Below are positions 1 to 64,000 of a DNA stretch of 64,000 bases, in pieces; the stretch's first letter is position 1; the number at the start of each line of letters is the position of its first letter. The DNA is from Cyanophora paradoxa CCMP329. Taxonomy: Eukaryota > Plantae > Glaucophyta. The notes under the pieces were generated by a model. It was given only the letters and a program-made list of their open reading frames with translations. It was not told the DNA's origin and searched no databases. The translations under genes were made by a program, and so were the position numbers. Location of the stretch: assembly GCA_004431415.1 (NCBI GenBank), contig QPMI01000651.1, forward strand, positions 127,153 to 191,152, written 5' to 3'.

Positions 1-1415
1 GCCGCCCGGGAGTCCCAGTGGCGCGGCGCTCCGCCCGCGTAGTAGAGCTCGCTCTGCTCTGCTGAATCTGACACAGGTTGTGCCTCGTCCCGCGGCTCGG
101 CGCCCGGCGTCGCCGCCGCAGCTACTTCCAGCGCGGCCTGCAGCTCAGCCTCGGCCTCCTGGCTCAGCTGTTCACGGAGGAAGCGCTCGTCACCATCCTG
201 TACGGCTTTCACGCGGGCCTGGAGAAGCAGTGCCCTGCGTTTCTCGTCGTCTTGCGTGCGCAGGCCCGGGTCGTAGTACTCCAAGGTCGGTCGCAGGGCG
301 ACCTGCTTGCGCCCGCGCTTCGACATCGTCTCCTGCCCCGCCGCTACCGCCGGCGTCTCCTCCGTCGGTTCGCCTTCCAAGGCGAGGAGGGTATCCTCCT
401 CCTCCCACCAGCCCTTCCCGTGCGCCCACGAGCCGTCGCACTGACTCATTTCGGGGCAGCGCGACGGAGCATTGCGCGTGCACCGGTCGTCATGGTGCCA
501 GTACTGCTTTCCTGTCCCCTGCACTGCTGTGTACGTGCTCGTCTGCCCCTCTATTTCGGGGTGCCGGCAGTGACCGTCACACCGGCAGTAGAGCCCCTCT
601 TTCTCCGCGTCGGGGTCCGCGCCCTTCGGCACCGGCACCCAGTGCTCCAGCAGGTACTCCGACGCTAGTATGCTGCCCGTCGCGGACTTGAACGTAATGA
701 CTCGCCCCACGTGGGGCTCGGCAGATTCGTCGTGCAGCTGCTCCGCCTCAAACACGGCTACGAACGCGCCCTTCGTCCACTTCACCTTCCGGGCCCCGCT
801 GGGGAGCGAGGCCATGGCTGACGCGCGCTCTCCCGCCCGCCGCATCGGGTGCCGCAGCTTCTTCCCGTCAACCGTGAGCGCGTTCGCCACCTCACGCCAC
901 CACGCAGGCTCGCTCTTCTGCAGCGTTCCCTTGGGCGCGCCCATGTACAGGTCCTGCCAGGTTCGCAAGGTCTCGCCGTCCGCTGCTGTCACCGCGTCCA
1001 TGGTCGTCACGCCCGCCCCGTAAAGGGCAGGGGCCGCGACGCTGAAGACGGCTCTTGGATGTGCATTGCCACGACGTAGCGCCGGTCGAGGCGCTCCGGG
1101 TCAGGCCAAGGCTTCGCCCCGGGCAAGGTGCGGAACGCCGCGTAGCGCGCGTGATTCGACATCAGCCGGTACTTACGGCGCTGCATCTGCGGCATGATCG
1201 CCGCCAGGGCGTTTCTGCGGGCGAGGTCGCTGGAGACGGGTGCGTTTAGGAACTCGGTCGGGAGCAGAGGCACCCCAAGCTTCTCCTGCAGCGCGCGCAC
1301 CCGGTGCCGTACAACCCGGGCCAGCAGCGAGCCCTCTGGCGCGCAGAGCCGGATCTGAGCCTCTGTGATTTGCGCCTCCGCTTGCAGGTGGGCTGTTCGT
1401 TTGAGGCTGTACCCC
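1..1415 (-). CDS. Frameshifted C-terminal continuation of LINE ORF2
   Basis: After a shift in the G run near 1412 the frame reads GYSLKRTAHLQAEAQITEAQIRL. Further plausible frames (GAGVTTMDAV..., PEIEGQTSTY...) reach the window edge. Confidence 0.6.
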
Positions 1416-4400
1416 CGTGGCTCCAGATCGCGTAATTCGTCGTCGAGGCGGCGAGGTTCCCGTGGTGCTTGACGACCCGCATCCAAATACGATCGAGTTC
1501 CTGGCACTGACTCTCGCTCAGGGTCATGAGCTTCAGGCCGTACGAGATGCGGGCCTGTACTACGGCCTCGACAAGGTAGCAGGCCTCGTTCGCGGTGAGC
1601 TTCTTGCGTTCTATCAGCGCGACTGCGCCCCGCGCCTGATCGCAGATGTACTGCCACTGACGATCCCAGTTCAGGTTTGCGCTCATGTATACCCCGAGGA
1701 GCTTGAAGTGCTCGTGGGGCTGGCGGACAAGTCCGACGGGGGTACCGTTGATCTTCGGCGGGGAGGGCTGCTTCTCCTTCTTCTTCGCGGCGGGGTGGGC
1801 CCCAGGTTTGCTCTCAACCTCGCGACGTGCGTTGTTCCACGTGAAGATCGTCTTCTTTGCGTTGACCTCGATATCGTGCAGGCGGAAGAACTCGCCGGCC
1901 ACGTCGGCCTGGGTCTGCAGCCCCCGCATGCTGCCGCTCATCCACTTCGTGTCGTCGGCGTACGCCACGCCGCTGACGCGGGCCCGGCCCTCGCGTTCCG
2001 CAGCATCGGTCTCCCTCGGGTTCCCCATCACGTACGCCGTGCCCGGCTCCTCCCAGCTCTCGGGGTGGGCATAGTGCTCTATCGTCTTTGCCGTCTTCTT
2101 TCCGTGCTGGCGCTCGTGCTGATCCAGGCGCTCTTGCGCGCAGAGGAGGGCATCGTAGAAGATCAGCCAGTGCAGCGGCGACTCGACGCCGCCCTGCGGC
2201 AGCCCGCACTCGAGCTCGAACTCGTCGGAGAGGCCGTGACCGGAGATTGCCCGCGCCCTGCGGCGCCGGAATATGTTCCTGTGGAGTTCGATGTACCCCT
2301 CGGGTACGTTTAGCCTCCGCATCGAGAGCTCCATGCTCTCCCACGAGACGGAGTCGTACGCTCGCCTGATATCCTGCAGCAGGATGTACAGGGGCTTCTT
2401 GAACTCCTTCGCGTCCTCGAGGACTGCGTTAAAGACGTGGAGGGCGTCGTCCGTCGAGCAACCAGGTCTGAAGCCGTAGTTGGCCCCTTTCAGGAGCCCG
2501 TTCTGATGGATTGTCCGGGACAGGCGCGCGTTCAGGAGGCCAGTGGTCAGCTTCAGGGCCACCTCCTGCAGGGTGATCGGTCGCAGGTTATTTTCGATAT
2601 CCCCGTCCCACTCCCGGCTCTTAGTAATGCCGAGGATGTTGCCCTGACACACGGCGTCCGGCAGGTCCCGGAGGCGGATCGCTTCAGCCACCAGCGAGAG
2701 CAGCAGCTTCCGGCCCCAGTGTACGGGCTCCGCTTCCGTGGCCTCCTCGGCGCTCTCGTCGGCTGGGCTCGGGCCCTCCGGCGCTGGGCCACCGGCCTCG
2801 TCGCCCTTCCCGTCTTTGGGCTTCGGCTTGGGCACCGGCGCCCATAGGAACTTCACCATAGCATATGAGAAGTTCGACGGCCCGGCTGCCGTGTTTCTTA
2901 GCGTTTTAATGTAGTCGCCGAGCTCGCCTTCGTTCGGCACCGACATGTCGTTTCGGAATAGTGCAGGGTCCGCGTATGCTTTTGGCTCGTATTCCAGCCT
3001 CCAGAAGTCGATCAGTTCTTTCCCCATGCTATCCTTCAGCGCACTTTCCGGTATTGTCTCTGGGGTGCAGCCCACGCGTGGGCGTCGGCGTCGGCACCAT
3101 TTCCGCCAGTGCTCTTTTAGGAGTCGTTTCACTTCCTCAGGCTCCGTGTAGATTTCATACGTTTTTCCGTCCTTGGATACACGCGTGATGTGCATGATCG
3201 GGCGGTTCCGCGGCTTTTCTAGCACCGCGGCTATATAGGATCCGAGCTGGCGGCCGTCCATGAACTTGTCTAGCCTCTCTTTTAATGCCCTCTCAACGTC
3301 CTCCGCCTGGAGCGCCCGGCGGATTTTCTGCAGGTCGTGCCGCGTCCGGTTTCGCCATACTTTCAGCTCCCGGAAGAAGGTCGCCCAGTCTTCTTTGAGC
3401 TGCCGCCGGTGCATCTCGGCCCAGTCCTCTTGCTGATCAGCCGCGGGGGGTACGGCTGGAACCGGCGCGGGGCTACCGCTGCGCGAGCCTTGTGAGCTGT
3501 GCGAGCTCGAGTGCGCATACGGGGATCCGGGCGGCGGTGAGCCTTGTTCAGCCCTCGCTTGGCGCCGTTCAGCCGGACGGAGCGGGAAGGGTCGGAGACC
3601 TTCCCTGGCGGTCACGTAGTGCAGCAGCTTCTCGATCGCCTGGACCGTCAGCTCCGACGGGATCCCGCCTGGTTCCTTCCTCCAGGCAGCGAGAATGCGG
3701 GCAACTCTGGCGTCGGCCTTCGCCTGCCACGGCAGGTTGCGCGGCTTGGTCGGCTTCCCCCCTCGGCCCCTCATGCATAGATGTTCCTTTGCCACCTCCT
3801 GAACAAGGCTCGCGCTCGCAGCGTGGATGCGGCTCAGTCGCTCGAGACGCTCTTCCGGCGTGCCCTCGCCGACGGCGTCGAGGTCCGCCCCGACGGCTTC
3901 GCCGAGCTGCCTGTTTAGCTCTCTTTTCAGCTCATCTTTTTCGTTTTGTGTGCGCTTCAGGCCGTCCGGGTCAAACACTGGTGGCCCGGGTTTCGGTTCT
4001 GGCTTCGGTCCCACCGGCGCTGTCATGCCCGCCTCCTTCAGGTCGAAGTCCGCGAACGCTGGATAGTGGTCTGAGTCGTGCGGCGCATCGACCCACGCGG
4101 GGCACGTGTGCGCGCTGAGGAGCGCGTGATCCAGTGATTCCGAGACCAGCACTGCATCGATGCGCGCCGCGTGCCAGAGCGCGTCTTTTGGTAGGTCAGC
4201 CGGCGTTTCCTCCTCGGCTTCGCGTTCCGCGCCCTCTGACTCGTCTACTCCGTCTGACGGTACAGGTGCCACCGCCGCCCCGACCGACGCTCCTTGGCCC
4301 TTGCTTCCGTGCGGGGTGCGGTGCGTGATCTCGCGTGCTCCGCAGAGAGTTCCGTCATCATGTTTCGCCGCGTGTGACATCCCGGCGTCGCGCAGGTCCC

Positions 4401-5061
4401 ACGAGTCGATCATCGTGTGCCACCACTTCCGTTCGGCTTTGTGGCTCTGGGCCAGGGCGCCGTTTCGGATGCGTGAGCTCGACGGGACCGGGACCGAGTT
4501 CCAGTCTCCCAGGAGCAGCAGGTGCGCGTTGTCACGCTCGTAGAAGTCGTCGTACATCTTCGTCAGTTCTTCAACGACCTTCTCCTGATCCTGGCGGTGC
4601 GCAGCTTTGCTCTCGGTCGCGGGCATGTACACGCTCGCCACGAAGAGCTGGAGGTTCCCTTTGAAGCGGAGCTCGAACCCGATCAGCCGGCCCTGGACCT
4701 CGTACTTCGTCGTGAGGTGCTTGACCCATTGCGGCGCGACCCAGAGAGCGGCGCCGCTCCCTCGCGTTCCGTCTCCTGATTTTAGCGTGTACAGGAGCTT
4801 TCCGTGCGTTATCGCGCCTTCCGGCTGGAGCGGGTCCTCCCCTCTCGACCTCAGGGCGGCGGCCATCTGGGGCTTTGTCATCGACAGCTCCTGCACGCCC
4901 GCTACATCGACATCCCAGCGGCAGCAGAACTCTTCTAGCTGCTGCAGCTTGTAGGCGCTGGAGCCTCTCGTGTTGAAGGTCATGGTCCTCAGCACCCCGT
5001 CCGGTTTCTGCTTCCTGATAGCCGGTTCGTCCCCTATGAAGTCGCCACCTTCGGGAAACAT
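1246..5061 (-). CDS. LINE ORF2: APE endonuclease + reverse transcriptase
   Basis: APE motifs TFNTRG, GVQE, GDWN, RIDAVL, SDHYP; RT motifs RPITL, GFRPG, DIRRAYDSV, GLPQG, YADD, LLGV. The true start is probably MKKKTK at 5267 (1-nt shift in a C run near 5066). The C-terminus continues through further shifts. Confidence 0.93.
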   Translation of the reverse strand: MFPEGGDFIGDEPAIRKQKPDGVLRTMTFNTRGSSAYKLQQLEEFCCRWDVDVAGVQELSMTKPQMAAALRSRGEDPLQPEGAITHGKLLYTLKSGDGTRGSGAALWVAPQWVKHLTTKYEVQGRLIGFELRFKGNLQLFVASVYMPATESKAAHRQDQEKVVEELTKMYDDFYERDNAHLLLLGDWNSVPVPSSSRIRNGALAQSHKAERKWWHTMIDSWDLRDAGMSHAAKHDDGTLCGAREITHRTPHGSKGQGASVGAAVAPVPSDGVDESEGAEREAEEETPADLPKDALWHAARIDAVLVSESLDHALLSAHTCPAWVDAPHDSDHYPAFADFDLKEAGMTAPVGPKPEPKPGPPVFDPDGLKRTQNEKDELKRELNRQLGEAVGADLDAVGEGTPEERLERLSRIHAASASLVQEVAKEHLCMRGRGGKPTKPRNLPWQAKADARVARILAAWRKEPGGIPSELTVQAIEKLLHYVTAREGLRPFPLRPAERRQARAEQGSPPPGSPYAHSSSHSSQGSRSGSPAPVPAVPPAADQQEDWAEMHRRQLKEDWATFFRELKVWRNRTRHDLQKIRRALQAEDVERALKERLDKFMDGRQLGSYIAAVLEKPRNRPIMHITRVSKDGKTYEIYTEPEEVKRLLKEHWRKWCRRRRPRVGCTPETIPESALKDSMGKELIDFWRLEYEPKAYADPALFRNDMSVPNEGELGDYIKTLRNTAAGPSNFSYAMVKFLWAPVPKPKPKDGKGDEAGGPAPEGPSPADESAEEATEAEPVHWGRKLLLSLVAEAIRLRDLPDAVCQGNILGITKSREWDGDIENNLRPITLQEVALKLTTGLLNARLSRTIHQNGLLKGANYGFRPGCSTDDALHVFNAVLEDAKEFKKPLYILLQDIRRAYDSVSWESMELSMRRLNVPEGYIELHRNIFRRRRARAISGHGLSDEFELECGLPQGGVESPLHWLIFYDALLCAQERLDQHERQHGKKTAKTIEHYAHPESWEEPGTAYVMGNPRETDAAEREGRARVSGVAYADDTKWMSGSMRGLQTQADVAGEFFRLHDIEVNAKKTIFTWNNARREVESKPGAHPAAKKKEKQPSPPKINGTPVGLVRQPHEHFKLLGVYMSANLNWDRQWQYICDQARGAVALIERKKLTANEACYLVEAVVQARISYGLKLMTLSESQCQELDRIWMRVVKHHGNLAASTTNYAIWSHGGTASNEQPTCKRRRKSQRLRSGSARQRARCWPGLYGTGCARCRRSLGCLCSRPSS

Positions 5062-5263
5062 GCTAGGGGGAAGACGTTCTCCAGCCGAAGCGTCGCGGCC
5101 GCCTGCCCAGATCCCGCGGGCGCCGCGCCCGCCGCCTTGTTGTTCAGCTGCAGCTTGGTCGCATTTTGTTTCTTTTGGCCCGTTGGCTTGCTGCCGGGCG
5201 CCTTAGGTTTTGGAGCTGCTTTTGGTGCCGCGGGGGCCGCGGCCGCAGATTTAGTTTTCTTTT

Positions 5264-8200
5264 TCATTTGGGTACAGTACAGTTGTTGACGTTGTGTACC
5301 ATCCCAGTGCCCTTGTGCACGCGCACTGGAAGACAATCTTCAGCATGGCGGTTTATCGAATCAAGGGCGGGAAAGCTACAGACAAGTGTTCTGTGGGTAA
5401 AGGGGCTCTCACTGGAGCACTGGGGACTATGGCTGTAGCTAGGCCTACTGCGGCAGCGGTCGCTTGCCAAGGGAAGTCGGGCGGAGGCCAGCAGCGCCGG
5501 CTTGCATAATTTGGTCGTACATGCGCTGGTGTGCCGGGACTTCGCGCGCCGCACGAACCGCCCGGCGGGGCTGCTGGCTCGCAGTGGCCTGGGCCACCGG
5601 TTGCTGCCGGACTTGCTCGGCGTCGAAGGCGCGGCCGCAGAGGGGGTAGCCCTTGAAGTCGTGGTGGAACGTGAAGCCCCGCTGCGCCACTCGCACCGCC
5701 ACCGCCTGCGCCAGGCCGTCCGTTGGCGAGCTGCAGCGCTCGCACGGGAATGGCTGCGCGCAGGTCTGGTCAGCTCTTGCGATCGATCATGCATGCAAAG
5801 TGCCCCACTGACCTCGTACGGGATGACGACGAATCGGTTCGCCAGGAGGACGCCGCCGATCCCTGGGAGGGGCACGGGGGTCGCCGGGGCCACCAGCTTC
5901 TCCGCTACCTGTGCCGGCGAGCTCCCCGGCCGGCCCTCGCCACAGAGCTCGTAGGCCTTCTTCACCAGGTCGATTGGCGCCGCCACCGTGTTCGCCGTTC
6001 CCGGGCCGAAGAAGCGGGCTGCAACTTGCGGCTGCTTCGCGGGGCTTACTTCAAGGTGGACGAACGGGGAGCGCGCCCAGTTCGTCGTCGTGAAGTACAG
6101 GCTCGGCTTGCCGTACGACTGGCCCGTTGGCTGGGGGGTGGAGGTGACCAGCGCGTTCTCGGCCTTGCAATGGCCGGGCCAGACGACTCGGGTCTGCGCG
6201 TTCGCTGTGAGCGCCTGCCTTCGCCGAAATGCTGTGAAGGAGGAGGGCTCGTGCACCGTCCCGAGGCCTTTGAGGATCGCGGCAAAGTTCTCGTCGGCCA
6301 GGTTCATCGTCGAGGGGACGTGCAGCATCGTGAAGTGCTGTGCGCGCTCCATCCGTGCCGGCGGAGCAGTGCCTCGGATCAGATTCAGCATGATGCGCTG
6401 CTCCGGCCACGGGTGCATGCCAGCGAGCTTGTCGACCAGGTCCTGGGATGGGGGCACCGCGAACACAACCTGCGCCCCGGCGTTCGCAGCGGGCCGCGCG
6501 TCCGGCATCGCCCTGGCTAGCTGAGGGCGGCGCACTCGGTTTGTGGTATGCAGTGCTTGGATGCTGTTCGGTTTCTTGTCCCGCTCGGGGCCGCGCTCCG
6601 CGAATACGGCGATCTCGGATATCAGGTAGCCGCGCTCCTTCTTGAACGTTGCAGCGGTTTGCCGCATCTCCGCTTTGATGATGCTCTCGACCTTGCGGAC
6701 CACTTTGCCTTCGGGGATGTCAGGCGGCAGGTCGATAGCCTGCACCGTGACCAAGGTTTCAGCGCAAGCACACCGCGGCCTTCGTTTATGCTTGGTTGTT
6801 CCTTCTTTTAGGGGCGGTGGCGAGCTTACCTGCATCACGAACTTGTTGAGCCCCGTGCGCTTCTTGTCGTATCGGGGGAGGAAGTGCGCGAAGGATTCGG
6901 GCCGGCCGCCCTTGACAGCCGGCAAACGGAGCGAGTCGGGGTCCGTGCGGTGCAGGGCGAGGAACGCCTGGTAGGAGCGCTGGTCCGACGCGTTCAACTC
7001 GAAGACTGAGTGGTCGCCGGCCACCGTGAGCTTGCGGCTGTTTGGATCATGATTGAGCCGACCCTTGTGCTTCTGGAGCACGCCCTTCAAGTGCTCCTTC
7101 GCCTTGGTTACCGCTTCCGGGGCGTAGACGTCCCCGGCAGCAGTGACGCCCGCTGCAGCAGCCACGTCCTCATACTTGATCTCCAATCGGAAGGTAAGAG
7201 GATCCTCGATGATGTCAGGGCAGTCTTTCTGGACCCACAGGCTTGACGGGCCAGCGGCGGGCGCGGCGGGCGATGCTCCACGGTTCGCTGTCGCGCTTTC
7301 TCGAGTTGGGGGGCGCTCGCTACCCGCAAAAACCCGGTAAGCAACTGCGTGCTGTTGTAGATCTAATCGCACGTTCGTGCACCTGCTGCCGGGTGTCGGG
7401 CCACGCTGGCCGTCCGCCGCCGCCGCCGCCGCCGAGCCCGAGGCGCCGCCGCTGCGTTCCGGTTCAGGGCCGCCTTCTGTACAGCATCTACATGTATGAG
7501 ATGCGCACGGTGGAACCAGTGGTACGTTCAGGTTGAGCGGGTCCTGTTCCAGCTCGCTGGCGATGTCGGCGAGTTCCTTGTCTGCAGACGCGCAAGGCAT
7601 CTCAGCGTCCATCAGATACGCATGATCATGAGTGTTCAGCGCACCGGCAGCCTCCACCGCTTTCGGGTGCTTGGCTCGGATCTCATTCTCTATCTTGCCG
7701 CTGATCTCGCCCACGATGTCGCGGTTGATGTTGAACTCGCGGGCGATCGTGTCCAGCGACTCGCTGAGCGAGATGCCCAGCGTGTTGGAGCCATTCCGAA
7801 GGTACTGCGCATAGGAGTTGCTGTAGTCTTCCGCTGCTAGGTGGCGCCAGAGAGGCGACGTTGCCGCTACGTGCGTAACGATCGTGCCTACTGGTGCTGT
7901 TGGATTACTGCCGGCGTACTCGCCAACGACCTTGGCAATGACTTCGGCTGCCGCTGAGGACGCTCCTGTTTCGATGAACGCTGTGCGCGGCGTCTTTGCC
8001 GGCGGCTCCTCGCTCGACTCGCGGTCCGAGATGCGCACACGCGACAGGCCGAGAGTCGGGCTGGGCGCGCTCTGACTGTCATCGGTGCTGCCGATTGCAG
8101 CGATAGCCGCTGCGTTCGCAGCTGCGATGTCCGTTGTACCGAGTTCATCGAGATCCAGGCCGTCATACGCGTTGTGGACAGGGATCGGCGGCGCTGGGCC

Positions 8201-8770
8201 AGCTCCCGCGGCGGTGAATGGATTCTGCTGCTGCGCAACGAAGACGCGAGCGTCATCGTGCAGAATCAGAGACAGAGATTCGCTAGCGTCACTAGAGCTT
8301 CTTGCAGGGGCACGGCCAGGGCGCCGGCAGGGACTGTTCGGACTGGAATGGATCGGCACCGTTCGCAGAGTAGGCACGACTGAATCGCCGGAGCTTGACC
8401 CGGGTCCGGGAAAAGCTCGATCGGCGAAGGGACATTCCGAATCACGACTCGAAAGTCGGAGATCAAATTCCGTGGGCGCCCGGCGGGCCTCCGAGCAAAA
8501 TCCAAATTCCCGGCGGGCCGAACGACGAAACGCGGCGACGGAGGGGTGTTTTTGAGAGTTAGAGCTATAGCTAGCGCTAGAAGGCAGGTGTGGTCCCGGC
8601 GCCGCCAGTGCAAGGGATTCGGTGGCGAGGGCGAGGGAAAATTTGAAACTTTTTATCTGGGCGCAAGGCACGCGCCAGAGGGCTTCCCCTGGGCGCAGAC
8701 AGCTTCTATTCCATAGATTTGGTGGCGAATGGTCCGGATTTAAAGCGAAACGTGAGAGGACGGCCGGCAT
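5264..8770 (-). CDS. LINE ORF1-like protein (start uncertain, probable frameshift near 5770)
   Basis: ORF of over 1,100 codons directly upstream of ORF2 on the same strand. An alternative frame near the end is Cys/His-rich (CAQPFPCERC...HHDFKGYPLC). Confidence 0.7.
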   Translation of the reverse strand: MPAVLSRFALNPDHSPPNLWNRSCLRPGEALWRVPCAQIKSFKFSLALATESLALAAPGPHLPSSASYSSNSQKHPSVAAFRRSARREFGFCSEARRAPTEFDLRLSSRDSECPFADRAFPGPGSSSGDSVVPTLRTVPIHSSPNSPCRRPGRAPARSSSDASESLSLILHDDARVFVAQQQNPFTAAGAGPAPPIPVHNAYDGLDLDELGTTDIAAANAAAIAAIGSTDDSQSAPSPTLGLSRVRISDRESSEEPPAKTPRTAFIETGASSAAAEVIAKVVGEYAGSNPTAPVGTIVTHVAATSPLWRHLAAEDYSNSYAQYLRNGSNTLGISLSESLDTIAREFNINRDIVGEISGKIENEIRAKHPKAVEAAGALNTHDHAYLMDAEMPCASADKELADIASELEQDPLNLNVPLVPPCASHTCRCCTEGGPEPERSGGASGSAAAAAADGQRGPTPGSRCTNVRLDLQQHAVAYRVFAGSERPPTRESATANRGASPAAPAAGPSSLWVQKDCPDIIEDPLTFRLEIKYEDVAAAAGVTAAGDVYAPEAVTKAKEHLKGVLQKHKGRLNHDPNSRKLTVAGDHSVFELNASDQRSYQAFLALHRTDPDSLRLPAVKGGRPESFAHFLPRYDKKRTGLNKFVMQVSSPPPLKEGTTKHKRRPRCACAETLVTVQAIDLPPDIPEGKVVRKVESIIKAEMRQTAATFKKERGYLISEIAVFAERGPERDKKPNSIQALHTTNRVRRPQLARAMPDARPAANAGAQVVFAVPPSQDLVDKLAGMHPWPEQRIMLNLIRGTAPPARMERAQHFTMLHVPSTMNLADENFAAILKGLGTVHEPSSFTAFRRRQALTANAQTRVVWPGHCKAENALVTSTPQPTGQSYGKPSLYFTTTNWARSPFVHLEVSPAKQPQVAARFFGPGTANTVAAPIDLVKKAYELCGEGRPGSSPAQVAEKLVAPATPVPLPGIGGVLLANRFVVIPYEVSGALCMHDRSQELTRPARSHSRASAAARQRTAWRRRWRCEWRSGASRSTTTSRATPSAAAPSTPSKSGSNRWPRPLRASSPAGRFVRRAKSRHTSACTTKLCKPALLASARLPLASDRCRSRPSYSHSPQCSSESPFTHRTLVCSFPALDSINRHAEDCLPVRVHKGTGMVHNVNNCTVPK

Positions 8771-10130
8771 ACCTCCATCTCCGGAATTCCGTTGATTTCG
8801 GTATCACCAGGCTCGCCAGAGGCTACCGAGTGCTTCTGTGCTGTCCGCTGGTCCTCCCGCGCTTTTGCACGAGCAGGAAAGAAGTTCTAAGGAAGCCCCT
8901 TTTTTTCGGGGTACACGAAGAATCCCCCCAAGTCCAGCAAGCTGAAACCGGGGCGCGCGCTGTGACGTCGACCGGGCGCCGGGCCCCCGGCCGCGGGCCC
9001 GCGCGCCTGTACATGTGCCGGCCGCGGCGCGGCGCGCGCGGCGCGCGCCGTCGACGTCACGCGTACGCGCACGCGTGGCGCGCGCCATGATGATGCGCAG
9101 CTGCGCATGCAGCTAGCTGCGCATCATGGCATGCGCACTAGCGCTGGCCACAGTGGCCAGGCCCGGCCGCCGTGACCGCCGGGCCGGCCCAGACCGGCCC
9201 CCGGCGCCGGCGCCGGCGCGGCGCGTGGCGCTGGGCGGCGCCGGCGCCGACGCGCGCGCAAGTCCAGCAAGCCGCTAGCCGGAGCTCAGCTAATTGGCCA
9301 GCTAGCGAGCCTGTCGGCTAGCCTGCCGGCTTCAGGCACGGGTACTGAAACACGAATTCCACAAACTCGCAGGAGCTGTTTTTTTCGGCATCCGGTACAA
9401 CAGGTACTTGATGCGGCCTATAGCTAGCGCGCCACGCGCTGCTTCCCGAGCACTCGCATGTATGACAAGCTCTGTAGCGCATCGCAATAGCTTTCTTATG
9501 CACTTGGTCTGGCCCCTATACGACCACAGGATCAGGCGCTGCAGCTGCAAGGGATAGTCCAGGAAAGGCTCTAGATCTGCAGCTGGTCCTTTTTTCCGCG
9601 CAGCTGCAGCATTCCGCTCTTTCCGGGTTCTGACAACGAATTCGGGGCTCTCTTGCATGCACTAACACTGGGTTAAGAGCTCGGAGCTGGATCGGGAGAT
9701 GAGCAGACTCGTCATTTTGTGAGTTACCGAAAACGGGGGCCCTATACCCCGTTTCCAAAACCGGCCGATCCGGGCTGGGCCGGACTCGAACCCTAGCTAG
9801 CTAGCTAGCTTGCTGCGCATGCGCGCATGCGTTCGAATGCTATAGCTAGCAAGCGCGCCGCGTGCGTCTTGCGCCGGCGCGCACGCGGGAAACAAAGAGA
9901 ACGTACCGCCGGGTCAGATCAAGCCTGTGACTGCGCCGTCCTTGAGCTCGAGCGCGATCTTCGAGAAGCTAGCTATATATAGCTGGTCGGGTGCCCGATC
10001 GCGAGCAGGCAGCTCCCCGCGCTGATGCGCTTCCGAAAGCTAGTGCCGGTGCGTAGAGATCGCGCCGGCTCGCGCCGCCGGGAGAGCTAGCTAACGGAGT
10101 CGCCGCGCGTCAGGTCCGCGGTGCCTGCCC

Positions 10131-11300
10131 TTGGTCACGCCCGGGCGGCTGTCCATGGCCACCAGCAGCGACGGCGCAGCGCCGCAGCCGATCGACATCA
10201 GGGCATCGAGTAGCGTCGCAGAGACTCGTTGCGCACGCCCCCTAAGTGTGGAAGCGCCTCCACGTCCGTCTGACTTGCGTACGCGCACTGCGGCACGTAC
10301 GTGCGCGACTCGCCGCACAGCGCGCCCTGGCGGCGGCTCCGCGAGATGCGAGGCGGACTTCTTCTTACTTCTGAGCCCGAGCTCGAGTGCGCGCTGGCTC
10401 CCCGCCCCGCCCCCGCCCCGGCCCGCGCCCCCGCCCCGCGCCCCGCGCCACCGGCTCTCACATAGCTCCTCTTTGAACAGCTGGAGGCGGCGCAGCAAAA
10501 CAGAACGAGGGCGGGGCGCTCGTGCCCGCCGCGGCTCCGGCTTCAGCCAGCAGCGCCCCGGCTCCGGCTCCAGCCAGCAGCGCCCTGGTGTGCGCCAGGT
10601 CCAGCGGGCAGCTCGTCGTGACAGGTCCCGCGCCCGCGTCGTGCGGCGTCTTCCAGAACGGCGTCGTGCCGGAGAGCTGCCCCTTCGCCCTGCCGCCCGA
10701 TCTCGTCAGAATGGCAAGGGGAGCCGCGGACGTGATGAAGATGCACCCGGAGTACAGGTACTCCAGCGACAACTTGTACAACGTGAAAATCTCCAAGCTC
10801 AGCTTGCCTGGCTTCGACTCGGCGAGAAGATGCAGCGCAAGTTAGCTATAGGGCACGGCGTCACAATGAAAGGCGCGGTGGAGCTCGAGGCGGCACCTGC
10901 TCTTGTGTACCAGCTGCTCACGGAGCTCGAGAGCGAGAGGGCCAACAGCAAGTACCTGCTGGAAGAAATCAGCGGCCGCGACGCCGCCCTGCAGCTGGAG
11001 CAGCTGAAGATCCAGCTTCTGCACGCAGGGCCACGCCCGCCCCTACCCCTCTTCGCACCCGTACCCCAAACCATGCAGCCGGCTCAGCCCGTCCAGATGA
11101 TGACGGCTCCGCCCGTTGAGCTCCGAGGAACGAAGCGGGACCGCGTGGATGGAGACGTCCGAGGCGGCTCCAAGAGGGGCCGCGGGTGGGGAGGAGGTAC
11201 CCCTCCAGAACAACCAGGAGAAGAGCTCAAGGACGTCGACGCAGAAGTACTAGTCACACGAGAACGACGAGGAGCACGGCTGCGGGGACGCAGCGAATAA
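10131..11300 (+). CDS. Possible spliced host or transposon gene, unknown product
   Basis: Intron-like GT...C-rich...CTCAC..TAG segment at about 10387-10464, followed by a coiled-coil-like coding stretch. Exon structure is not resolved. Confidence 0.3.
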   Translation: MVTPGRLSMATSSDGAAPQPIDIRASSSVAETRCARPLSVEAPPRPSDLRTRTAARTCATRRTARPGGGSARCEADFFLLLSPSSSARWLPAPPPPRPAPPPRAPRHRLSHSSSLNSWRRRSKTERGRGARARRGSGFSQQRPGSGSSQQRPGVRQVQRAARRDRSRARVVRRLPERRRAGELPLRPAARSRQNGKGSRGRDEDAPGVQVLQRQLVQRENLQAQLAWLRLGEKMQRKLAIGHGVTMKGAVELEAAPALVYQLLTELESERANSKYLLEEISGRDAALQLEQLKIQLLHAGPRPPLPLFAPVPQTMQPAQPVQMMTAPPVELRGTKRDRVDGDVRGGSKRGRGWGGGTPPEQPGEELKDVDAEVLVTRERRGARLRGRSE

Positions 11301-11417
11301 GGAGAACGAGCACGACTCGGCGAGGAACTACGTAGTACGTATACAGTCGAAGACGAAGATCTAATGATTCTTGTAAAGTCCCATTTTTGGGGTTATTGTT
11401 AATTCCGAAGTTCCATC

Positions 11418-12286
11418 ACTGGTCCCCGAGTCGGACCCCGACTCCCGGAGTCGGGACTCGGGACCCGGACAGTCCCGGCCCGGCCCACTGGGCCAGGACT
11501 CCCAGGAGTCCCGGGCCTCCCGGCCCGGGGCCCGGGGGGTCCCGGCCCCCGCGGCTGGCCCCCGCGGCCGGGCCGAGTCCCGACTCCCGAGTCCCGACTC
11601 CCGACTCCCGAGTCCCGGTTCCCGAGTCCGACGCCGTGACGGTCCCGACTCCCGACCGTCGGACTCCCGGAGTCCCGGAGTCCCGAGCCTCGGAGACTCT
11701 GAGGCCGAAAACCGGATACGCTTGAGACGGTACTTTCTCAAGTCCCTCAATGCAAAAGAGCTGGTACTTGTTAACGACCGAAGGGGCCATGACATCATTT
11801 TTTTGGCACTTGGTCGCTTCGGTCGTTGGGCCCCTGACGCGGTTGCCATAGTAACCGCGTCAAAATTTTGAGCTCATCGCCTTGGTGACTGTTCGTGGAA
11901 TCGAGCTCGATTCCAAGTCTCCACATTCCATGCTAGGACCCGGCAAAGACCCGAACACTCAAGTCCCGAGTTCGGAAAGACACTTGGATTACCACCGAAT
12001 CGGCCGGTATCCGGTTTTCGGCCTGAGTCGGAGTCCGACTCGGACGGTCTCAGGTCACTGAGGTCGTTTTCCCCAAATCATATGCATGTCCCGACTCCCG
12101 ACTCCCGAGTCCCGACTCCCGACTCCGGATCCCGACTCCCGAGTCCCGACTCCCGAGTCCCGATCGCGAGACCGTCGGACTCCCGAGTCCCGACTCGGCG
12201 AGTCCCGAGACTCCCGACTCCGATGACTGGCCCAGTGGGCGAGTCCCGACTCCCGCGGCCGACTCCCGAGTCCCCAATGACTCCCC
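11418..12286. repeat. GACTCCCGAGTCCC-rich repeat element, probably a non-autonomous DNA transposon
   Basis: Dense arrays of ccgactc/ccgagtc at both ends. Internal inverted pair aggccgaaaaccggatac (about 11702) and gtatccggttttcggcct (about 12007). Confidence 0.6.
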
Positions 12287-12426
12287 ATGCATACTAGGCA
12301 TATGAAGGCTTCCTTTGGATTTGGATATGTGTGCATATATATTTCTTGCATATATGCGCAAATATTCTTCGTTTTTTTGTGAATTACCGTACGTACACGT
12401 ATACCGGCCACCACACTACTAGGCTA

Positions 12427-12724
12427 CCGTAGAACAGGAAAATACTGGAAAAAATAATTAGTGGAGCCGGAAATTAGTGGACCGAAATCTTGACTCATGC
12501 AGTCCACTAATTCCGTGCTCCACTATTTCCCTGCTGCTGAGCTGCCTCATATAGTACCCCCCAGAATTCAATGATTACCGGCCTATACAAGCTGAAAAGG
12601 GTTTGGTCCACTAATTTCGGGCTCCAGTATTATATTTCGCCTAATTTAAGGAACGGCCGAGTTTTATGATCCACTAATTTCCGGCCCAGTATCATAGTAT
12701 ACGTATTTTCCTGTATTTATGCGG
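12427..12724. mobile_element. MITE-like element (CCGTA end after TA)
   Basis: ta|ccgtagaacaggaaaatac ... gtattttcctgtatttatgcgg form an imperfect TIR. Internal ccggaaattagtgg/ccactaatttccgg repeats. Confidence 0.55.
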
Positions 12725-12765
12725 CCGGGCACCGTCGGCAGTGACTCGGCAGTGGCAGTGGCACT

Positions 12766-13241
12766 AGGGCTGTCGTCAGTCAGTCCCCCGGCTGACCCAG
12801 TCCGTCAGCCCCCCTGACTGTGACTGAATCAGTCAACCCGAGGTTCAGTCAGGCTACCGTGCAAAAGCCGGGAAAAATGACCAGGAAATTGGCAGGAATT
12901 GACCCAAGCGCGATCTATCTACTTCATTCAAGTTGCCAAGCATCAGGCCAGGCACGTTATGCGAGCAGAGAGGACGAGAAAAGGAGATTCGGCCCCCGCC
13001 AGGCGCACGTCAGACTCCATTAGCCTCTTACCATGCACATGGGCGGTCTTTTGAAGATTTCGACGACAGAAGATCATTTTTTGGTCGACCCACGTCAGCT
13101 TTAGAAGGAAAAAGCCCGCAGGGGGGCACGCTCCCAGCAGGGTGTTGTATGGGACTGAGAAAACGTCAGTCAGCCAAAAGCTGACCCAGTGAGGTCAGTC
13201 AGACCCTCTGACTGTGACTGTCAGTGACTGACGACAGCCCT
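12766..13241. mobile_element. hAT-like non-autonomous element
   Basis: Perfect 17-bp TIR agggctgtcgtcagtca / tgactgacgacagccct with subterminal cagtc/tgact repeats. Flanks are only partly duplicated (agtggcac / ctcggcac). Confidence 0.65.
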
Positions 13242-14478
13242 TCTCGGCACATCCGTGTCGTGTACTACGGACAGTCAACCGTCACGAGCGTACCGGGATT
13301 CGCGTACCCCGACCTGGAGAGAAAGTAGGTAGCGGGCTCCTGCCCGCTGGGCGCCTCTCCGGCTGCCGCGAATCACCTTGGCGGTGCCTCCACCCCTCCT
13401 CTAGCCGGTTAGCCGCGCGTCCGTTAGGAATCCGCTCCGTGGGTCGGTTCGGCGAGCCACTCCAGCGGACACCAGCGGCGGCTTCAGCAGCTGCTCTCTC
13501 GTTCAGCCCAAGCACTTCTCTGCGGCAACGATCGGCCGCCCGCGGCTATGGGGCCGGCGACCTGTGCTGCGCCCGCGCAGATGATCGTCGGTCGTGTGAT
13601 TGCGCGCCCGCGTCGCGGCCGTGGGCGTCGCGGCCGCACAGATACTTGGATTCCTGGCGAGGCGACGTGCTTCTGAGCACTCGGGCGGCCCGGGGCCTCC
13701 CAACCCCCGCCGCAGCGGACTCCCCGCGCGCGCGCGTGTGCGCCAGCTGGAGGCGGTATCTCTCGGCCAAGGAGCACGGGTCGCTGGCTGCGGCTGGCGA
13801 TGCTGTGCGCCCGCCGGTTTTCACCCGGGCTCTCACGGGCTCCGGTTTCCGGCCCTCCCTGGGGTTAGATCTCCTTGCTTTCTTAGTACGTTTCCTCCCT
13901 ACCAAACTGAGGGCTATAGTTCAGGCTCAGCCGCTTCGACCTCATCCTCGCTTATACATCGGTCCTCTCTGTAGGCGCCCTTGTCCTGAGGGGGGTTATA
14001 GTAGCTCAGCTCTGCTTCGGCTCTCTAGGCAGGTGTAGGCAGCGTTTCTAGGCAGGTATAGGCTCTTTCTCCAGTATAATAGCTCCACCCGGTCCGATGT
14101 CCGAAAGGCTTAGTCCCGTAGGCTCATCTCTCGACTTGACACAGATGGACACATCAGTTTTATCCTTAGCCATTTGTCTCGGTGTGTGCGAATTCAGACG
14201 TTACGGTCACGAGCGTACCGTACCGTCCGTACGTACCGCGTACCGTAATTTACGCCGTACCGACGGTACCGTACAGCCTGGGTACAGGCTGTACAGCCTG
14301 GCATTTCCGATTATTCTGACTCGGAAGAGTCGGAACTTCCGAACTTCGGAACTCGGAAGTTCGCGATTCGCCGTGCACGTGCACGCGTGACGCGTGCATG
14401 CTCACTAAGTTGCTACTACTAGTCTACTAGCCTAGTAGTACTGCAGTAGTAACAGTAGTACTATAGTAACTGTAACTA

Positions 14479-14738
14479 CCGTAGAACACATAAATACCGC
14501 GCCCACTTAATTACCGCGGTACCAAATTACCGCGCCGAGAATTTGTTAAAACGCGGTAATTTGGTCCCGCGGTAATTTGCTGCTGAGAAGTCGCCTTATA
14601 CAGTACCCCCCATAATTACCGCCCTTACAAGCCTCAACTTTTAAAAACGCGGTAATTTGGTACCGCGGTATTTTGCTCTATGGCGGGCCGGGTTTTTAAA
14701 CGCGGTAATTTATGCCGCGGTAATTTAGTGCCCGACGG
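14479..14738. mobile_element. Tc1/mariner-type MITE with TA duplication
   Basis: ta|ccgtagaacacataaat ... atttagtgcccgacgg|ta, with many internal aattaccgcg/cgcggtaatt repeats. Confidence 0.65.
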
Positions 14739-16031
14739 TATACTAGTACCGGGGTAGTAGCCTAGTAGTACCGTAGTACACCCTCGGCCGGGTCGGCCCT
14801 GCCAGCCTGGCAGGCCTGGCACCGTTAGTACTAGTCCGTTACTACGGCCGGCGCCCGCACAAGTTCGGCACAACCACCCGCACAATTTGCAAGCTTCGGC
14901 ACAACCACCCGCAGCAATTTGCAATTGCTGCTCAAGCCTGAGCGCTAGCTTGCCGGTAGCTGACGCTTGCGTTCGTTGTCTTGACGATCATCGGATACTG
15001 TAGATCATCGGAACATGGTCATGATCCTCAGGAGGCCCAGGGCATATACAGCCTCGTGTCGCGCTGCTGGAAGCATGCGCGTCTCGCACAGGCAGCTTGC
15101 GACCCTTGCGCTCGCCTTCGTGGCGGCGTTGCTGGCCTGCAATGCCGCGCTCGGCGACGCGGCCGCCGTCCCGACATGCGGTTCGTCCTCCGGCCCCGAA
15201 TCCCCGATCGTTATCGTTGCGATTCAGCAGCGATTGCCGTGATACTGACCATTGCATGGCCATGGCCATCACTAATGATCAGGCGCACGCTGGCCCAACT
15301 ACAATCCCGATGCTGCTGCTTCGGGGGACAGCAATGCGGACTCTTGGGCTATATATTCGAAGGCCGCCTTCATCCAGGTGAACCACACCGCGGTCCTCTC
15401 GAATCCCATGACAATCGGTCAGTTATATATATGCGCGTGCCACTTCTATGCATTTGGCTGACGCAAATGCACTTTTTTGCCGCGGATGCACTTTGCAAAT
15501 ATATCATGATCAGAGTTCTGGTGTGCATATGCATGCAATACTATTACATATTCTCATATATTACATATTCTCCATCCCATCGCGAGTCCTTATCTGATGT
15601 AATTATATAATTAAGGATGAAATCGCCGCGCGCAGGATGAAGATCAACTCGGATCCTGATGCCGGCAGTGCCGGTGGAATCGCCGCTGCTGAAGTTCCCA
15701 TTTTCAGCTTCTCCGTGAAAGAGGGGGACACCGACTCCGATGTTACACTTTACTTCAAATATGATGGAAACGTACGGCATTTTCAGCTGTAGGTTTGCGA
15801 ACGCATTGATTGAACGCGACGTACGGTCTGTGCTCGCAGACGCGGGCTTATCTTATGCTGCGCTCGAGCCTCGACAATCCTCAGACAAACAATAATGAAG
15901 GATTTCTGGTGGACCTGATGGCCAACAGCTCGTCCGCAGAGCGCATCCCCGTGCGTGCAGCTCTTTACCCAGCTATGGACTAATTTTCGTTGAAGTCTCT
16001 TCATTTTCTCAAACGCATGCATGCGCAGGTG

Positions 16032-16324
16032 ACACATAGAGAAACGCGGCGTTTAAACCCTCGGCTAATCTTAATTGATCTTGTTAATATCTCTCGTATA
16101 TTTTATATCAATCAATCGATAATCTGTGTGAAATCTATCAAATTATTAAATATTTTGATTTTTGTGTATTTCATTTATAATTTATTGATGTTCTATGGTA
16201 AATTTATCTTAATTTCGATTTGTCTTACTTAAATCAATCGTGAATTTGTATAAGTTTCCGAATAATATAACTGGATCTTAATTAGATCTTGCCTCCGGTT
16301 TAAACGCCGCGTTTCTCTATGTGT
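16032..16324. repeat. Element A terminal fold-back (293 nt)
   Basis: acacatagagaaacgcggcgtttaaacc at 16032-16059 and its exact reverse complement at 16297-16324; the interior is partly self-complementary. Confidence 0.92.
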
Positions 16325-16443
16325 GATTTTAACGCAATAAACGCGATTAATATGCAAATTCGATATAATCTCGATTGAAGGAACATAATTTTTGTGATAT
16401 AATCACGAATGAAGTAGTCCACCGCCCATTCTATTGTAAAACG

Positions 16444-16810
16444 CAAAAATTCACACAGAGTTGCATTACGTCCAATTAAACAATCGATGAGATTCCGGGA
16501 AACAAAAATGACCCCAGAGTTGCATTACGTCCAATTAAACAATCGATGAGATTGCGGGAAACAAAAATGACCCCAGAGTTGCATTATGTCCAATTAAACA
16601 ATCGATGAGATTTCGGGAAACAAAAATGACCCCAGAGTTGCATTACGTCCAATTAAACAATCGATAAGATTCCTGTTAAATTTCTACTGTATCAAAAATG
16701 ACCCCAGAGTTGCATTATGTCCAATTAAACAATCGATAAGATTGGATTCTGTTTTTTACTGTATCAAAATTGTGTTTCAAGTGTAACATGTCCAATTAAA
16801 CAGTCGATAA
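16444..16810. repeat. Subterminal 59-bp tandem repeat, about 5 copies plus a partial
   Basis: Unit caaaaatgaccccagagttgcattacgtccaattaaacaatcgatgagatt(c/g/t)cgggaaa. Confidence 0.9.
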
Positions 16811-16815
16811 TCAAT

Positions 16816-17093
16816 GTGTAACAGGTGAATCCCAAGGTGTAACGGGTGTAACAGGTAAATCCCAAAGTTTTGGATTTTTCATCTCCTATGAGGAAAGTTT
16901 GGGAAACACCTGTTACACCTGTTACATGACACTATAATCAATGTAAGGAATCGAATATATTAATGCTTTGTTTGATAGATGTAACAGGTGAATCCCAAGG
17001 TGTAACAGGTGTAACAGGTAAATCCCAAAGTTTTGGGTTTTTGGCCTCCCTAGGAGCGAAGTTTGGGATTTACCTGTTACACCTGTTACACCT
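16816..17093. promoter_or_regulatory. Two iteron hairpins (GTGTAACAG type), candidate origins of element A
   Basis: gtgtaacaggtgtaacaggtaaatcccaaa...tttgggatttacctgttacacctgttacac at about 16816-16926 and 16980-17093. Origin function is inferred. Confidence 0.6.
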
Positions 17094-17348
17094 GACGATA
17101 TTCAATAAGACATGTTATATTTCTTCAAAATCTCAGTGTGATTAACTCGGAAATCGCGCTGCTATCTGCTTCTCCGCTTTCTCCAACCCTGAAAAGATCT
17201 CTGTTATTCTCTCATCTATCAATTTAGATATTACGGAGGTCTTACTTTCAAAAAAATGATGCTCGTGGGCAACCCAAAATGATTTAAGGAAGAAGCGACA
17301 GTATAGAGTAAACCGGGTAAAACATTTTCTCAGACGTAATTCAGTGTC

Positions 17349-17966
17349 ATGGCGTATCTCTTCGAAGGTGAGCCGATCTTCTCGGTTCCGATTGCTGAAA
17401 TGCGATTTGGTGTGAAGGATATTCTTGATCTTGCTGAAACTATTGAGGTTTTGCATCGAAAGATTGGAACATACTCTTATCCTGGAATGGATCAAATGGT
17501 TTGTTTTGGTTATTTTCGGAGAAATTCGGATCGGATTTGTGCGAGAACTCGCGATGATCGGTTCTTCTATAATCATGTGAATTATAATGATCATGGTAAG
17601 TTTAGCCATCTTAATGAAGTGCGTAATGCTGAACTTGATTTCATCGTTGTTGTTAATTTTCATGATCTTCTTTTCAACACTACAAAGACTCACGATGACG
17701 TAATTAATGCAATTGGGATATGCTATGGACAAGAAGAACATCGTGAACGTTACTATTTCCACATTCCAAGAGATCTTCGTGCTTATCATGCTAAGTTTGA
17801 AGAGCATGGATGGAAGATTGTGAACCGAGCGACTCTACGTAAATACCTTAAACAAAATGGCGCTCGTTGGGTTCGCGAAAACAACAGATGGTATACAGAG
17901 GATCAGAATGGTGTTGTCGCTGATATCTTCAAACCATATATCCCAATAGCTAATCGTTTCCAATAG
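17349..17966 (+). CDS. Hypothetical protein with DUF5710-like C-terminus
   Basis: Intact 205-aa ORF containing LKQNGARWVRENNRWY; preceded by the shared early-type motif. Confidence 0.7.
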   Translation: MAYLFEGEPIFSVPIAEMRFGVKDILDLAETIEVLHRKIGTYSYPGMDQMVCFGYFRRNSDRICARTRDDRFFYNHVNYNDHGKFSHLNEVRNAELDFIVVVNFHDLLFNTTKTHDDVINAIGICYGQEEHRERYYFHIPRDLRAYHAKFEEHGWKIVNRATLRKYLKQNGARWVRENNRWYTEDQNGVVADIFKPYIPIANRFQ

Positions 17967-18852
17967 CTACAAACTCCAACTGAAACGAATTATCGATACC
18001 ATTCATATCTACAAGATCACCAAAATAATCACGAAATTCAACTGTTAATTCACGAATAACAAGGTTTTTGTCTGTTATTTTTATGTATTCACCATGCTCT
18101 CCGCTATGGTAAACATACTTCCCGATGTCCTGACTCAATTGTAATCGCAAGATCGCGCCTTGATTCTGCGGTTGCGATTTCGGGACTATATTGTGGTTGG
18201 ATGCAAAAGAAGAGAGTTCTTTGATGTGCATATACAAGTATTGCTCAGCGTTCATATCCGCCATCTTTGGACTTGTTGCTTTGTGTTGCAACGGCACTGG
18301 ATCTACACCTTCAAACGTTATTCCCCATTGTGGGTGATCAGGTGTAATTGGTCTTCCTGCATAAGATAAGTAATTCTCAGGAGCGAATACAGACCTGTTA
18401 TCTTCTAAATTGTGTTGCTGGCTTACCAATAATGTTGATCCAAGACCAAGTAGTTTGGCGATTCTATTGTTTGACGCTGCTATTTCGAATGGAACGCTGC
18501 TATAAAATTCTAACTTGTATGTTGTCGGGTTGTAGTATATCTTAAAGAATGTATTTTCAAGAACTTCGTAGTTTAAACCGTAATTATATGGTTGAGTAAC
18601 TCCAAAGTGTCCTTGGTTGATGTAACCACTCGGTAACGGAAATACTTGCTGGTTAAGGATGAAACCACCAATGTTATAACGAACTATAATATAATCGGTT
18701 CCAATCGAATTATAAATGCTGTTGGGAATCTCTGCATACAAGATACGACACTGTCGCGGTCTGGTAATTGGTGTGGTTAGTGAGACCTTGTAAGCATTTT
18801 CTTTCTGTCCATCTAATCGATCTCTACTATCGACATTGACAAGCCGAATCAT
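17950..18852 (-). CDS. Minor capsid (penton-like) protein 1, element A
   Basis: N-terminal VDSRDR...L...EIPNSIYN and C-terminal LTVEFRDYFGDLVDMNGIDNSFQLEF pattern; orthologue at 42556-43488. Confidence 0.8.
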   Translation of the reverse strand: MIRLVNVDSRDRLDGQKENAYKVSLTTPITRPRQCRILYAEIPNSIYNSIGTDYIIVRYNIGGFILNQQVFPLPSGYINQGHFGVTQPYNYGLNYEVLENTFFKIYYNPTTYKLEFYSSVPFEIAASNNRIAKLLGLGSTLLVSQQHNLEDNRSVFAPENYLSYAGRPITPDHPQWGITFEGVDPVPLQHKATSPKMADMNAEQYLYMHIKELSSFASNHNIVPKSQPQNQGAILRLQLSQDIGKYVYHSGEHGEYIKITDKNLVIRELTVEFRDYFGDLVDMNGIDNSFQLEFVAIGND

Positions 18853-18880
18853 TTTATTATATGGTTATAGATAAAAGAAG

Positions 18881-19884
18881 ATGCCTGTGGAATACGTTGA
18901 AGTGTCTTCCTTCAAAACGCTACCTAATCTGGATGCTCCAACATCACGATTTGTTGCGGATCTCCCAAAGACGTATGAGAATGTAAGAGCGGTTCGCCTT
19001 GTCTCCGCTGAATTCTATAACTCCATCCCACTCATTAGCGGTGAGACAGAACCTGGTGATGCAACAGTTGAGGATGCTTTATTATCAATTTCAGCCAAAA
19101 ATCCACATCCACCGGTGCAAATGCTCCTGAGATTCTATATGATAGTTGGCGTTCTATTCGACCTGGTGCAGGTCTAAAAACCCCAATCAATACTCATCAA
19201 CAACTCGTTGCCCGAATCAATAACCGTTTTGAGAATCTCTCGCCTCCTTCTGCAATTCGCTGTGGTTGGGATGTAGCCCAAAAAAAAGTTATCTTTTATG
19301 CTCCTGTGGAGTTCTATATATGCTTCTCATATGCAAAAGATCCTTCTGTTTCTGCAATCGAAAAAGCGCTACGACACGCTCGAATCTTGGGTTTGGATGC
19401 TGGACGCTGGGGAAACAAGTTTATTAAATCACAGACCTATGGAACAGATACAAGCTCCGTTTTTACAGGTGCAAATGTAAATGGTATTATCTCGACATTC
19501 CCAACTGAAACCTGTAAAGATAATGTCTTTTTCGTGAGAGTAAAAGAACTGGGTGACCTCGTCCAATGTGCCGATGGTCTCCTTACTGGATACTTCCATA
19601 AACTCACGGTTCAAGATAAAGACTTTGCGGAACACGTTGTTTACAATTCGACGGAAGCAAATCCGCTGTATAAATATTATAATAAGAAACTATCACTATC
19701 GCAATTATCGGTAGATGTTGTGAATGCTCAAAATGAATTAATTGATTTCGAGGGGCAACCTGTGCATCTGACATTCGAGATCCGCTATGGTGATGAACCT
19801 GCCGGCGATCCGATTTATGAGTATTTCAAAATGAGAATGAGAGAAACCCACCCCTTCTATCCAAATATTGCGGGATTCGCGTAA
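18881..19884 (+). CDS. Minor capsid (penton-like) protein 2, element A (1-nt shift near 19080)
   Basis: LPKTYENVRAVRLVSAEF ... LSVDVVNAQNELIDFEGQPVHLTFEI. Adding one T to the run at 19078-19080 makes it colinear with 43518-44528. Confidence 0.78.
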
Positions 19885-19938
19885 ATTAAGGATCATTCAC
19901 AGAATTTTTATATTTTTGTATAGTAAAAGCAAAACAGA

Positions 19939-21336
19939 ATGGATGTTACCTCGACCCTTCAACGTCTTTCTCTGAAAGAGGCGCTAACAACGCCCGAGGA
20001 AGCCAAAGCGTTCTTCCTCGATAACTCGCTTATGCTTGGTCTCGAATCGAAGACGAAACCCGTTCTCGTAACTGTTAGTCCATCGACAACCTATGACAAC
20101 AACGTAGGTCAACGCGTTTCTTTCAAACTTCCCCGCTACAACTTTGTTGGTAAAATCGAACTCGCTTTCGATCTTCCCGAACTAACCGCTTTCGAAGGCG
20201 ATACCGACCTGGTGCGCAATGGTTACACCCGCCCCGTAGGTGCGCTTGTAGAGCGTCTTGAATTCTCGTATGGCTCGTATACCTACCACGTGCCGTCTGA
20301 TTTCCTGGCGATTTTCCCACTGGTCTACTATTCAGAAGATCAACTGGCAAAAAAGAAGCGCTCTATGGGAATGCTCCATGGTATTCCCGCTCACGGAACC
20401 AACCGTAAAGGTGGCGCTTTCTTCGTTGAGATTCCGGTGCCGTGGTTGAACCACTACCTACCACTTGGCGCTCTCTCGGGTGAAGCCGTTATCACTGTGT
20501 GGTTTAAGGAAGCCAACAAGGGTTACCTTGAAACTTCTTATGGTGGTCGCTCTCTTCCAGTTGTTACTGATGCTGCCGATAAATCCACCGATGATGGACT
20601 GGGAAGCGCTACCAATGTTACACTTGCTAATGTTGGTCAAAACATCACCACTGGTGAAATTACTGGGTTCGAAGTTGCTGGAACTGTTCCTCCAATGACC
20701 CATTACATCTCCATTAAGTCTCCTCGTCTCTACATGCATGCTATTAACGTTTCAGATGAACTATTTGCTACTGTTATTGAGAAGGTTAAGACCACGGGGA
20801 TGGCTATTCCCGCTCTCGATATCGGTTTCGTCGATGCAATCGGTGTTCAGGCAAAAGGTAACACTCAACCCAACCGAATCAATCTTAGCCAAATCTCCGG
20901 TCTGGTTTATGCTCTTCTTGTCTCTGTTCGCGATGCTGATGGTGTCGATACTTCCAATGGTTCTCACAGCGTCCTTAAAACGCTTGCGAATGCGAAGGAT
21001 ATCACGATGACTTGTGAGATCAATGGACAGCGTCTGTATTCCACGGAGCCAATCCCGCTACTCAAAGGAGCGGAACTCATCGCCGATGCCTTCAAATGCT
21101 CAAACATGGACAAGGAAGCAAACCGTTACGTCCTTACCGGTCTTCCATTCTGTGTTGATGGTGAGAAGGCGATTCGCAACATTGCCCAATCTGGATATGT
21201 TGACCTTACGAACTCGTCGTCATCATTCCTTACTCTGTATCTTCCTGCTAATCGCACAATTACTGTTAACGTTCGCGCTCTCATGCATTCGTTCATTATT
21301 GTCGATAAGGACGGAATTCGCCGCATTAATCTCTAA
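19939..21336 (+). CDS. Major capsid protein (double jelly-roll), element A
   Basis: 465 aa. GQRVSFKLPR..VGKIELAFDLP and VEIPVPW...LPLGAL resemble the NCLDV-type capsid N-terminal pattern. Located between pentons and ATPase. Confidence 0.82.
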   Translation: MDVTSTLQRLSLKEALTTPEEAKAFFLDNSLMLGLESKTKPVLVTVSPSTTYDNNVGQRVSFKLPRYNFVGKIELAFDLPELTAFEGDTDLVRNGYTRPVGALVERLEFSYGSYTYHVPSDFLAIFPLVYYSEDQLAKKKRSMGMLHGIPAHGTNRKGGAFFVEIPVPWLNHYLPLGALSGEAVITVWFKEANKGYLETSYGGRSLPVVTDAADKSTDDGLGSATNVTLANVGQNITTGEITGFEVAGTVPPMTHYISIKSPRLYMHAINVSDELFATVIEKVKTTGMAIPALDIGFVDAIGVQAKGNTQPNRINLSQISGLVYALLVSVRDADGVDTSNGSHSVLKTLANAKDITMTCEINGQRLYSTEPIPLLKGAELIADAFKCSNMDKEANRYVLTGLPFCVDGEKAIRNIAQSGYVDLTNSSSSFLTLYLPANRTITVNVRALMHSFIIVDKDGIRRINL

Positions 21337-21397
21337 ACCATTATCAGTAAGATTTCGTTATTTTTATCTGTCTTTATTAAGAAGAATCTACAACACC

Positions 21398-22146
21398 ATG
21401 TCTGACGTTCCCGAATTTAATGCTGCTGAGATGATAAACCCACCATTCCGTGTCTTAGCAATTGGAAATCTGCAACGGGTAAAAGCGAAGCGGTCAAGTA
21501 TTGGCTAAAACAGCTACATGATGCGAAAAAGATAGATGTGGTTCTCGTTGTAAGTGGGACGAGTTTCAATCATTTCTGGGATAAAGTAGCAACATTGCAA
21601 CTCGGTAAATGGGATGCGCCTTACATCGCTAAACTTCTCGATGAAAGACAAGAGAAAATTGAGAAAGGAGAACCCGTTAACCAATTATGTGTCGTTCTCG
21701 ATGATCTTATAGACAATGAGATAGTCGATCTAACCCGTGATAAAATTATTGGAAGTCTTTACAGCCGTGGAAGACAAACTGCGTAAGGTTTCTTCAACCA
21801 TTCGTGTCAATTCGGATTATGCAATGTTCCTAAGTGCCGCCAATCGCAAAGAACTGGAAGCCATTGAAGAAGAATACAATATCATGCGGGATAAAGACGC
21901 TTTCTATAAGATGTTTGAGGAATACGTTCACTCCTATCAGTTTCTCATTTGGAGTTCTGCGAATTATTCGGTGGAATACTATGTTGATAAAGCGGAACTC
22001 GTTAAAGAGTTTGGGTTTCCTCGGTTTCACAGAAAGCCCAAAAAGAAAGAAGACGAATTAAAACCACCCGAGAAGGAGGAAGCGCCAAAGAGATAAAGAG
22101 CGCTGTTCACACGAATAAGTTGATGCGATATAAGAGGGGATTGTAA
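21398..22146 (+). pseudogene. A32-like packaging ATPase of element A, disrupted
   Basis: Walker A G(K)SATGKS and Walker B VVLDD. Relative to 46014-46796 it has two homopolymer shifts and a deletion of about 32 nt near 21775 that removes HSKISIICITQ. Confidence 0.85.
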
Positions 22147-22174
22147 AATTATCTCTGTATGTTATAAATATACA

Positions 22175-22906
22175 ATGCCGCCGAAACGTAGAGGTGTTCC
22201 CGCTGGTGCTATGTCATATTCCGGCGGTGAAAGTCATGGATCTCTCAACACCACACCCATGAAATTCAACGGAATGAGCGAAGTGAAACCATCACAACAG
22301 GAAGAAGACCCCTTAAATGCCGCTTATGAAGAAGCGCCCGGTGATAAAGCGCCGCAAACATCCCAAAGTGAGCAATTGAACATCTCGCCGGAAGTCTCGA
22401 AGATGAAGGCGGTCGGTGAAGGCGCCCGTCGGATTATCGGTGCTGCCGATGATCGTGAACTCGGTCTCAAAGATCTTTCCCTCGCTCGCAAGGGTGAAGG
22501 TGTTTCCAAAGAATCCGACAAGGTAATTCAATCGATGGCTGGTGAAGTTACTTACAAGGTTGCGCCAACTCAAAACATCCACCGAATCCCGAAAGCGCAA
22601 TGGGATGAGATGACCGCTAAATTAAAGGATCTGGAAGCAAAATCAAGCGCTCTTGAACAGTATGTAACTGAGAAGAAGGAGCGATCGAAAATCAAGGAAA
22701 TGCTGCGCAAAGAGGTATTCCGAATGGGTATTACTGGTGTTCCTGATAAGCAGTTTATTGGTAAGAAGGAGACCCAAATTGACGAACAAGCGGTAGATGA
22801 GTTGAAGACAAAGACCCAAAAGGGAACTGTTGAACCTGGTGCTACCAAAGCGGAAGTCGACAAAGGTGTAGCTCCCACAGCATACAAGCGGAGAGTTTGG
22901 CTTTAA
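22175..22906 (+). CDS. Conserved charged protein, possible core protein
   Basis: 243 aa, highly similar to 46825-47559; basic termini (MPPKRR, KRRVWL). Confidence 0.8.
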   Translation: MPPKRRGVPAGAMSYSGGESHGSLNTTPMKFNGMSEVKPSQQEEDPLNAAYEEAPGDKAPQTSQSEQLNISPEVSKMKAVGEGARRIIGAADDRELGLKDLSLARKGEGVSKESDKVIQSMAGEVTYKVAPTQNIHRIPKAQWDEMTAKLKDLEAKSSALEQYVTEKKERSKIKEMLRKEVFRMGITGVPDKQFIGKKETQIDEQAVDELKTKTQKGTVEPGATKAEVDKGVAPTAYKRRVWL

Positions 22907-22932
22907 TTATATATTGTTTAAAGAGGGAATCA

Positions 22933-23151
22933 ATGGAGTTTCTGAAAAAGATCATTGAGATGTTTGAGATGCATTGCGTAACCGATTGTCACAATGACTG
23001 CTGCGATACGAAATTCGAAATGGATTTCTCAGATGGTGGAAGCGATGGAGGGCGAAGGCAATCACAAGATTCGATAACAACTGAGACAGTCACCGTTACA
23101 GAAACTGAGACTGTCCGTCGCCGATCGTTTGCGCAAAACGATCATAAATAA
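22933..23151 (+). CDS. Small Cys-cluster protein
   Basis: MEFLKKIIEMF..DCHNDCC, orthologous to 47582-47863. Confidence 0.7.
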   Translation: MEFLKKIIEMFEMHCVTDCHNDCCDTKFEMDFSDGGSDGGRRQSQDSITTETVTVTETETVRRRSFAQNDHK

Positions 23152-23359
23152 TATCTTTGGTTATGGTATCAAATGTCACTCGAAGAGATCTACTCCATCA
23201 TACTATCGAAACGAAGGATTTACGCTGTTAAATCTGCAATTGAAGAACGTAGACACCAACTGGCTTTGGTCAACAAAAAATGACACCATAAAATACTTAA
23301 AGACATCAGGCATAATACAGAGTGGTAAAACATTTTCTCAACTACATATAAAGGGGAAC

Positions 23360-23596
23360 ATGGCGACTGTAATTCATATAACCGAAGACATGATTAGCGT
23401 TGTCGAATTCGGCGATGAAGAAGAGGAGACCCGCGCCAATTACAAGATGAGAGATGCTCTAAGGAAGCGAACGCTCTACAACGAAGACCCCGTTTATCGG
23501 GAGTATAAGAAGGCGCAATCGCTCGCTTCATATTATCGTCGTAAGGAGCGGGAGGGAATCGAAAACAAGTCACGGGGACGTCCACGAAAGTATTGA
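23360..23596 (+). CDS. Small AT-hook protein
   Basis: DPVYREYKKAQSLASYYRRK...RGRPRKY; orthologue at 47847-48092. The ATG at 23360 is preferred over the ORF-track start. Confidence 0.75.
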   Translation: MATVIHITEDMISVVEFGDEEEETRANYKMRDALRKRTLYNEDPVYREYKKAQSLASYYRRKEREGIENKSRGRPRKY

Positions 23597-23802
23597 GGGA
23601 AATACCCATTTGACCGCTGAACCCAATTACTCATTTTTCGAGCGGTCTATCGATATGCTTCGATAGATCCGTAACCATCTCCCGATTGCCGTTTTTGGTA
23701 ATTGAAGAGATATCAACCACTTAAAGGTTAGCCGCCAAAAAATGACAGGAATCCGGAGAAACTCTTTTCTCCATCATAGATAAGACACCCCCGATTATCG
23801 AA

Positions 23803-26143
23803 ATGAACGCTGCCGCCAAGAAATCCCTGAAACGCCTTGTTGATTGGCTTCGTGAAGACGATGTCCTGTCTGAGAATATCGTAATACCCGTTGATCCCGA
23901 TACCAAAAAACCCCTTTTCGCCCATAAAGACGGATCGTGGACTTGGGATAAATTCGATGAAGCCCTGAAATCCGGTAAGTATGTTGCTTGGGGCATTCTC
24001 GCTCGCAATATCGTGGTTATCGACTTCGACCAAGAGGAGGATTTCACCAAATTCGAGGAGCAATTCCCGATGATTTCGGTGGTGTCAATCCTCTTGCTAA
24101 AACCAAAAAAGGATATCATGTTTACTTCTCTCGTCCTTCTGACTTCGATGCTGTGAAGATCTGGGATAAAGCGGGTGCTTTCAAAGGTTATCCTAAGATC
24201 GACTGTAAGACAATTGCGTCCACTGGAACTGCTGGGTTGATCAACGTTTCCCCAAGCCCCGGTAAAACTTGGATCAGAGAACCATGGGCGGAAGGCTGTG
24301 AGTTGATCGAACCGAGTGCTGAACTCCAAAAGTGGATGATTGACAACTACCTTTTTCCGAAAGGCGGACACTCTTCTATTGATAGGAGCATTGAAGAGGA
24401 TTTGCAGAAACACATTCTCCGGAAACTTGAAGAATTTGGTTTCATCTTACCCACAATCATTAATGAGACCGAGAAGGGTTACAGTTTCACTGCTGAGAAC
24501 AAAGGTCTGATTTGTCCCTGCTGCAAGGGAAGCCATGACTCCAACAATTGGTATATACTTCAAGGGAACGAGAAAGACAAGTATATTGTTTCAAGTTATA
24601 GCACCAATTGCAAGAAGCGAGTTATGACGGTTCGCGTTCAAGCTGATACCGATGTTCAGATTGAAAAGCTAATTGATCGGTCGATTGGATCTGATGGCGG
24701 ACATTATGATGTTGCCCAGGTTGCTTTTCTTGTTCTGCGAGACAGCTACAAGTATTCAAACAAGACGTGGTTCAAGTTCAACGAGGCTTACGGAATCTGG
24801 GAGATGGATGAGACCGGGAAACGAATCTATCTGTGTTTGAGTTGCAGGGTTTGCCCGGCTTATCTTCAACGTGCTGTGCAATTCGCTCAGAGAGCGCTTC
24901 GTGATGAAGAGAATCGTGCATCTTTGGAGGAGAGATCACAGGTTCTTCTTGGTATCGCAAAGAAACTCAAACAGACTAATTACCGAACTTCTCTTCTGTC
25001 TGATCTCACAGTTCTGATGAACGATAAGACATTCTTCGAGAGACTTGATACTGTTACCAATGTGATTGGATTCACAAATGGCGTATTTGATCTGAATTCT
25101 ATGACTTTCCGAAGGGGACTCCCAGAAGACATGATCAGTAAGACTGTTGGTTATGATTATTGCCCCGAGGTGGATTCTGTGAAAGTCACCAAGATCCTTT
25201 CCATCTACTCTGACATCATCGAAGAGGAAATTGAGCGCAATTTCGTGATGGGTTCGATCGCTTTCTCTCTGAGTGGTCGCACAGATATTCAAAAGTTCAA
25301 TTTCTGGACTGGAATTGGAGCCAATGGTAAATCTCTCGTTCAGGAGATGGTCAAGCAAACATTCGGACAGTATTTCGGAACAATCAATATGTCATATTGG
25401 ACGAAACCGAAAAGAATGCATCAGACGCTACACCTGAACTTGCGGATATTCTGGGTCGTCGCATTATCTTTTCAAATGAAGCGGAAGATGGCGACAAGCT
25501 TCAAATTAGCAAGATCAAAGAGATTACAGGTGGTAACGAGATGAAGGTTCGCGCCCTGTTCAAAGATCCTGTTACCTACATTCCTATGGGTCAAATCTTC
25601 TTATCGACGAATGAGAACCTGGGGATGAGTAAACCCGATGCTGCGATTTACCGGCGACTCTCTTACTATCGTTTCTCTTGCGTCTTCAAGCCCAACCCTC
25701 AACCTGGTGAGAAGAAAGCGGATACTTCACTTATGTCCATCATGAATGACGACGAATACAAGATGGCTCAAATGTCGATCTTCTTGGACATGTGGAAGAA
25801 ACAGGATCTTGCACAGCTGCTGATGAATCCGCCACAGTCTATCATCGATCAGGGACTGGAATACTTCAATGATAACGATAAAATCGGGGAGTGGCTCCGC
25901 AGCACTTATGAGAAGACTGGAAGCCGAAACGATTTCATTAGGAGTGAAGCTATCATTACTGGCTATCGTTCTGTTGATGATAAAACCGATGCCGCCAGTA
26001 TTGGAAAGCGAGTCCGCGAAGTCTTTAATGTGAAGTCTGAAACTGTTCGAGAAAGAGGTCAGGTGAAGCGTGGTTACTTCGGACTGAAAAAGAAGATTAT
26101 GATTGAGGACGACGATGACGACGACGTAGAGGCTCCCAACTAA
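23803..26143 (+). CDS. Prim-Pol / D5-like SF3 primase-helicase, element A (two 1-nt shifts)
   Basis: VVIDFD, TKKGYHVYF, CPCC..H zinc motif, GFTNGVFDL, GIGANGKS. Shifts in a C run (about 24068) and an A run (about 25412); colinear with 48622-50949. Confidence 0.88.
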
Positions 26144-26210
26144 TTACAACAAAACATACTATTCTTACTGATAATTCATACTTTTTTTATAACCTTACTG
26201 AAAACAGTAA

Positions 26211-26302
26211 GTGTAACAGGTGTAACAGGTAAATCCCAAACTTCGCTCCTAGGGAGGTGAAAATCCGAAAACTTTGGGATTTACCTGTTACACCCGTTAC
26301 AC
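26211..26302. promoter_or_regulatory. Iteron hairpin downstream of the primase-helicase (candidate origin)
   Basis: Near-exact reverse complement of 17000-17092, including the loop. Confidence 0.65.
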
Positions 26303-26362
26303 CGAATAAAAAATAAAAAATTGACTGGTGATTTAAAAATTGAACGTGTGTCTCAGTTGAAA

Positions 26363-26521
26363 ATGAATAGCGTCAAAATGAACCAATCGGTTGTGGAAGG
26401 TGATTTGGAAGAGGTTGCAAAGTTCATAAAGTATAATTGTGGTATCAATAACAGGCGGAAGAGAAACTATGTTACTATATATATTCCAAAGGAAACAACG
26501 GTGAGAATCATTAGAACTTAA
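26363..26521 (+). CDS. Small hypothetical protein
   Basis: Preceded by two AAAATTGA motifs; weak similarity (GD, IxYN, KRN, VxIxI) to 48180-48476. Confidence 0.5.
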   Translation: MNSVKMNQSVVEGDLEEVAKFIKYNCGINNRRKRNYVTIYIPKETTVRIIRT

Positions 26522-26563
26522 TGCGTTCAAAATCCAAAATAAAAATGTTCCTTTATAGCAAAG

Positions 26564-29500
26564 ATGCCCCGCCAAACGAACAGACTGATCAAAGAAAAGA
26601 AAAACGAAATACTTGGATTGTTAGGAACTCTCTTAGTTACAGGTGAGATCACCGAAGCGGAATACGATAGAGAAGCCGCCATCTTAGATAGACGACCGCG
26701 ATTAGGTCAACTCACTGAGATTGCAAATGACCTCTACGATCGCATGCAACGAATGGAGGAATTTATGGGTGAAGGACAGAGATTAGGAGCAATTGAACCG
26801 GATATCGAAGATGGACAAGCGATGAATCAAGCGTATTCGTGGTTGACCTATCGCGCCCGAAATGAAGTTGTCGTGGATGCTATCGAATTCCTCGAAAGAA
26901 TCGCACCAAGTCTACCGCAACGCATTAAAACCCGCTTAGAGCAACTGAGAGCCGTTAAAGTCCGTCTGACTTTCGTTTGCAAATTTACCAAAGTAGGTAA
27001 TCCGCGCATCTATATCACCAAATTCATTTACAGCGATTATTTCGTAATTACCCGATCCCGCAACATAGACACAGAAGTTCGCAAAGCGTTACAGAAAATG
27101 CAAGAGGAAATGACGCAAGTGGATAGTTACCGTTTGGAGAAGATCGAAATACTTAGAGGCATTATCATGTCTTATGCACCTGTGGGAGGATGCTATTTCG
27201 CAACTCCCGAATGGATCGCATCCAAGAAAGCGACGGTGAATGTTAAGAATATCGACGGGCAAGATTGCTTCAAGTATGCGATTTTGGCTTACCTGCATCG
27301 AAAGGACATCAATAAACACAAGAGTAACGAACCGAGCCAATACCGCCGATGGTTAAATGAACTCAATTTCGATGGTATTCAGTTTCCCGTTGCCTGTGAT
27401 GCTGAGGTAATCGATCGATTCGAAGAACTGAACCCCGAACTTTCTATTAACATTTACGGAGCCGATAACGCCAAAGAGTGTTTCTATCCTCTCCATCAAT
27501 CAAGTAACCCAAGAAGAAAGACCAAGATTAATCTTTTACTTATCGAAAACACCGAAGATGATCGGGGACACTACATTACTATCATGTCTTTTAGTCGTCT
27601 TCTGAAAACTACGTTTGATAAAGCATGTGATGGTCGCATTTACTACTGTGAAACCTGCTTGTCGCGTTTCAGAACTCAGGAGAAATTAGACATGCATGTT
27701 GAAGCGAATCGCTGCATTGATTGGAGGGAGAGCAAAGGCAAATGCCCAAAAGCGGGAAGCGTAATTGAATTCGGTCTGCAACACTTGCGTAAAACTGTGT
27801 GGCTCCCTGTGATCTGTTACGTTAAAGTCGAAGATCATTCGGTCGCTATTGATGCTCAGAGGAGTAAACGTGAGATTAAAGCGGTTTCATTGCGAGTGGT
27901 AATGGGAGACGAAGTGAGAGCATACCATTTCGAGGGAATCGATCCGCTCGGTTCTCTCTTTGTAACTCTCCAAGATATCAGACCCGAAATCGTTGAGACG
28001 CTATTTAGAAATATTCCGATGCATCCACTCACAGATGATCAGAAGGCGGAATACAAGGTTACAAAACACTGTTACATTTGCTCTCAGAGATTCACCCACG
28101 AAAACTTCCCGGTTCGAGATCATTGCCACCAATCCGGCGATTTCATCGGAAAGGCATGCCGAAACTGTAACCTCCACCGGCGAATTTCGAAGCAAACCAA
28201 AGTAGCTATCGTGGTGGATCACATGGATGAATGCGGACACGGAATATTCCGCAAGATTGCACAGCAAGACGATAAACTTCGTGTTGAGATTCTGAGCAAG
28301 AATTTCGATCAATACCTATCGCTTCAATGGGGCATGTGGAAGTTCATTGATGCTTCCCATTTCATGGATTTCCAATCTGTGGATGTGGGCGATTTAATGA
28401 GAAAGTTTGAAGCATTCCGCAAATTGGCGTTTTCTCAATATGGATTGGATCCCGCACATTATGTTAGCGCACCAGGTCTCTCTTGGGACGCTATGCTCAA
28501 ACATACGAAAGTTAAGATTGAACTTATCGATGATGTAGAGAAATACGAATTTGTTGAGAGAGCCATTAGAGGTGGATTTGCTACCATGCCCACACGATAC
28601 GCAAAGGTAGAGAATGCTGACGATCATATAGTTTTGTTGGACGCAAATAATCTTTATGGGTATGCTCTCAGCCAACCACTACCTATCGGAGATTATCGAT
28701 GGGAAGATGTCACAGAGGCACTTAAAGAGGTAGAGGGTCGAAGCGCATTTATTGAAGTTGACCTTGAATACCCCACATCGCTTGAAGAACATTATGATTT
28801 CCCACTGATTGTGAATAAAGAAGTGATCACCAATGAGATGCTTGGTGATTATCAACAGAAACTATTAGATCTGACGGGCGAAAAGATCAGCAAAGACCCC
28901 AAACTTACAGCGACATTTACACCCAAGAATAAATACGTGATTGCTCGACCTCTTCTTAATTACATCGTTAAGAAGGGTGTTGAAATCAAGAAAATAAATA
29001 AGGTTCTCTCTTTCGCTACTTCCCCATTCATGAAGTCTTACATTGGTTTGAATACTCTTCTCAGGCATGAATCTACTAACCATTTCGAAAGCGACTTCTT
29101 TAAACTCATGAACAATGCAATTTACGGTAAATGCTTGGAATCTTGCAGGGGTCGCTCAACTGTCAAGATCGCTAACAGTGAGAAACTCTGTAAGAAATAC
29201 GCAGCAAGTCCGCTTATCAAAGCGACCAATGTATTAAACGAGAATGCCGTTGCCTCTGAGATGTATTCGAAGCATGTGAACTTAGATAAACCCGTAGCAA
29301 TTGGCGCTTTCGTTTTGGATTTTGCGAAACTACATAACTATCGGTTCTTCTATGATGTAGTAAGGAAGAAGTGGGAAACCGCTAAATTACTGTTCCACGA
29401 TACCGATTCGTTCTGTCTTTTCCTGAAAACCAATAATCTGAACGAAGATATGAAAGAGATAGGTGAGTATCTCGATAGGAGCAATTACGATAAATCCCAT

Positions 29501-29845
29501 CCTCTCGTGAGTATCAAAAACCGCATGGTTCCAGGTAAATATAAAAATGAGTTCCCAAATGCAAAGATCATGGAGTATGTGGGTCTGAGATCGAAACTCT
29601 ATGCTTTCAGAACTGAGACCAACGAAAGAGTAAAGATGTCGGGGACTTCCTCGAAAGAGGTTCATTTTGATGATTTTAAGAGATGTCTGTTCGAAGGCAT
29701 CATAAAAACAGTATCAGTAACAAACAAGCGAAGGCAAGACCACAACTTATATGACTTGGAGAGCAGAAGGGTCGCTCTAAACCAACTCGATAGCAAACGG
29801 AAGATATCAGCCGACGGCATTCACAGCATTCCATTTGGTCTTTAA
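26564..29845 (+). CDS. Polinton-type protein-primed family B DNA polymerase, element A
   Basis: 1093 aa; DCF...GHY N-terminal region, RDHCH..G..CRNCNL, PGLSWDAML, RGG, DANNLYG, KLMNNAIYGK, HDTDS. Confidence 0.95.
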   Translation: MPRQTNRLIKEKKNEILGLLGTLLVTGEITEAEYDREAAILDRRPRLGQLTEIANDLYDRMQRMEEFMGEGQRLGAIEPDIEDGQAMNQAYSWLTYRARNEVVVDAIEFLERIAPSLPQRIKTRLEQLRAVKVRLTFVCKFTKVGNPRIYITKFIYSDYFVITRSRNIDTEVRKALQKMQEEMTQVDSYRLEKIEILRGIIMSYAPVGGCYFATPEWIASKKATVNVKNIDGQDCFKYAILAYLHRKDINKHKSNEPSQYRRWLNELNFDGIQFPVACDAEVIDRFEELNPELSINIYGADNAKECFYPLHQSSNPRRKTKINLLLIENTEDDRGHYITIMSFSRLLKTTFDKACDGRIYYCETCLSRFRTQEKLDMHVEANRCIDWRESKGKCPKAGSVIEFGLQHLRKTVWLPVICYVKVEDHSVAIDAQRSKREIKAVSLRVVMGDEVRAYHFEGIDPLGSLFVTLQDIRPEIVETLFRNIPMHPLTDDQKAEYKVTKHCYICSQRFTHENFPVRDHCHQSGDFIGKACRNCNLHRRISKQTKVAIVVDHMDECGHGIFRKIAQQDDKLRVEILSKNFDQYLSLQWGMWKFIDASHFMDFQSVDVGDLMRKFEAFRKLAFSQYGLDPAHYVSAPGLSWDAMLKHTKVKIELIDDVEKYEFVERAIRGGFATMPTRYAKVENADDHIVLLDANNLYGYALSQPLPIGDYRWEDVTEALKEVEGRSAFIEVDLEYPTSLEEHYDFPLIVNKEVITNEMLGDYQQKLLDLTGEKISKDPKLTATFTPKNKYVIARPLLNYIVKKGVEIKKINKVLSFATSPFMKSYIGLNTLLRHESTNHFESDFFKLMNNAIYGKCLESCRGRSTVKIANSEKLCKKYAASPLIKATNVLNENAVASEMYSKHVNLDKPVAIGAFVLDFAKLHNYRFFYDVVRKKWETAKLLFHDTDSFCLFLKTNNLNEDMKEIGEYLDRSNYDKSHPLVSIKNRMVPGKYKNEFPNAKIMEYVGLRSKLYAFRTETNERVKMSGTSSKEVHFDDFKRCLFEGIIKTVSVTNKRRQDHNLYDLESRRVALNQLDSKRKISADGIHSIPFGL

Positions 29846-30030
29846 TATACTTGCTCAATACTTCTCTTTTTATTTTTTCGATCTCCAAGTAGCAGCAAAC
29901 CACGGATCAGATGCAGCAACCATATGCACCTTAAACCGGGGTCATTTGGATCGATCGCAAAGTAGTTTGGTTTCGGGTGTTCTGTCCAAACCGGCTCGTC
30001 CATTATTAATATATTGAAAATAAAGTAAAG

Positions 30031-30956
30031 ATGCCCTCAGCACAGATAGGATTGCGACCCATTCCTAAAATCGTAAAGAAGAGCATGAAAGAAGACCAAG
30101 GGAACATGCTACCGATAACCATTCCGGTCGAAGAGAAGAACACACGAATCTTAAAGAAGTCGGAGATGGTTAAACAACTGATCCCGGAGGCATTGCCTAC
30201 TGAGACTGTAACGAAAGAATCGAAGATCGCGAAGAAGTTTTACGATCCGCGCACAGGTTACAAAGGTTTCGGGGCAATGAGAAAGGAACTACCAGAGGAA
30301 GACTACAAGAAGATGAGAGAATGGTATGATAAACAGGAAGTCGTTCAGATAAACGCACCGACCCTTTCAAGAAAGAGAGATCCGATGATTCCGATTCGGC
30401 AACCTCTCGATACCTACGTAATCGATCTGCTCTTCTTCCCAGCATACAAGAACCAAAACGACGGATACGATACGTTCATGTCCGCGATGGAATCTACCTT
30501 ACGCACGGGTTACATCATTCCGATGAGAGATAAGAGCGCTCTTACGGCGCTTGCGGCGTTTGAACAGCTACAACGAAGAGTTCCTCGACCTATCGCACGC
30601 GTTCAGAGTGACAGCGGAAGCGAGTTCACAAATAACATGTTCACGAATTACCTTGCTAAGAAGTTCATAGACCATCAGATAAGCGATGTCGCAGATCATC
30701 GAAGCCAAGGTAGAATCGAAGCGTTTAACAAGCAGATCAAACGATTGATCACGAACTATTGCATAGCAAACAACACAGCGCGATTCTTCGATGTATTGGG
30801 AGACATTGAGTATAACTATAATAATACCATCCACTCAGCAACCAAGAGAAAACCAGCAGAAACGACGGAAGATCATTACCGTGAGATTATCGGATTAGAA
30901 GATGAGAGGTTCAAGAAGTCGATTGCTTACTTGGATGGTATCAAACAGGGTATGTT
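30031..30956 (+). pseudogene. rve (DDE) integrase of element A, 5' part, interrupted by element B
   Basis: IDL, SDSGSEF, IEAFNK, YNNTIHS. Similarity to 55652-57037 stops exactly at the TATGTT TSD. Confidence 0.93.
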
Positions 30957-32029
30957 ACACATAGTAAAATGCGGAGTTTTAACCCTCGGCTTAATCTTAA
31001 TTGATTTTGTTGATATATATCGTATATTCTATTTCAATCAATCGATAATCTGTGTATATCTTATCGAATATTCATTTATTTCGATTATTTTGTATTCTTT
31101 TCGATATTTTATCGTAAATTTCTCTTATTTTCCGATTAGTCTTACTGAGTGAATCGATAATCTGTATATATTTCCGAATAATATAACTGAATCTCAATTA
31201 GATCTTGCCTCTGGTTAAAACTCCGCATTTTACTATGTGTGATTGGTCTAAAAGTTAATTGATTTAATCGATATTATATTCATGTACTTTCTCGATTAAA
31301 TTTAATTAAATTTTATTCATTTAATCGGAAACATATCGCTAAACTCGATTAAGATCCATAAAAGATTCATTTGTTTATATTAACAAATCGATCTCTTATT
31401 GAATTCAATCGTAATTATACATGAAACTTATATGATTTTATCATTGTTTTGTTGAGTCTAAGGGGGGACCCTTAGGTTTTTTGAAATAATTGGGTGTCAC
31501 AGGTGTCACAGGTCCATCCCAAACTTTTGAAAATTCATTCTTTATAGGAGAAACTTTGGGATAAACCTGTGACACCTGTGACACATACCATATTTAGTAA
31601 GGATCTCTTTTATAATGAAAAACTCAGTAATAATCTTATCTATGTATTTCTAATTAAATGAATAAATGATTTAATCGAGTGTCACAGGTGTCACAGGTCC
31701 ATCCCAAACTTTTGAAAATTCACTCTTTATAGGAGAAACTTTGGGATAAACCTGTGACACCTGTGACACATACCATATTCAGTAAGGACCTCTTATATTG
31801 TGAAAATCTCAGTGTTAGTTGGTGTAGTTGATTCAAAAAATGCATTTTATACTCTGATTCATTGTTATTTCCTGTGAAATTTGAGTCAACTCAACCCACT
31901 TAGTCAACCCTTGCATTGAATTCGTAACAAAATCCATATACTATTACTACTTTTACGATTAATATGAGTCAACCTTGAGTCCACTTTAATATAAATATTA
32001 TATAATAGGGGGAATCAAGGGGAGATGCT
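30957..32029 (+). repeat. Left TIR of element B (fold-back 30957-31240; iteron hairpins 31494-31584 and 31679-31769)
   Basis: Reverse complement of 57791-58863 with only a few mismatches seen by eye. Confidence 0.95.
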
Positions 32030-32273
32030 GAGTTTTAGTGTAAGGAAATCGAATAGTATTCGAAATCTTACACCTGAAGGTGTAGGGTGCATTCATATTT
32101 CGGCTACATCATACATTAGATTTCTACTGTAAACAATAACCGGAATCCGGAAAATAATCATTGTAGAAAGCTATTGTAGTAAAATGATATATTATGTCCT
32201 TTTGTTACAATAGCTGATCAATGTTATTGTTAGAAAACAAAGGAATCCTTTCAAAACTCATTATAGAAACCCA

Positions 32274-32672
32274 TTAAAACGGAAATCTATCATGTTTATG
32301 TCTTTCAGTCTTCTCAAATGTGAGGAAATTCATTGTTTTATCGATCTCATCAGCAACTGCTTGTGTTTTATGCTGAGCTTCTTTACCACAACTGAATATA
32401 TCAATTGCTAACATGCCTTCATTGGAATAACAATGAGCTGTGCAATGGCTTTCATCTAATAGCAGAACTAATGCAAAACCAGGAGGTGATAGTTTGCCAT
32501 CAAATATCTCACAGTGTTTATGAACAATCCTAATGCCTTGTCTTAATACTGCTTGTTCAAGGGTTCCCATAATCCAATTACCTAGGAAGCTTACATGCTC
32601 ATGTCCTGTTGCTATAGCTGATTTAGCTTTGTAATCAAGCATAACATGAAAGCCTCTGTATTTAGTCTCCAT
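32274..32672 (-). CDS. speD: Prokaryote-type pyruvoyl S-adenosylmethionine decarboxylase (SpeD/SpeH family)
   Basis: G.H...D start, PPGFALVLLLDESH autocleavage site, H.Y..G..AIDIFSCG; likely start METKY. Confidence 0.88.
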   Translation of the reverse strand: METKYRGFHVMLDYKAKSAIATGHEHVSFLGNWIMGTLEQAVLRQGIRIVHKHCEIFDGKLSPPGFALVLLLDESHCTAHCYSNEGMLAIDIFSCGKEAQHKTQAVADEIDKTMNFLTFEKTERHKHDRFPF

Positions 32673-32701
32673 TAAGAATACCTTAGAAAAATTAATTAAA
32701 C

Positions 32702-32974
32702 CTAATCGAACCGAATGCAAACATCCCTATATTCTACAGTTATTGATGAAGTAGCCCTTTTCCTATGTGCTTGACTTTTTCTTTTATTACAGTCCCTACA
32801 CCCTGATCCCTTCACATGATTAAATGGATATGTAAGGATCACCTTATTACACTGCAAACATCTAACAGATACTTTCTCTTGAGCTTTGATGTAATGTGTC
32901 TCACTGTAATCGAATTTATCTTTACCATGGACTGTCATAGCAGCATCAATAAACTTTTTTGTTTTAATATCCAT
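32702..32974 (-). CDS. DUF723-like zinc-ribbon protein
   Basis: FI..A..VHG...DYS...Y......V.V.C..C......P.NH..G.GC..C pattern. Confidence 0.7.
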   Translation of the reverse strand: MDIKTKKFIDAAMTVHGKDKFDYSETHYIKAQEKVSVRCLQCNKVILTYPFNHVKGSGCRDCNKRKSQAHRKRATSSITVEYRDVCIRFD

Positions 32975-32996
32975 ACTCTATATATAACCAATATTC

Positions 32997-33830
32997 TTAT
33001 GGAGCAGTATCCTGCCCAAAAATGGGGAAATATCGATTTGTCCCATAGTATTCAGCATAGGTATTCTGCTTTGCAATAAAATCGGTTCTCTCTGCAAACA
33101 TCACACACTTGTAGATACCAAACTTGGTGGCTCTCACTAAGAACTGATAGTCTTCCAAACCGAAATTGACTCCATGATAAGCAATTCCGAAATTATCATA
33201 TGGGGTGATCACTACTGCAAAGTTGGGAGTTCCACCTTCAACTTGGCATACAGCATAAACATCTGGTGGGATATCCACAACAACCTTGTAGTGATCACCA
33301 ATCTCAACAAGAGAGTCTACTACTGCTGTTTGTTCATTCACAACAATGGGGAATATCTTGATTATATAGGGGGCATTCATGCTGGGGACATAGGTTCGAA
33401 TTCTTGTGTTGGGATCAATGGGATTGGGTTGATCATTCACAAATAAAGGCGCTCCAACAGCCCCACCAACCCTAAGACCATCACCAATATAAGCTCCCCC
33501 CGATTTGCAGTTAATAGCTCCCGACCTAGATTCAAAAGAATAAGTAGACAGAGGATCTCCATAGCTATCTGGGTCTCCATAATGAGCAGAAAAGTTTGCA
33601 TTTGTGACAAGTAGCTTAGTTGTCTTAACTATTCCATTATTTTTATCACATCTGAGTTCCTGTAATCTCAGCTTGTGGGTGGAACCAAATGTATTCATTG
33701 TAGGTTGGACCTCTGTGGATTGGAGACCCTCAACATCATCAAAAGTAGCATGCTGCAGAACATGGTTTGCTGGTGCAGCTAATGAAAGCTGAGGTGTAAT
33801 AATTCGTTCAAGTGGGGGTTGCTCAGCCAT
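32997..33830 (-). CDS. Putative fibre/virion accessory protein (paralogue 1)
   Basis: 277 aa; shares ELR.DKN.G.VKTT.LLVTNANF and SGGA.IG.G.RV with the neighbouring gene. Confidence 0.7.
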   Translation of the reverse strand: MAEQPPLERIITPQLSLAAPANHVLQHATFDDVEGLQSTEVQPTMNTFGSTHKLRLQELRCDKNNGIVKTTKLLVTNANFSAHYGDPDSYGDPLSTYSFESRSGAINCKSGGAYIGDGLRVGGAVGAPLFVNDQPNPIDPNTRIRTYVPSMNAPYIIKIFPIVVNEQTAVVDSLVEIGDHYKVVVDIPPDVYAVCQVEGGTPNFAVVITPYDNFGIAYHGVNFGLEDYQFLVRATKFGIYKCVMFAERTDFIAKQNTYAEYYGTNRYFPIFGQDTAP

Positions 33831-33853
33831 TTTACATTAAAGGGATATATCTT

Positions 33854-34698
33854 TTATGGGGTTGGGTCATCAATTACATCTGGCTCCATGTAAAACCCTG
33901 TAACTGAAAGAGTATCAGGAGTTACACCTCTAAGAGCTGATACAGCGGCTATATCTGTTCTCAAACCGATAAGAGTTATAGTATATAACCCAATATCTGT
34001 AACAAACAAGTCAAAGGTGAAATTATTATTATAAACACAGTAGCCATAACCGAAATGATTGTATCCCTGAACATTGAAATAGTATTTATGACCTACTTGA
34101 TTGTTGTTGGCTCTACAAAGGGAAAGCATTGCAGATGGAATCGCAAGACCTCTCAGTACTCTTTTGGTTCCTTCAATTAATTCCGAGTTTTCAAGAGTAA
34201 CAGTATATCCAATGTAAAATTGAATTAATGGCTGCTGTGCAACAGGAGTATATAATCGAATTCGTTGGGGTCTTCAACATTCTGTTCAAGAGTATCTGGG
34301 ACATCATTATACGAAATTGAGGATGAAAGCTGACCTGAAACTCTGCAACCTCCACCAATAAAAGCTCCTCCTGATCTCACAGTAACAGCAGCAGAATTCT
34401 TATCGAAATCAAGGGCTTTCAGATCAACACTGAAAGCATCTGGACCTCCATTAGTAGGTTGGAAGAAGTTTGCATTTGTGACAAGAAGTCGAGTTGTTTT
34501 CACCACACCTGAATTCTTATCAGCTCTCAGCTCTTTAACTCGAATAATCGAATTTTTATCAAAGGAGTTACCATTGGAGTTGGGTCTCTCTGTGGATTCT
34601 AAACCACGAACCTCATCATTAACTTCATGCTGGCGAAAATGCATTGCAGGGGATCCAAGGGAATATATAGGCAGTTGAACTCGATTATATTCACCCAT
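33854..34698 (-). CDS. Putative fibre/virion accessory protein (paralogue 2, shifted near 34230)
   Basis: ORF pieces 34225-34698 and 33854-34129 together align with 32997-33830. Confidence 0.65.
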
Positions 34699-34751
34699 TG
34701 CTTCTTTTACTAAGAAGTAAAGAAAAATAAACTGCAATCAAGCCAAAGTGA

Positions 34752-35042
34752 TTAAATTCGATCCAAGGATTGGTAGGCAACTGAAAGTGATTGAAGGTTG
34801 GATGTCATTGATTTGATGTTGTTATCACATTCAGTGTATTTAACAACAGGGTCACCATATGCAGATTTGGCAAGGACATTAACCAAGAGGTTTTTATACT
34901 CATTTACAACTGGTGAGAGCTTGTTAGTTTGCTGAATCGTTTTTTCAACTGTTTGTAATGCGTTTACAAGGGTGATTGTGTCAAAAGAAAGCGCAACAGG
35001 CTCAGTTGAATAGGTGGTTCCACCAAGAGGATAGGTCGCCAT
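34752..35042 (-). CDS. Small hypothetical protein
   Basis: 96-aa ORF tightly packed between co-oriented genes. Confidence 0.6.
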   Translation of the reverse strand: MATYPLGGTTYSTEPVALSFDTITLVNALQTVEKTIQQTNKLSPVVNEYKNLLVNVLAKSAYGDPVVKYTECDNNIKSMTSNLQSLSVAYQSLDRI

Positions 35043-35045
35043 TTA

Positions 35046-38000
35046 TTATACTTTGACATTTTTAATTTGGTCTATTTGATCCTGTTGATCTTTGCATTTT
35101 TGGGACAACTCCTTCACAGCTTCAATGAGAACTGGAATTAAACCTGTGTATTCAAGAGATAGGTAGCCATCGTCTTTTTTAACATTAACTACCTCTGGTA
35201 TTACCTTTTCTACATCTTGCGCAATTAAACCTAATTTCGTTCCATCTTTTTCGCTTCCAATTCGTTTAAAACTCACTCCTTCTAATTTTTCGATTGCTGA
35301 AAGAGCGCCGGATATCTTTTTAATGTCGGTTTTGTATCTTATGTCACTTCCTTGTGTTAAATAACCTCCAATCCACATCCATCCTCCATGATACATGTAA
35401 CAAATATCAGTATCTTGTTCATTTCGGAATACAAGGGAATATCTCCCCTCCTTTCAAATATGTAGAAGTTTGGTTACCGAAATGGATACGATTATATCCA
35501 TCACTGGAATTAAACCAAGTCCCCACAGTTCCTGTTAAGATATTGGGTTTGCTATAAACGTTATTCCAATGAATATAGCCGGTGTGACCGCCATAACTAT
35601 TTCCAACCCAAATTTTCATGTAACTAATACCCATAATATGAACTCTTCCAATCTTTGGTCTAATTCGAATTGTGAGGAATCGATTACCAAGATGTATTGG
35701 AACATTATTTATACCACTGTGGTTACCATCAGGAGATGTGCTGTATGGTTGATAACTATTTACTGATGTAATAAAAACTTCATTCCCTTGTCGATTCAGT
35801 CCCCAAATTTCAAAAATTCGTGAGTTAGTCCAAGGTAAATAAGTTAAAAACGCTGTTCCTTTGTGGTATCCATCAGGTATATCGAAGTCAATCCAAGCGG
35901 TAGATGTTTGATCATCCGTTTGATTATTATGAACATATGAACCATAATTATAATGTGGATCCCATGCTGAACTCCATGCCCATGTCCAACCCTCAGAACA
36001 TCTATTAAATTCAATACCTCCTACTGTTTTATCTGCTGTGTGAAACTTTGGAACAGCATTACCATTTATTTGAAGATCTGTTGTAGCATTAATAGTGGGT
36101 GCTGTAATAGTGTTTTTCACCCAAAAGTTACCATTGTTATAAGACTTTAAAATTGCTCCATCTGCTGAGTCTCTAAATTCAATTGACACACCGTCACCAT
36201 TCGGTCTCCCTCGTATATATGTGCAATCGCCATTACCAAACCAAATTCGCTCGACTGCATCTACTGATTTTAACCATGTATTTGTTGCCCATGTTGCGGT
36301 TTGTGGAAGGTCTGCGGCTGAGTAAAATGATGGTTTACTAAATACATTATCCCAAGAGATCATGCCCAATTCATTATCAGTTGCTCTCTGTCTGCTCCAC
36401 CCAAAAACACCTGTGAGATGAATGCGACCTTTTCGACCTTGGACATAAATATATTTGTAGAATTCGCAATTGATAGAGACAAACAAGATTGTATTATGTG
36501 TTCCATCCTGATTCACCTGTTGAATTCCCTGATAGGCATTTACTCGTTTTAAGAAATGTTGATATCCATTGACTGTTTGCCCATAGATATCAAAATATCT
36601 ACAATTATACCAAGGCATGTGCTGGATATAAAATGATTTCATACCTGTGGGAATGAGCCATCTCATCCAACAACCACTGCAATCTTCATCATTTTGTGGT
36701 GTGGTATGACATCCATTTTGCCCTGTTCTTGATGCCCATGTAACAGTCCAGTTATTTGGAGATCTGTCTGTTGAAATCACATCTAACTGATCAAAATCAT
36801 AACCTTTTGGAATTGTGGTTCCACCAATTTGTAGAGTGGTAGCATTCACAGTTCCATTGACAGTCCCACCTGTAAGAGGTAAATAATTCCCAAGAGCTGC
36901 TGTTAATTCGTTATCTGTTACAACATCTGTAAGAGCTAATTGTAATTCTGTATTTGTTACATAATCTTTGTTTTCTAAATAATCATCTGTAACAACACCA
37001 GAGAGGGTCTCATTGTGTAAGTTTTTTGCTGCCATCCTCTGATTGACTTCTAAGGCTCCTCCTGCTAATGTTTTAATCCAGGACATTTCGCATTTCCCAT
37101 AGTTATCTGATGGTTGTCCCACAAGTGGGACATAATTGAATTTGGATCGACTGAATATTATTTTAGGTCTGGAGCCATCAGTTGCACTGACATCTGTTAC
37201 ATTTACTTGCATAATGGCATCCTTATCATCATATGCTGCTGGATCAGATGGGAGAGGTGGTAATCCTGATGTCAATGTGATGTCCTCATTATAATAACTT
37301 GTTAAGAAGATGCCTGGTTTGGTATCAATCACCCCAACACCACCTGCTGAAATCATTTGGATTCTTGTTGGTTGTTTGATGTATAATTCACCTTCCATTG
37401 TGGTCCCTGCATCAATGCCTTTTCGATTGACATAATAATCATTTAGTTGTAGCCTTTCAGGTATGGTATTACTCTGGTAGAGACTCACACCATTTGTAAA
37501 GTCTGTCAAAATATTGCCTGATGATGCAAAAGTTGGTTGTTCATCTATTTGACTCCAAGGGTGTCTGTGGTTGCTATTGGTTATTGTTGAGTAATCATGA
37601 GTGTGTGAATCAGGTGGGAAGGTTAATGGAGGATTTGTGATATGCTCCCATAAATGAGTATGGGCGAAATCTGTGATCTGATCTTTGGTGTGAGTATGGG
37701 CAAAATCTGTGATCTGATCTTTGGTGTGAGTATGGGCGAAATCTGTGATCTGATCTTTGGTGTGAGTATGGGCAAAATCTGTGATCTGATCTTTGGTGTG
37801 AGTATGGGCGAAATCTGTGATCTGATCTTTTGTGTGAGTATGGGCGAAATCTGTTATTTGGTCTTTTGTGTGAGTATGGGCGAAATCTGTTATTTGGTCT
37901 TTTGTGTGAGTATGGGCGAAATCTGTTATTTGGTCTTTTGTGTGAGTATGGGCAAAATCTGTAATCTGGGCTTTTGTGTGAGTGTGATTTTGAATCCAAC

Positions 38001-40966
38001 CTTGAACCACATTAGAGGTTGGATGATGTGGTAAATTTGCATTGCTTGTAACTGTAAGGTAATCTATTACAGTATCAGGTGAGGTTATTTTTAATCCTCT
38101 GTAAATATTCAGAGTCTGGGTATGAGTGAATCCATATTTTTGTTGAATGTAATACCTCACAGCATTCTTTTCAGAAGTTGTCAAAGCCCTATTGAAAACA
38201 ATCAACTCGGAAATACCACCATTCACAATATTACCAAATCCGAAATGATTGACAGTATTATCTGGTAGATAATTTGTTCCTACAAGTGTTTCAATATCTA
38301 CTCCATTTAACCCGACTGTGTAGCTGCTGGAAGTAATTGTTTGGTCAGTGTAATACCATGTATTTATTAAAGAAGGAACCGTAATAACTGGGCGGTTTTG
38401 GGATGCTCCATTAATAGTGAACTGGTTCATTCCAATAGCAGTAGAAGATGTTGCCCATAATAACAATATCGTGATGGAAAGGCGCTTCTGTAAAGTCTCA
38501 AGTGAACTTGCATAGAAGAGGCAGTTGGATGATATTTTCCCACAAAGAAAAATGTAAGCCCATTTGAGAAATCAATAGTTCTTGTAGCAGAGGTATATGC
38601 ATAAAAAGTGCCTGTTGGGCTTGAAACACTAACTTGGTTGTTGATTTCGGGATTGGTGTAATAGGAACTGGCTCCGGAGATAAACAAGTCTGGAACAACT
38701 GAATTCGGGACTCTGCTTACTATAGTTGTATACATTGCTGATTGACCTGGTACTCCTGATGCCTTCCAAGCAAAAATGCAGTTCGAGATATTTGATGCTG
38801 GATCAAAGCTTGGTGGGACATCATACCATTCTTCGTAAACCTGATTCATGGTATTGAAATTGCAAGAGCCAATTGTGAGGATTCCATTTACTTTCAAATT
38901 GCTGGTCTCTATATTGCTACTGTAAATATTACTATTAACTGTGAGGTTTCCTGTGATTGTCCCACCCACAAGAGGGAGATATTTGGATAGTTCTGCTGCA
39001 AGTTCAGCTTCTGTAATAAATTGATCAAGCATAGCAAGGGTTACAAAATTAACAAGGATTACTGCAGTAAGGTAATCCTCTGTGACCACTCTCGAAATAT
39101 TTTCGTTGTGTATGTTTTTTGCAGCCATCCTCTGATTGGCTTCCAGAACCCCACCATAATCTGTTTTAATCCATGCAAGCTCTGCCCTCCCATAATTATC
39201 ATTTGCAGTTCCCACTATGGGAATGTAGGAATATTTATCTCTGCTGAATACTATCATTGGTCTTGAGCCATCTAAACTGCTTACATCTGCTACATGAACC
39301 TGTATAGCAGAGTTGAAATTTTGGTAGGTTGCTGGGTCTGTTGGGACTCTGAATGTATCTGTGGGAATGTCAGCCTCCATGTAGCTTGACACAAAGATAT
39401 TTGGTATGGTTGCTCCTGGTTCAGGTGGTGGATCATAAGAGCCTGGTAATGTCCTAATATGAAGTGGTCCTCTCATAGCTGAATTTGCAAGTGTCCCATT
39501 CACATGTACATAGTGTTCATTCAAAAAGATTCTTTCAGGGACATTACAAGTCTGATAAAGAGAAACCCCCAGGGTTGCCAAAGGCTCCACCTTTGCAAAT
39601 TCTGGTTGGTCATTGATCTCATCCCAAGTATGTTCATGTTTGCTTGGTGGGAACTCAGTTGGAATCCCATCAATTTCTCCCCAATCATGTCTGTGATCCT
39701 CTGGTGGATATTTCTCTGGTTTCCCTAAGATCTCATCCCAATCATGATTGTGATCCTCTGGGGGATACTTTGCAGGTTTATTATTAATTTGTTCATAATC
39801 AGGAAAGAACTCCCAGATCTCAGGTCGAAATCCATCTGGTAATAATTCCTCATGGGGTTCATAAGGTTGCTCATAATCCACAACTGGTGGATCATGCCCA
39901 TCTGGCAAATACTCCTCATCAGGTTCATAGTTCTGCTCATACTCAAACTCTTGAGGATCTAAGCCATCTGGTAGTATCTCCTCCTCATTGGGGTCAAACT
40001 GATCATATTCATATTCTTGTGGGTCAAAACCATCTGGTAAATACTCTTCCTCATCTGGAACGAATTGATATTCATCAAGCTCTAATATGTCGACTTCAGG
40101 AGGTAAATACTGCTCATCTATTTGCTTTCTGGGTTCAATTATAGGTTTATTGCGAACTTGCTCCCAACTCACAATATGCTGCCCAAAGGCTACATCTTCA
40201 GTTGCTGTGTACTCTCTGCCTGGTTGCTTTTTCGGTGTTAAATCCGGTGGATCCCATGGTAGTGGGAAGGGAACTGGGACAGGTCCATAATACTCAAAGA
40301 TCTCTCTTATGGTCTTCTCACTTACAAGCTTCTCACCATTTGCATACACATTGCTGCCATGGATATTTCGCCATTGCCTGGTTCGAATTCCAAGGTCTTT
40401 CACATTGCTATACAAAGGCAAAAGGTGCCTATCCATTTCGACTAAATCTATCCATTCCTCGCAAAGTCATATGTAATATCCTTGGGGTATACATCATTTG
40501 TGTAGGAGACCTGATTTGTGTTGGCAATGGGACCCACTTGCAATACTTGGGGGACCTCAGCTTTTGCAGTGCTGCCCTCATTGTAAATTCGCAAAGCTGT
40601 GTTCTGTTTGCCCTGCTCATCTTGAACATTGAACACCAAACGACCACTATCAAACCTGGAAGGTATATCTGGATGAGTGCCACTGGTTTTGAGTTTCCTA
40701 GGTCTCCTTCTTGTTGCTTTGATCTCTGCCACTTGGTTTGCTTTCACATTACCCAAGCTAAAAGCAACACTAACTTCCTCCTTATCTGGATCGGTTTGAT
40801 TCACAGATAAAGCATGCTCCCTTGATTGAGTCTTAGATGAATTATCGGAACTGTGGTCAATTGAAACTGAACCCTTTACTTTAATATTATCAAAGTTCAC
40901 ATGCTTGGTGCTGCTTGCATTATCATCTTGAATTGTTTCTAGATTTGGTGGGTAATTGAAGCTCAT
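35046..40966 (-). CDS. Giant modular fibre protein with C-terminal peptidase S74 chaperone (four ORF pieces, three shifts)
   Basis: Pieces 40448-40966, 38427-40436, 35419-38466 and 35046-35396 join by single shifts in short homopolymer runs. Contains HTH repeats, YLPL.GGT..G, a LamG-like stretch, and SDIRYK...GLIAQDV...LIEAVKEL. Confidence 0.78.
37654..37985 (-). repeat. 36-bp coding tandem repeat, 9 x HTHTKDQITDFA
   Basis: Directly visible; two nucleotide subtypes of the unit. Confidence 0.95.
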
Positions 40967-41009
40967 GGCTTTTACTATATGGATTTATAAAATTCCTGAT
41001 AAGTAAAAG

Positions 41010-42566
41010 ATGCCTCAGAAAATCGTTTTAGCATTGTCAGGGGGAGGTGCAAGGGGCATTATCATAACCAGGCTGCTAAAAGAAATTGAAAATCGAACTG
41101 GCAGAAGAATAATCGATCTTGTGGATCTTGTAAGTGGAACTTCCACTGGTGGGATCATTGCAATAGGTTTGAATATCAGGCATCCTGATAAACCAGGTGA
41201 ACCTAAACTGACAGCAAACGATTTACACAATATTTACCTAACTCAACTGCCCTTGATTTTTGCAAATCCTCGAAACATCATCGAAAATGCCCTTTTTAAT
41301 ACAAAATATGATGTGGGACCCTTGGAGACTGCAATCAATTCAGTTACTGGTGAATCACTAATACAGGATTCCCTAAAGGACATTGTGATTACATCCTTTG
41401 ATACTCAGAATATGAAACCAATATTTATCACAAATGACAACAACTACAACTTTATGCCTTGTAAGATTGCTGCTAGGGCTACTTCTGCTGCTCCTACATA
41501 TTTCTCTCCTGTAAGCATTGTTGATTTCAATCGGGGAGTATTTGTCTGTCTCATTGATGGTGCCATTTCGGGAAACAATAATCCCAGTGTGTGTGGTTAC
41601 AGCCATGCAAAGAAGATTTACAGTGATGATGATGATATTATAGTAATAAGTATCTCTTGTGGTGAGGTGGACCCACATTTAGAGTCTGATTATGTGGGTT
41701 ATGCTTATGAGACTGTGAACAGCTGGGGAATTCTCTCATGGATTGCCTCAACAGATGGAAGCCCATTGATTAACATGCTCATGGCTGCAAGTGAGCTTTC
41801 TGCCCTTGATAAGATGGAGGAGTTGTTACCCTACAACTATGATCAGGATTATGGGAGATACTATAGGCTATCAGTCCCACTTCCAAATCACATAGTAAGC
41901 TCCCTTGATGACACTTCTAAGATCCCAGATATGCTAGCATTCACTGAAACATACATAGCAGCAAACAATGATATGATCAATAAGCTTTGCAGCCTTCTAG
42001 TAGCAAACTATGAACTTAAGAACCCTACAAAGGCTTATATCTCATCCACTCTCACTACATCACCTCCTTTGGATGCTAATTGGTATCAGCTTGCAGATGA
42101 TGCCTTTACTGCCTCATCCTCTGTGACAGGTAAAGAGCCTTTCATGGCTAGACCTTCAGCATTTGGCTGGGAAGCTGGAGCCTATGCTCCTGAACAGATA
42201 TGGGAAACCCCCACTGAATACCTTCAAGTTGCTTTCCCGTATACTTTTGAACTCTCTTCTGTGATTGCCTATGGATCAGGGGACACCAATGCTTTTATTA
42301 AGACTTTCAATGTGGCAACATCCACTGATGGGATCAACTGGTCTTTTATTCGATCAGATGGGCAAAACAAAATATATGTCTGTGAGAACATTAACAATGC
42401 TCACAACTCTGGTGATGTGGCTCTATTGAGTGGATTTCCTCTCAGCATCAAGGATGCTTTTTACATAGGTTTCTCTCTCAGAATTAAATATATTCGCATT
42501 TATCCCCTTGTGTATGTGAATGCTCCCACAATGAGAGTTGATTTCACAGGTGCCTTTATTCGATAA
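41010..42566 (+). CDS. Patatin-like phospholipase fused to an F5/8 type C (discoidin-like) domain
   Basis: LSGGGARG, GTSTG, ATSAAPTYF, DGA; C-terminal EYLQV..., STDGINW, YIRIYP, MRVDF. Confidence 0.9.
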   Translation: MPQKIVLALSGGGARGIIITRLLKEIENRTGRRIIDLVDLVSGTSTGGIIAIGLNIRHPDKPGEPKLTANDLHNIYLTQLPLIFANPRNIIENALFNTKYDVGPLETAINSVTGESLIQDSLKDIVITSFDTQNMKPIFITNDNNYNFMPCKIAARATSAAPTYFSPVSIVDFNRGVFVCLIDGAISGNNNPSVCGYSHAKKIYSDDDDIIVISISCGEVDPHLESDYVGYAYETVNSWGILSWIASTDGSPLINMLMAASELSALDKMEELLPYNYDQDYGRYYRLSVPLPNHIVSSLDDTSKIPDMLAFTETYIAANNDMINKLCSLLVANYELKNPTKAYISSTLTTSPPLDANWYQLADDAFTASSSVTGKEPFMARPSAFGWEAGAYAPEQIWETPTEYLQVAFPYTFELSSVIAYGSGDTNAFIKTFNVATSTDGINWSFIRSDGQNKIYVCENINNAHNSGDVALLSGFPLSIKDAFYIGFSLRIKYIRIYPLVYVNAPTMRVDFTGAFIR

Positions 42567-43488
42567 ACTCCAACTGAAACGAATTATCGATTCCATTCAT
42601 ATCAATCAGTTCACCAAAGTAATCTTTAAACTCCACAGTGAGTTCCCTTATCACCAGGCTTCTGTCATTGATTTGAATAAATTCTGCATGTTCACCACTA
42701 TGGTAAACATAGCCACCTATATCTTTACTCAATTGCAATCTAAGGATAGCCCCTTGGTTTTGTGGTTGCGATTTCGGAATTATATTATGTCTGCTGGCAA
42801 AGGGGGCTAGCTCTTTAATATGCATGTACAGATACTGCTCAGCATTCATATCAGACATCCTATTACTGGTGAAATAATACTGCAAGGGCTTTGAGGAGAG
42901 TCTGGGTCCTGAGAAGGTGATTCCCCATGCTGGGTGATCAGGTGTAATAGGTTTGCCATCATACTTTAAAAGGTTCTCAGGTCGATATGGAGATCCACCA
43001 ACAGGAGGATTGCTATAATACCCAGTGGTGTATTCAGTAGAACTAACACCCAAAAGCTTCCCTATTCGCTTGTTGCTTGCAATAAAACGAAACTCATGAT
43101 TACTGTAAAACTCCACTTTATAGGTTGTTGGGTTGTAGAATATCTTGAACTCAAAAAACACAGTTTTATCTGCAATGGTTTTGAAGCCTGAATAGTTCAG
43201 CCCATAATTATAGGGATGTGTGACCCCGAAATGACCCTGGTTAATGTAGCCACTGGGAAGGGGATACACTTTCTGTGTGATGATTTCATTGTATGAACCA
43301 TCTTGGTAGTTAAAATCAACTGTTAAATGATCAGTTCCCACACTGTTATAGATACTGTTTGGGATCTCTGCATATAGAACCCTGCATTCCCTTGGTCTCT
43401 CTACTGGAGTTGTGAGGGTGACCCTGTAAGAGTTTTCAGATTCCCCTTGGCTTCTATCCCTGCTATCAATATTAACAAGTCGATTCAT
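42556..43488 (-). CDS. Minor capsid (penton-like) protein 1, element B
   Basis: IDSRDR...EIPNSIYN; orthologue of 17950-18852. Confidence 0.82.
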   Translation of the reverse strand: MNRLVNIDSRDRSQGESENSYRVTLTTPVERPRECRVLYAEIPNSIYNSVGTDHLTVDFNYQDGSYNEIITQKVYPLPSGYINQGHFGVTHPYNYGLNYSGFKTIADKTVFFEFKIFYNPTTYKVEFYSNHEFRFIASNKRIGKLLGVSSTEYTTGYYSNPPVGGSPYRPENLLKYDGKPITPDHPAWGITFSGPRLSSKPLQYYFTSNRMSDMNAEQYLYMHIKELAPFASRHNIIPKSQPQNQGAILRLQLSKDIGGYVYHSGEHAEFIQINDRSLVIRELTVEFKDYFGELIDMNGIDNSFQLEFIE

Positions 43489-43517
43489 TTTAATATATAA
43501 ATATAGATAAAAGAAGA

Positions 43518-44528
43518 ATGCCTGTGGATTACATCGAGGTTAGCTCATTTAATACAATCTCTGGTGATGGTCCCACATCAAGCTTTGTGGCTAGACTCCC
43601 CAGTAGTTATGAGAATGTGAGGGCTGTAAGACTGGTATCAGCCGAATTTTATAACAGCATCCCTATGGTGAGTGGGGAAACCAAAGTAGGAGATGTAACA
43701 ATCGACAATTCATTTAGTATTTACTATTCTGAAGAACTTGCAGGAGCTGGAATTGATGGTATCCCCACAGTTCGCCCAGCTGAGGACTTTGAACAGTGGA
43801 AACAAATCATTATAAGTCGCAAAGCCCCCATCCAAAGCCACCAACAACTGGTGAATGTTATTAATGAAAAGTTCGATTTGAAAAATCCTAAACCATCTCT
43901 TCGCTGCAAATGGGATGAGTCACTGAAACGAATAGTATTCCATTCCGAAAAAAAGTTTTACCTGGCTTTCTCACTTGCTGTAAATCCAAACCTGCAAACA
44001 ATTCAAAAGCTATTGAGTTCAGGTAGACTGCTTGGTCTTGATCCTGGAAGATATGGCAATTCCTCAATCCAATCACAAGTTTATGATGCTCTCACTGATG
44101 GTATCTTTACTGGGACTCGAGTGAACGGTATTCTATCTTCTTTTGAGCCTGAGAAGACCAGGGACAGTGTTTTGTTTGTGAGAGTAAAGGAGCTGGGTGA
44201 TCTGGTGCAATGTGGGGATGGTCTTCTGACTGGTTACTTCCATAAAATAGTGGTCCCTGACAAAGACTATGGTGAGCATGTAGTTTACAATTCGACAGAG
44301 GCTCATCCACTTTACAAATACTATAATAAGAAGGTTGGATTATCCACTTTCTCGGTTGATATTGTAAATGCTATTAATGAACCAATTGATTTTGAGGGTC
44401 AACCTGTTCATCTGACCTTTGAAATTCGCTATGGTGATGAGCCAGCTGGGGACCCAGTTTATGAATACTTTAAGATGAGAATGTCACAGCTTCACCCTTC
44501 CTATCCAGTTATTACAAGCTTCGCATAA
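43518..44528 (+). CDS. Minor capsid (penton-like) protein 2, element B
   Basis: Intact 336 aa; orthologue of 18881-19884. Confidence 0.8.
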   Translation: MPVDYIEVSSFNTISGDGPTSSFVARLPSSYENVRAVRLVSAEFYNSIPMVSGETKVGDVTIDNSFSIYYSEELAGAGIDGIPTVRPAEDFEQWKQIIISRKAPIQSHQQLVNVINEKFDLKNPKPSLRCKWDESLKRIVFHSEKKFYLAFSLAVNPNLQTIQKLLSSGRLLGLDPGRYGNSSIQSQVYDALTDGIFTGTRVNGILSSFEPEKTRDSVLFVRVKELGDLVQCGDGLLTGYFHKIVVPDKDYGEHVVYNSTEAHPLYKYYNKKVGLSTFSVDIVNAINEPIDFEGQPVHLTFEIRYGDEPAGDPVYEYFKMRMSQLHPSYPVITSFA

Positions 44529-44581
44529 ATTAAGGATCATTGGTAGATTTTTTATGTTGCAGTATAATAAAAGAGAATATA

Positions 44582-45948
44582 ATGGATATCACTTCCACTC
44601 TTCAAAGACTTTCGCTGAAAGAAGCCCTAACAACCCCAGAGGAGGCGAAAGCCTTTTTCCTGGATAACTCCCTTATGCTTGGTCTCGAATCCAAGTCTAA
44701 GCCAGTTCTAGTTGTTGTGAATCCCAGCAATACTTTTGAGAATAATGTTGGAAATCGCATTTCCTTCAAGCTACCTCGCTACAATTTCTGTGGAAAACTC
44801 GAACTTGCTTTCGACCTTCCAGCCATCACTTTTGCTGGTGATACGGACCTTGTTCGCAATGGATACACTCGCCCTGTTGGTGCTTTAGTTCAGCGACTTG
44901 AAATTACCTATGGATCTTACACCTACCACATTCCTTCTGATTTCCTTGCTCATTTCCCCTGGTCTATTATTCGGAGGATCAACTAGCTAAAAAGAAACGC
45001 TCAATGGGCATGGTTCATGGTATCCCTGCTCATGGAACCAACCGACTTGGTGGCTCATTTTTCGTTGAAATCCCTGTGCCTTGGCTAAATCACTATCTTC
45101 CCCTTGGTGCTTTATCTGGTGAAATGGTTGTTACTGTTTGGTTTAAGGATGCTGATAAGGGTTATGTTGAAACTTCCTATGGTGGTCGTGAACTCACAAC
45201 TGCTGTTGGAACTGTTGATGCAACTGCTGATGATGGTCTTGGAAACTTTACAGATGGAACCCTTGCCCATGTTGGTCAAAATATCACAACTTTCAGTCTT
45301 GGTGCAACAACCCCTGTCATTTCTATTACTTCTCCTCGCCTTTACATGCATGCTATTAATGTTTCTGATGAGCTTTTCGCTACTGTAATTGAAAAAGTAA
45401 AGACTACTGGCATGGCTATTCCTGCTCTAGACATTGGATTTGTAGATGCTAGTGCTTTCCCTGCCAAGGGCAATGCCCAACCCAATCGAATTAACCTCTC
45501 TCAAATCTCAGGTCTTGTATATGCTCTGCTTGTTTCAGTTCGTGATAATGCAACTGTTGATAAATCCAATGGCTCCCACAGTGTTCTTAAGACTTATGCC
45601 AACTCCAAAGACATAACATTCACAACTGAAATAAATGGACAGCGACTTTTTGCCACTGAGCCAATTTCCCTACTCAAAGGTGCTGAGCTAATTGCTGATG
45701 CCTTCAAATGCTCTAACATGGACAAGGTTGCTGATCGCTATGTCCTTTCAGGACTCCCATTCTGCCTTGATGGAGAAAAGGCAATTCGAAATATTGCCCA
45801 GTCTGGTTATGTTGATTTAACAAATTCCTCTTCTTCCTTCCTCACCCTCTACATGCCTTCAGATAAGGTAATCGATGTTAATGTTCGCGCTCTCATGCAT
45901 TCGTTCATAATTGTAGACAAAGATGGATTACGTCGTATAAATTTGTAG
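44582..45948 (+). CDS. Major capsid protein, element B (1-nt shift in C run near 44958)
   Basis: Colinear with and highly similar to 19939-21336. Confidence 0.82.
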
Positions 45949-46013
45949 ATTGTTACGATTTTCAGTCTCCCTGCATTATTTTTATCTGTCTTTATGTAGA
46001 AAGATATACAACA

Positions 46014-46796
46014 ATGAATGATCTGGAAGAATTTAATGCTGGTGAAATGATAGAACCACCATTTCGTGTATTGGCAATCGGGAAATCAGCCACTGGTAAA
46101 TCAGAAGCTGTAAAGTATTGGTTAAAGCAGTTACATGATGCCAAAAAGATTGATGTTGTTTTAGTTGTGAGTGGAACCAGCTTCAATCATTTCTGGGATA
46201 AAGTGGCAACACTGCAACTGGGAAAATGGGATGCCCCTTACATTGCTAAATTGCTAGATGAGAGGCAAGAGAAAATAGAAAAGGGTGAGCCTGTTAACCA
46301 GTTATGTGTAGTTTTAGATGATTTAATCGATAATGAGATAGTCGATCTCACAAGGGATAAAATAATCGGATCTCTGTATTCCAGAGGTCGCCATTCGAAA
46401 ATATCCATTATCTGCATCACACAAAAGCTAAGGAAAGTCTCGTCGACTATTCGAGTTAATTCTGACTATGCTATGTTTCTCAGTGCTGCTAATCGCAAAG
46501 AACTTGAAGCCATAGAGGAAGAATACAATATAATGCGAAATAAAGAGGATTTCTACAAGATGTTTGAAGAGTATGTTCACTCCTATCAATATATCATTTG
46601 GTCCTCTGCAAACTACTCAGTTAAATACTATGTAGATAAAGCTGAGCTTGTGAAAGATTTCCCATTTCCTCGCTTCCACAGGAAGCCAAAAAAGAAAGAG
46701 GATGAACTGAAACCACCAGAAAAAGAGGAAGCCCCCAAAGAAGTGAAAAGCCAAGTCCATAGCAATAAATTGATGCGATATAAACGCGGTTTATAA
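46014..46796 (+). CDS. A32-like genome packaging ATPase
   Basis: GKSATGKS, VVLDD, RGRH..ISII..TQ, IRVN motifs. Confidence 0.92.
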   Translation: MNDLEEFNAGEMIEPPFRVLAIGKSATGKSEAVKYWLKQLHDAKKIDVVLVVSGTSFNHFWDKVATLQLGKWDAPYIAKLLDERQEKIEKGEPVNQLCVVLDDLIDNEIVDLTRDKIIGSLYSRGRHSKISIICITQKLRKVSSTIRVNSDYAMFLSAANRKELEAIEEEYNIMRNKEDFYKMFEEYVHSYQYIIWSSANYSVKYYVDKAELVKDFPFPRFHRKPKKKEDELKPPEKEEAPKEVKSQVHSNKLMRYKRGL

Positions 46797-46824
46797 AATT
46801 ATCTCTCATTCTAATAAAGATACA

Positions 46825-47559
46825 ATGCCTCCCAAACGAAAGATAGGGATTCCAGCTGGGGCTGTTGGCTATTCAGGTGGTGGAAACAATGGATCCATTA
46901 ACACAGATCCACTGAAGTTCAATGGTATGAATGAGGTAAAGCCCTCACAGCAAGAAGAGGACCCTCTTAATGCTGCCTATGAGGAATCAGTCGATGACAA
47001 AGCCCCACAAGCTTCAACCAGTGACCAACTCAACATCTCACCTGAAGCTTCGAAAATGAAAGCTGTTGCTGAGGGTGCCAGGCGAATTATTGGTGCTGCT
47101 GATGATAAAGGTTTAGGCTTGCAAGATCTGTCATTGGCTCGCAAAGGTGAAGGTCTTAGTAAGGAATCAGACAAGGTAATCCAGTCTATGGCTGGTGAAG
47201 TCACATATAAGACTGCTCCCACTCAAAATATTCATCGAATTCCCAAGGCTCAATGGGATGAGATGACTGCTAAACTCAAAGACTTGGAAGCCAAATCCAG
47301 TGCCTTGGAGCAGTATGTTACTGAGAAGAAAGAGAGAGCTAAGCTAAAGGAGATGCTTCGAAAGGAAGTTTATAAAATGGGTATTACTGGTGTCCCAGAT
47401 AAACAGTTTATTGCTAAGAAAGAGACCCAAATCGATGAGCAGGCAGTAGATGAAATGAAAACAAAGACCCAAAAGGGAACTATTGAACCTGGTGCCACCA
47501 AAGCTGAAGTAGAAAAGGGAGTAGCCCCAGCAGTATATAAAAGACGAGTTTGGCTTTAA
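46825..47559 (+). CDS. Conserved charged protein, possible core protein
   Basis: Orthologue of 22175-22906. Confidence 0.8.
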   Translation: MPPKRKIGIPAGAVGYSGGGNNGSINTDPLKFNGMNEVKPSQQEEDPLNAAYEESVDDKAPQASTSDQLNISPEASKMKAVAEGARRIIGAADDKGLGLQDLSLARKGEGLSKESDKVIQSMAGEVTYKTAPTQNIHRIPKAQWDEMTAKLKDLEAKSSALEQYVTEKKERAKLKEMLRKEVYKMGITGVPDKQFIAKKETQIDEQAVDEMKTKTQKGTIEPGATKAEVEKGVAPAVYKRRVWL

Positions 47560-47581
47560 TTATCTCTGTTTTATTAGAGAT

Positions 47582-47863
47582 ATGGACATAATACGAAAGT
47601 TCTTCGAGATGTTCAGTCTGCATGTGGTGAGCAATTGCCACAGTGGATGTTGTGAGACAACAGTGGAGTTTGAGATGTCAGATAATGAGGATAATGCCTC
47701 AGAAGCAAGAGAGAGAAGGAGGTCTACAGTTTCTGTGGAGTCAATGCCAACAGACCCCACAGAGTATACATATGAGCAACAGGAGCAACAGGAGTATCCA
47801 AGGAGAAGTTCTCTGCCAGCAGAAAACGTTTTCTCTGGGAATATAAATGGAGGACACTATTAG
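47582..47863 (+). CDS. Small Cys-cluster protein
   Basis: NCHSGCC; orthologue of 22933-23151. Confidence 0.7.
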   Translation: MDIIRKFFEMFSLHVVSNCHSGCCETTVEFEMSDNEDNASEARERRRSTVSVESMPTDPTEYTYEQQEQQEYPRRSSLPAENVFSGNINGGHY

Positions 47864-48092
47864 TTTAATCGAGTTTACCAGTGATGAACCTCTTACTGAG
47901 GGTTCTATTAGACACATTCTAGCAATGCAGAAACGATATAGAGACGACCCAGCATATAGAGAGTATAAGAAGCAACAAGCCCTGGCATCCTATTATCGCA
48001 GAAAAGCCCAAAAAGAGGAGCAGAGACCCAGAGGAAGACCGATTAAATATTATTTGCCAACTGAAAGTAGCAATGGACCCCCAGGTCTATAA
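47847..48092 (+). CDS. Small AT-hook protein
   Basis: PRGRP motif; orthologue of 23360-23596. Confidence 0.75.
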   Translation: MEDTISLIEFTSDEPLTEGSIRHILAMQKRYRDDPAYREYKKQQALASYYRRKAQKEEQRPRGRPIKYYLPTESSNGPPGL

Positions 48093-48179
48093 GATAATTG
48101 AGAAAAAGCGGTCTCAGTATGCAACTGAGGCAGCTATAAAAATATATACAAAGGAATTGGCTTTATACTTGCAATCAAG

Positions 48180-48476
48180 TCACAGATAACTTTTGTAAAT
48201 ATGCTTTTGTTGTTTTTTGTTTGCATTCTCAGACACTGAAACAGTTATGTGAATGTTTACTGATCTATTTCTCTTTGATTTTGCTGCATACACATTGTAA
48301 CCTATCAATCTCTGTGACATTTCGATATATGCCCCTATATCTCCATGTTTAATGCATTTATCTAACTCAATCATGGTCATTTCTTCAAGAGCCTTTGCCA
48401 TTTTGTCTTCACTATACACAATCAAGTAAGCTTTAAGTATTCTTGTCAAATTTTGGTCTTTTTCGATAGGTGTCAC
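48180..48476 (-). CDS. Small hypothetical protein (start uncertain)
   Basis: Positional and weak sequence counterpart of 26363-26521. Confidence 0.45.
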   Translation of the reverse strand: MTPIEKDQNLTRILKAYLIVYSEDKMAKALEEMTMIELDKCIKHGDIGAYIEMSQRLIGYNVYAAKSKRNRSVNIHITVSVSENANKKQQKHIYKSYL

Positions 48477-48560
48477 AGGTGTTCACAGGTTTTTATCGTC
48501 CCCTGGTCATTTTTCTTTTTATAGCCCCCTAGATGGGATGGACCTGTGACACCTGTGAAC
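48470..48560. promoter_or_regulatory. Iteron hairpin (GTGTCACAG type) downstream of the primase-helicase of B
   Basis: gtgtcacaggtgttcacaggttt...gggatggacctgtgacacctgtgaac, same arms as the hairpins in the B TIRs. Confidence 0.6.
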
Positions 48561-48621
48561 AACACCATTTCCAGTAAGGCTATAAAAAATACATATACAT
48601 TTCAATCATAAATCGTTTTGT

Positions 48622-50949
48622 TTAATATTCAACATCCTCTCCATTGTCTTCTTGAACCCTTGTTATCTTTCGAAGTCCAATGTAGCCCCTTGCTCTGGTT
48701 CCCTGAATTCGTTTAACCTCTGATTTCACATTGAAGATTTCCCTTACTCTCTTCATCACAGAAACACATTCAACTTTATCATCGACACTTCTGTATGATT
48801 TGTAAATGATATCACTCGAAACAAAGTCGTTTGCATTATGGGTAACTTCGAAATTATCCCTAAGCCATTCACCAATCTTATCATTTTCAGCTATAAAGTT
48901 TATTCCCTGTTCAATAATCGATTGAGGGGGATTTCTTAAGATCTCTTCAACCTCTTTGTTCTTCCACATATCCAGTAATATCTTCATGTGAGCCATCTTA
49001 TACTCATCATCATTGTGTAGAAGTGTGAACAGTGTTGGGTCAGCTTTCTTCTGACCAGCTTCAGGCTTCTCTCTGAATATATTATTGAATCTCTGGTATG
49101 AAAGTCTTCTTTGAATTGCAAAGTCTGGTTTATTTATAGTCAAATTGTCATTAGTTGTAATGTAAACCTGGAACATTGGAGTGAGGATTACTGGGTCTTT
49201 GAACAAGGCTCTCACAGTCATTTCATTTCCACCTGTGACCTCCTTAATTTTGGAGATCTGCAGTTTATCACCATCTTCAGCCTCATTACTGAATACAAGT
49301 CGCTTTCCAAGGAGTTTGGCAAGTTCAGGAGTAGCATCTGATGAGTTCTTTTTAGGTTTGGTCCAATAGGATATTTCGAGAGGGCTATAATAAGCCCCTG
49401 AAATCTGTTTGCAGTATTCCTGAACAAGTGATTTACCATTTGCACCAGCACCAGTCCACATGTAGAACTTCTGTGATTTTGTTGATCCACTGAGGGCAAT
49501 TGCAATAGATGCCAGAAGGTAGTTTCGCTCTGCTGGATCATCTACAATCTCTCTATAAATCTGATTGAGATGGTCTACTTTCTTGGGGTCTACATTCTCA
49601 GTATAATCATAACCCACACTCTTGCTCACCATATCTTCCAGTTTCCCCTTTCTGAAAGTCATAGTTGTCAGATCAAATACACCATTATCGAATCCAATTA
49701 CATATGGAACTGTATCAATCTTTTCATAGAATTCATCATCATTCAGCAGAGGGAGCAGATCAGTCAGAAGGGATTTGCGATATCCTGATTGTTTAAGATT
49801 TTTGGCAATAGAAATTAATGTTTTCGATTTCTCTTCGAAAGCTGTTCTATTCTCTTCATCCTTCAAAGCTCTTTGGCTATAATGCACAGCCCTGCCAAGG
49901 TATTGAGGGACAACAAGGCAACTTATGTCTAGGTAAATCTTTTGGTTTGTGTCATCATGCTCCCAAATCCCAGTATCAGTATTGAGTTTGAACCATGACT
50001 TTTTGGAGTATCTCCAAGTATGTTGTAGTACCTCTTTGCACACAAGACTGACATCATAATGAGCGCCTCCAGAACCAGCGGACTTATCAATGAGATTGAA
50101 GATATCAGATTGCATTCCAATGAAGATAAATCGTTTTTTGCAATTGCCACTGTAGCTGGACACAATATACTTTTTATCTTCTCCTTTGGCTTTCATAACA
50201 TACCAGTTATTCGATTCATGGGACCCATTGCAGCATGGGCAATTAAGTCCCTTATTAGCAGCATCAAAGTTAAAGCCCAGTTCAGTTTGAGAGATTATAT
50301 TGGGATGCATAAAGCCCATATCCACCAGCTCTTTAAGAATACTCTTTTCCAATGCATCATGTGAGGTAGCATTAGCAGTATACTCACTCTTATAGATATA
50401 GTTCTCTGCAATCCACTTTTTAAACTCATCAGTAGGCTCATTGAAATCACAGGTATCATCCCATGGAGCAATTACCCAGGTCTTGTTGACACTGGGACAA
50501 ACATTAATTAATCCAGAAGTTCCAGTTCCAGTGATTGTTTTCAGGTCAACCTTTTCAAAGCCTTTAAAGCCTGGAGCCTTATCGGTGATTTTGAGTTTAG
50601 TGAACTCCTCAGGTCGTTTAAAGTAGACATGATAGCCTTTTTTAGTTTTTGCCATGGGCTGATTGGCATCAAAGTCATCAGGAAACATATCCCGGAATTT
50701 CTCAAAGTTCTCCTCATCATCAAAGTCAATAACCATCATGTTGTCTGAGAGCAGAATGCCCCAAGATACATACTGATTAGTTGCCAGCGCTTCCTCATAC
50801 TTTTCCCAGGACCAAGCACCTCCCTTATGCTTGAAAACAGGGTCTTTGCTGTCAGGTTTCACTGGGATAATCATGTTTTTGGCTAGATCCTCATCAGATC
50901 TGAGCCAGTTAGCGAGCGATTTGAGCGATTTAGTCTGTTTGGCGTTCAT
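48622..50949 (-). CDS. Prim-Pol / D5-like SF3 primase-helicase, element B
   Basis: Intact 775 aa; VIDFD, TKKGYHVYF, GFDNGVFDL, GAGANGKS, RRL. Confidence 0.93.
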   Translation of the reverse strand: MNAKQTKSLKSLANWLRSDEDLAKNMIIPVKPDSKDPVFKHKGGAWSWEKYEEALATNQYVSWGILLSDNMMVIDFDDEENFEKFRDMFPDDFDANQPMAKTKKGYHVYFKRPEEFTKLKITDKAPGFKGFEKVDLKTITGTGTSGLINVCPSVNKTWVIAPWDDTCDFNEPTDEFKKWIAENYIYKSEYTANATSHDALEKSILKELVDMGFMHPNIISQTELGFNFDAANKGLNCPCCNGSHESNNWYVMKAKGEDKKYIVSSYSGNCKKRFIFIGMQSDIFNLIDKSAGSGGAHYDVSLVCKEVLQHTWRYSKKSWFKLNTDTGIWEHDDTNQKIYLDISCLVVPQYLGRAVHYSQRALKDEENRTAFEEKSKTLISIAKNLKQSGYRKSLLTDLLPLLNDDEFYEKIDTVPYVIGFDNGVFDLTTMTFRKGKLEDMVSKSVGYDYTENVDPKKVDHLNQIYREIVDDPAERNYLLASIAIALSGSTKSQKFYMWTGAGANGKSLVQEYCKQISGAYYSPLEISYWTKPKKNSSDATPELAKLLGKRLVFSNEAEDGDKLQISKIKEVTGGNEMTVRALFKDPVILTPMFQVYITTNDNLTINKPDFAIQRRLSYQRFNNIFREKPEAGQKKADPTLFTLLHNDDEYKMAHMKILLDMWKNKEVEEILRNPPQSIIEQGINFIAENDKIGEWLRDNFEVTHNANDFVSSDIIYKSYRSVDDKVECVSVMKRVREIFNVKSEVKRIQGTRARGYIGLRKITRVQEDNGEDVEY

Positions 50950-51162
50950 TTTCAGCGATTGGGGGTCCCTTTTATATATATAGAAGATTTTTCTTTAAGT
51001 AGTTTTGGGTCCCCCAATCATTTTTTGTTGGAAATCGAGAAAGTTTCCCTACGAAATATTTCCACACGACTTATCGAGTGGTTTAGATACAAAAAGGATG
51101 AATGGGTATTTCAGCGAATAAACAGCATATCCCCAGCCTAGTAATATGCTGGGAAAAATAAT

Positions 51163-51417
51163 TTAGACATGTTTCGATTTTCTCCCTCTGTTTGAGTAAG
51201 GGACATCATACAAATACTTGACAAAGCAGACTGCATTGGCTGCATACTTTCGCTGACATGAACTTGCAATTTTCATTGCTCTATAGGTATCATCTGTTTG
51301 ATATAGATCTCTAAGCTGTGTGGCTATTTTTTCGTTAAACTTTTTGATTTGAGCCTTACCTTTTTCAGTTTGCTGGTACCTCTTCATAGCTCTCTTCTGG
51401 GCTTCACTGAGTGGCAT
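51163..51417 (-). CDS. Small basic protein
   Basis: MPLSEAQKRAMKRYQQTEKGK; preceded by the shared early-type motif. Confidence 0.65.
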   Translation of the reverse strand: MPLSEAQKRAMKRYQQTEKGKAQIKKFNEKIATQLRDLYQTDDTYRAMKIASSCQRKYAANAVCFVKYLYDVPYSNRGRKSKHV

Positions 51418-51473
51418 TTTTCCTCTGTCTCTCTTAATATATATAGAGAATTCTTTAAATCATTTTTTGTTCT

Positions 51474-52292
51474 TTAACCTCTCTGTCCAAATCTCTCAAT
51501 ATACATAAGTTTGAAATGCTTACCTAGCAATGCTACAAATGGTTCGATTTCCAAGGTCTCCCATGTTTTCTTGTCCTTATTCCATCTGCAATCTAATCCT
51601 TTTGCGATATCTTTTTTAAGAAAAGGCACCTGAAACCCAGCAACCAATGTGTTTGTTGTACTGAGTTCTGCGTACATTTCAATCAATGCAGATCTACCCT
51701 CTCTGAACCTCTCTATATCATCTCTGCGAAGATTATCCATTTTTGGAATGAACTGGTTGCACCAAATCAGGAAAAGATTAACTGCATGTCTATTCCTTGC
51801 TCTTTCTTGTTCTAATTCTCTCTGCCTTCGCTCTCTTTCTTCTAATTCAAGTTGTTTCTTTCGCTCCTCTGCTTCTTTCTGGATTTGCTTTTTTCTTTCC
51901 AATTCCTCCTCCTTTATGATAATCCTGCACTTATTGCAGAAATTATCCTTACGGTTTTTATGTCGATCTCCGCATTTCTTGCATATATCTTCCCTCCTTG
52001 CACCATTTGGCATAAATCGTTTAATGCAGCAGTTGCCAACAAGAACCACAATCTTTTTATCCACATGCAAGATGTAGCATTGTTCTTCAATATGATGCTT
52101 GCAAGCACAGCTGTTTGAGTGTGGAGGAAGGCTTTCGTGAGTCAAATCATACTTTGCAAGTTTCAAATACAAAGAGTTCATATATTTGCTTCTCCCCAAA
52201 GCGACAAAGTCTTTAAAGTTATTAGATCCACAAAGAAACATTAATGTAGCCTTCAAGCGTTCCAGAGAAGATGTTGCTTTGTTCTCTGCCAT
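51474..52292 (-). CDS. Zn-finger / coiled-coil protein with DUF5710-like C-terminus
   Basis: CACKHHI...VGNCCIKRF, CKKC...CNKC, VPFLKKDIAKGLDCRWNKDKKTW. Confidence 0.75.
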   Translation of the reverse strand: MAENKATSSLERLKATLMFLCGSNNFKDFVALGRSKYMNSLYLKLAKYDLTHESLPPHSNSCACKHHIEEQCYILHVDKKIVVLVGNCCIKRFMPNGARREDICKKCGDRHKNRKDNFCNKCRIIIKEEELERKKQIQKEAEERKKQLELEERERRQRELEQERARNRHAVNLFLIWCNQFIPKMDNLRRDDIERFREGRSALIEMYAELSTTNTLVAGFQVPFLKKDIAKGLDCRWNKDKKTWETLEIEPFVALLGKHFKLMYIERFGQRG

Positions 52293-52403
52293 TGTCCTTT
52301 TATATATATAGAAGATATTTCTTTAAGTAGTTTTCATCAAATTTTTGCGTTCGGAATATCCCCATTTAAAACCTCCCCTTTTAGTAGGAACAAGTTAGGA
52401 ACT

Positions 52404-55400
52404 ATGCCCCGAATTAGCAACAGACTCATTAGAGAGAAGAAATGGGAACTCATGGGATTACTGGGAACACTGTATGCAGCCCATGAAATTACAGAGGCTG
52501 AATATGACCGGGAAATCGGATTTATTTCAAGGGGCAGACCCACTTTAGCGAAATTAACCAGAAAAGCCAATAACCTCTATGATAAAGTTGAAACTCTTGA
52601 TGAACTCGATCGCCTGAGGCAAATAGAACCAGAGGCAGAAGATGGTACAGCAATGAATGAATTATATCGCTGGCTCACTTACAGAGCCAGAAGGGAAGTT
52701 GTTGTTGATGTGATTGAATATTTAGATAGAATTGCAACCTCTCTACCAAAACGTTTAAGAGACAGTCTAGATCAATTCAGGGCAATCAAAGTTCGCTTAT
52801 CGTTTATCTGCAAGTTCGTAAAAGTCAGCAATCCACAGGTTTGGATATCGAAATACATTTACAGCGATTATTTTGTATTAACCAAATCGAGAAATATTCG
52901 AACTGAGCTGAATAAAGCAGCCCAAATGTGTCAGGAGCAGATGAATGTTGTTGATAGCTATCGATTGGAGAGAATCGAAATGCTCAGAGTTGCTATTATG
53001 AGTTATGCCCCAACTGGTGGTTGCTATGTTAAAACACCTGATTCAATTGCAGCCAAGAGAGCCACAGTGAATATTCGAAATATTGATGATTCTTGCTTCG
53101 AAAATGCAGTTTTGGCATGGATCCATAGGAAAGATGTGAATTCCCACAAGAGAAGTGAGCTAACACAATATCGCAAATGGAAATACTCACCAACTACATA
53201 CAATCCTCTGGCTCTCAATTTCGATAACATCCCATTCCCTGTTCCCTGTGATGCTGAAATCATTGATAAATTCGAATCTCAAAATGCAGGCATCAGCATA
53301 AACATATTTGGAATGGATCGAGATGTTATATATCCCCTACATCAATCCAGCAACCCAGGCAGAAAGCAAAAGATTAATCTCATGCTCATTCATGATGATG
53401 AAGGGAATGGTCACTATATTACAATCATGTCCCTTTCAAGACTTCTCAGAGTTGCCCTTGATAAAACCAAGGATCAAAAGTTACACTACTGTGACACATG
53501 CTTATCTCGATTCAGGTCTGAGGCTAAACTCACTGCTCATGTGGACTCAAACAGATGCATTGATTGGAGACTCTCAAAGGGAATCACTCCTAAGCCTGAG
53601 ACCACCATAGAGTTTGGACTGAAAAACCTCAGGAAAACTGTGTGGCTTCCTGTTGTGGTATACTGCAAGATTGAACATAGAAGCATCCCCATTGATGCAT
53701 CAAAATCCAAGAGAGAAGTCTCAGCAGTCAACCTGAGAGTAGTCACTGGGGCAGATGTTCAGGAGTTTCGATTTGAGGGTCAGGATCCAATGGGAGGTCT
53801 CTTTGAATGCTTGGAGTCCAAAGCAAGAGAACTAATCGATTTTCTGTTTACCAATATTCCAATGAATGAACTCACAGATGAGCAAAAGGCTGTTTACAGG
53901 GCTACCAAACACTGTTACCTTTGCAGTGAGAGGTTCACTAAGGAAAACTTCAAATGCAGGGATCATGATCACCACACAGGTCATTACATTGCCCCTGCAT
54001 GCAGAAACTGCAATCTCCATAGGAGAATCTCAAAGCAAACCAAAGTTGCAGTTGTTGTTGATCAAATGGATGACTGTGGGACATTCATTTTCAGAAAAAT
54101 AGCAGGCATGGGTGATAAAAAGCGAATCGAAATCCTTTCGAAAAACTTTGATCAATATCTTTCATTGCAATGGGGTCTTTACAAGTTCATTGATGCAAGC
54201 AATTTCATGGATTTCGGAGCTGCTGATGTAAATGAATTAATGAACAAATTCCAGGCTTTTAGAAGGCTTTCACACTCAGTATATGGACTTGACCCAGTTC
54301 ATTATGTATCTGCACCTGGGCTATCTTGGGATGCTATGTTAAGGACCACCAAGGCAAAAATAGAACTCATCAGTGATGTAGAGCAATATGAATTTGTTGA
54401 GAGGGGAATCAGGGGTGGCTTTGCAACAATGCCTTGTAGGTATGCTGAGGCTGATGGTGAGAACTCCCATATTATGCTGTTTGATGCTAACAACTTGTAT
54501 GGCTACTGCTTGAGTCAGCCTATTCCAGTTGGTGATTTTAGATGGGAGACCGAATTCAACCCACAAGATAACAGATCCAGTTTCCTGGAAGTTGATCTGG
54601 ATTACCCAATTAGGCTGTTTCTAGATCACAGTGATTTCCCCCTAATTATAAACAAGAAAATAGTAGAATATGCAGAATTATCACAATATCAAAAGAGCCT
54701 ATTGGATCTCTCAGGAGAAGAGCTTGATAAGACCCCTAAGCTAACTGCAACCTTTGGTTCTGTGACAAACTATGTGATTTCTGAGCCTCTTCTACAGTAT
54801 ATTCTGACCAAAGGTGTGAAACTAAAGAAGGTTCACAGGGTCCTATCATTTACTGTGGCTCCTGTAATGAAACCCTACATTGAGCTGAACACTGATATGA
54901 GAAGGAAAGCAGTGAATAAATTCGAGGCTGATTTCTATAAACTCATGAATAACTCAATCTATGGGAAATGCATTGAATCATGTAGAGGTAGATCTGTGGT
55001 TAAGATTGCCAACAGTGAGAAACTGTTTATGAAATATGCAGCCTCTCCTTTAGTGAAATCAACAAGTCCCATAAGTGAAAGGGCAGTTGCCTTTGAGTTT
55101 TACACAAAGCATGTGAAGCTAGATAAGCCTGTTGCAATTGGGGCTTATGTTTTGGATACTGCCAAACTGCATAACTACAAGTTCTTCTATGATACTGTAA
55201 GGTCCCAGTGGGCAAAAGCAAAGTTACATTCCATGATACTGATTCCTTTTGTCTATATATCGAATCTCAGACCCTCCAAAAAGACCTAGAGAATATATCC
55301 TTTAATCTGGACTTAGGGGGATCTAACAGAATGACCCCAGGTAAATACAAAAATGAGATGCCAGGTTCTGCTATATTGGAGTATGTAGGTCTGAGAGCCA

Positions 55401-55648
55401 AAGTTTACAGTTTCAGAACTGCTGAGATTGAGAGAAGTAAGCTATCTGGGACTTCCACTGAGGAACTCCAATTCAATGATTTTAAGGAGTGTTTATTTGC
55501 AGGTATCAGCAAGACTGTGACTGCAAAGCAGAAAAGAAGGGCAGATCACACAATAATAGATACTGTGAGTAGAAGGGTTGCCCTAAACTGCTTTGATGCA
55601 AAGAGATACATCTTACCAGATGGTATTAATTCTGTTCCTTTTAATTAA
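52404..55648 (+). CDS. Polinton-type protein-primed family B DNA polymerase, element B (1-nt shift near 55228)
   Basis: Same motifs as 26564-29845; HDTDS lies in the second ORF piece. Confidence 0.93.
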
Positions 55649-55651
55649 GAG

Positions 55652-57037
55652 ATGCCAGCAACTGGAAGAATAGTAAGGAGAACCACTGAGCAACTACAAG
55701 GTAACCTACTGCCTATCACAGTTCCCAAGGAGGAAAAGGGAGAATCTCGAATTGTAAAAAAGTCAGAGATGAAAGAGCTTGTCCCAGTAGAGATCCCAGT
55801 TGCTATTGCAGTGAAAGAAACCAGCAAGATTGCCAAGAGATTCTATGATGTGAGAACTGGTTACAAAGGGCTTCAAGCTATGAGGGCTGAGTTACCTGAT
55901 GAATCCTATAAGCAGTTGCAAGAGTTCTATAAAAAACAAGAAGTTGTTCAGATCAATGCACCTGCTATATCTAGGAAGAGAGATCCCATGGTCCCAATTA
56001 GGCAACCCCTTGATACCTATGTGATTGATTTGCTCTTTTTCCCAGCTTATAAGAAACAAAACAATGGCTATGATACCTTTATGACTGCAATGGAATCTAC
56101 ACTGAGAACTGGGTATATCATACCTATAAGGGATAAATCAGCTCTCACTACATTAGCTGCATTTAAACAGCTTGAAATGAGAGTGGCAAGACCCATAGTA
56201 AAAGTTCAATCAGATGCTGGGAGTGAATTCCAAAATCGAATATTCCAGGAGTATTTATCTAGTAAATTCATAGAACACCAAGTGAGTGGAACTGCTGACC
56301 ATAGAAGCCAAGGTCGAATTGAAGCCTTTAACAAGCAGATTAAGAGACTGATCACAAACTATTGCATAGCTAATAACACAGCTAGATTCTTTGATGTGTT
56401 AGGTGATATTGAGTATAATTACAATAATACAGTTCACTCAGCTACTAAGATGAAGCCAGGTGAAACTACAGAGGAGCATTATAGGTATATAGTAGGATTA
56501 GAAGATGAAAGATTCAAGAAATCAATAGCTTATCTTGATACCATGCAGCCTGGCATGTTTGTTAGAGTGAAAGTGGAGAAGAATCCCTTTGCTAAACAGG
56601 GTAACAATTGGTCTAGGATGGTTTACACTGTTGATAGTAGAGAAGGCTTTAAGTTTAAGCTAAAGAGTCCCACTGGAGAGATCATAGATAACAGGTTTGC
56701 TTTCCATGAGCTGTTGCCTGTGAATGCAGTTGAGTATCTGGAAACCCCTACAGTGGATGCCTTAGAGCAAGCTAAAGAGGAAGCTAGGGTTGATGCTGCT
56801 ATAAGAAGAGAGGGTATAGAAGCTTCTAATGAAGTCCCAGATAAGCCTTTGATAGAGGCTAGAAAGGAGAAGGCTGGCAAAGTTAACAGGGAACTCAAAA
56901 AGCTCACTATAGCAGGAACACAGAAACTTTCAGAAGTGAATAGCCAGAGATGGTATAATGACTTTCAGACTACTAAGGAGTCATATACAGCCCCTAAACC
57001 TCAAAGAACACTAAGAGAAAGGACCAAAACTAGCTAG
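55652..57037 (+). CDS. rve (DDE) integrase, intact
   Basis: IDL, SDAGSEF, IEAFNK, YNNTVHS, followed by an SH3-like GMFVRV...NWS..VYTV region. Confidence 0.95.
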   Translation: MPATGRIVRRTTEQLQGNLLPITVPKEEKGESRIVKKSEMKELVPVEIPVAIAVKETSKIAKRFYDVRTGYKGLQAMRAELPDESYKQLQEFYKKQEVVQINAPAISRKRDPMVPIRQPLDTYVIDLLFFPAYKKQNNGYDTFMTAMESTLRTGYIIPIRDKSALTTLAAFKQLEMRVARPIVKVQSDAGSEFQNRIFQEYLSSKFIEHQVSGTADHRSQGRIEAFNKQIKRLITNYCIANNTARFFDVLGDIEYNYNNTVHSATKMKPGETTEEHYRYIVGLEDERFKKSIAYLDTMQPGMFVRVKVEKNPFAKQGNNWSRMVYTVDSREGFKFKLKSPTGEIIDNRFAFHELLPVNAVEYLETPTVDALEQAKEEARVDAAIRREGIEASNEVPDKPLIEARKEKAGKVNRELKKLTIAGTQKLSEVNSQRWYNDFQTTKESYTAPKPQRTLRERTKTS

Positions 57038-57790
57038 TTTGCTAGGCGAAAACTCGTTTTTTCCAAATATATGTATGACTGATATACATATATGCATATG
57101 ATATACACATTGTCTTGTAGATCTTTTCAAGCGCTTCACAGCGATATGCAGAACGTTGCGATTTGATAATCTGGTGATGAGATACAAGCGTTTGAAGATG
57201 CCGATTATCGATTTTTCGAGATTTCGGAATGATGCATCATAATGATGTAATAATGATGTATCATAAACACATAACATATATATATCGCCGTGATCGTCAT
57301 GATCTCCCGAGTTCGATGGTGTGTCATATATATCATATACATATGCATCGTCATTATGACATCATTTCGTAACATAACACGTCCGTCATCGTCTTTTTTC
57401 CGCAGCGAACAGATAAGTGAACAGTTAACGAGACAACTATTGTAATAGTGTACTGCAACAACAATTGAAAACAAGATATGCGGGAAAGCTATTGAAAGAC
57501 AATGAAGCAAATTGCGAACAATTAAGTGAACAGTTAAGTGGACACCTGTTGGGAGTAGGCAGTGTCTACTCGTTTATCGTGAAACGGTGTCCACTTAACT
57601 GTTCATTTAACTGTTGACGAAAACCCATGCATTATGACATCATATCATTAAACCACATACAAAACACTAAAATGCATGTATCTCTTCACCAACTCATCAT
57701 GTGACAAAACCAAAAACAGATTCGGAATCCTCTTAACGAGGCCTGCCTGACGATGTAAGTATCATAGGCTCAATAATTCATATGTTTATA

Positions 57791-58863
57791 AGCATCTCCC
57801 CAAGATTCCCCCTATTATATAATATTTATATTAAAGTGGACTCAAGGTTGACTCATATTAATCGTAAAAGTAGTAATAGTATATGGATTTTGTTACGAAT
57901 TCAATGCAAGGGTTGACTAAGTGGGTTGAGTTGACTCAAATTTCACAGGAAATAACAATGAATCAGAGTATAAAATGCATTTTTTGAATCAACTACACCA
58001 ACTAACACTGAGATTTTCACAATATAAGAGGTCCTTACTGAATATGGTATGTGTCACAGGTGTCACAGGTTTATCCCAAAGTTTCTCCTATAAAGAGTGA
58101 ATTTTCAAAAGTTTGGGATGGACCTGTGACACCTGTGACACTCGATTAAATCATTTATTCATTTAATTAGAAATACATAGATAAGATTATTACTGAGTTT
58201 TTCATTATAAAAGAGATCCTTACTAAATATGGTATGTGTCACAGGTGTCACAGGTTTATCCCAAAGTTTCTCCTATAAAGAATGAATTTTCAAAAGTTTG
58301 GGATGGACCTGTGACACCTGTGACACCCAATTATTTCAAAAAACCTAAGGGTCCCCCCTTAGACTCAACAAAACAATGATAAAATCATATAAGTTTCATG
58401 TATAATTACGATTGAATTCAATAAGAGATCGATTTGTTAATATAAACAAATGAATCTTTTATGGATCTTAATCGAGTTTAGCGATATGTTTCCGATTAAA
58501 TGAATAAAATTTAATTAAATTTAATCGAGAAAGTACATGAATATAATATCGATTAAATCAATTAACTTTTAGACCAATCACACATAGTAAAATGCGGAGT
58601 TTTAACCAGAGGCAAGATCTAATTGAGATTCAGTTATATTATTCGGAAACATATACAGATTATCGATTCACTCAGTAAGACTAATCGGAAAATAAGAGAA
58701 ATTTACGATAAAATATCGAAAAGAATACAAAATAATCGAAATAAATGAATATTCGATAAGATATACACAGATTATCGATTGATTGAAATAGAATATACGA
58801 GATATATCAACAAAATCAATTAAGATTAAGCCGAGGGTTAAAACTCCGCATTTTACTATGTGT
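57791..58863 (-). repeat. Right TIR of element B (fold-back 58580-58863)
   Basis: Reverse complement of 30957-32029. Confidence 0.95.
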
Positions 58864-59317
58864 TATGTTTGTGAGAGTGAGAATAGAAAAGAACCCATTC
58901 GCTAAACAAGGTGTCAATTGGTCGCGAATCGTCTATACTGTCGAAGGGAGAGAGGGTTTCAAGTTCAGGTTGCGAAATCCGAACGGCGAAATGGTCGAAG
59001 GGAGATTCGCTTTCCACGAACTGTTACCTATCAAAGGTGTTGAGTATCACGAAGCGCCCACAGTGGATGCACTTGAACAAGCGAAAGAAGAAGCCCGGGT
59101 CGATTCGGCAATTCGCAAGGAAGGCATCGAAAAAGCGGATGACGTCCCAGAAGAACCGTTAACACAAGCCAGAACCAAGAAGAAAGGTAAGGCGGAACGT
59201 GAATTAAAGAAGTTAACCATAGCAGGAACCCAGAAACTATCAGAAGTCAACAGTCAGAGATGGTATACAGACTTTCAGACCTCAAAAGAGACATATTCAG
59301 CCCACAAACCCGGGTAA
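58864..59317 (+). pseudogene. rve integrase of element A, 3' part
   Basis: MFVRVRIEKNPFAKQG continues GIKQG from 30950 and matches the C-terminus of the B integrase. Confidence 0.93.
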
Positions 59318-59454
59318 ATCTAAGATCCAGTTCGCGAAAGTAGCATAGATGTGTAGAGGATGCAAAGAGGATTCCGGCGATGGTCGCGGTTTCGAAAATG
59401 GATGAGTTGGTGAAGAGTTACAGCAGTGTGTATGAATTTCTTGGAATTTTGGGT

Positions 59455-59692
59455 TCAGTTATCATATCATACCTCTCCCCCGGTTATCATATCATATCAT
59501 ATCATACTTTCCCCCCCAGTTATCATACTTCTCCCCCCAGTTATCATACTTCTCCCCCCAGTTATCATACTTCCCCCCAGTTATCATAATTAATCCCCCA
59601 GTTATCATAATTCATCCCCCAGTTATCATATCATACTTCTCCCCCCAGTTATCATACTTCATCCCCCAGTTATCATATCACACTTCTTCCCC
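59455..59692. repeat. Minisatellite, about 21-bp cccccagttatcatacttc units
   Basis: About ten variable copies visible. Confidence 0.85.
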
Positions 59693-59873
59693 AATGACGT
59701 CACGACATATATACCGCATATATACACGTGACGTCACGACATATATACACTATATATACCAAAACCTCCGTAATGCCGGTTGACCAAGAAAAAAATGTTT
59801 GGAAAAAATGTATATATACGTATACATATACATATATATAATCAAAAAAATCGGAAAAAATTCCCTCTCTTTT

Positions 59874-60945
59874 CTATCGTATAAATGCGCCCGTCACATC
59901 GACTCTCATGGTCGGGCATTTATATATACCAGCGGATATATTCGTATATATCTTGTTCTCAGTGGGAAACCTATATAGAAAACATCGTTTATTGCAAGCG
60001 GAAAGCCCCCGTTATATGATACATCCCCAGAATTATGTGCATTATTTATATTCTCACATACAAACATTCTATTCACACCTTCATACTTGATATATGACCA
60101 TGAAACCCCATCTTGCGATGTTGCAACATTGAAAGTCTTAATAAACGCAGTTGTTATACCTGACCCATAAGCAATTATCGAAGCGATCTCATATGTATAT
60201 GGGAATGCTATTTGCAGATATTCTGTTGGCGTTTCCCATACTCCGTTAATTGCGGATGCATTCGCTTCCCATCCAGTTAATGATGGGCGGGCTTTAAATG
60301 CCTCCTTTCCAAATTTCGCAGACGAAGCGGTAAACGCATTATCAGGTAGAAGATACCAATTAGCATCAATGGGAGGTATGTTATTAAGAGTGGATGATAC
60401 ATACGATCGGACAGGGTTCTTAATCTCATAGTTTGTTACCAGCAAATCACAGAGTCTATTAATCATATTGTCGTTTGCTTCTATATACGATTCGGTCGCA
60501 GCTATCATTTCAGGAATCTTAGAGGTATCATCAAGGGAGTTCAATATATCTTTCGGAAGCGGCACAGAGAGTCTATAATATCTTGCATATCCTTGGTCAT
60601 CGTTATATGGTAGAAACTCATGCATCTTTTCAAGAGCAGACAGTTCACTTGCAGCCATAAGCATATTGATTAATGGACTTCCAGAGGTCGAAGCAATCCA
60701 TGAGAGAATACCCCAGGTATTCACGTTCTCATAAGGATAACCGACGGTTGATGCATCGGTTTCGTTAACCTCACCACAAGAGATGCTAATAACTATAATG
60801 TCGTCGTCGTTATCATATATCTTTTTCGCGTGACTGTAACCACAAACGCTTGGGTTATTGTTACCAGATATTGCACCATCAATTAGACACATGCCGTCGT
60901 AATCGACAGGAGCGAAATATGTAGGAGCGGCAGAAGTAGAACGTG
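59874..60945 (-). pseudogene. 5'-truncated patatin-discoidin gene of element A
   Basis: Homologous to 41010-42566 from RSTSAAPTYF to GAFIR; the glycine-rich loop and GxSxG are missing. Confidence 0.88.
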
Positions 60946-60977
60946 TATATCTGCACTTTTGGAGTATTGCAATACCT

Positions 60978-61330
60978 TCGACAGAATCTGCGACAGAATC
61001 AGTCGATAAAATTCGACAGAATCGGTCGACCGATTCTGTCGCAGAATCAGTCGATCGACTGATTCTGTCGATCGACTGATTTTGTCGACCGATTCTGTCG
61101 CAGAGTCAGTCGATAAAATTCGACTGATTCGGTCGACCGATTCTGGCGCAGAATCAGTCGATCGACAGAGTTGGTCGATCGACCGATTTTGTCGACCGAT
61201 TCTGCCGCAGAGTCAGTCGATAAAATTCGACAGAATCGGTCGACCGATTCTGTCGCAGAATCAGTCGATCGACTGATTCTGTCGATCGACTGATTTTGTC
61301 GACCGATTCTGTCGCAGAGTATGTCGATCT
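60978..61330. repeat. Palindromic TCGA-rich satellite (cgacagaatc / gattctgtcg)
   Basis: Short units in both orientations, followed by a tandem duplication of about 35 bp (tttttattatactttcaacctaatctgccgat). Confidence 0.85.
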
Positions 61331-61980
61331 GTTGTGTTTTTATTTTATTATACTTTCAACCTAATCTGCCGATCCTGTGATTTTTATTTTATTATACTTT
61401 CAACCTAATCTGCCGATTTATATATATTCTTAATAATTTGTGGCCTGGCCCTAGGCCTAGGCCTCGCCTGCTGCATGCGCCTGCTGTCTACGCGTACGTA
61501 TACTGGGGTCCTGAATCCTGATCGATATATATATAATATATACTCTCTCGGGCCCAGGCCAGGCGCCTGCCCGGCTCCAGCAATCCAGCAGGCCCCGGGC
61601 GCGCCTTGTGCCCACCTGCCTCTGGTTGCTCTGCAGTCTAGAACTAGAGACCGGCGGACTGTAAATTTAGCTATAGGCAGCACATCAACACTGAATCATG
61701 CAGCGTGGGGCCTAGCACGAGCAGGCTGAAGGGAGAGGTACTAGGGATTCACATGTAGTACTAGTAATTAACTAGTAAGGGCGAGTCATAAGCCGGAGGA
61801 TAACGGGTGAAGCGATGCGGCCCGCACCAGGTCGTTCTGCACCTCGCCGCGCTCGCTGCGCCATGCATCGCGGTGAGCGAGAGCTCGAATCGAATGGAAA
61901 GAGGCAACGCCGGCACGCAGGCGGCTATGCATGCGCACCTCGGCGAGGAGAGGAGAGGGAGAGGAGAGCACGAAAGCGGC

Positions 61981-62292
61981 TCTCCTAGGGCGCCCGGCAG
62001 CCCACGACCGCGACCGCTGATGGCAAGGGCGACGCGCTCGCTGCGCTTGGAGAGTCAATCGAAAGAAAAGAAGCGTCCGCGCCGGCGAACGACCGCACCT
62101 CGGCCCGAGCGGCCGAAAGCATGATCTCCGAGGCGCCCGGCAGCCCGCGACCGCGACCGCGAGGGCGAGGGCGAGGGCGAAGAGCTCGCTGCGCTCGGAT
62201 CGAAAGAGAAGAAATATGCGCGACAGCAAACGACCGCACCTGCGCCCGAGCGGCCGCAAGCATGAACTCCGAGGCCGATCCCAGCAGCCACG
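61981..62292. repeat. Host tandem duplication, about 144-bp unit, just over 2 copies
   Basis: ggcgcccggcagccc...gaccgcacct...cccgagcggccg.aagcatga.ctccgaggc is repeated. Confidence 0.65.
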
Positions 62293-64000
62293 GGCCACAC
62301 GTCCGGAAAGCGGCACGCACTGCGCTGCGCACGCCGCCGGCGTTACAACAAGATCAAAGGGCGAGCAGTGGAGACAAGAGCGAGCACCTGGCCTGCGGAA
62401 GAAGGCGCCGGGCGAACTGGGCGGTGGTGTTCTGCTCGCGGGGACCAGTCACGCCCGCTCCCTGGCCCGCCAGCGAAATGAGGGATTGAATCAAAGGAGA
62501 GGAAACGAAAAGCACCTTGCTTCGCCTCCGCAGCCGCCGCCTACGTTCCGCGCGTGCCTGTCAGCGGCAGAACGCCCACTGGCGACAGCCGCGGGAGGAA
62601 TGGACAAAAAAGGCAACAAGGAGGTCGACAGCGATGCGTTCGCGAGCGTTCGCGGCCGCAACCGGGCGCCAGCCACCCTGAAGCAGCGCTCTGCGTTTGA
62701 AATCAGGCGGGCGACAGGCGGCGAGAGGCGCCAGAGGATGCAAGAGAGGACCTTCGAGCATCGTTCGCGCTGGAAGCCGACGAAGTTCGCTGCGGCGGCA
62801 GCAAGTCCGTTCGACCTGGTTTGAAAAGCGGAATCAGAGACGCGGGCAGCGCTGCGAGACCCCGGAGGAGCCAACGAACCGAGCCGCTGTGAGAGTGAAG
62901 CGCGTCCGCGCGGCAGCCTTCAGTCGAGGCTGCAGCTGCTGGCAGCAAGGCACTTGAAGGCACTTCAAGGCAGCAAGTTTGGGGTACACGACTGTTGGGA
63001 AAAGCCTTGTGAGGCCCACAGCGGCAGGGCCGCCGCGGCAGCCGCGCCGTAGTATAGCTTTCCGAAGCCACCTGAAGCGATTGCCAACGGCTCGACCTGG
63101 CCCTCGGTCCGGAGCGCCTCCCGCTGCGGCACCTTCGCGCGTGCTCGCAGCACGCAGCGCGAGGCAGCTACAAGCACGTGAGCTTGTAACCATGGGTCCA
63201 GCTCCCCCCGTAGCGTCGTCCCTGCGCCGCGCCGATCCACAGCTAGATCGACCGGGCCCGCAACCCCGCGCTGGGTGACTTCGCCGTGCTGGCCGGGTTC
63301 TTTGCGTGCCTTTCAGCTCACTTACATCCGCAGTATCTCTACCAGACAGCCCCGCGGTCGATTTGGAGGGTTGAGGTGCACGCCGGCCGGCGGAGCTCTC
63401 TCACATGTTTCGGTTCATAGCGCGTCCCTCTAAGATGCTCACGCAGTGCCTCTGACTCTGGACTGGCCGGGCGCTGCGTGAGCGCGCGGACCGACGCAAC
63501 CTCCCGATCGGCGGTCGCCTCGGGTGCGCCTGCCAAGCACAGCATTTGGCCAGCGACGCGCGAGCGCGTAGCTGACGAGGCCCAGATCGCCAGGATGGGT
63601 GAGCCGCCTCGGATCGTCGCAGTTTGGGAGACATTCTTCTACACTGCCTGGGTGAGCCGGCTGGGCCCGTTCGCGTCGCTGACGGGACGCGTACGCGTCG
63701 CTGACGGGGCGCGCCGGTAACACAGGATACCGGAAAACGCCGCGTGAAGCCCAGGGCTGGGGTGCGGCGGGTGGCGACGCCGCTCGCGGGGCGGGGCGGA
63801 TCCGAGGCGCGGCAGGCGGCCGCGTGAATTCCAGGATAGGGCGGAGGCGCTTCCTGCGGCGCTGCAGCTCGCGGAGGCGGGCGGGCGGCCGGAGGCGCGG
63901 CGCGTGGCGGCGCGGCTCGCCGGGCGGGGCAGAGGCGCGGCGGGCGGCCGCACGGCTCGCCAGGCGGGCCGGGGCGCGGCGGGTGGCGTCGGCGGCTCGC

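Follow-up and report, generated by a model that had tools for sequence, protein, structure and literature searches.

Nested Polintons of Cyanophora paradoxa encode protein-primed polymerases with a very probably inactive, apparently folded exonuclease domain and carry a separate primase-helicase

Two related Polinton-type elements in the genome of Cyanophora paradoxa, one nested within the other, encode protein-primed DNA polymerases of family B (pPolBs) whose proofreading exonuclease has lost catalytic residues and an internal segment and is, with high confidence, dead. The remainder of the domain is predicted to persist as a folded pseudo-exonuclease, and each element also carries an AEP-SF3 primase-helicase, which has likely taken over the opening of DNA ahead of the polymerase.

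Both elements lie in the window, the whole stretch of 64,000 nucleotides that was analyzed, in which eukaryotic host sequence of 62-70% GC encloses a low-GC insertion (16031..61400, +) composed of element A on the outside and element B on the inside, the right end of A being approximate. The host portion includes a LINE-like retrotransposon (1246-8770, -) with an endonuclease, a reverse transcriptase, and a long ORF upstream. Element B (30957-58863) is inserted within the rve integrase gene of A, the 5' part of which occupies 30031..30956 (+) and which resumes at 58865-59317. The left TIR of B (30957..32029, +; 1073 nt) matches its right TIR (57791..58863, -) at 100%, and a 6-bp target duplication, TATGTT, is present at 30951-30956 and 58864-58869; given the identical TIRs and the intact duplication, the insertion of B must be recent. 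Only the left end of A was recognized, and its right TIR was not found within the window. Each element possesses a capsid, an ATPase, an rve integrase, a pPolB, and an AEP-SF3 primase-helicase gene, and their Polinton/Maverick identity is indicated by the pPolB and integrase, the TIRs and target duplication (in B), and the capsid and A32-type ATPase. The integrases (that of B at 55652..57037, +) matched the rve family with E values of 1.5e-4 and 2.5e-4, which fall short of the curated cut-off, and a D-D-E triad is legible in the sequence. The major capsid protein of A (19939..21336, +) was recognized as a double jelly roll from language-model features (Atlas features score 0.98, a lead-level test in which recognition lay under the tool's threshold); the capsid protein had no Pfam match, and its only relative found was a Cyanophora paradoxa gene model at 57% identity. 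Its counterpart in B (44582-45948) is broken in the window. The A32-type packaging ATPase of B (46014..46796, +) matched Pox_A32 at E 2e-11, and that of A (about 21400-22140) is in pieces in the window; no Pfam match to an adenain-type maturation protease was obtained among the 32 ORFs scanned.

Several further genes and repeats accompany this set. Directly inside the left TIR of B lies an S-adenosylmethionine decarboxylase-like gene (32274-32672, -; PF02675, E 3e-11), a polyamine-pathway gene carried by a Polinton-type element, followed by a long region resembling phage tail fibers (32997-40966, -) with 36-nt repeats and an S74 chaperone domain, which in this assembly is divided among several ORFs. 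B also encodes a fusion of a patatin phospholipase with an F5/8 type C domain (41010-42566, +), of which a 5'-truncated copy with 71% identity is found at the right end of A (59906-60892, -). That end of A additionally contains tandem repeats of 107 nt that are palindromic and an array of 21-nt repeats (60978-61328 and 59456-59698).

The pPolB of A (26564..29845, +; 1093 aa) comprises a terminal-protein region, a vOTU protease, a pseudo-exonuclease with an HNH/EndoVII insert, and a polymerase domain, and that of B (52404..55648, +; frame broken near 55227 in the window) shares this layout at 63% identity. The A protein yielded no Pfam match and 0 matches in a PDB sequence search, and PF03175 matched B weakly. 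All polymerase motifs are kept in A (PolA D693, PolB K847, PolC DTDS at 946-949, and KxY K1011/Y1013) and coincide with near-invariant columns of 119 relatives, TPR1 and TPR2 are of normal length with no gaps relative to these proteins, and the polymerase domain, TPR2 included, is conserved and under purifying selection. The vOTU residues C235 and H336 are likewise retained (among relatives without a gap at these positions, 89 of 90 have C and 98 of 98 have H), and the N-terminal region is assigned to the terminal protein by its position and alignment. The A protein ends at the thumb (aa 1093), and a fused helicase domain was not found in it. The HNH/EndoVII (beta-beta-alpha-Me) insert in the exonuclease domain of A (28070..28171, +) keeps DHxH and CxxC..CxxCN; PF02945 matched the B protein with an E of 4e-4, which does not reach the curated cut-off, and the fold of the insert resembles that of Hpy99I (Z 6.5, rmsd 2.0, 57 aligned). 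As this insert is also found in exonuclease-intact relatives, it is not a replacement that was gained together with the loss of the exonuclease.

The pseudo-exonuclease domain extends over 27773..28513 (+; aa 404-650) in A, with a deletion junction at about 28364-28375, and over 53616..54359 (+) in B, where alignment places the same junction. The motifs of the original prediction were recovered where it had placed them, with YVKVE at 27818-27832, DHMDECG at 28217-28237, FIDASHF at 28343-28363, and SVDV at 28376-28387 in A, and YCKIE at 53661-53675, DQMDDCG at 54060-54080, FIDASNF at 54186-54206, and AADV at 54219-54230 in B, and the profile alignment against relatives that it had proposed showed the losses and the deletion in both elements. 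The ExoI motif of the relatives, YADFE, reads YVKVE in A and YCKIE in B, and ExoII, HNxxxYD, reads DHMDECG and DQMDDCG, such that in A the ExoI Asp is replaced by Lys and the ExoII Asn and Asp by His and Gly; in both elements the ExoIII Tyr has become Phe. The claim that the catalytic residues are replaced is thus sound for the ExoI and ExoII aspartates and fails for the ExoI Glu, which is kept as E423, and for the ExoIII Asp, in whose register, counted back from LDPxHY, stands D607. Two of the four carboxylates accordingly remain in A and B, and additional acids lie nearby (D552, D555, E/D556, and D610). The loop after ExoI is about 11 aa shorter in A, and the deletion, of about 95 residues between FxDS and ExoIII in both elements, has removed SLxxL and KGxxPY along with the first part of the ExoIII helix, so that FxDS nearly abuts what is left of that helix. 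The predicted absence of an intervening segment is borne out by the span from FxDS to LDPxHY, which is 34 aa in A, B, and P0001 (a Logan protein with 45% identity) and 120-209 (median 128) in the 117 measurable of 119 other matches.

These losses stand out against the conservation of the same positions elsewhere. At the ExoI Asp position, 16 of 119 relatives are gapped and the remaining 103 all have D, where A, B, and P0001 have K, K, and Q, respectively. In a wider alignment of 357 proteins of at least 600 aa, near-duplicates included (19 exonuclease-dead and 338 other), all four acids are kept in 305 of the 312 other proteins that cover the domain, in which the span is 96-209 with a median of 130, and the ExoI Asp is missing in 19 of 19 exonuclease-dead entries; the ExoII Asp is D in 336 of the 338 others and the KGxxPY Lys is present in 337.

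The domain had been described as dismantled, which overstates the case, for structure prediction gives a phi29-type exonuclease scaffold in which the fold is kept. The model of the full A pPolB (mean pLDDT 85.9) has phi29 polymerase as its best match, including all nine best PDB matches (E 3e-16). When the pseudo-exonuclease domain was modeled in isolation (pLDDT 95.8) and compared with 48,161 chains by VIA-align, the phi29 exonuclease domain (chain 5-204) ranked first with Z 10.1 and 151 aligned at rmsd 3.0, followed by other DEDD exonucleases, although a Foldseek search with the isolated domain gave no match at E 0.001. What remains, a core of about 175 aa plus the HNH insert, is therefore modeled with a DEDD/RNase H-type fold and predicted to be a folded pseudo-exonuclease; the alignments used for folding consisted mostly of intact relatives and may favor the ancestral fold.

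Relatives were sought by a profile search of 1.84 billion representatives, in which a short span combined with lost acids was encountered in P0001 and, among 149 other listed proteins, in P0233 only. P0001 has the same junction as A and B and none of the four acids, with Asn at the D607 position and no extra acids at 552, 555, or 556 (the D610 position is acidic in all three), and the three proteins form a clade with 100/100 support in a tree built from polymerase columns only. A search with P0233 produced five more clusters at 57-72% identity, resulting in a second exonuclease-dead group of six 90% clusters (P0233 and P0278-P0282) from metagenomes, on contigs of up to 19 kb, whose members have spans of 46-63 and retain the SLxxL helix but have none of the ExoI Asp, ExoII Asn/Asp, KGxxPY, or ExoIII Tyr/Asp. 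Because its breakpoints differ from those of A, B, and P0001 and because it is sister (100/99) to the exonuclease-intact proteins P0283 and P0286, the second group is probably independent in origin. All exonuclease-dead rows were joined in 0 of 200 bootstrap trees (40 rows chosen from the matches), and a single origin was not rejected by the AU test (p 0.449 with 4 rows and p 0.15 with 9 rows), although the unconstrained tree separates them. Two further changes are common to both groups: the thumb Lys before a conserved Gly, which is K in 313 of 338 others, is altered, and a His of the HNH zinc site is Cys, as it is in 47 of 338 others. In a polymerase-domain tree of 68 rows, the four exonuclease-dead rows have the four longest paths (1.98-2.03; median of the others 1.49), and, measured from the node at which the second group and its intact sisters meet, tips of the group lie at 0.76-1.01 and the sisters at 0.56; such long branches would fit either a higher mutation rate or relaxed constraint. 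No useful DNA context for P0001 or the second group was obtained from the viral contigs, prokaryote genomes, or phages searched, and none of 20 loci in a metagenome scan had a short span where it was measurable. On one contig, that of loci L006 and L012, an HNH-type Polinton pPolB is found together with the capsid gene of a Sputnik-type virophage.

Other proteins with damaged exonuclease regions were set aside. P0330 and P0334 have lost exonuclease acids together with the PolC motif and are regarded as decaying, which distinguishes them from A and B; the sponge gene model P0140 (span 67, ExoI missing) probably contains a gene-calling gap, and the insect gene models P0322 and P0321 (spans 96 and 106) retain the acids or contain gene-model gaps.

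Could the deletion itself reflect decay or misassembly? The window does contain several single-base breaks (in the pPolB of B, the helicase of A, the capsid gene of B, and the ATPase of A), which is what such an explanation would draw upon, yet those near 55227 in the B pPolB and near 24068 and 25409 in the A helicase are not shown by independent contigs and are therefore likely errors of this assembly. Neither for A, among the entries listed, nor for B did independent contigs contain an insertion or joint at the deletion junction, and the deletion is thus not an assembly artifact. In 20 of 24 listed runs, all from one organism, at least half of the words sampled from the A pPolB gene were present, and no RNA run was listed among those containing the gene; separately, the pPolB genes of A and B are overlapped by a small number of contigs of low depth, whose source runs are RNA by conjecture. 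Further against decay, the junction is in frame and common to three proteins at 45-63% identity, and the TIRs of B are identical with an intact target duplication. Although synonymous sites between A and B are saturated (pS 0.79-0.84), pN is 0.28 in the exonuclease remnant and 0.235 in the polymerase domain (pN/pS 0.33 versus 0.30), a pattern which shows the remnant to be under purifying selection like the polymerase domain. Decay or artifact is consequently given almost no credence, and the original view of an ancestral, tolerated loss is upheld by the purifying selection, by the junction shared with P0001 despite 45% identity, and by the fully supported clade. It is also very improbable that a rebuilt metal site still allows the domain to cut DNA or that the HNH nuclease removes mismatches in its place. 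E423 and D607 are indeed kept in A and B with extra acids near ExoII, and the HNH residues are kept with 70% identity between the two; nevertheless, the ExoI Asp, which bridges the two metals, has given way to Lys or Gln, nothing remains of the Kx2h Lys, SLxxL, or the ExoIII Tyr, P0001 has none of the four acids and none of the extras at 552/555/556, and the HNH insert is equally present in intact relatives. A metal site rebuilt from E423, D555, D607, or D610 is likewise unlikely. In the model, the ExoIII helix begins directly after D607, a placement that fits a helix cap rather than a ligand.

The second half of the argument concerns the primase-helicase, which is encoded at 23803..26143 (+; three pieces in the window) in A and at 48622..50949 (-) in B, where the 775-aa frame is open and carries Prim-Pol, D5_N, and DUF5906 domains. 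The B protein scores above the cut-off of the P4-family primase C-terminal model, and its DxD, GxH, and Walker A/B motifs read intact. The two primase-helicases are 54-60% identical, a divergence that matches that of the pPolBs and thereby indicates that both genes were inherited together; the place and orientation of the helicase gene nonetheless differ, the gene being inverted in B relative to A. Only one weak locus with primase-helicase relatives was found in viral contigs. Thirteen partial loci with a related pPolB, whose exonuclease motifs are intact wherever they can be read, served as controls, and none of their 76 ORFs (four pPolB frames excluded) matched a primase or SF3 helicase family.

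A palindrome of about 90 bp links this gene to the element ends. Eight copies are present in two element-specific versions, with two copies near each recognized end and 15 matches against 0.02 expected. The A-type, with two TGTTACAC-type repeats per arm, is found just 3' of the A primase-helicase gene (about 26211..26303) and twice at the left end of A (16837-16927 and 17000-17091, the second being 95% identical to the copy at 26211), and two of the copies flank the capsid-to-helicase block of A in inverted orientation. The B-type, built on TGTGACAC-type repeats, occurs in the left TIR (31494-31584 and 31679-31769), in the right TIR (58051-58141 and 58236-58326), and, in degenerate form, just 3' of the B primase-helicase gene (48469..48565). 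The palindrome is absent from 30 of 30 loci compared. The pairing of an element-specific palindrome at the ends with one behind the helicase gene suggests that the helicase acts at the ends of its own element. Repeats of this kind serve as origins for P4-type primase-helicases, a parallel not encountered in the papers searched, and by analogy these copies are regarded as putative helicase origins.

How these parts might function together can be proposed from the phi29 polymerase, in which the exonuclease site consists of four carboxylates together with the Tyr of ExoIII and the Lys of Kx2hxA (PMC4974454) and in which the template strand runs through a tunnel built from the exonuclease domain and TPR2 (PMC6351526). 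The phi29 mutant D12A/D66A, which lacks exonuclease activity, is also described as defective in strand displacement (PMC6351526), and its two aspartates are the same two that are lost in A and B. The pPolBs of A and B would still polymerize and still be protein-primed without proofreading, and the dead domain would have been retained because it is needed, with TPR2, as a wall of the template tunnel. Since loss of the two aspartates impairs strand displacement in phi29, a helicase would become necessary: the AEP-SF3 enzyme, loaded at the palindromes near the element ends, would likely open the DNA ahead of the polymerase, and its unwinding would have made the loss of the exonuclease tolerable. 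Elements that replicate in this manner would likely mutate faster. We favor this mechanism, helicase take-over included, with modest confidence, the helicase link resting on two related elements. The broader generalization is more tentative and, in our estimate, has the odds somewhat against it: that the conversion of the proofreading domain into a tunnel wall has recurred among Polintons while strand separation passed to a primase-helicase loading at palindromes of its own within the terminal repeats, yielding in a mutator virus a hybrid replisome of protein-primed polymerase and primase-helicase fork, and a living intermediate between pPolB replication and mavirus-type and AEP-SF3-only replication, at least two times in the HNH-type lineage.

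The principal competitor to the helicase take-over accepts that the exonuclease is dead and instead treats the primase-helicase as an unrelated passenger or second replicon, with the pPolB displacing strands alone through TPR2 and tolerating errors on a genome of about 25 kb. The normal length of TPR1 and TPR2, the differing place and orientation of the helicase gene, and the observation of the pairing in two related elements, with no DNA context obtained for the second exonuclease-dead group, are all compatible with a passenger, as is a report that AEP-SF3 genes are mobile and repeat-bracketed in related elements (10.64898/2026.10.13.758929). Parallel divergence of helicase and pPolB, an element-specific palindrome built into the termini, and the pairing of exonuclease loss with a helicase published for mavirus and PLVs (PMC11161782) speak against it, leaving a passenger a realistic but clearly less likely explanation. 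A different possibility is that the AEP-SF3 enzyme has become the main replicase, that the role left to the pPolB is mainly protein priming at the ends or the making of integration-ready termini, and that proofreading has consequently ceased to matter. The AEP-SF3 enzyme has been described as the sole replicase of many PLVs (PMC11161782; 10.64898/2026.10.13.758929). The thumb Lys, moreover, is changed in every exonuclease-dead protein that reaches it, which could weaken the grip on the primer; yet the whole polymerase domain, including TPR2, is conserved under purifying selection. AEPs are also usually short-patch enzymes, and a main-replicase role is thus considered improbable.

The take-over reading bears upon a wider pattern. 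Loss of the exonuclease with gain of a helicase has been reported for mavirus and for the pPolB-S1H of PLVs, where it was read as compensation for fidelity (PMC11161782), a reading repeated in PMC13215967 and PMC12721341; the coupling as presented by Krupovic et al. (2024) derives from two highly derived lineages in which the domain is mostly gone. A and B would catch the loss early, in a common type of Polinton polymerase with close intact relatives as controls (P0283 and P0286 could serve likewise for the second exonuclease-dead group), so that the coupling becomes testable, and they suggest as its cause lost strand displacement rather than fidelity compensation. The two proteins are predicted to be natural exonuclease-minus, phi29-like polymerases, and the loss is a candidate explanation for why copies of this element family in its host are highly diverse. 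QPMI01 is given as a Cyanophora prefix in PMC8502044, Cyanophora elements are mentioned there and in PMC12220804, and the contig EVE_QPMI01_83 is presented as a case in an account of AEP genes as independently mobile in multi-replicase elements (10.64898/2026.10.13.758929); the word "exonuclease" is absent from the main text of these three sources and of PMC10120064. The literature search found no paper on an exonuclease-dead HNH-type Polinton polymerase, and alignments in supplements or figures could already contain these proteins.

Among known systems, A and B resemble the HNH/EndoVII-bearing, adintovirus-like Polintons, with which they share the TP-vOTU-exo(HNH)-palm layout, all polymerase motifs, TPR1 and TPR2, and a linked rve integrase, capsid, ATPase, TIRs, and 6-bp target duplication, the A pPolB being 30-38% identical to intact members. 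They differ in their broken Exo motifs and some 95 missing residues, whereas a survey of about 22,000 integrase-linked Polinton pPolBs describes the exonuclease motifs as conserved in all taxon groups (10.1101/2023.08.22.554363). The mavirus-type pPolB (TP-vOTU-palm) is likewise a protein-primed PolB lacking a working exonuclease and accompanied by an rve integrase and a separate SF3 helicase, but mavirus keeps only a remnant of the domain (PMC11161782) where A and B keep the core fold and the HNH insert, and the helicase of A and B carries an AEP primase; most of the domain is still present in A and B, and mavirus was only a weak fold match for the A pPolB (10% identity, rank 43). The Tlr1-like pPolB-S1H of PLVs and transpovirons has similarly lost exonuclease function and gained a helicase, yet that protein has no such domain and carries a fused SF1 helicase (PMC11161782); in A no SF1 helicase is fused to the palm, and A and B combine a kept, dead domain with a separate SF3 helicase. 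Like phi29 D12A/D66A, A and B still have the domain but not its ExoI and ExoII aspartates, although the former is an engineered phage point mutant and the loss in A and B is natural, old, and joined by a deletion (PMC6351526). Chains of Pol alpha appeared among the fold matches of the isolated domain. Eukaryotic Pol alpha is a family B enzyme with a folded, inactive exonuclease domain that works beside a primase and a helicase; as it is RNA-primed, cellular, and devoid of a terminal protein, the resemblance is an analogy only. In summary, the polymerases of A and B constitute a new, earlier-stage instance of exonuclease loss accompanied by a helicase, in an otherwise standard HNH-bearing Polinton polymerase.
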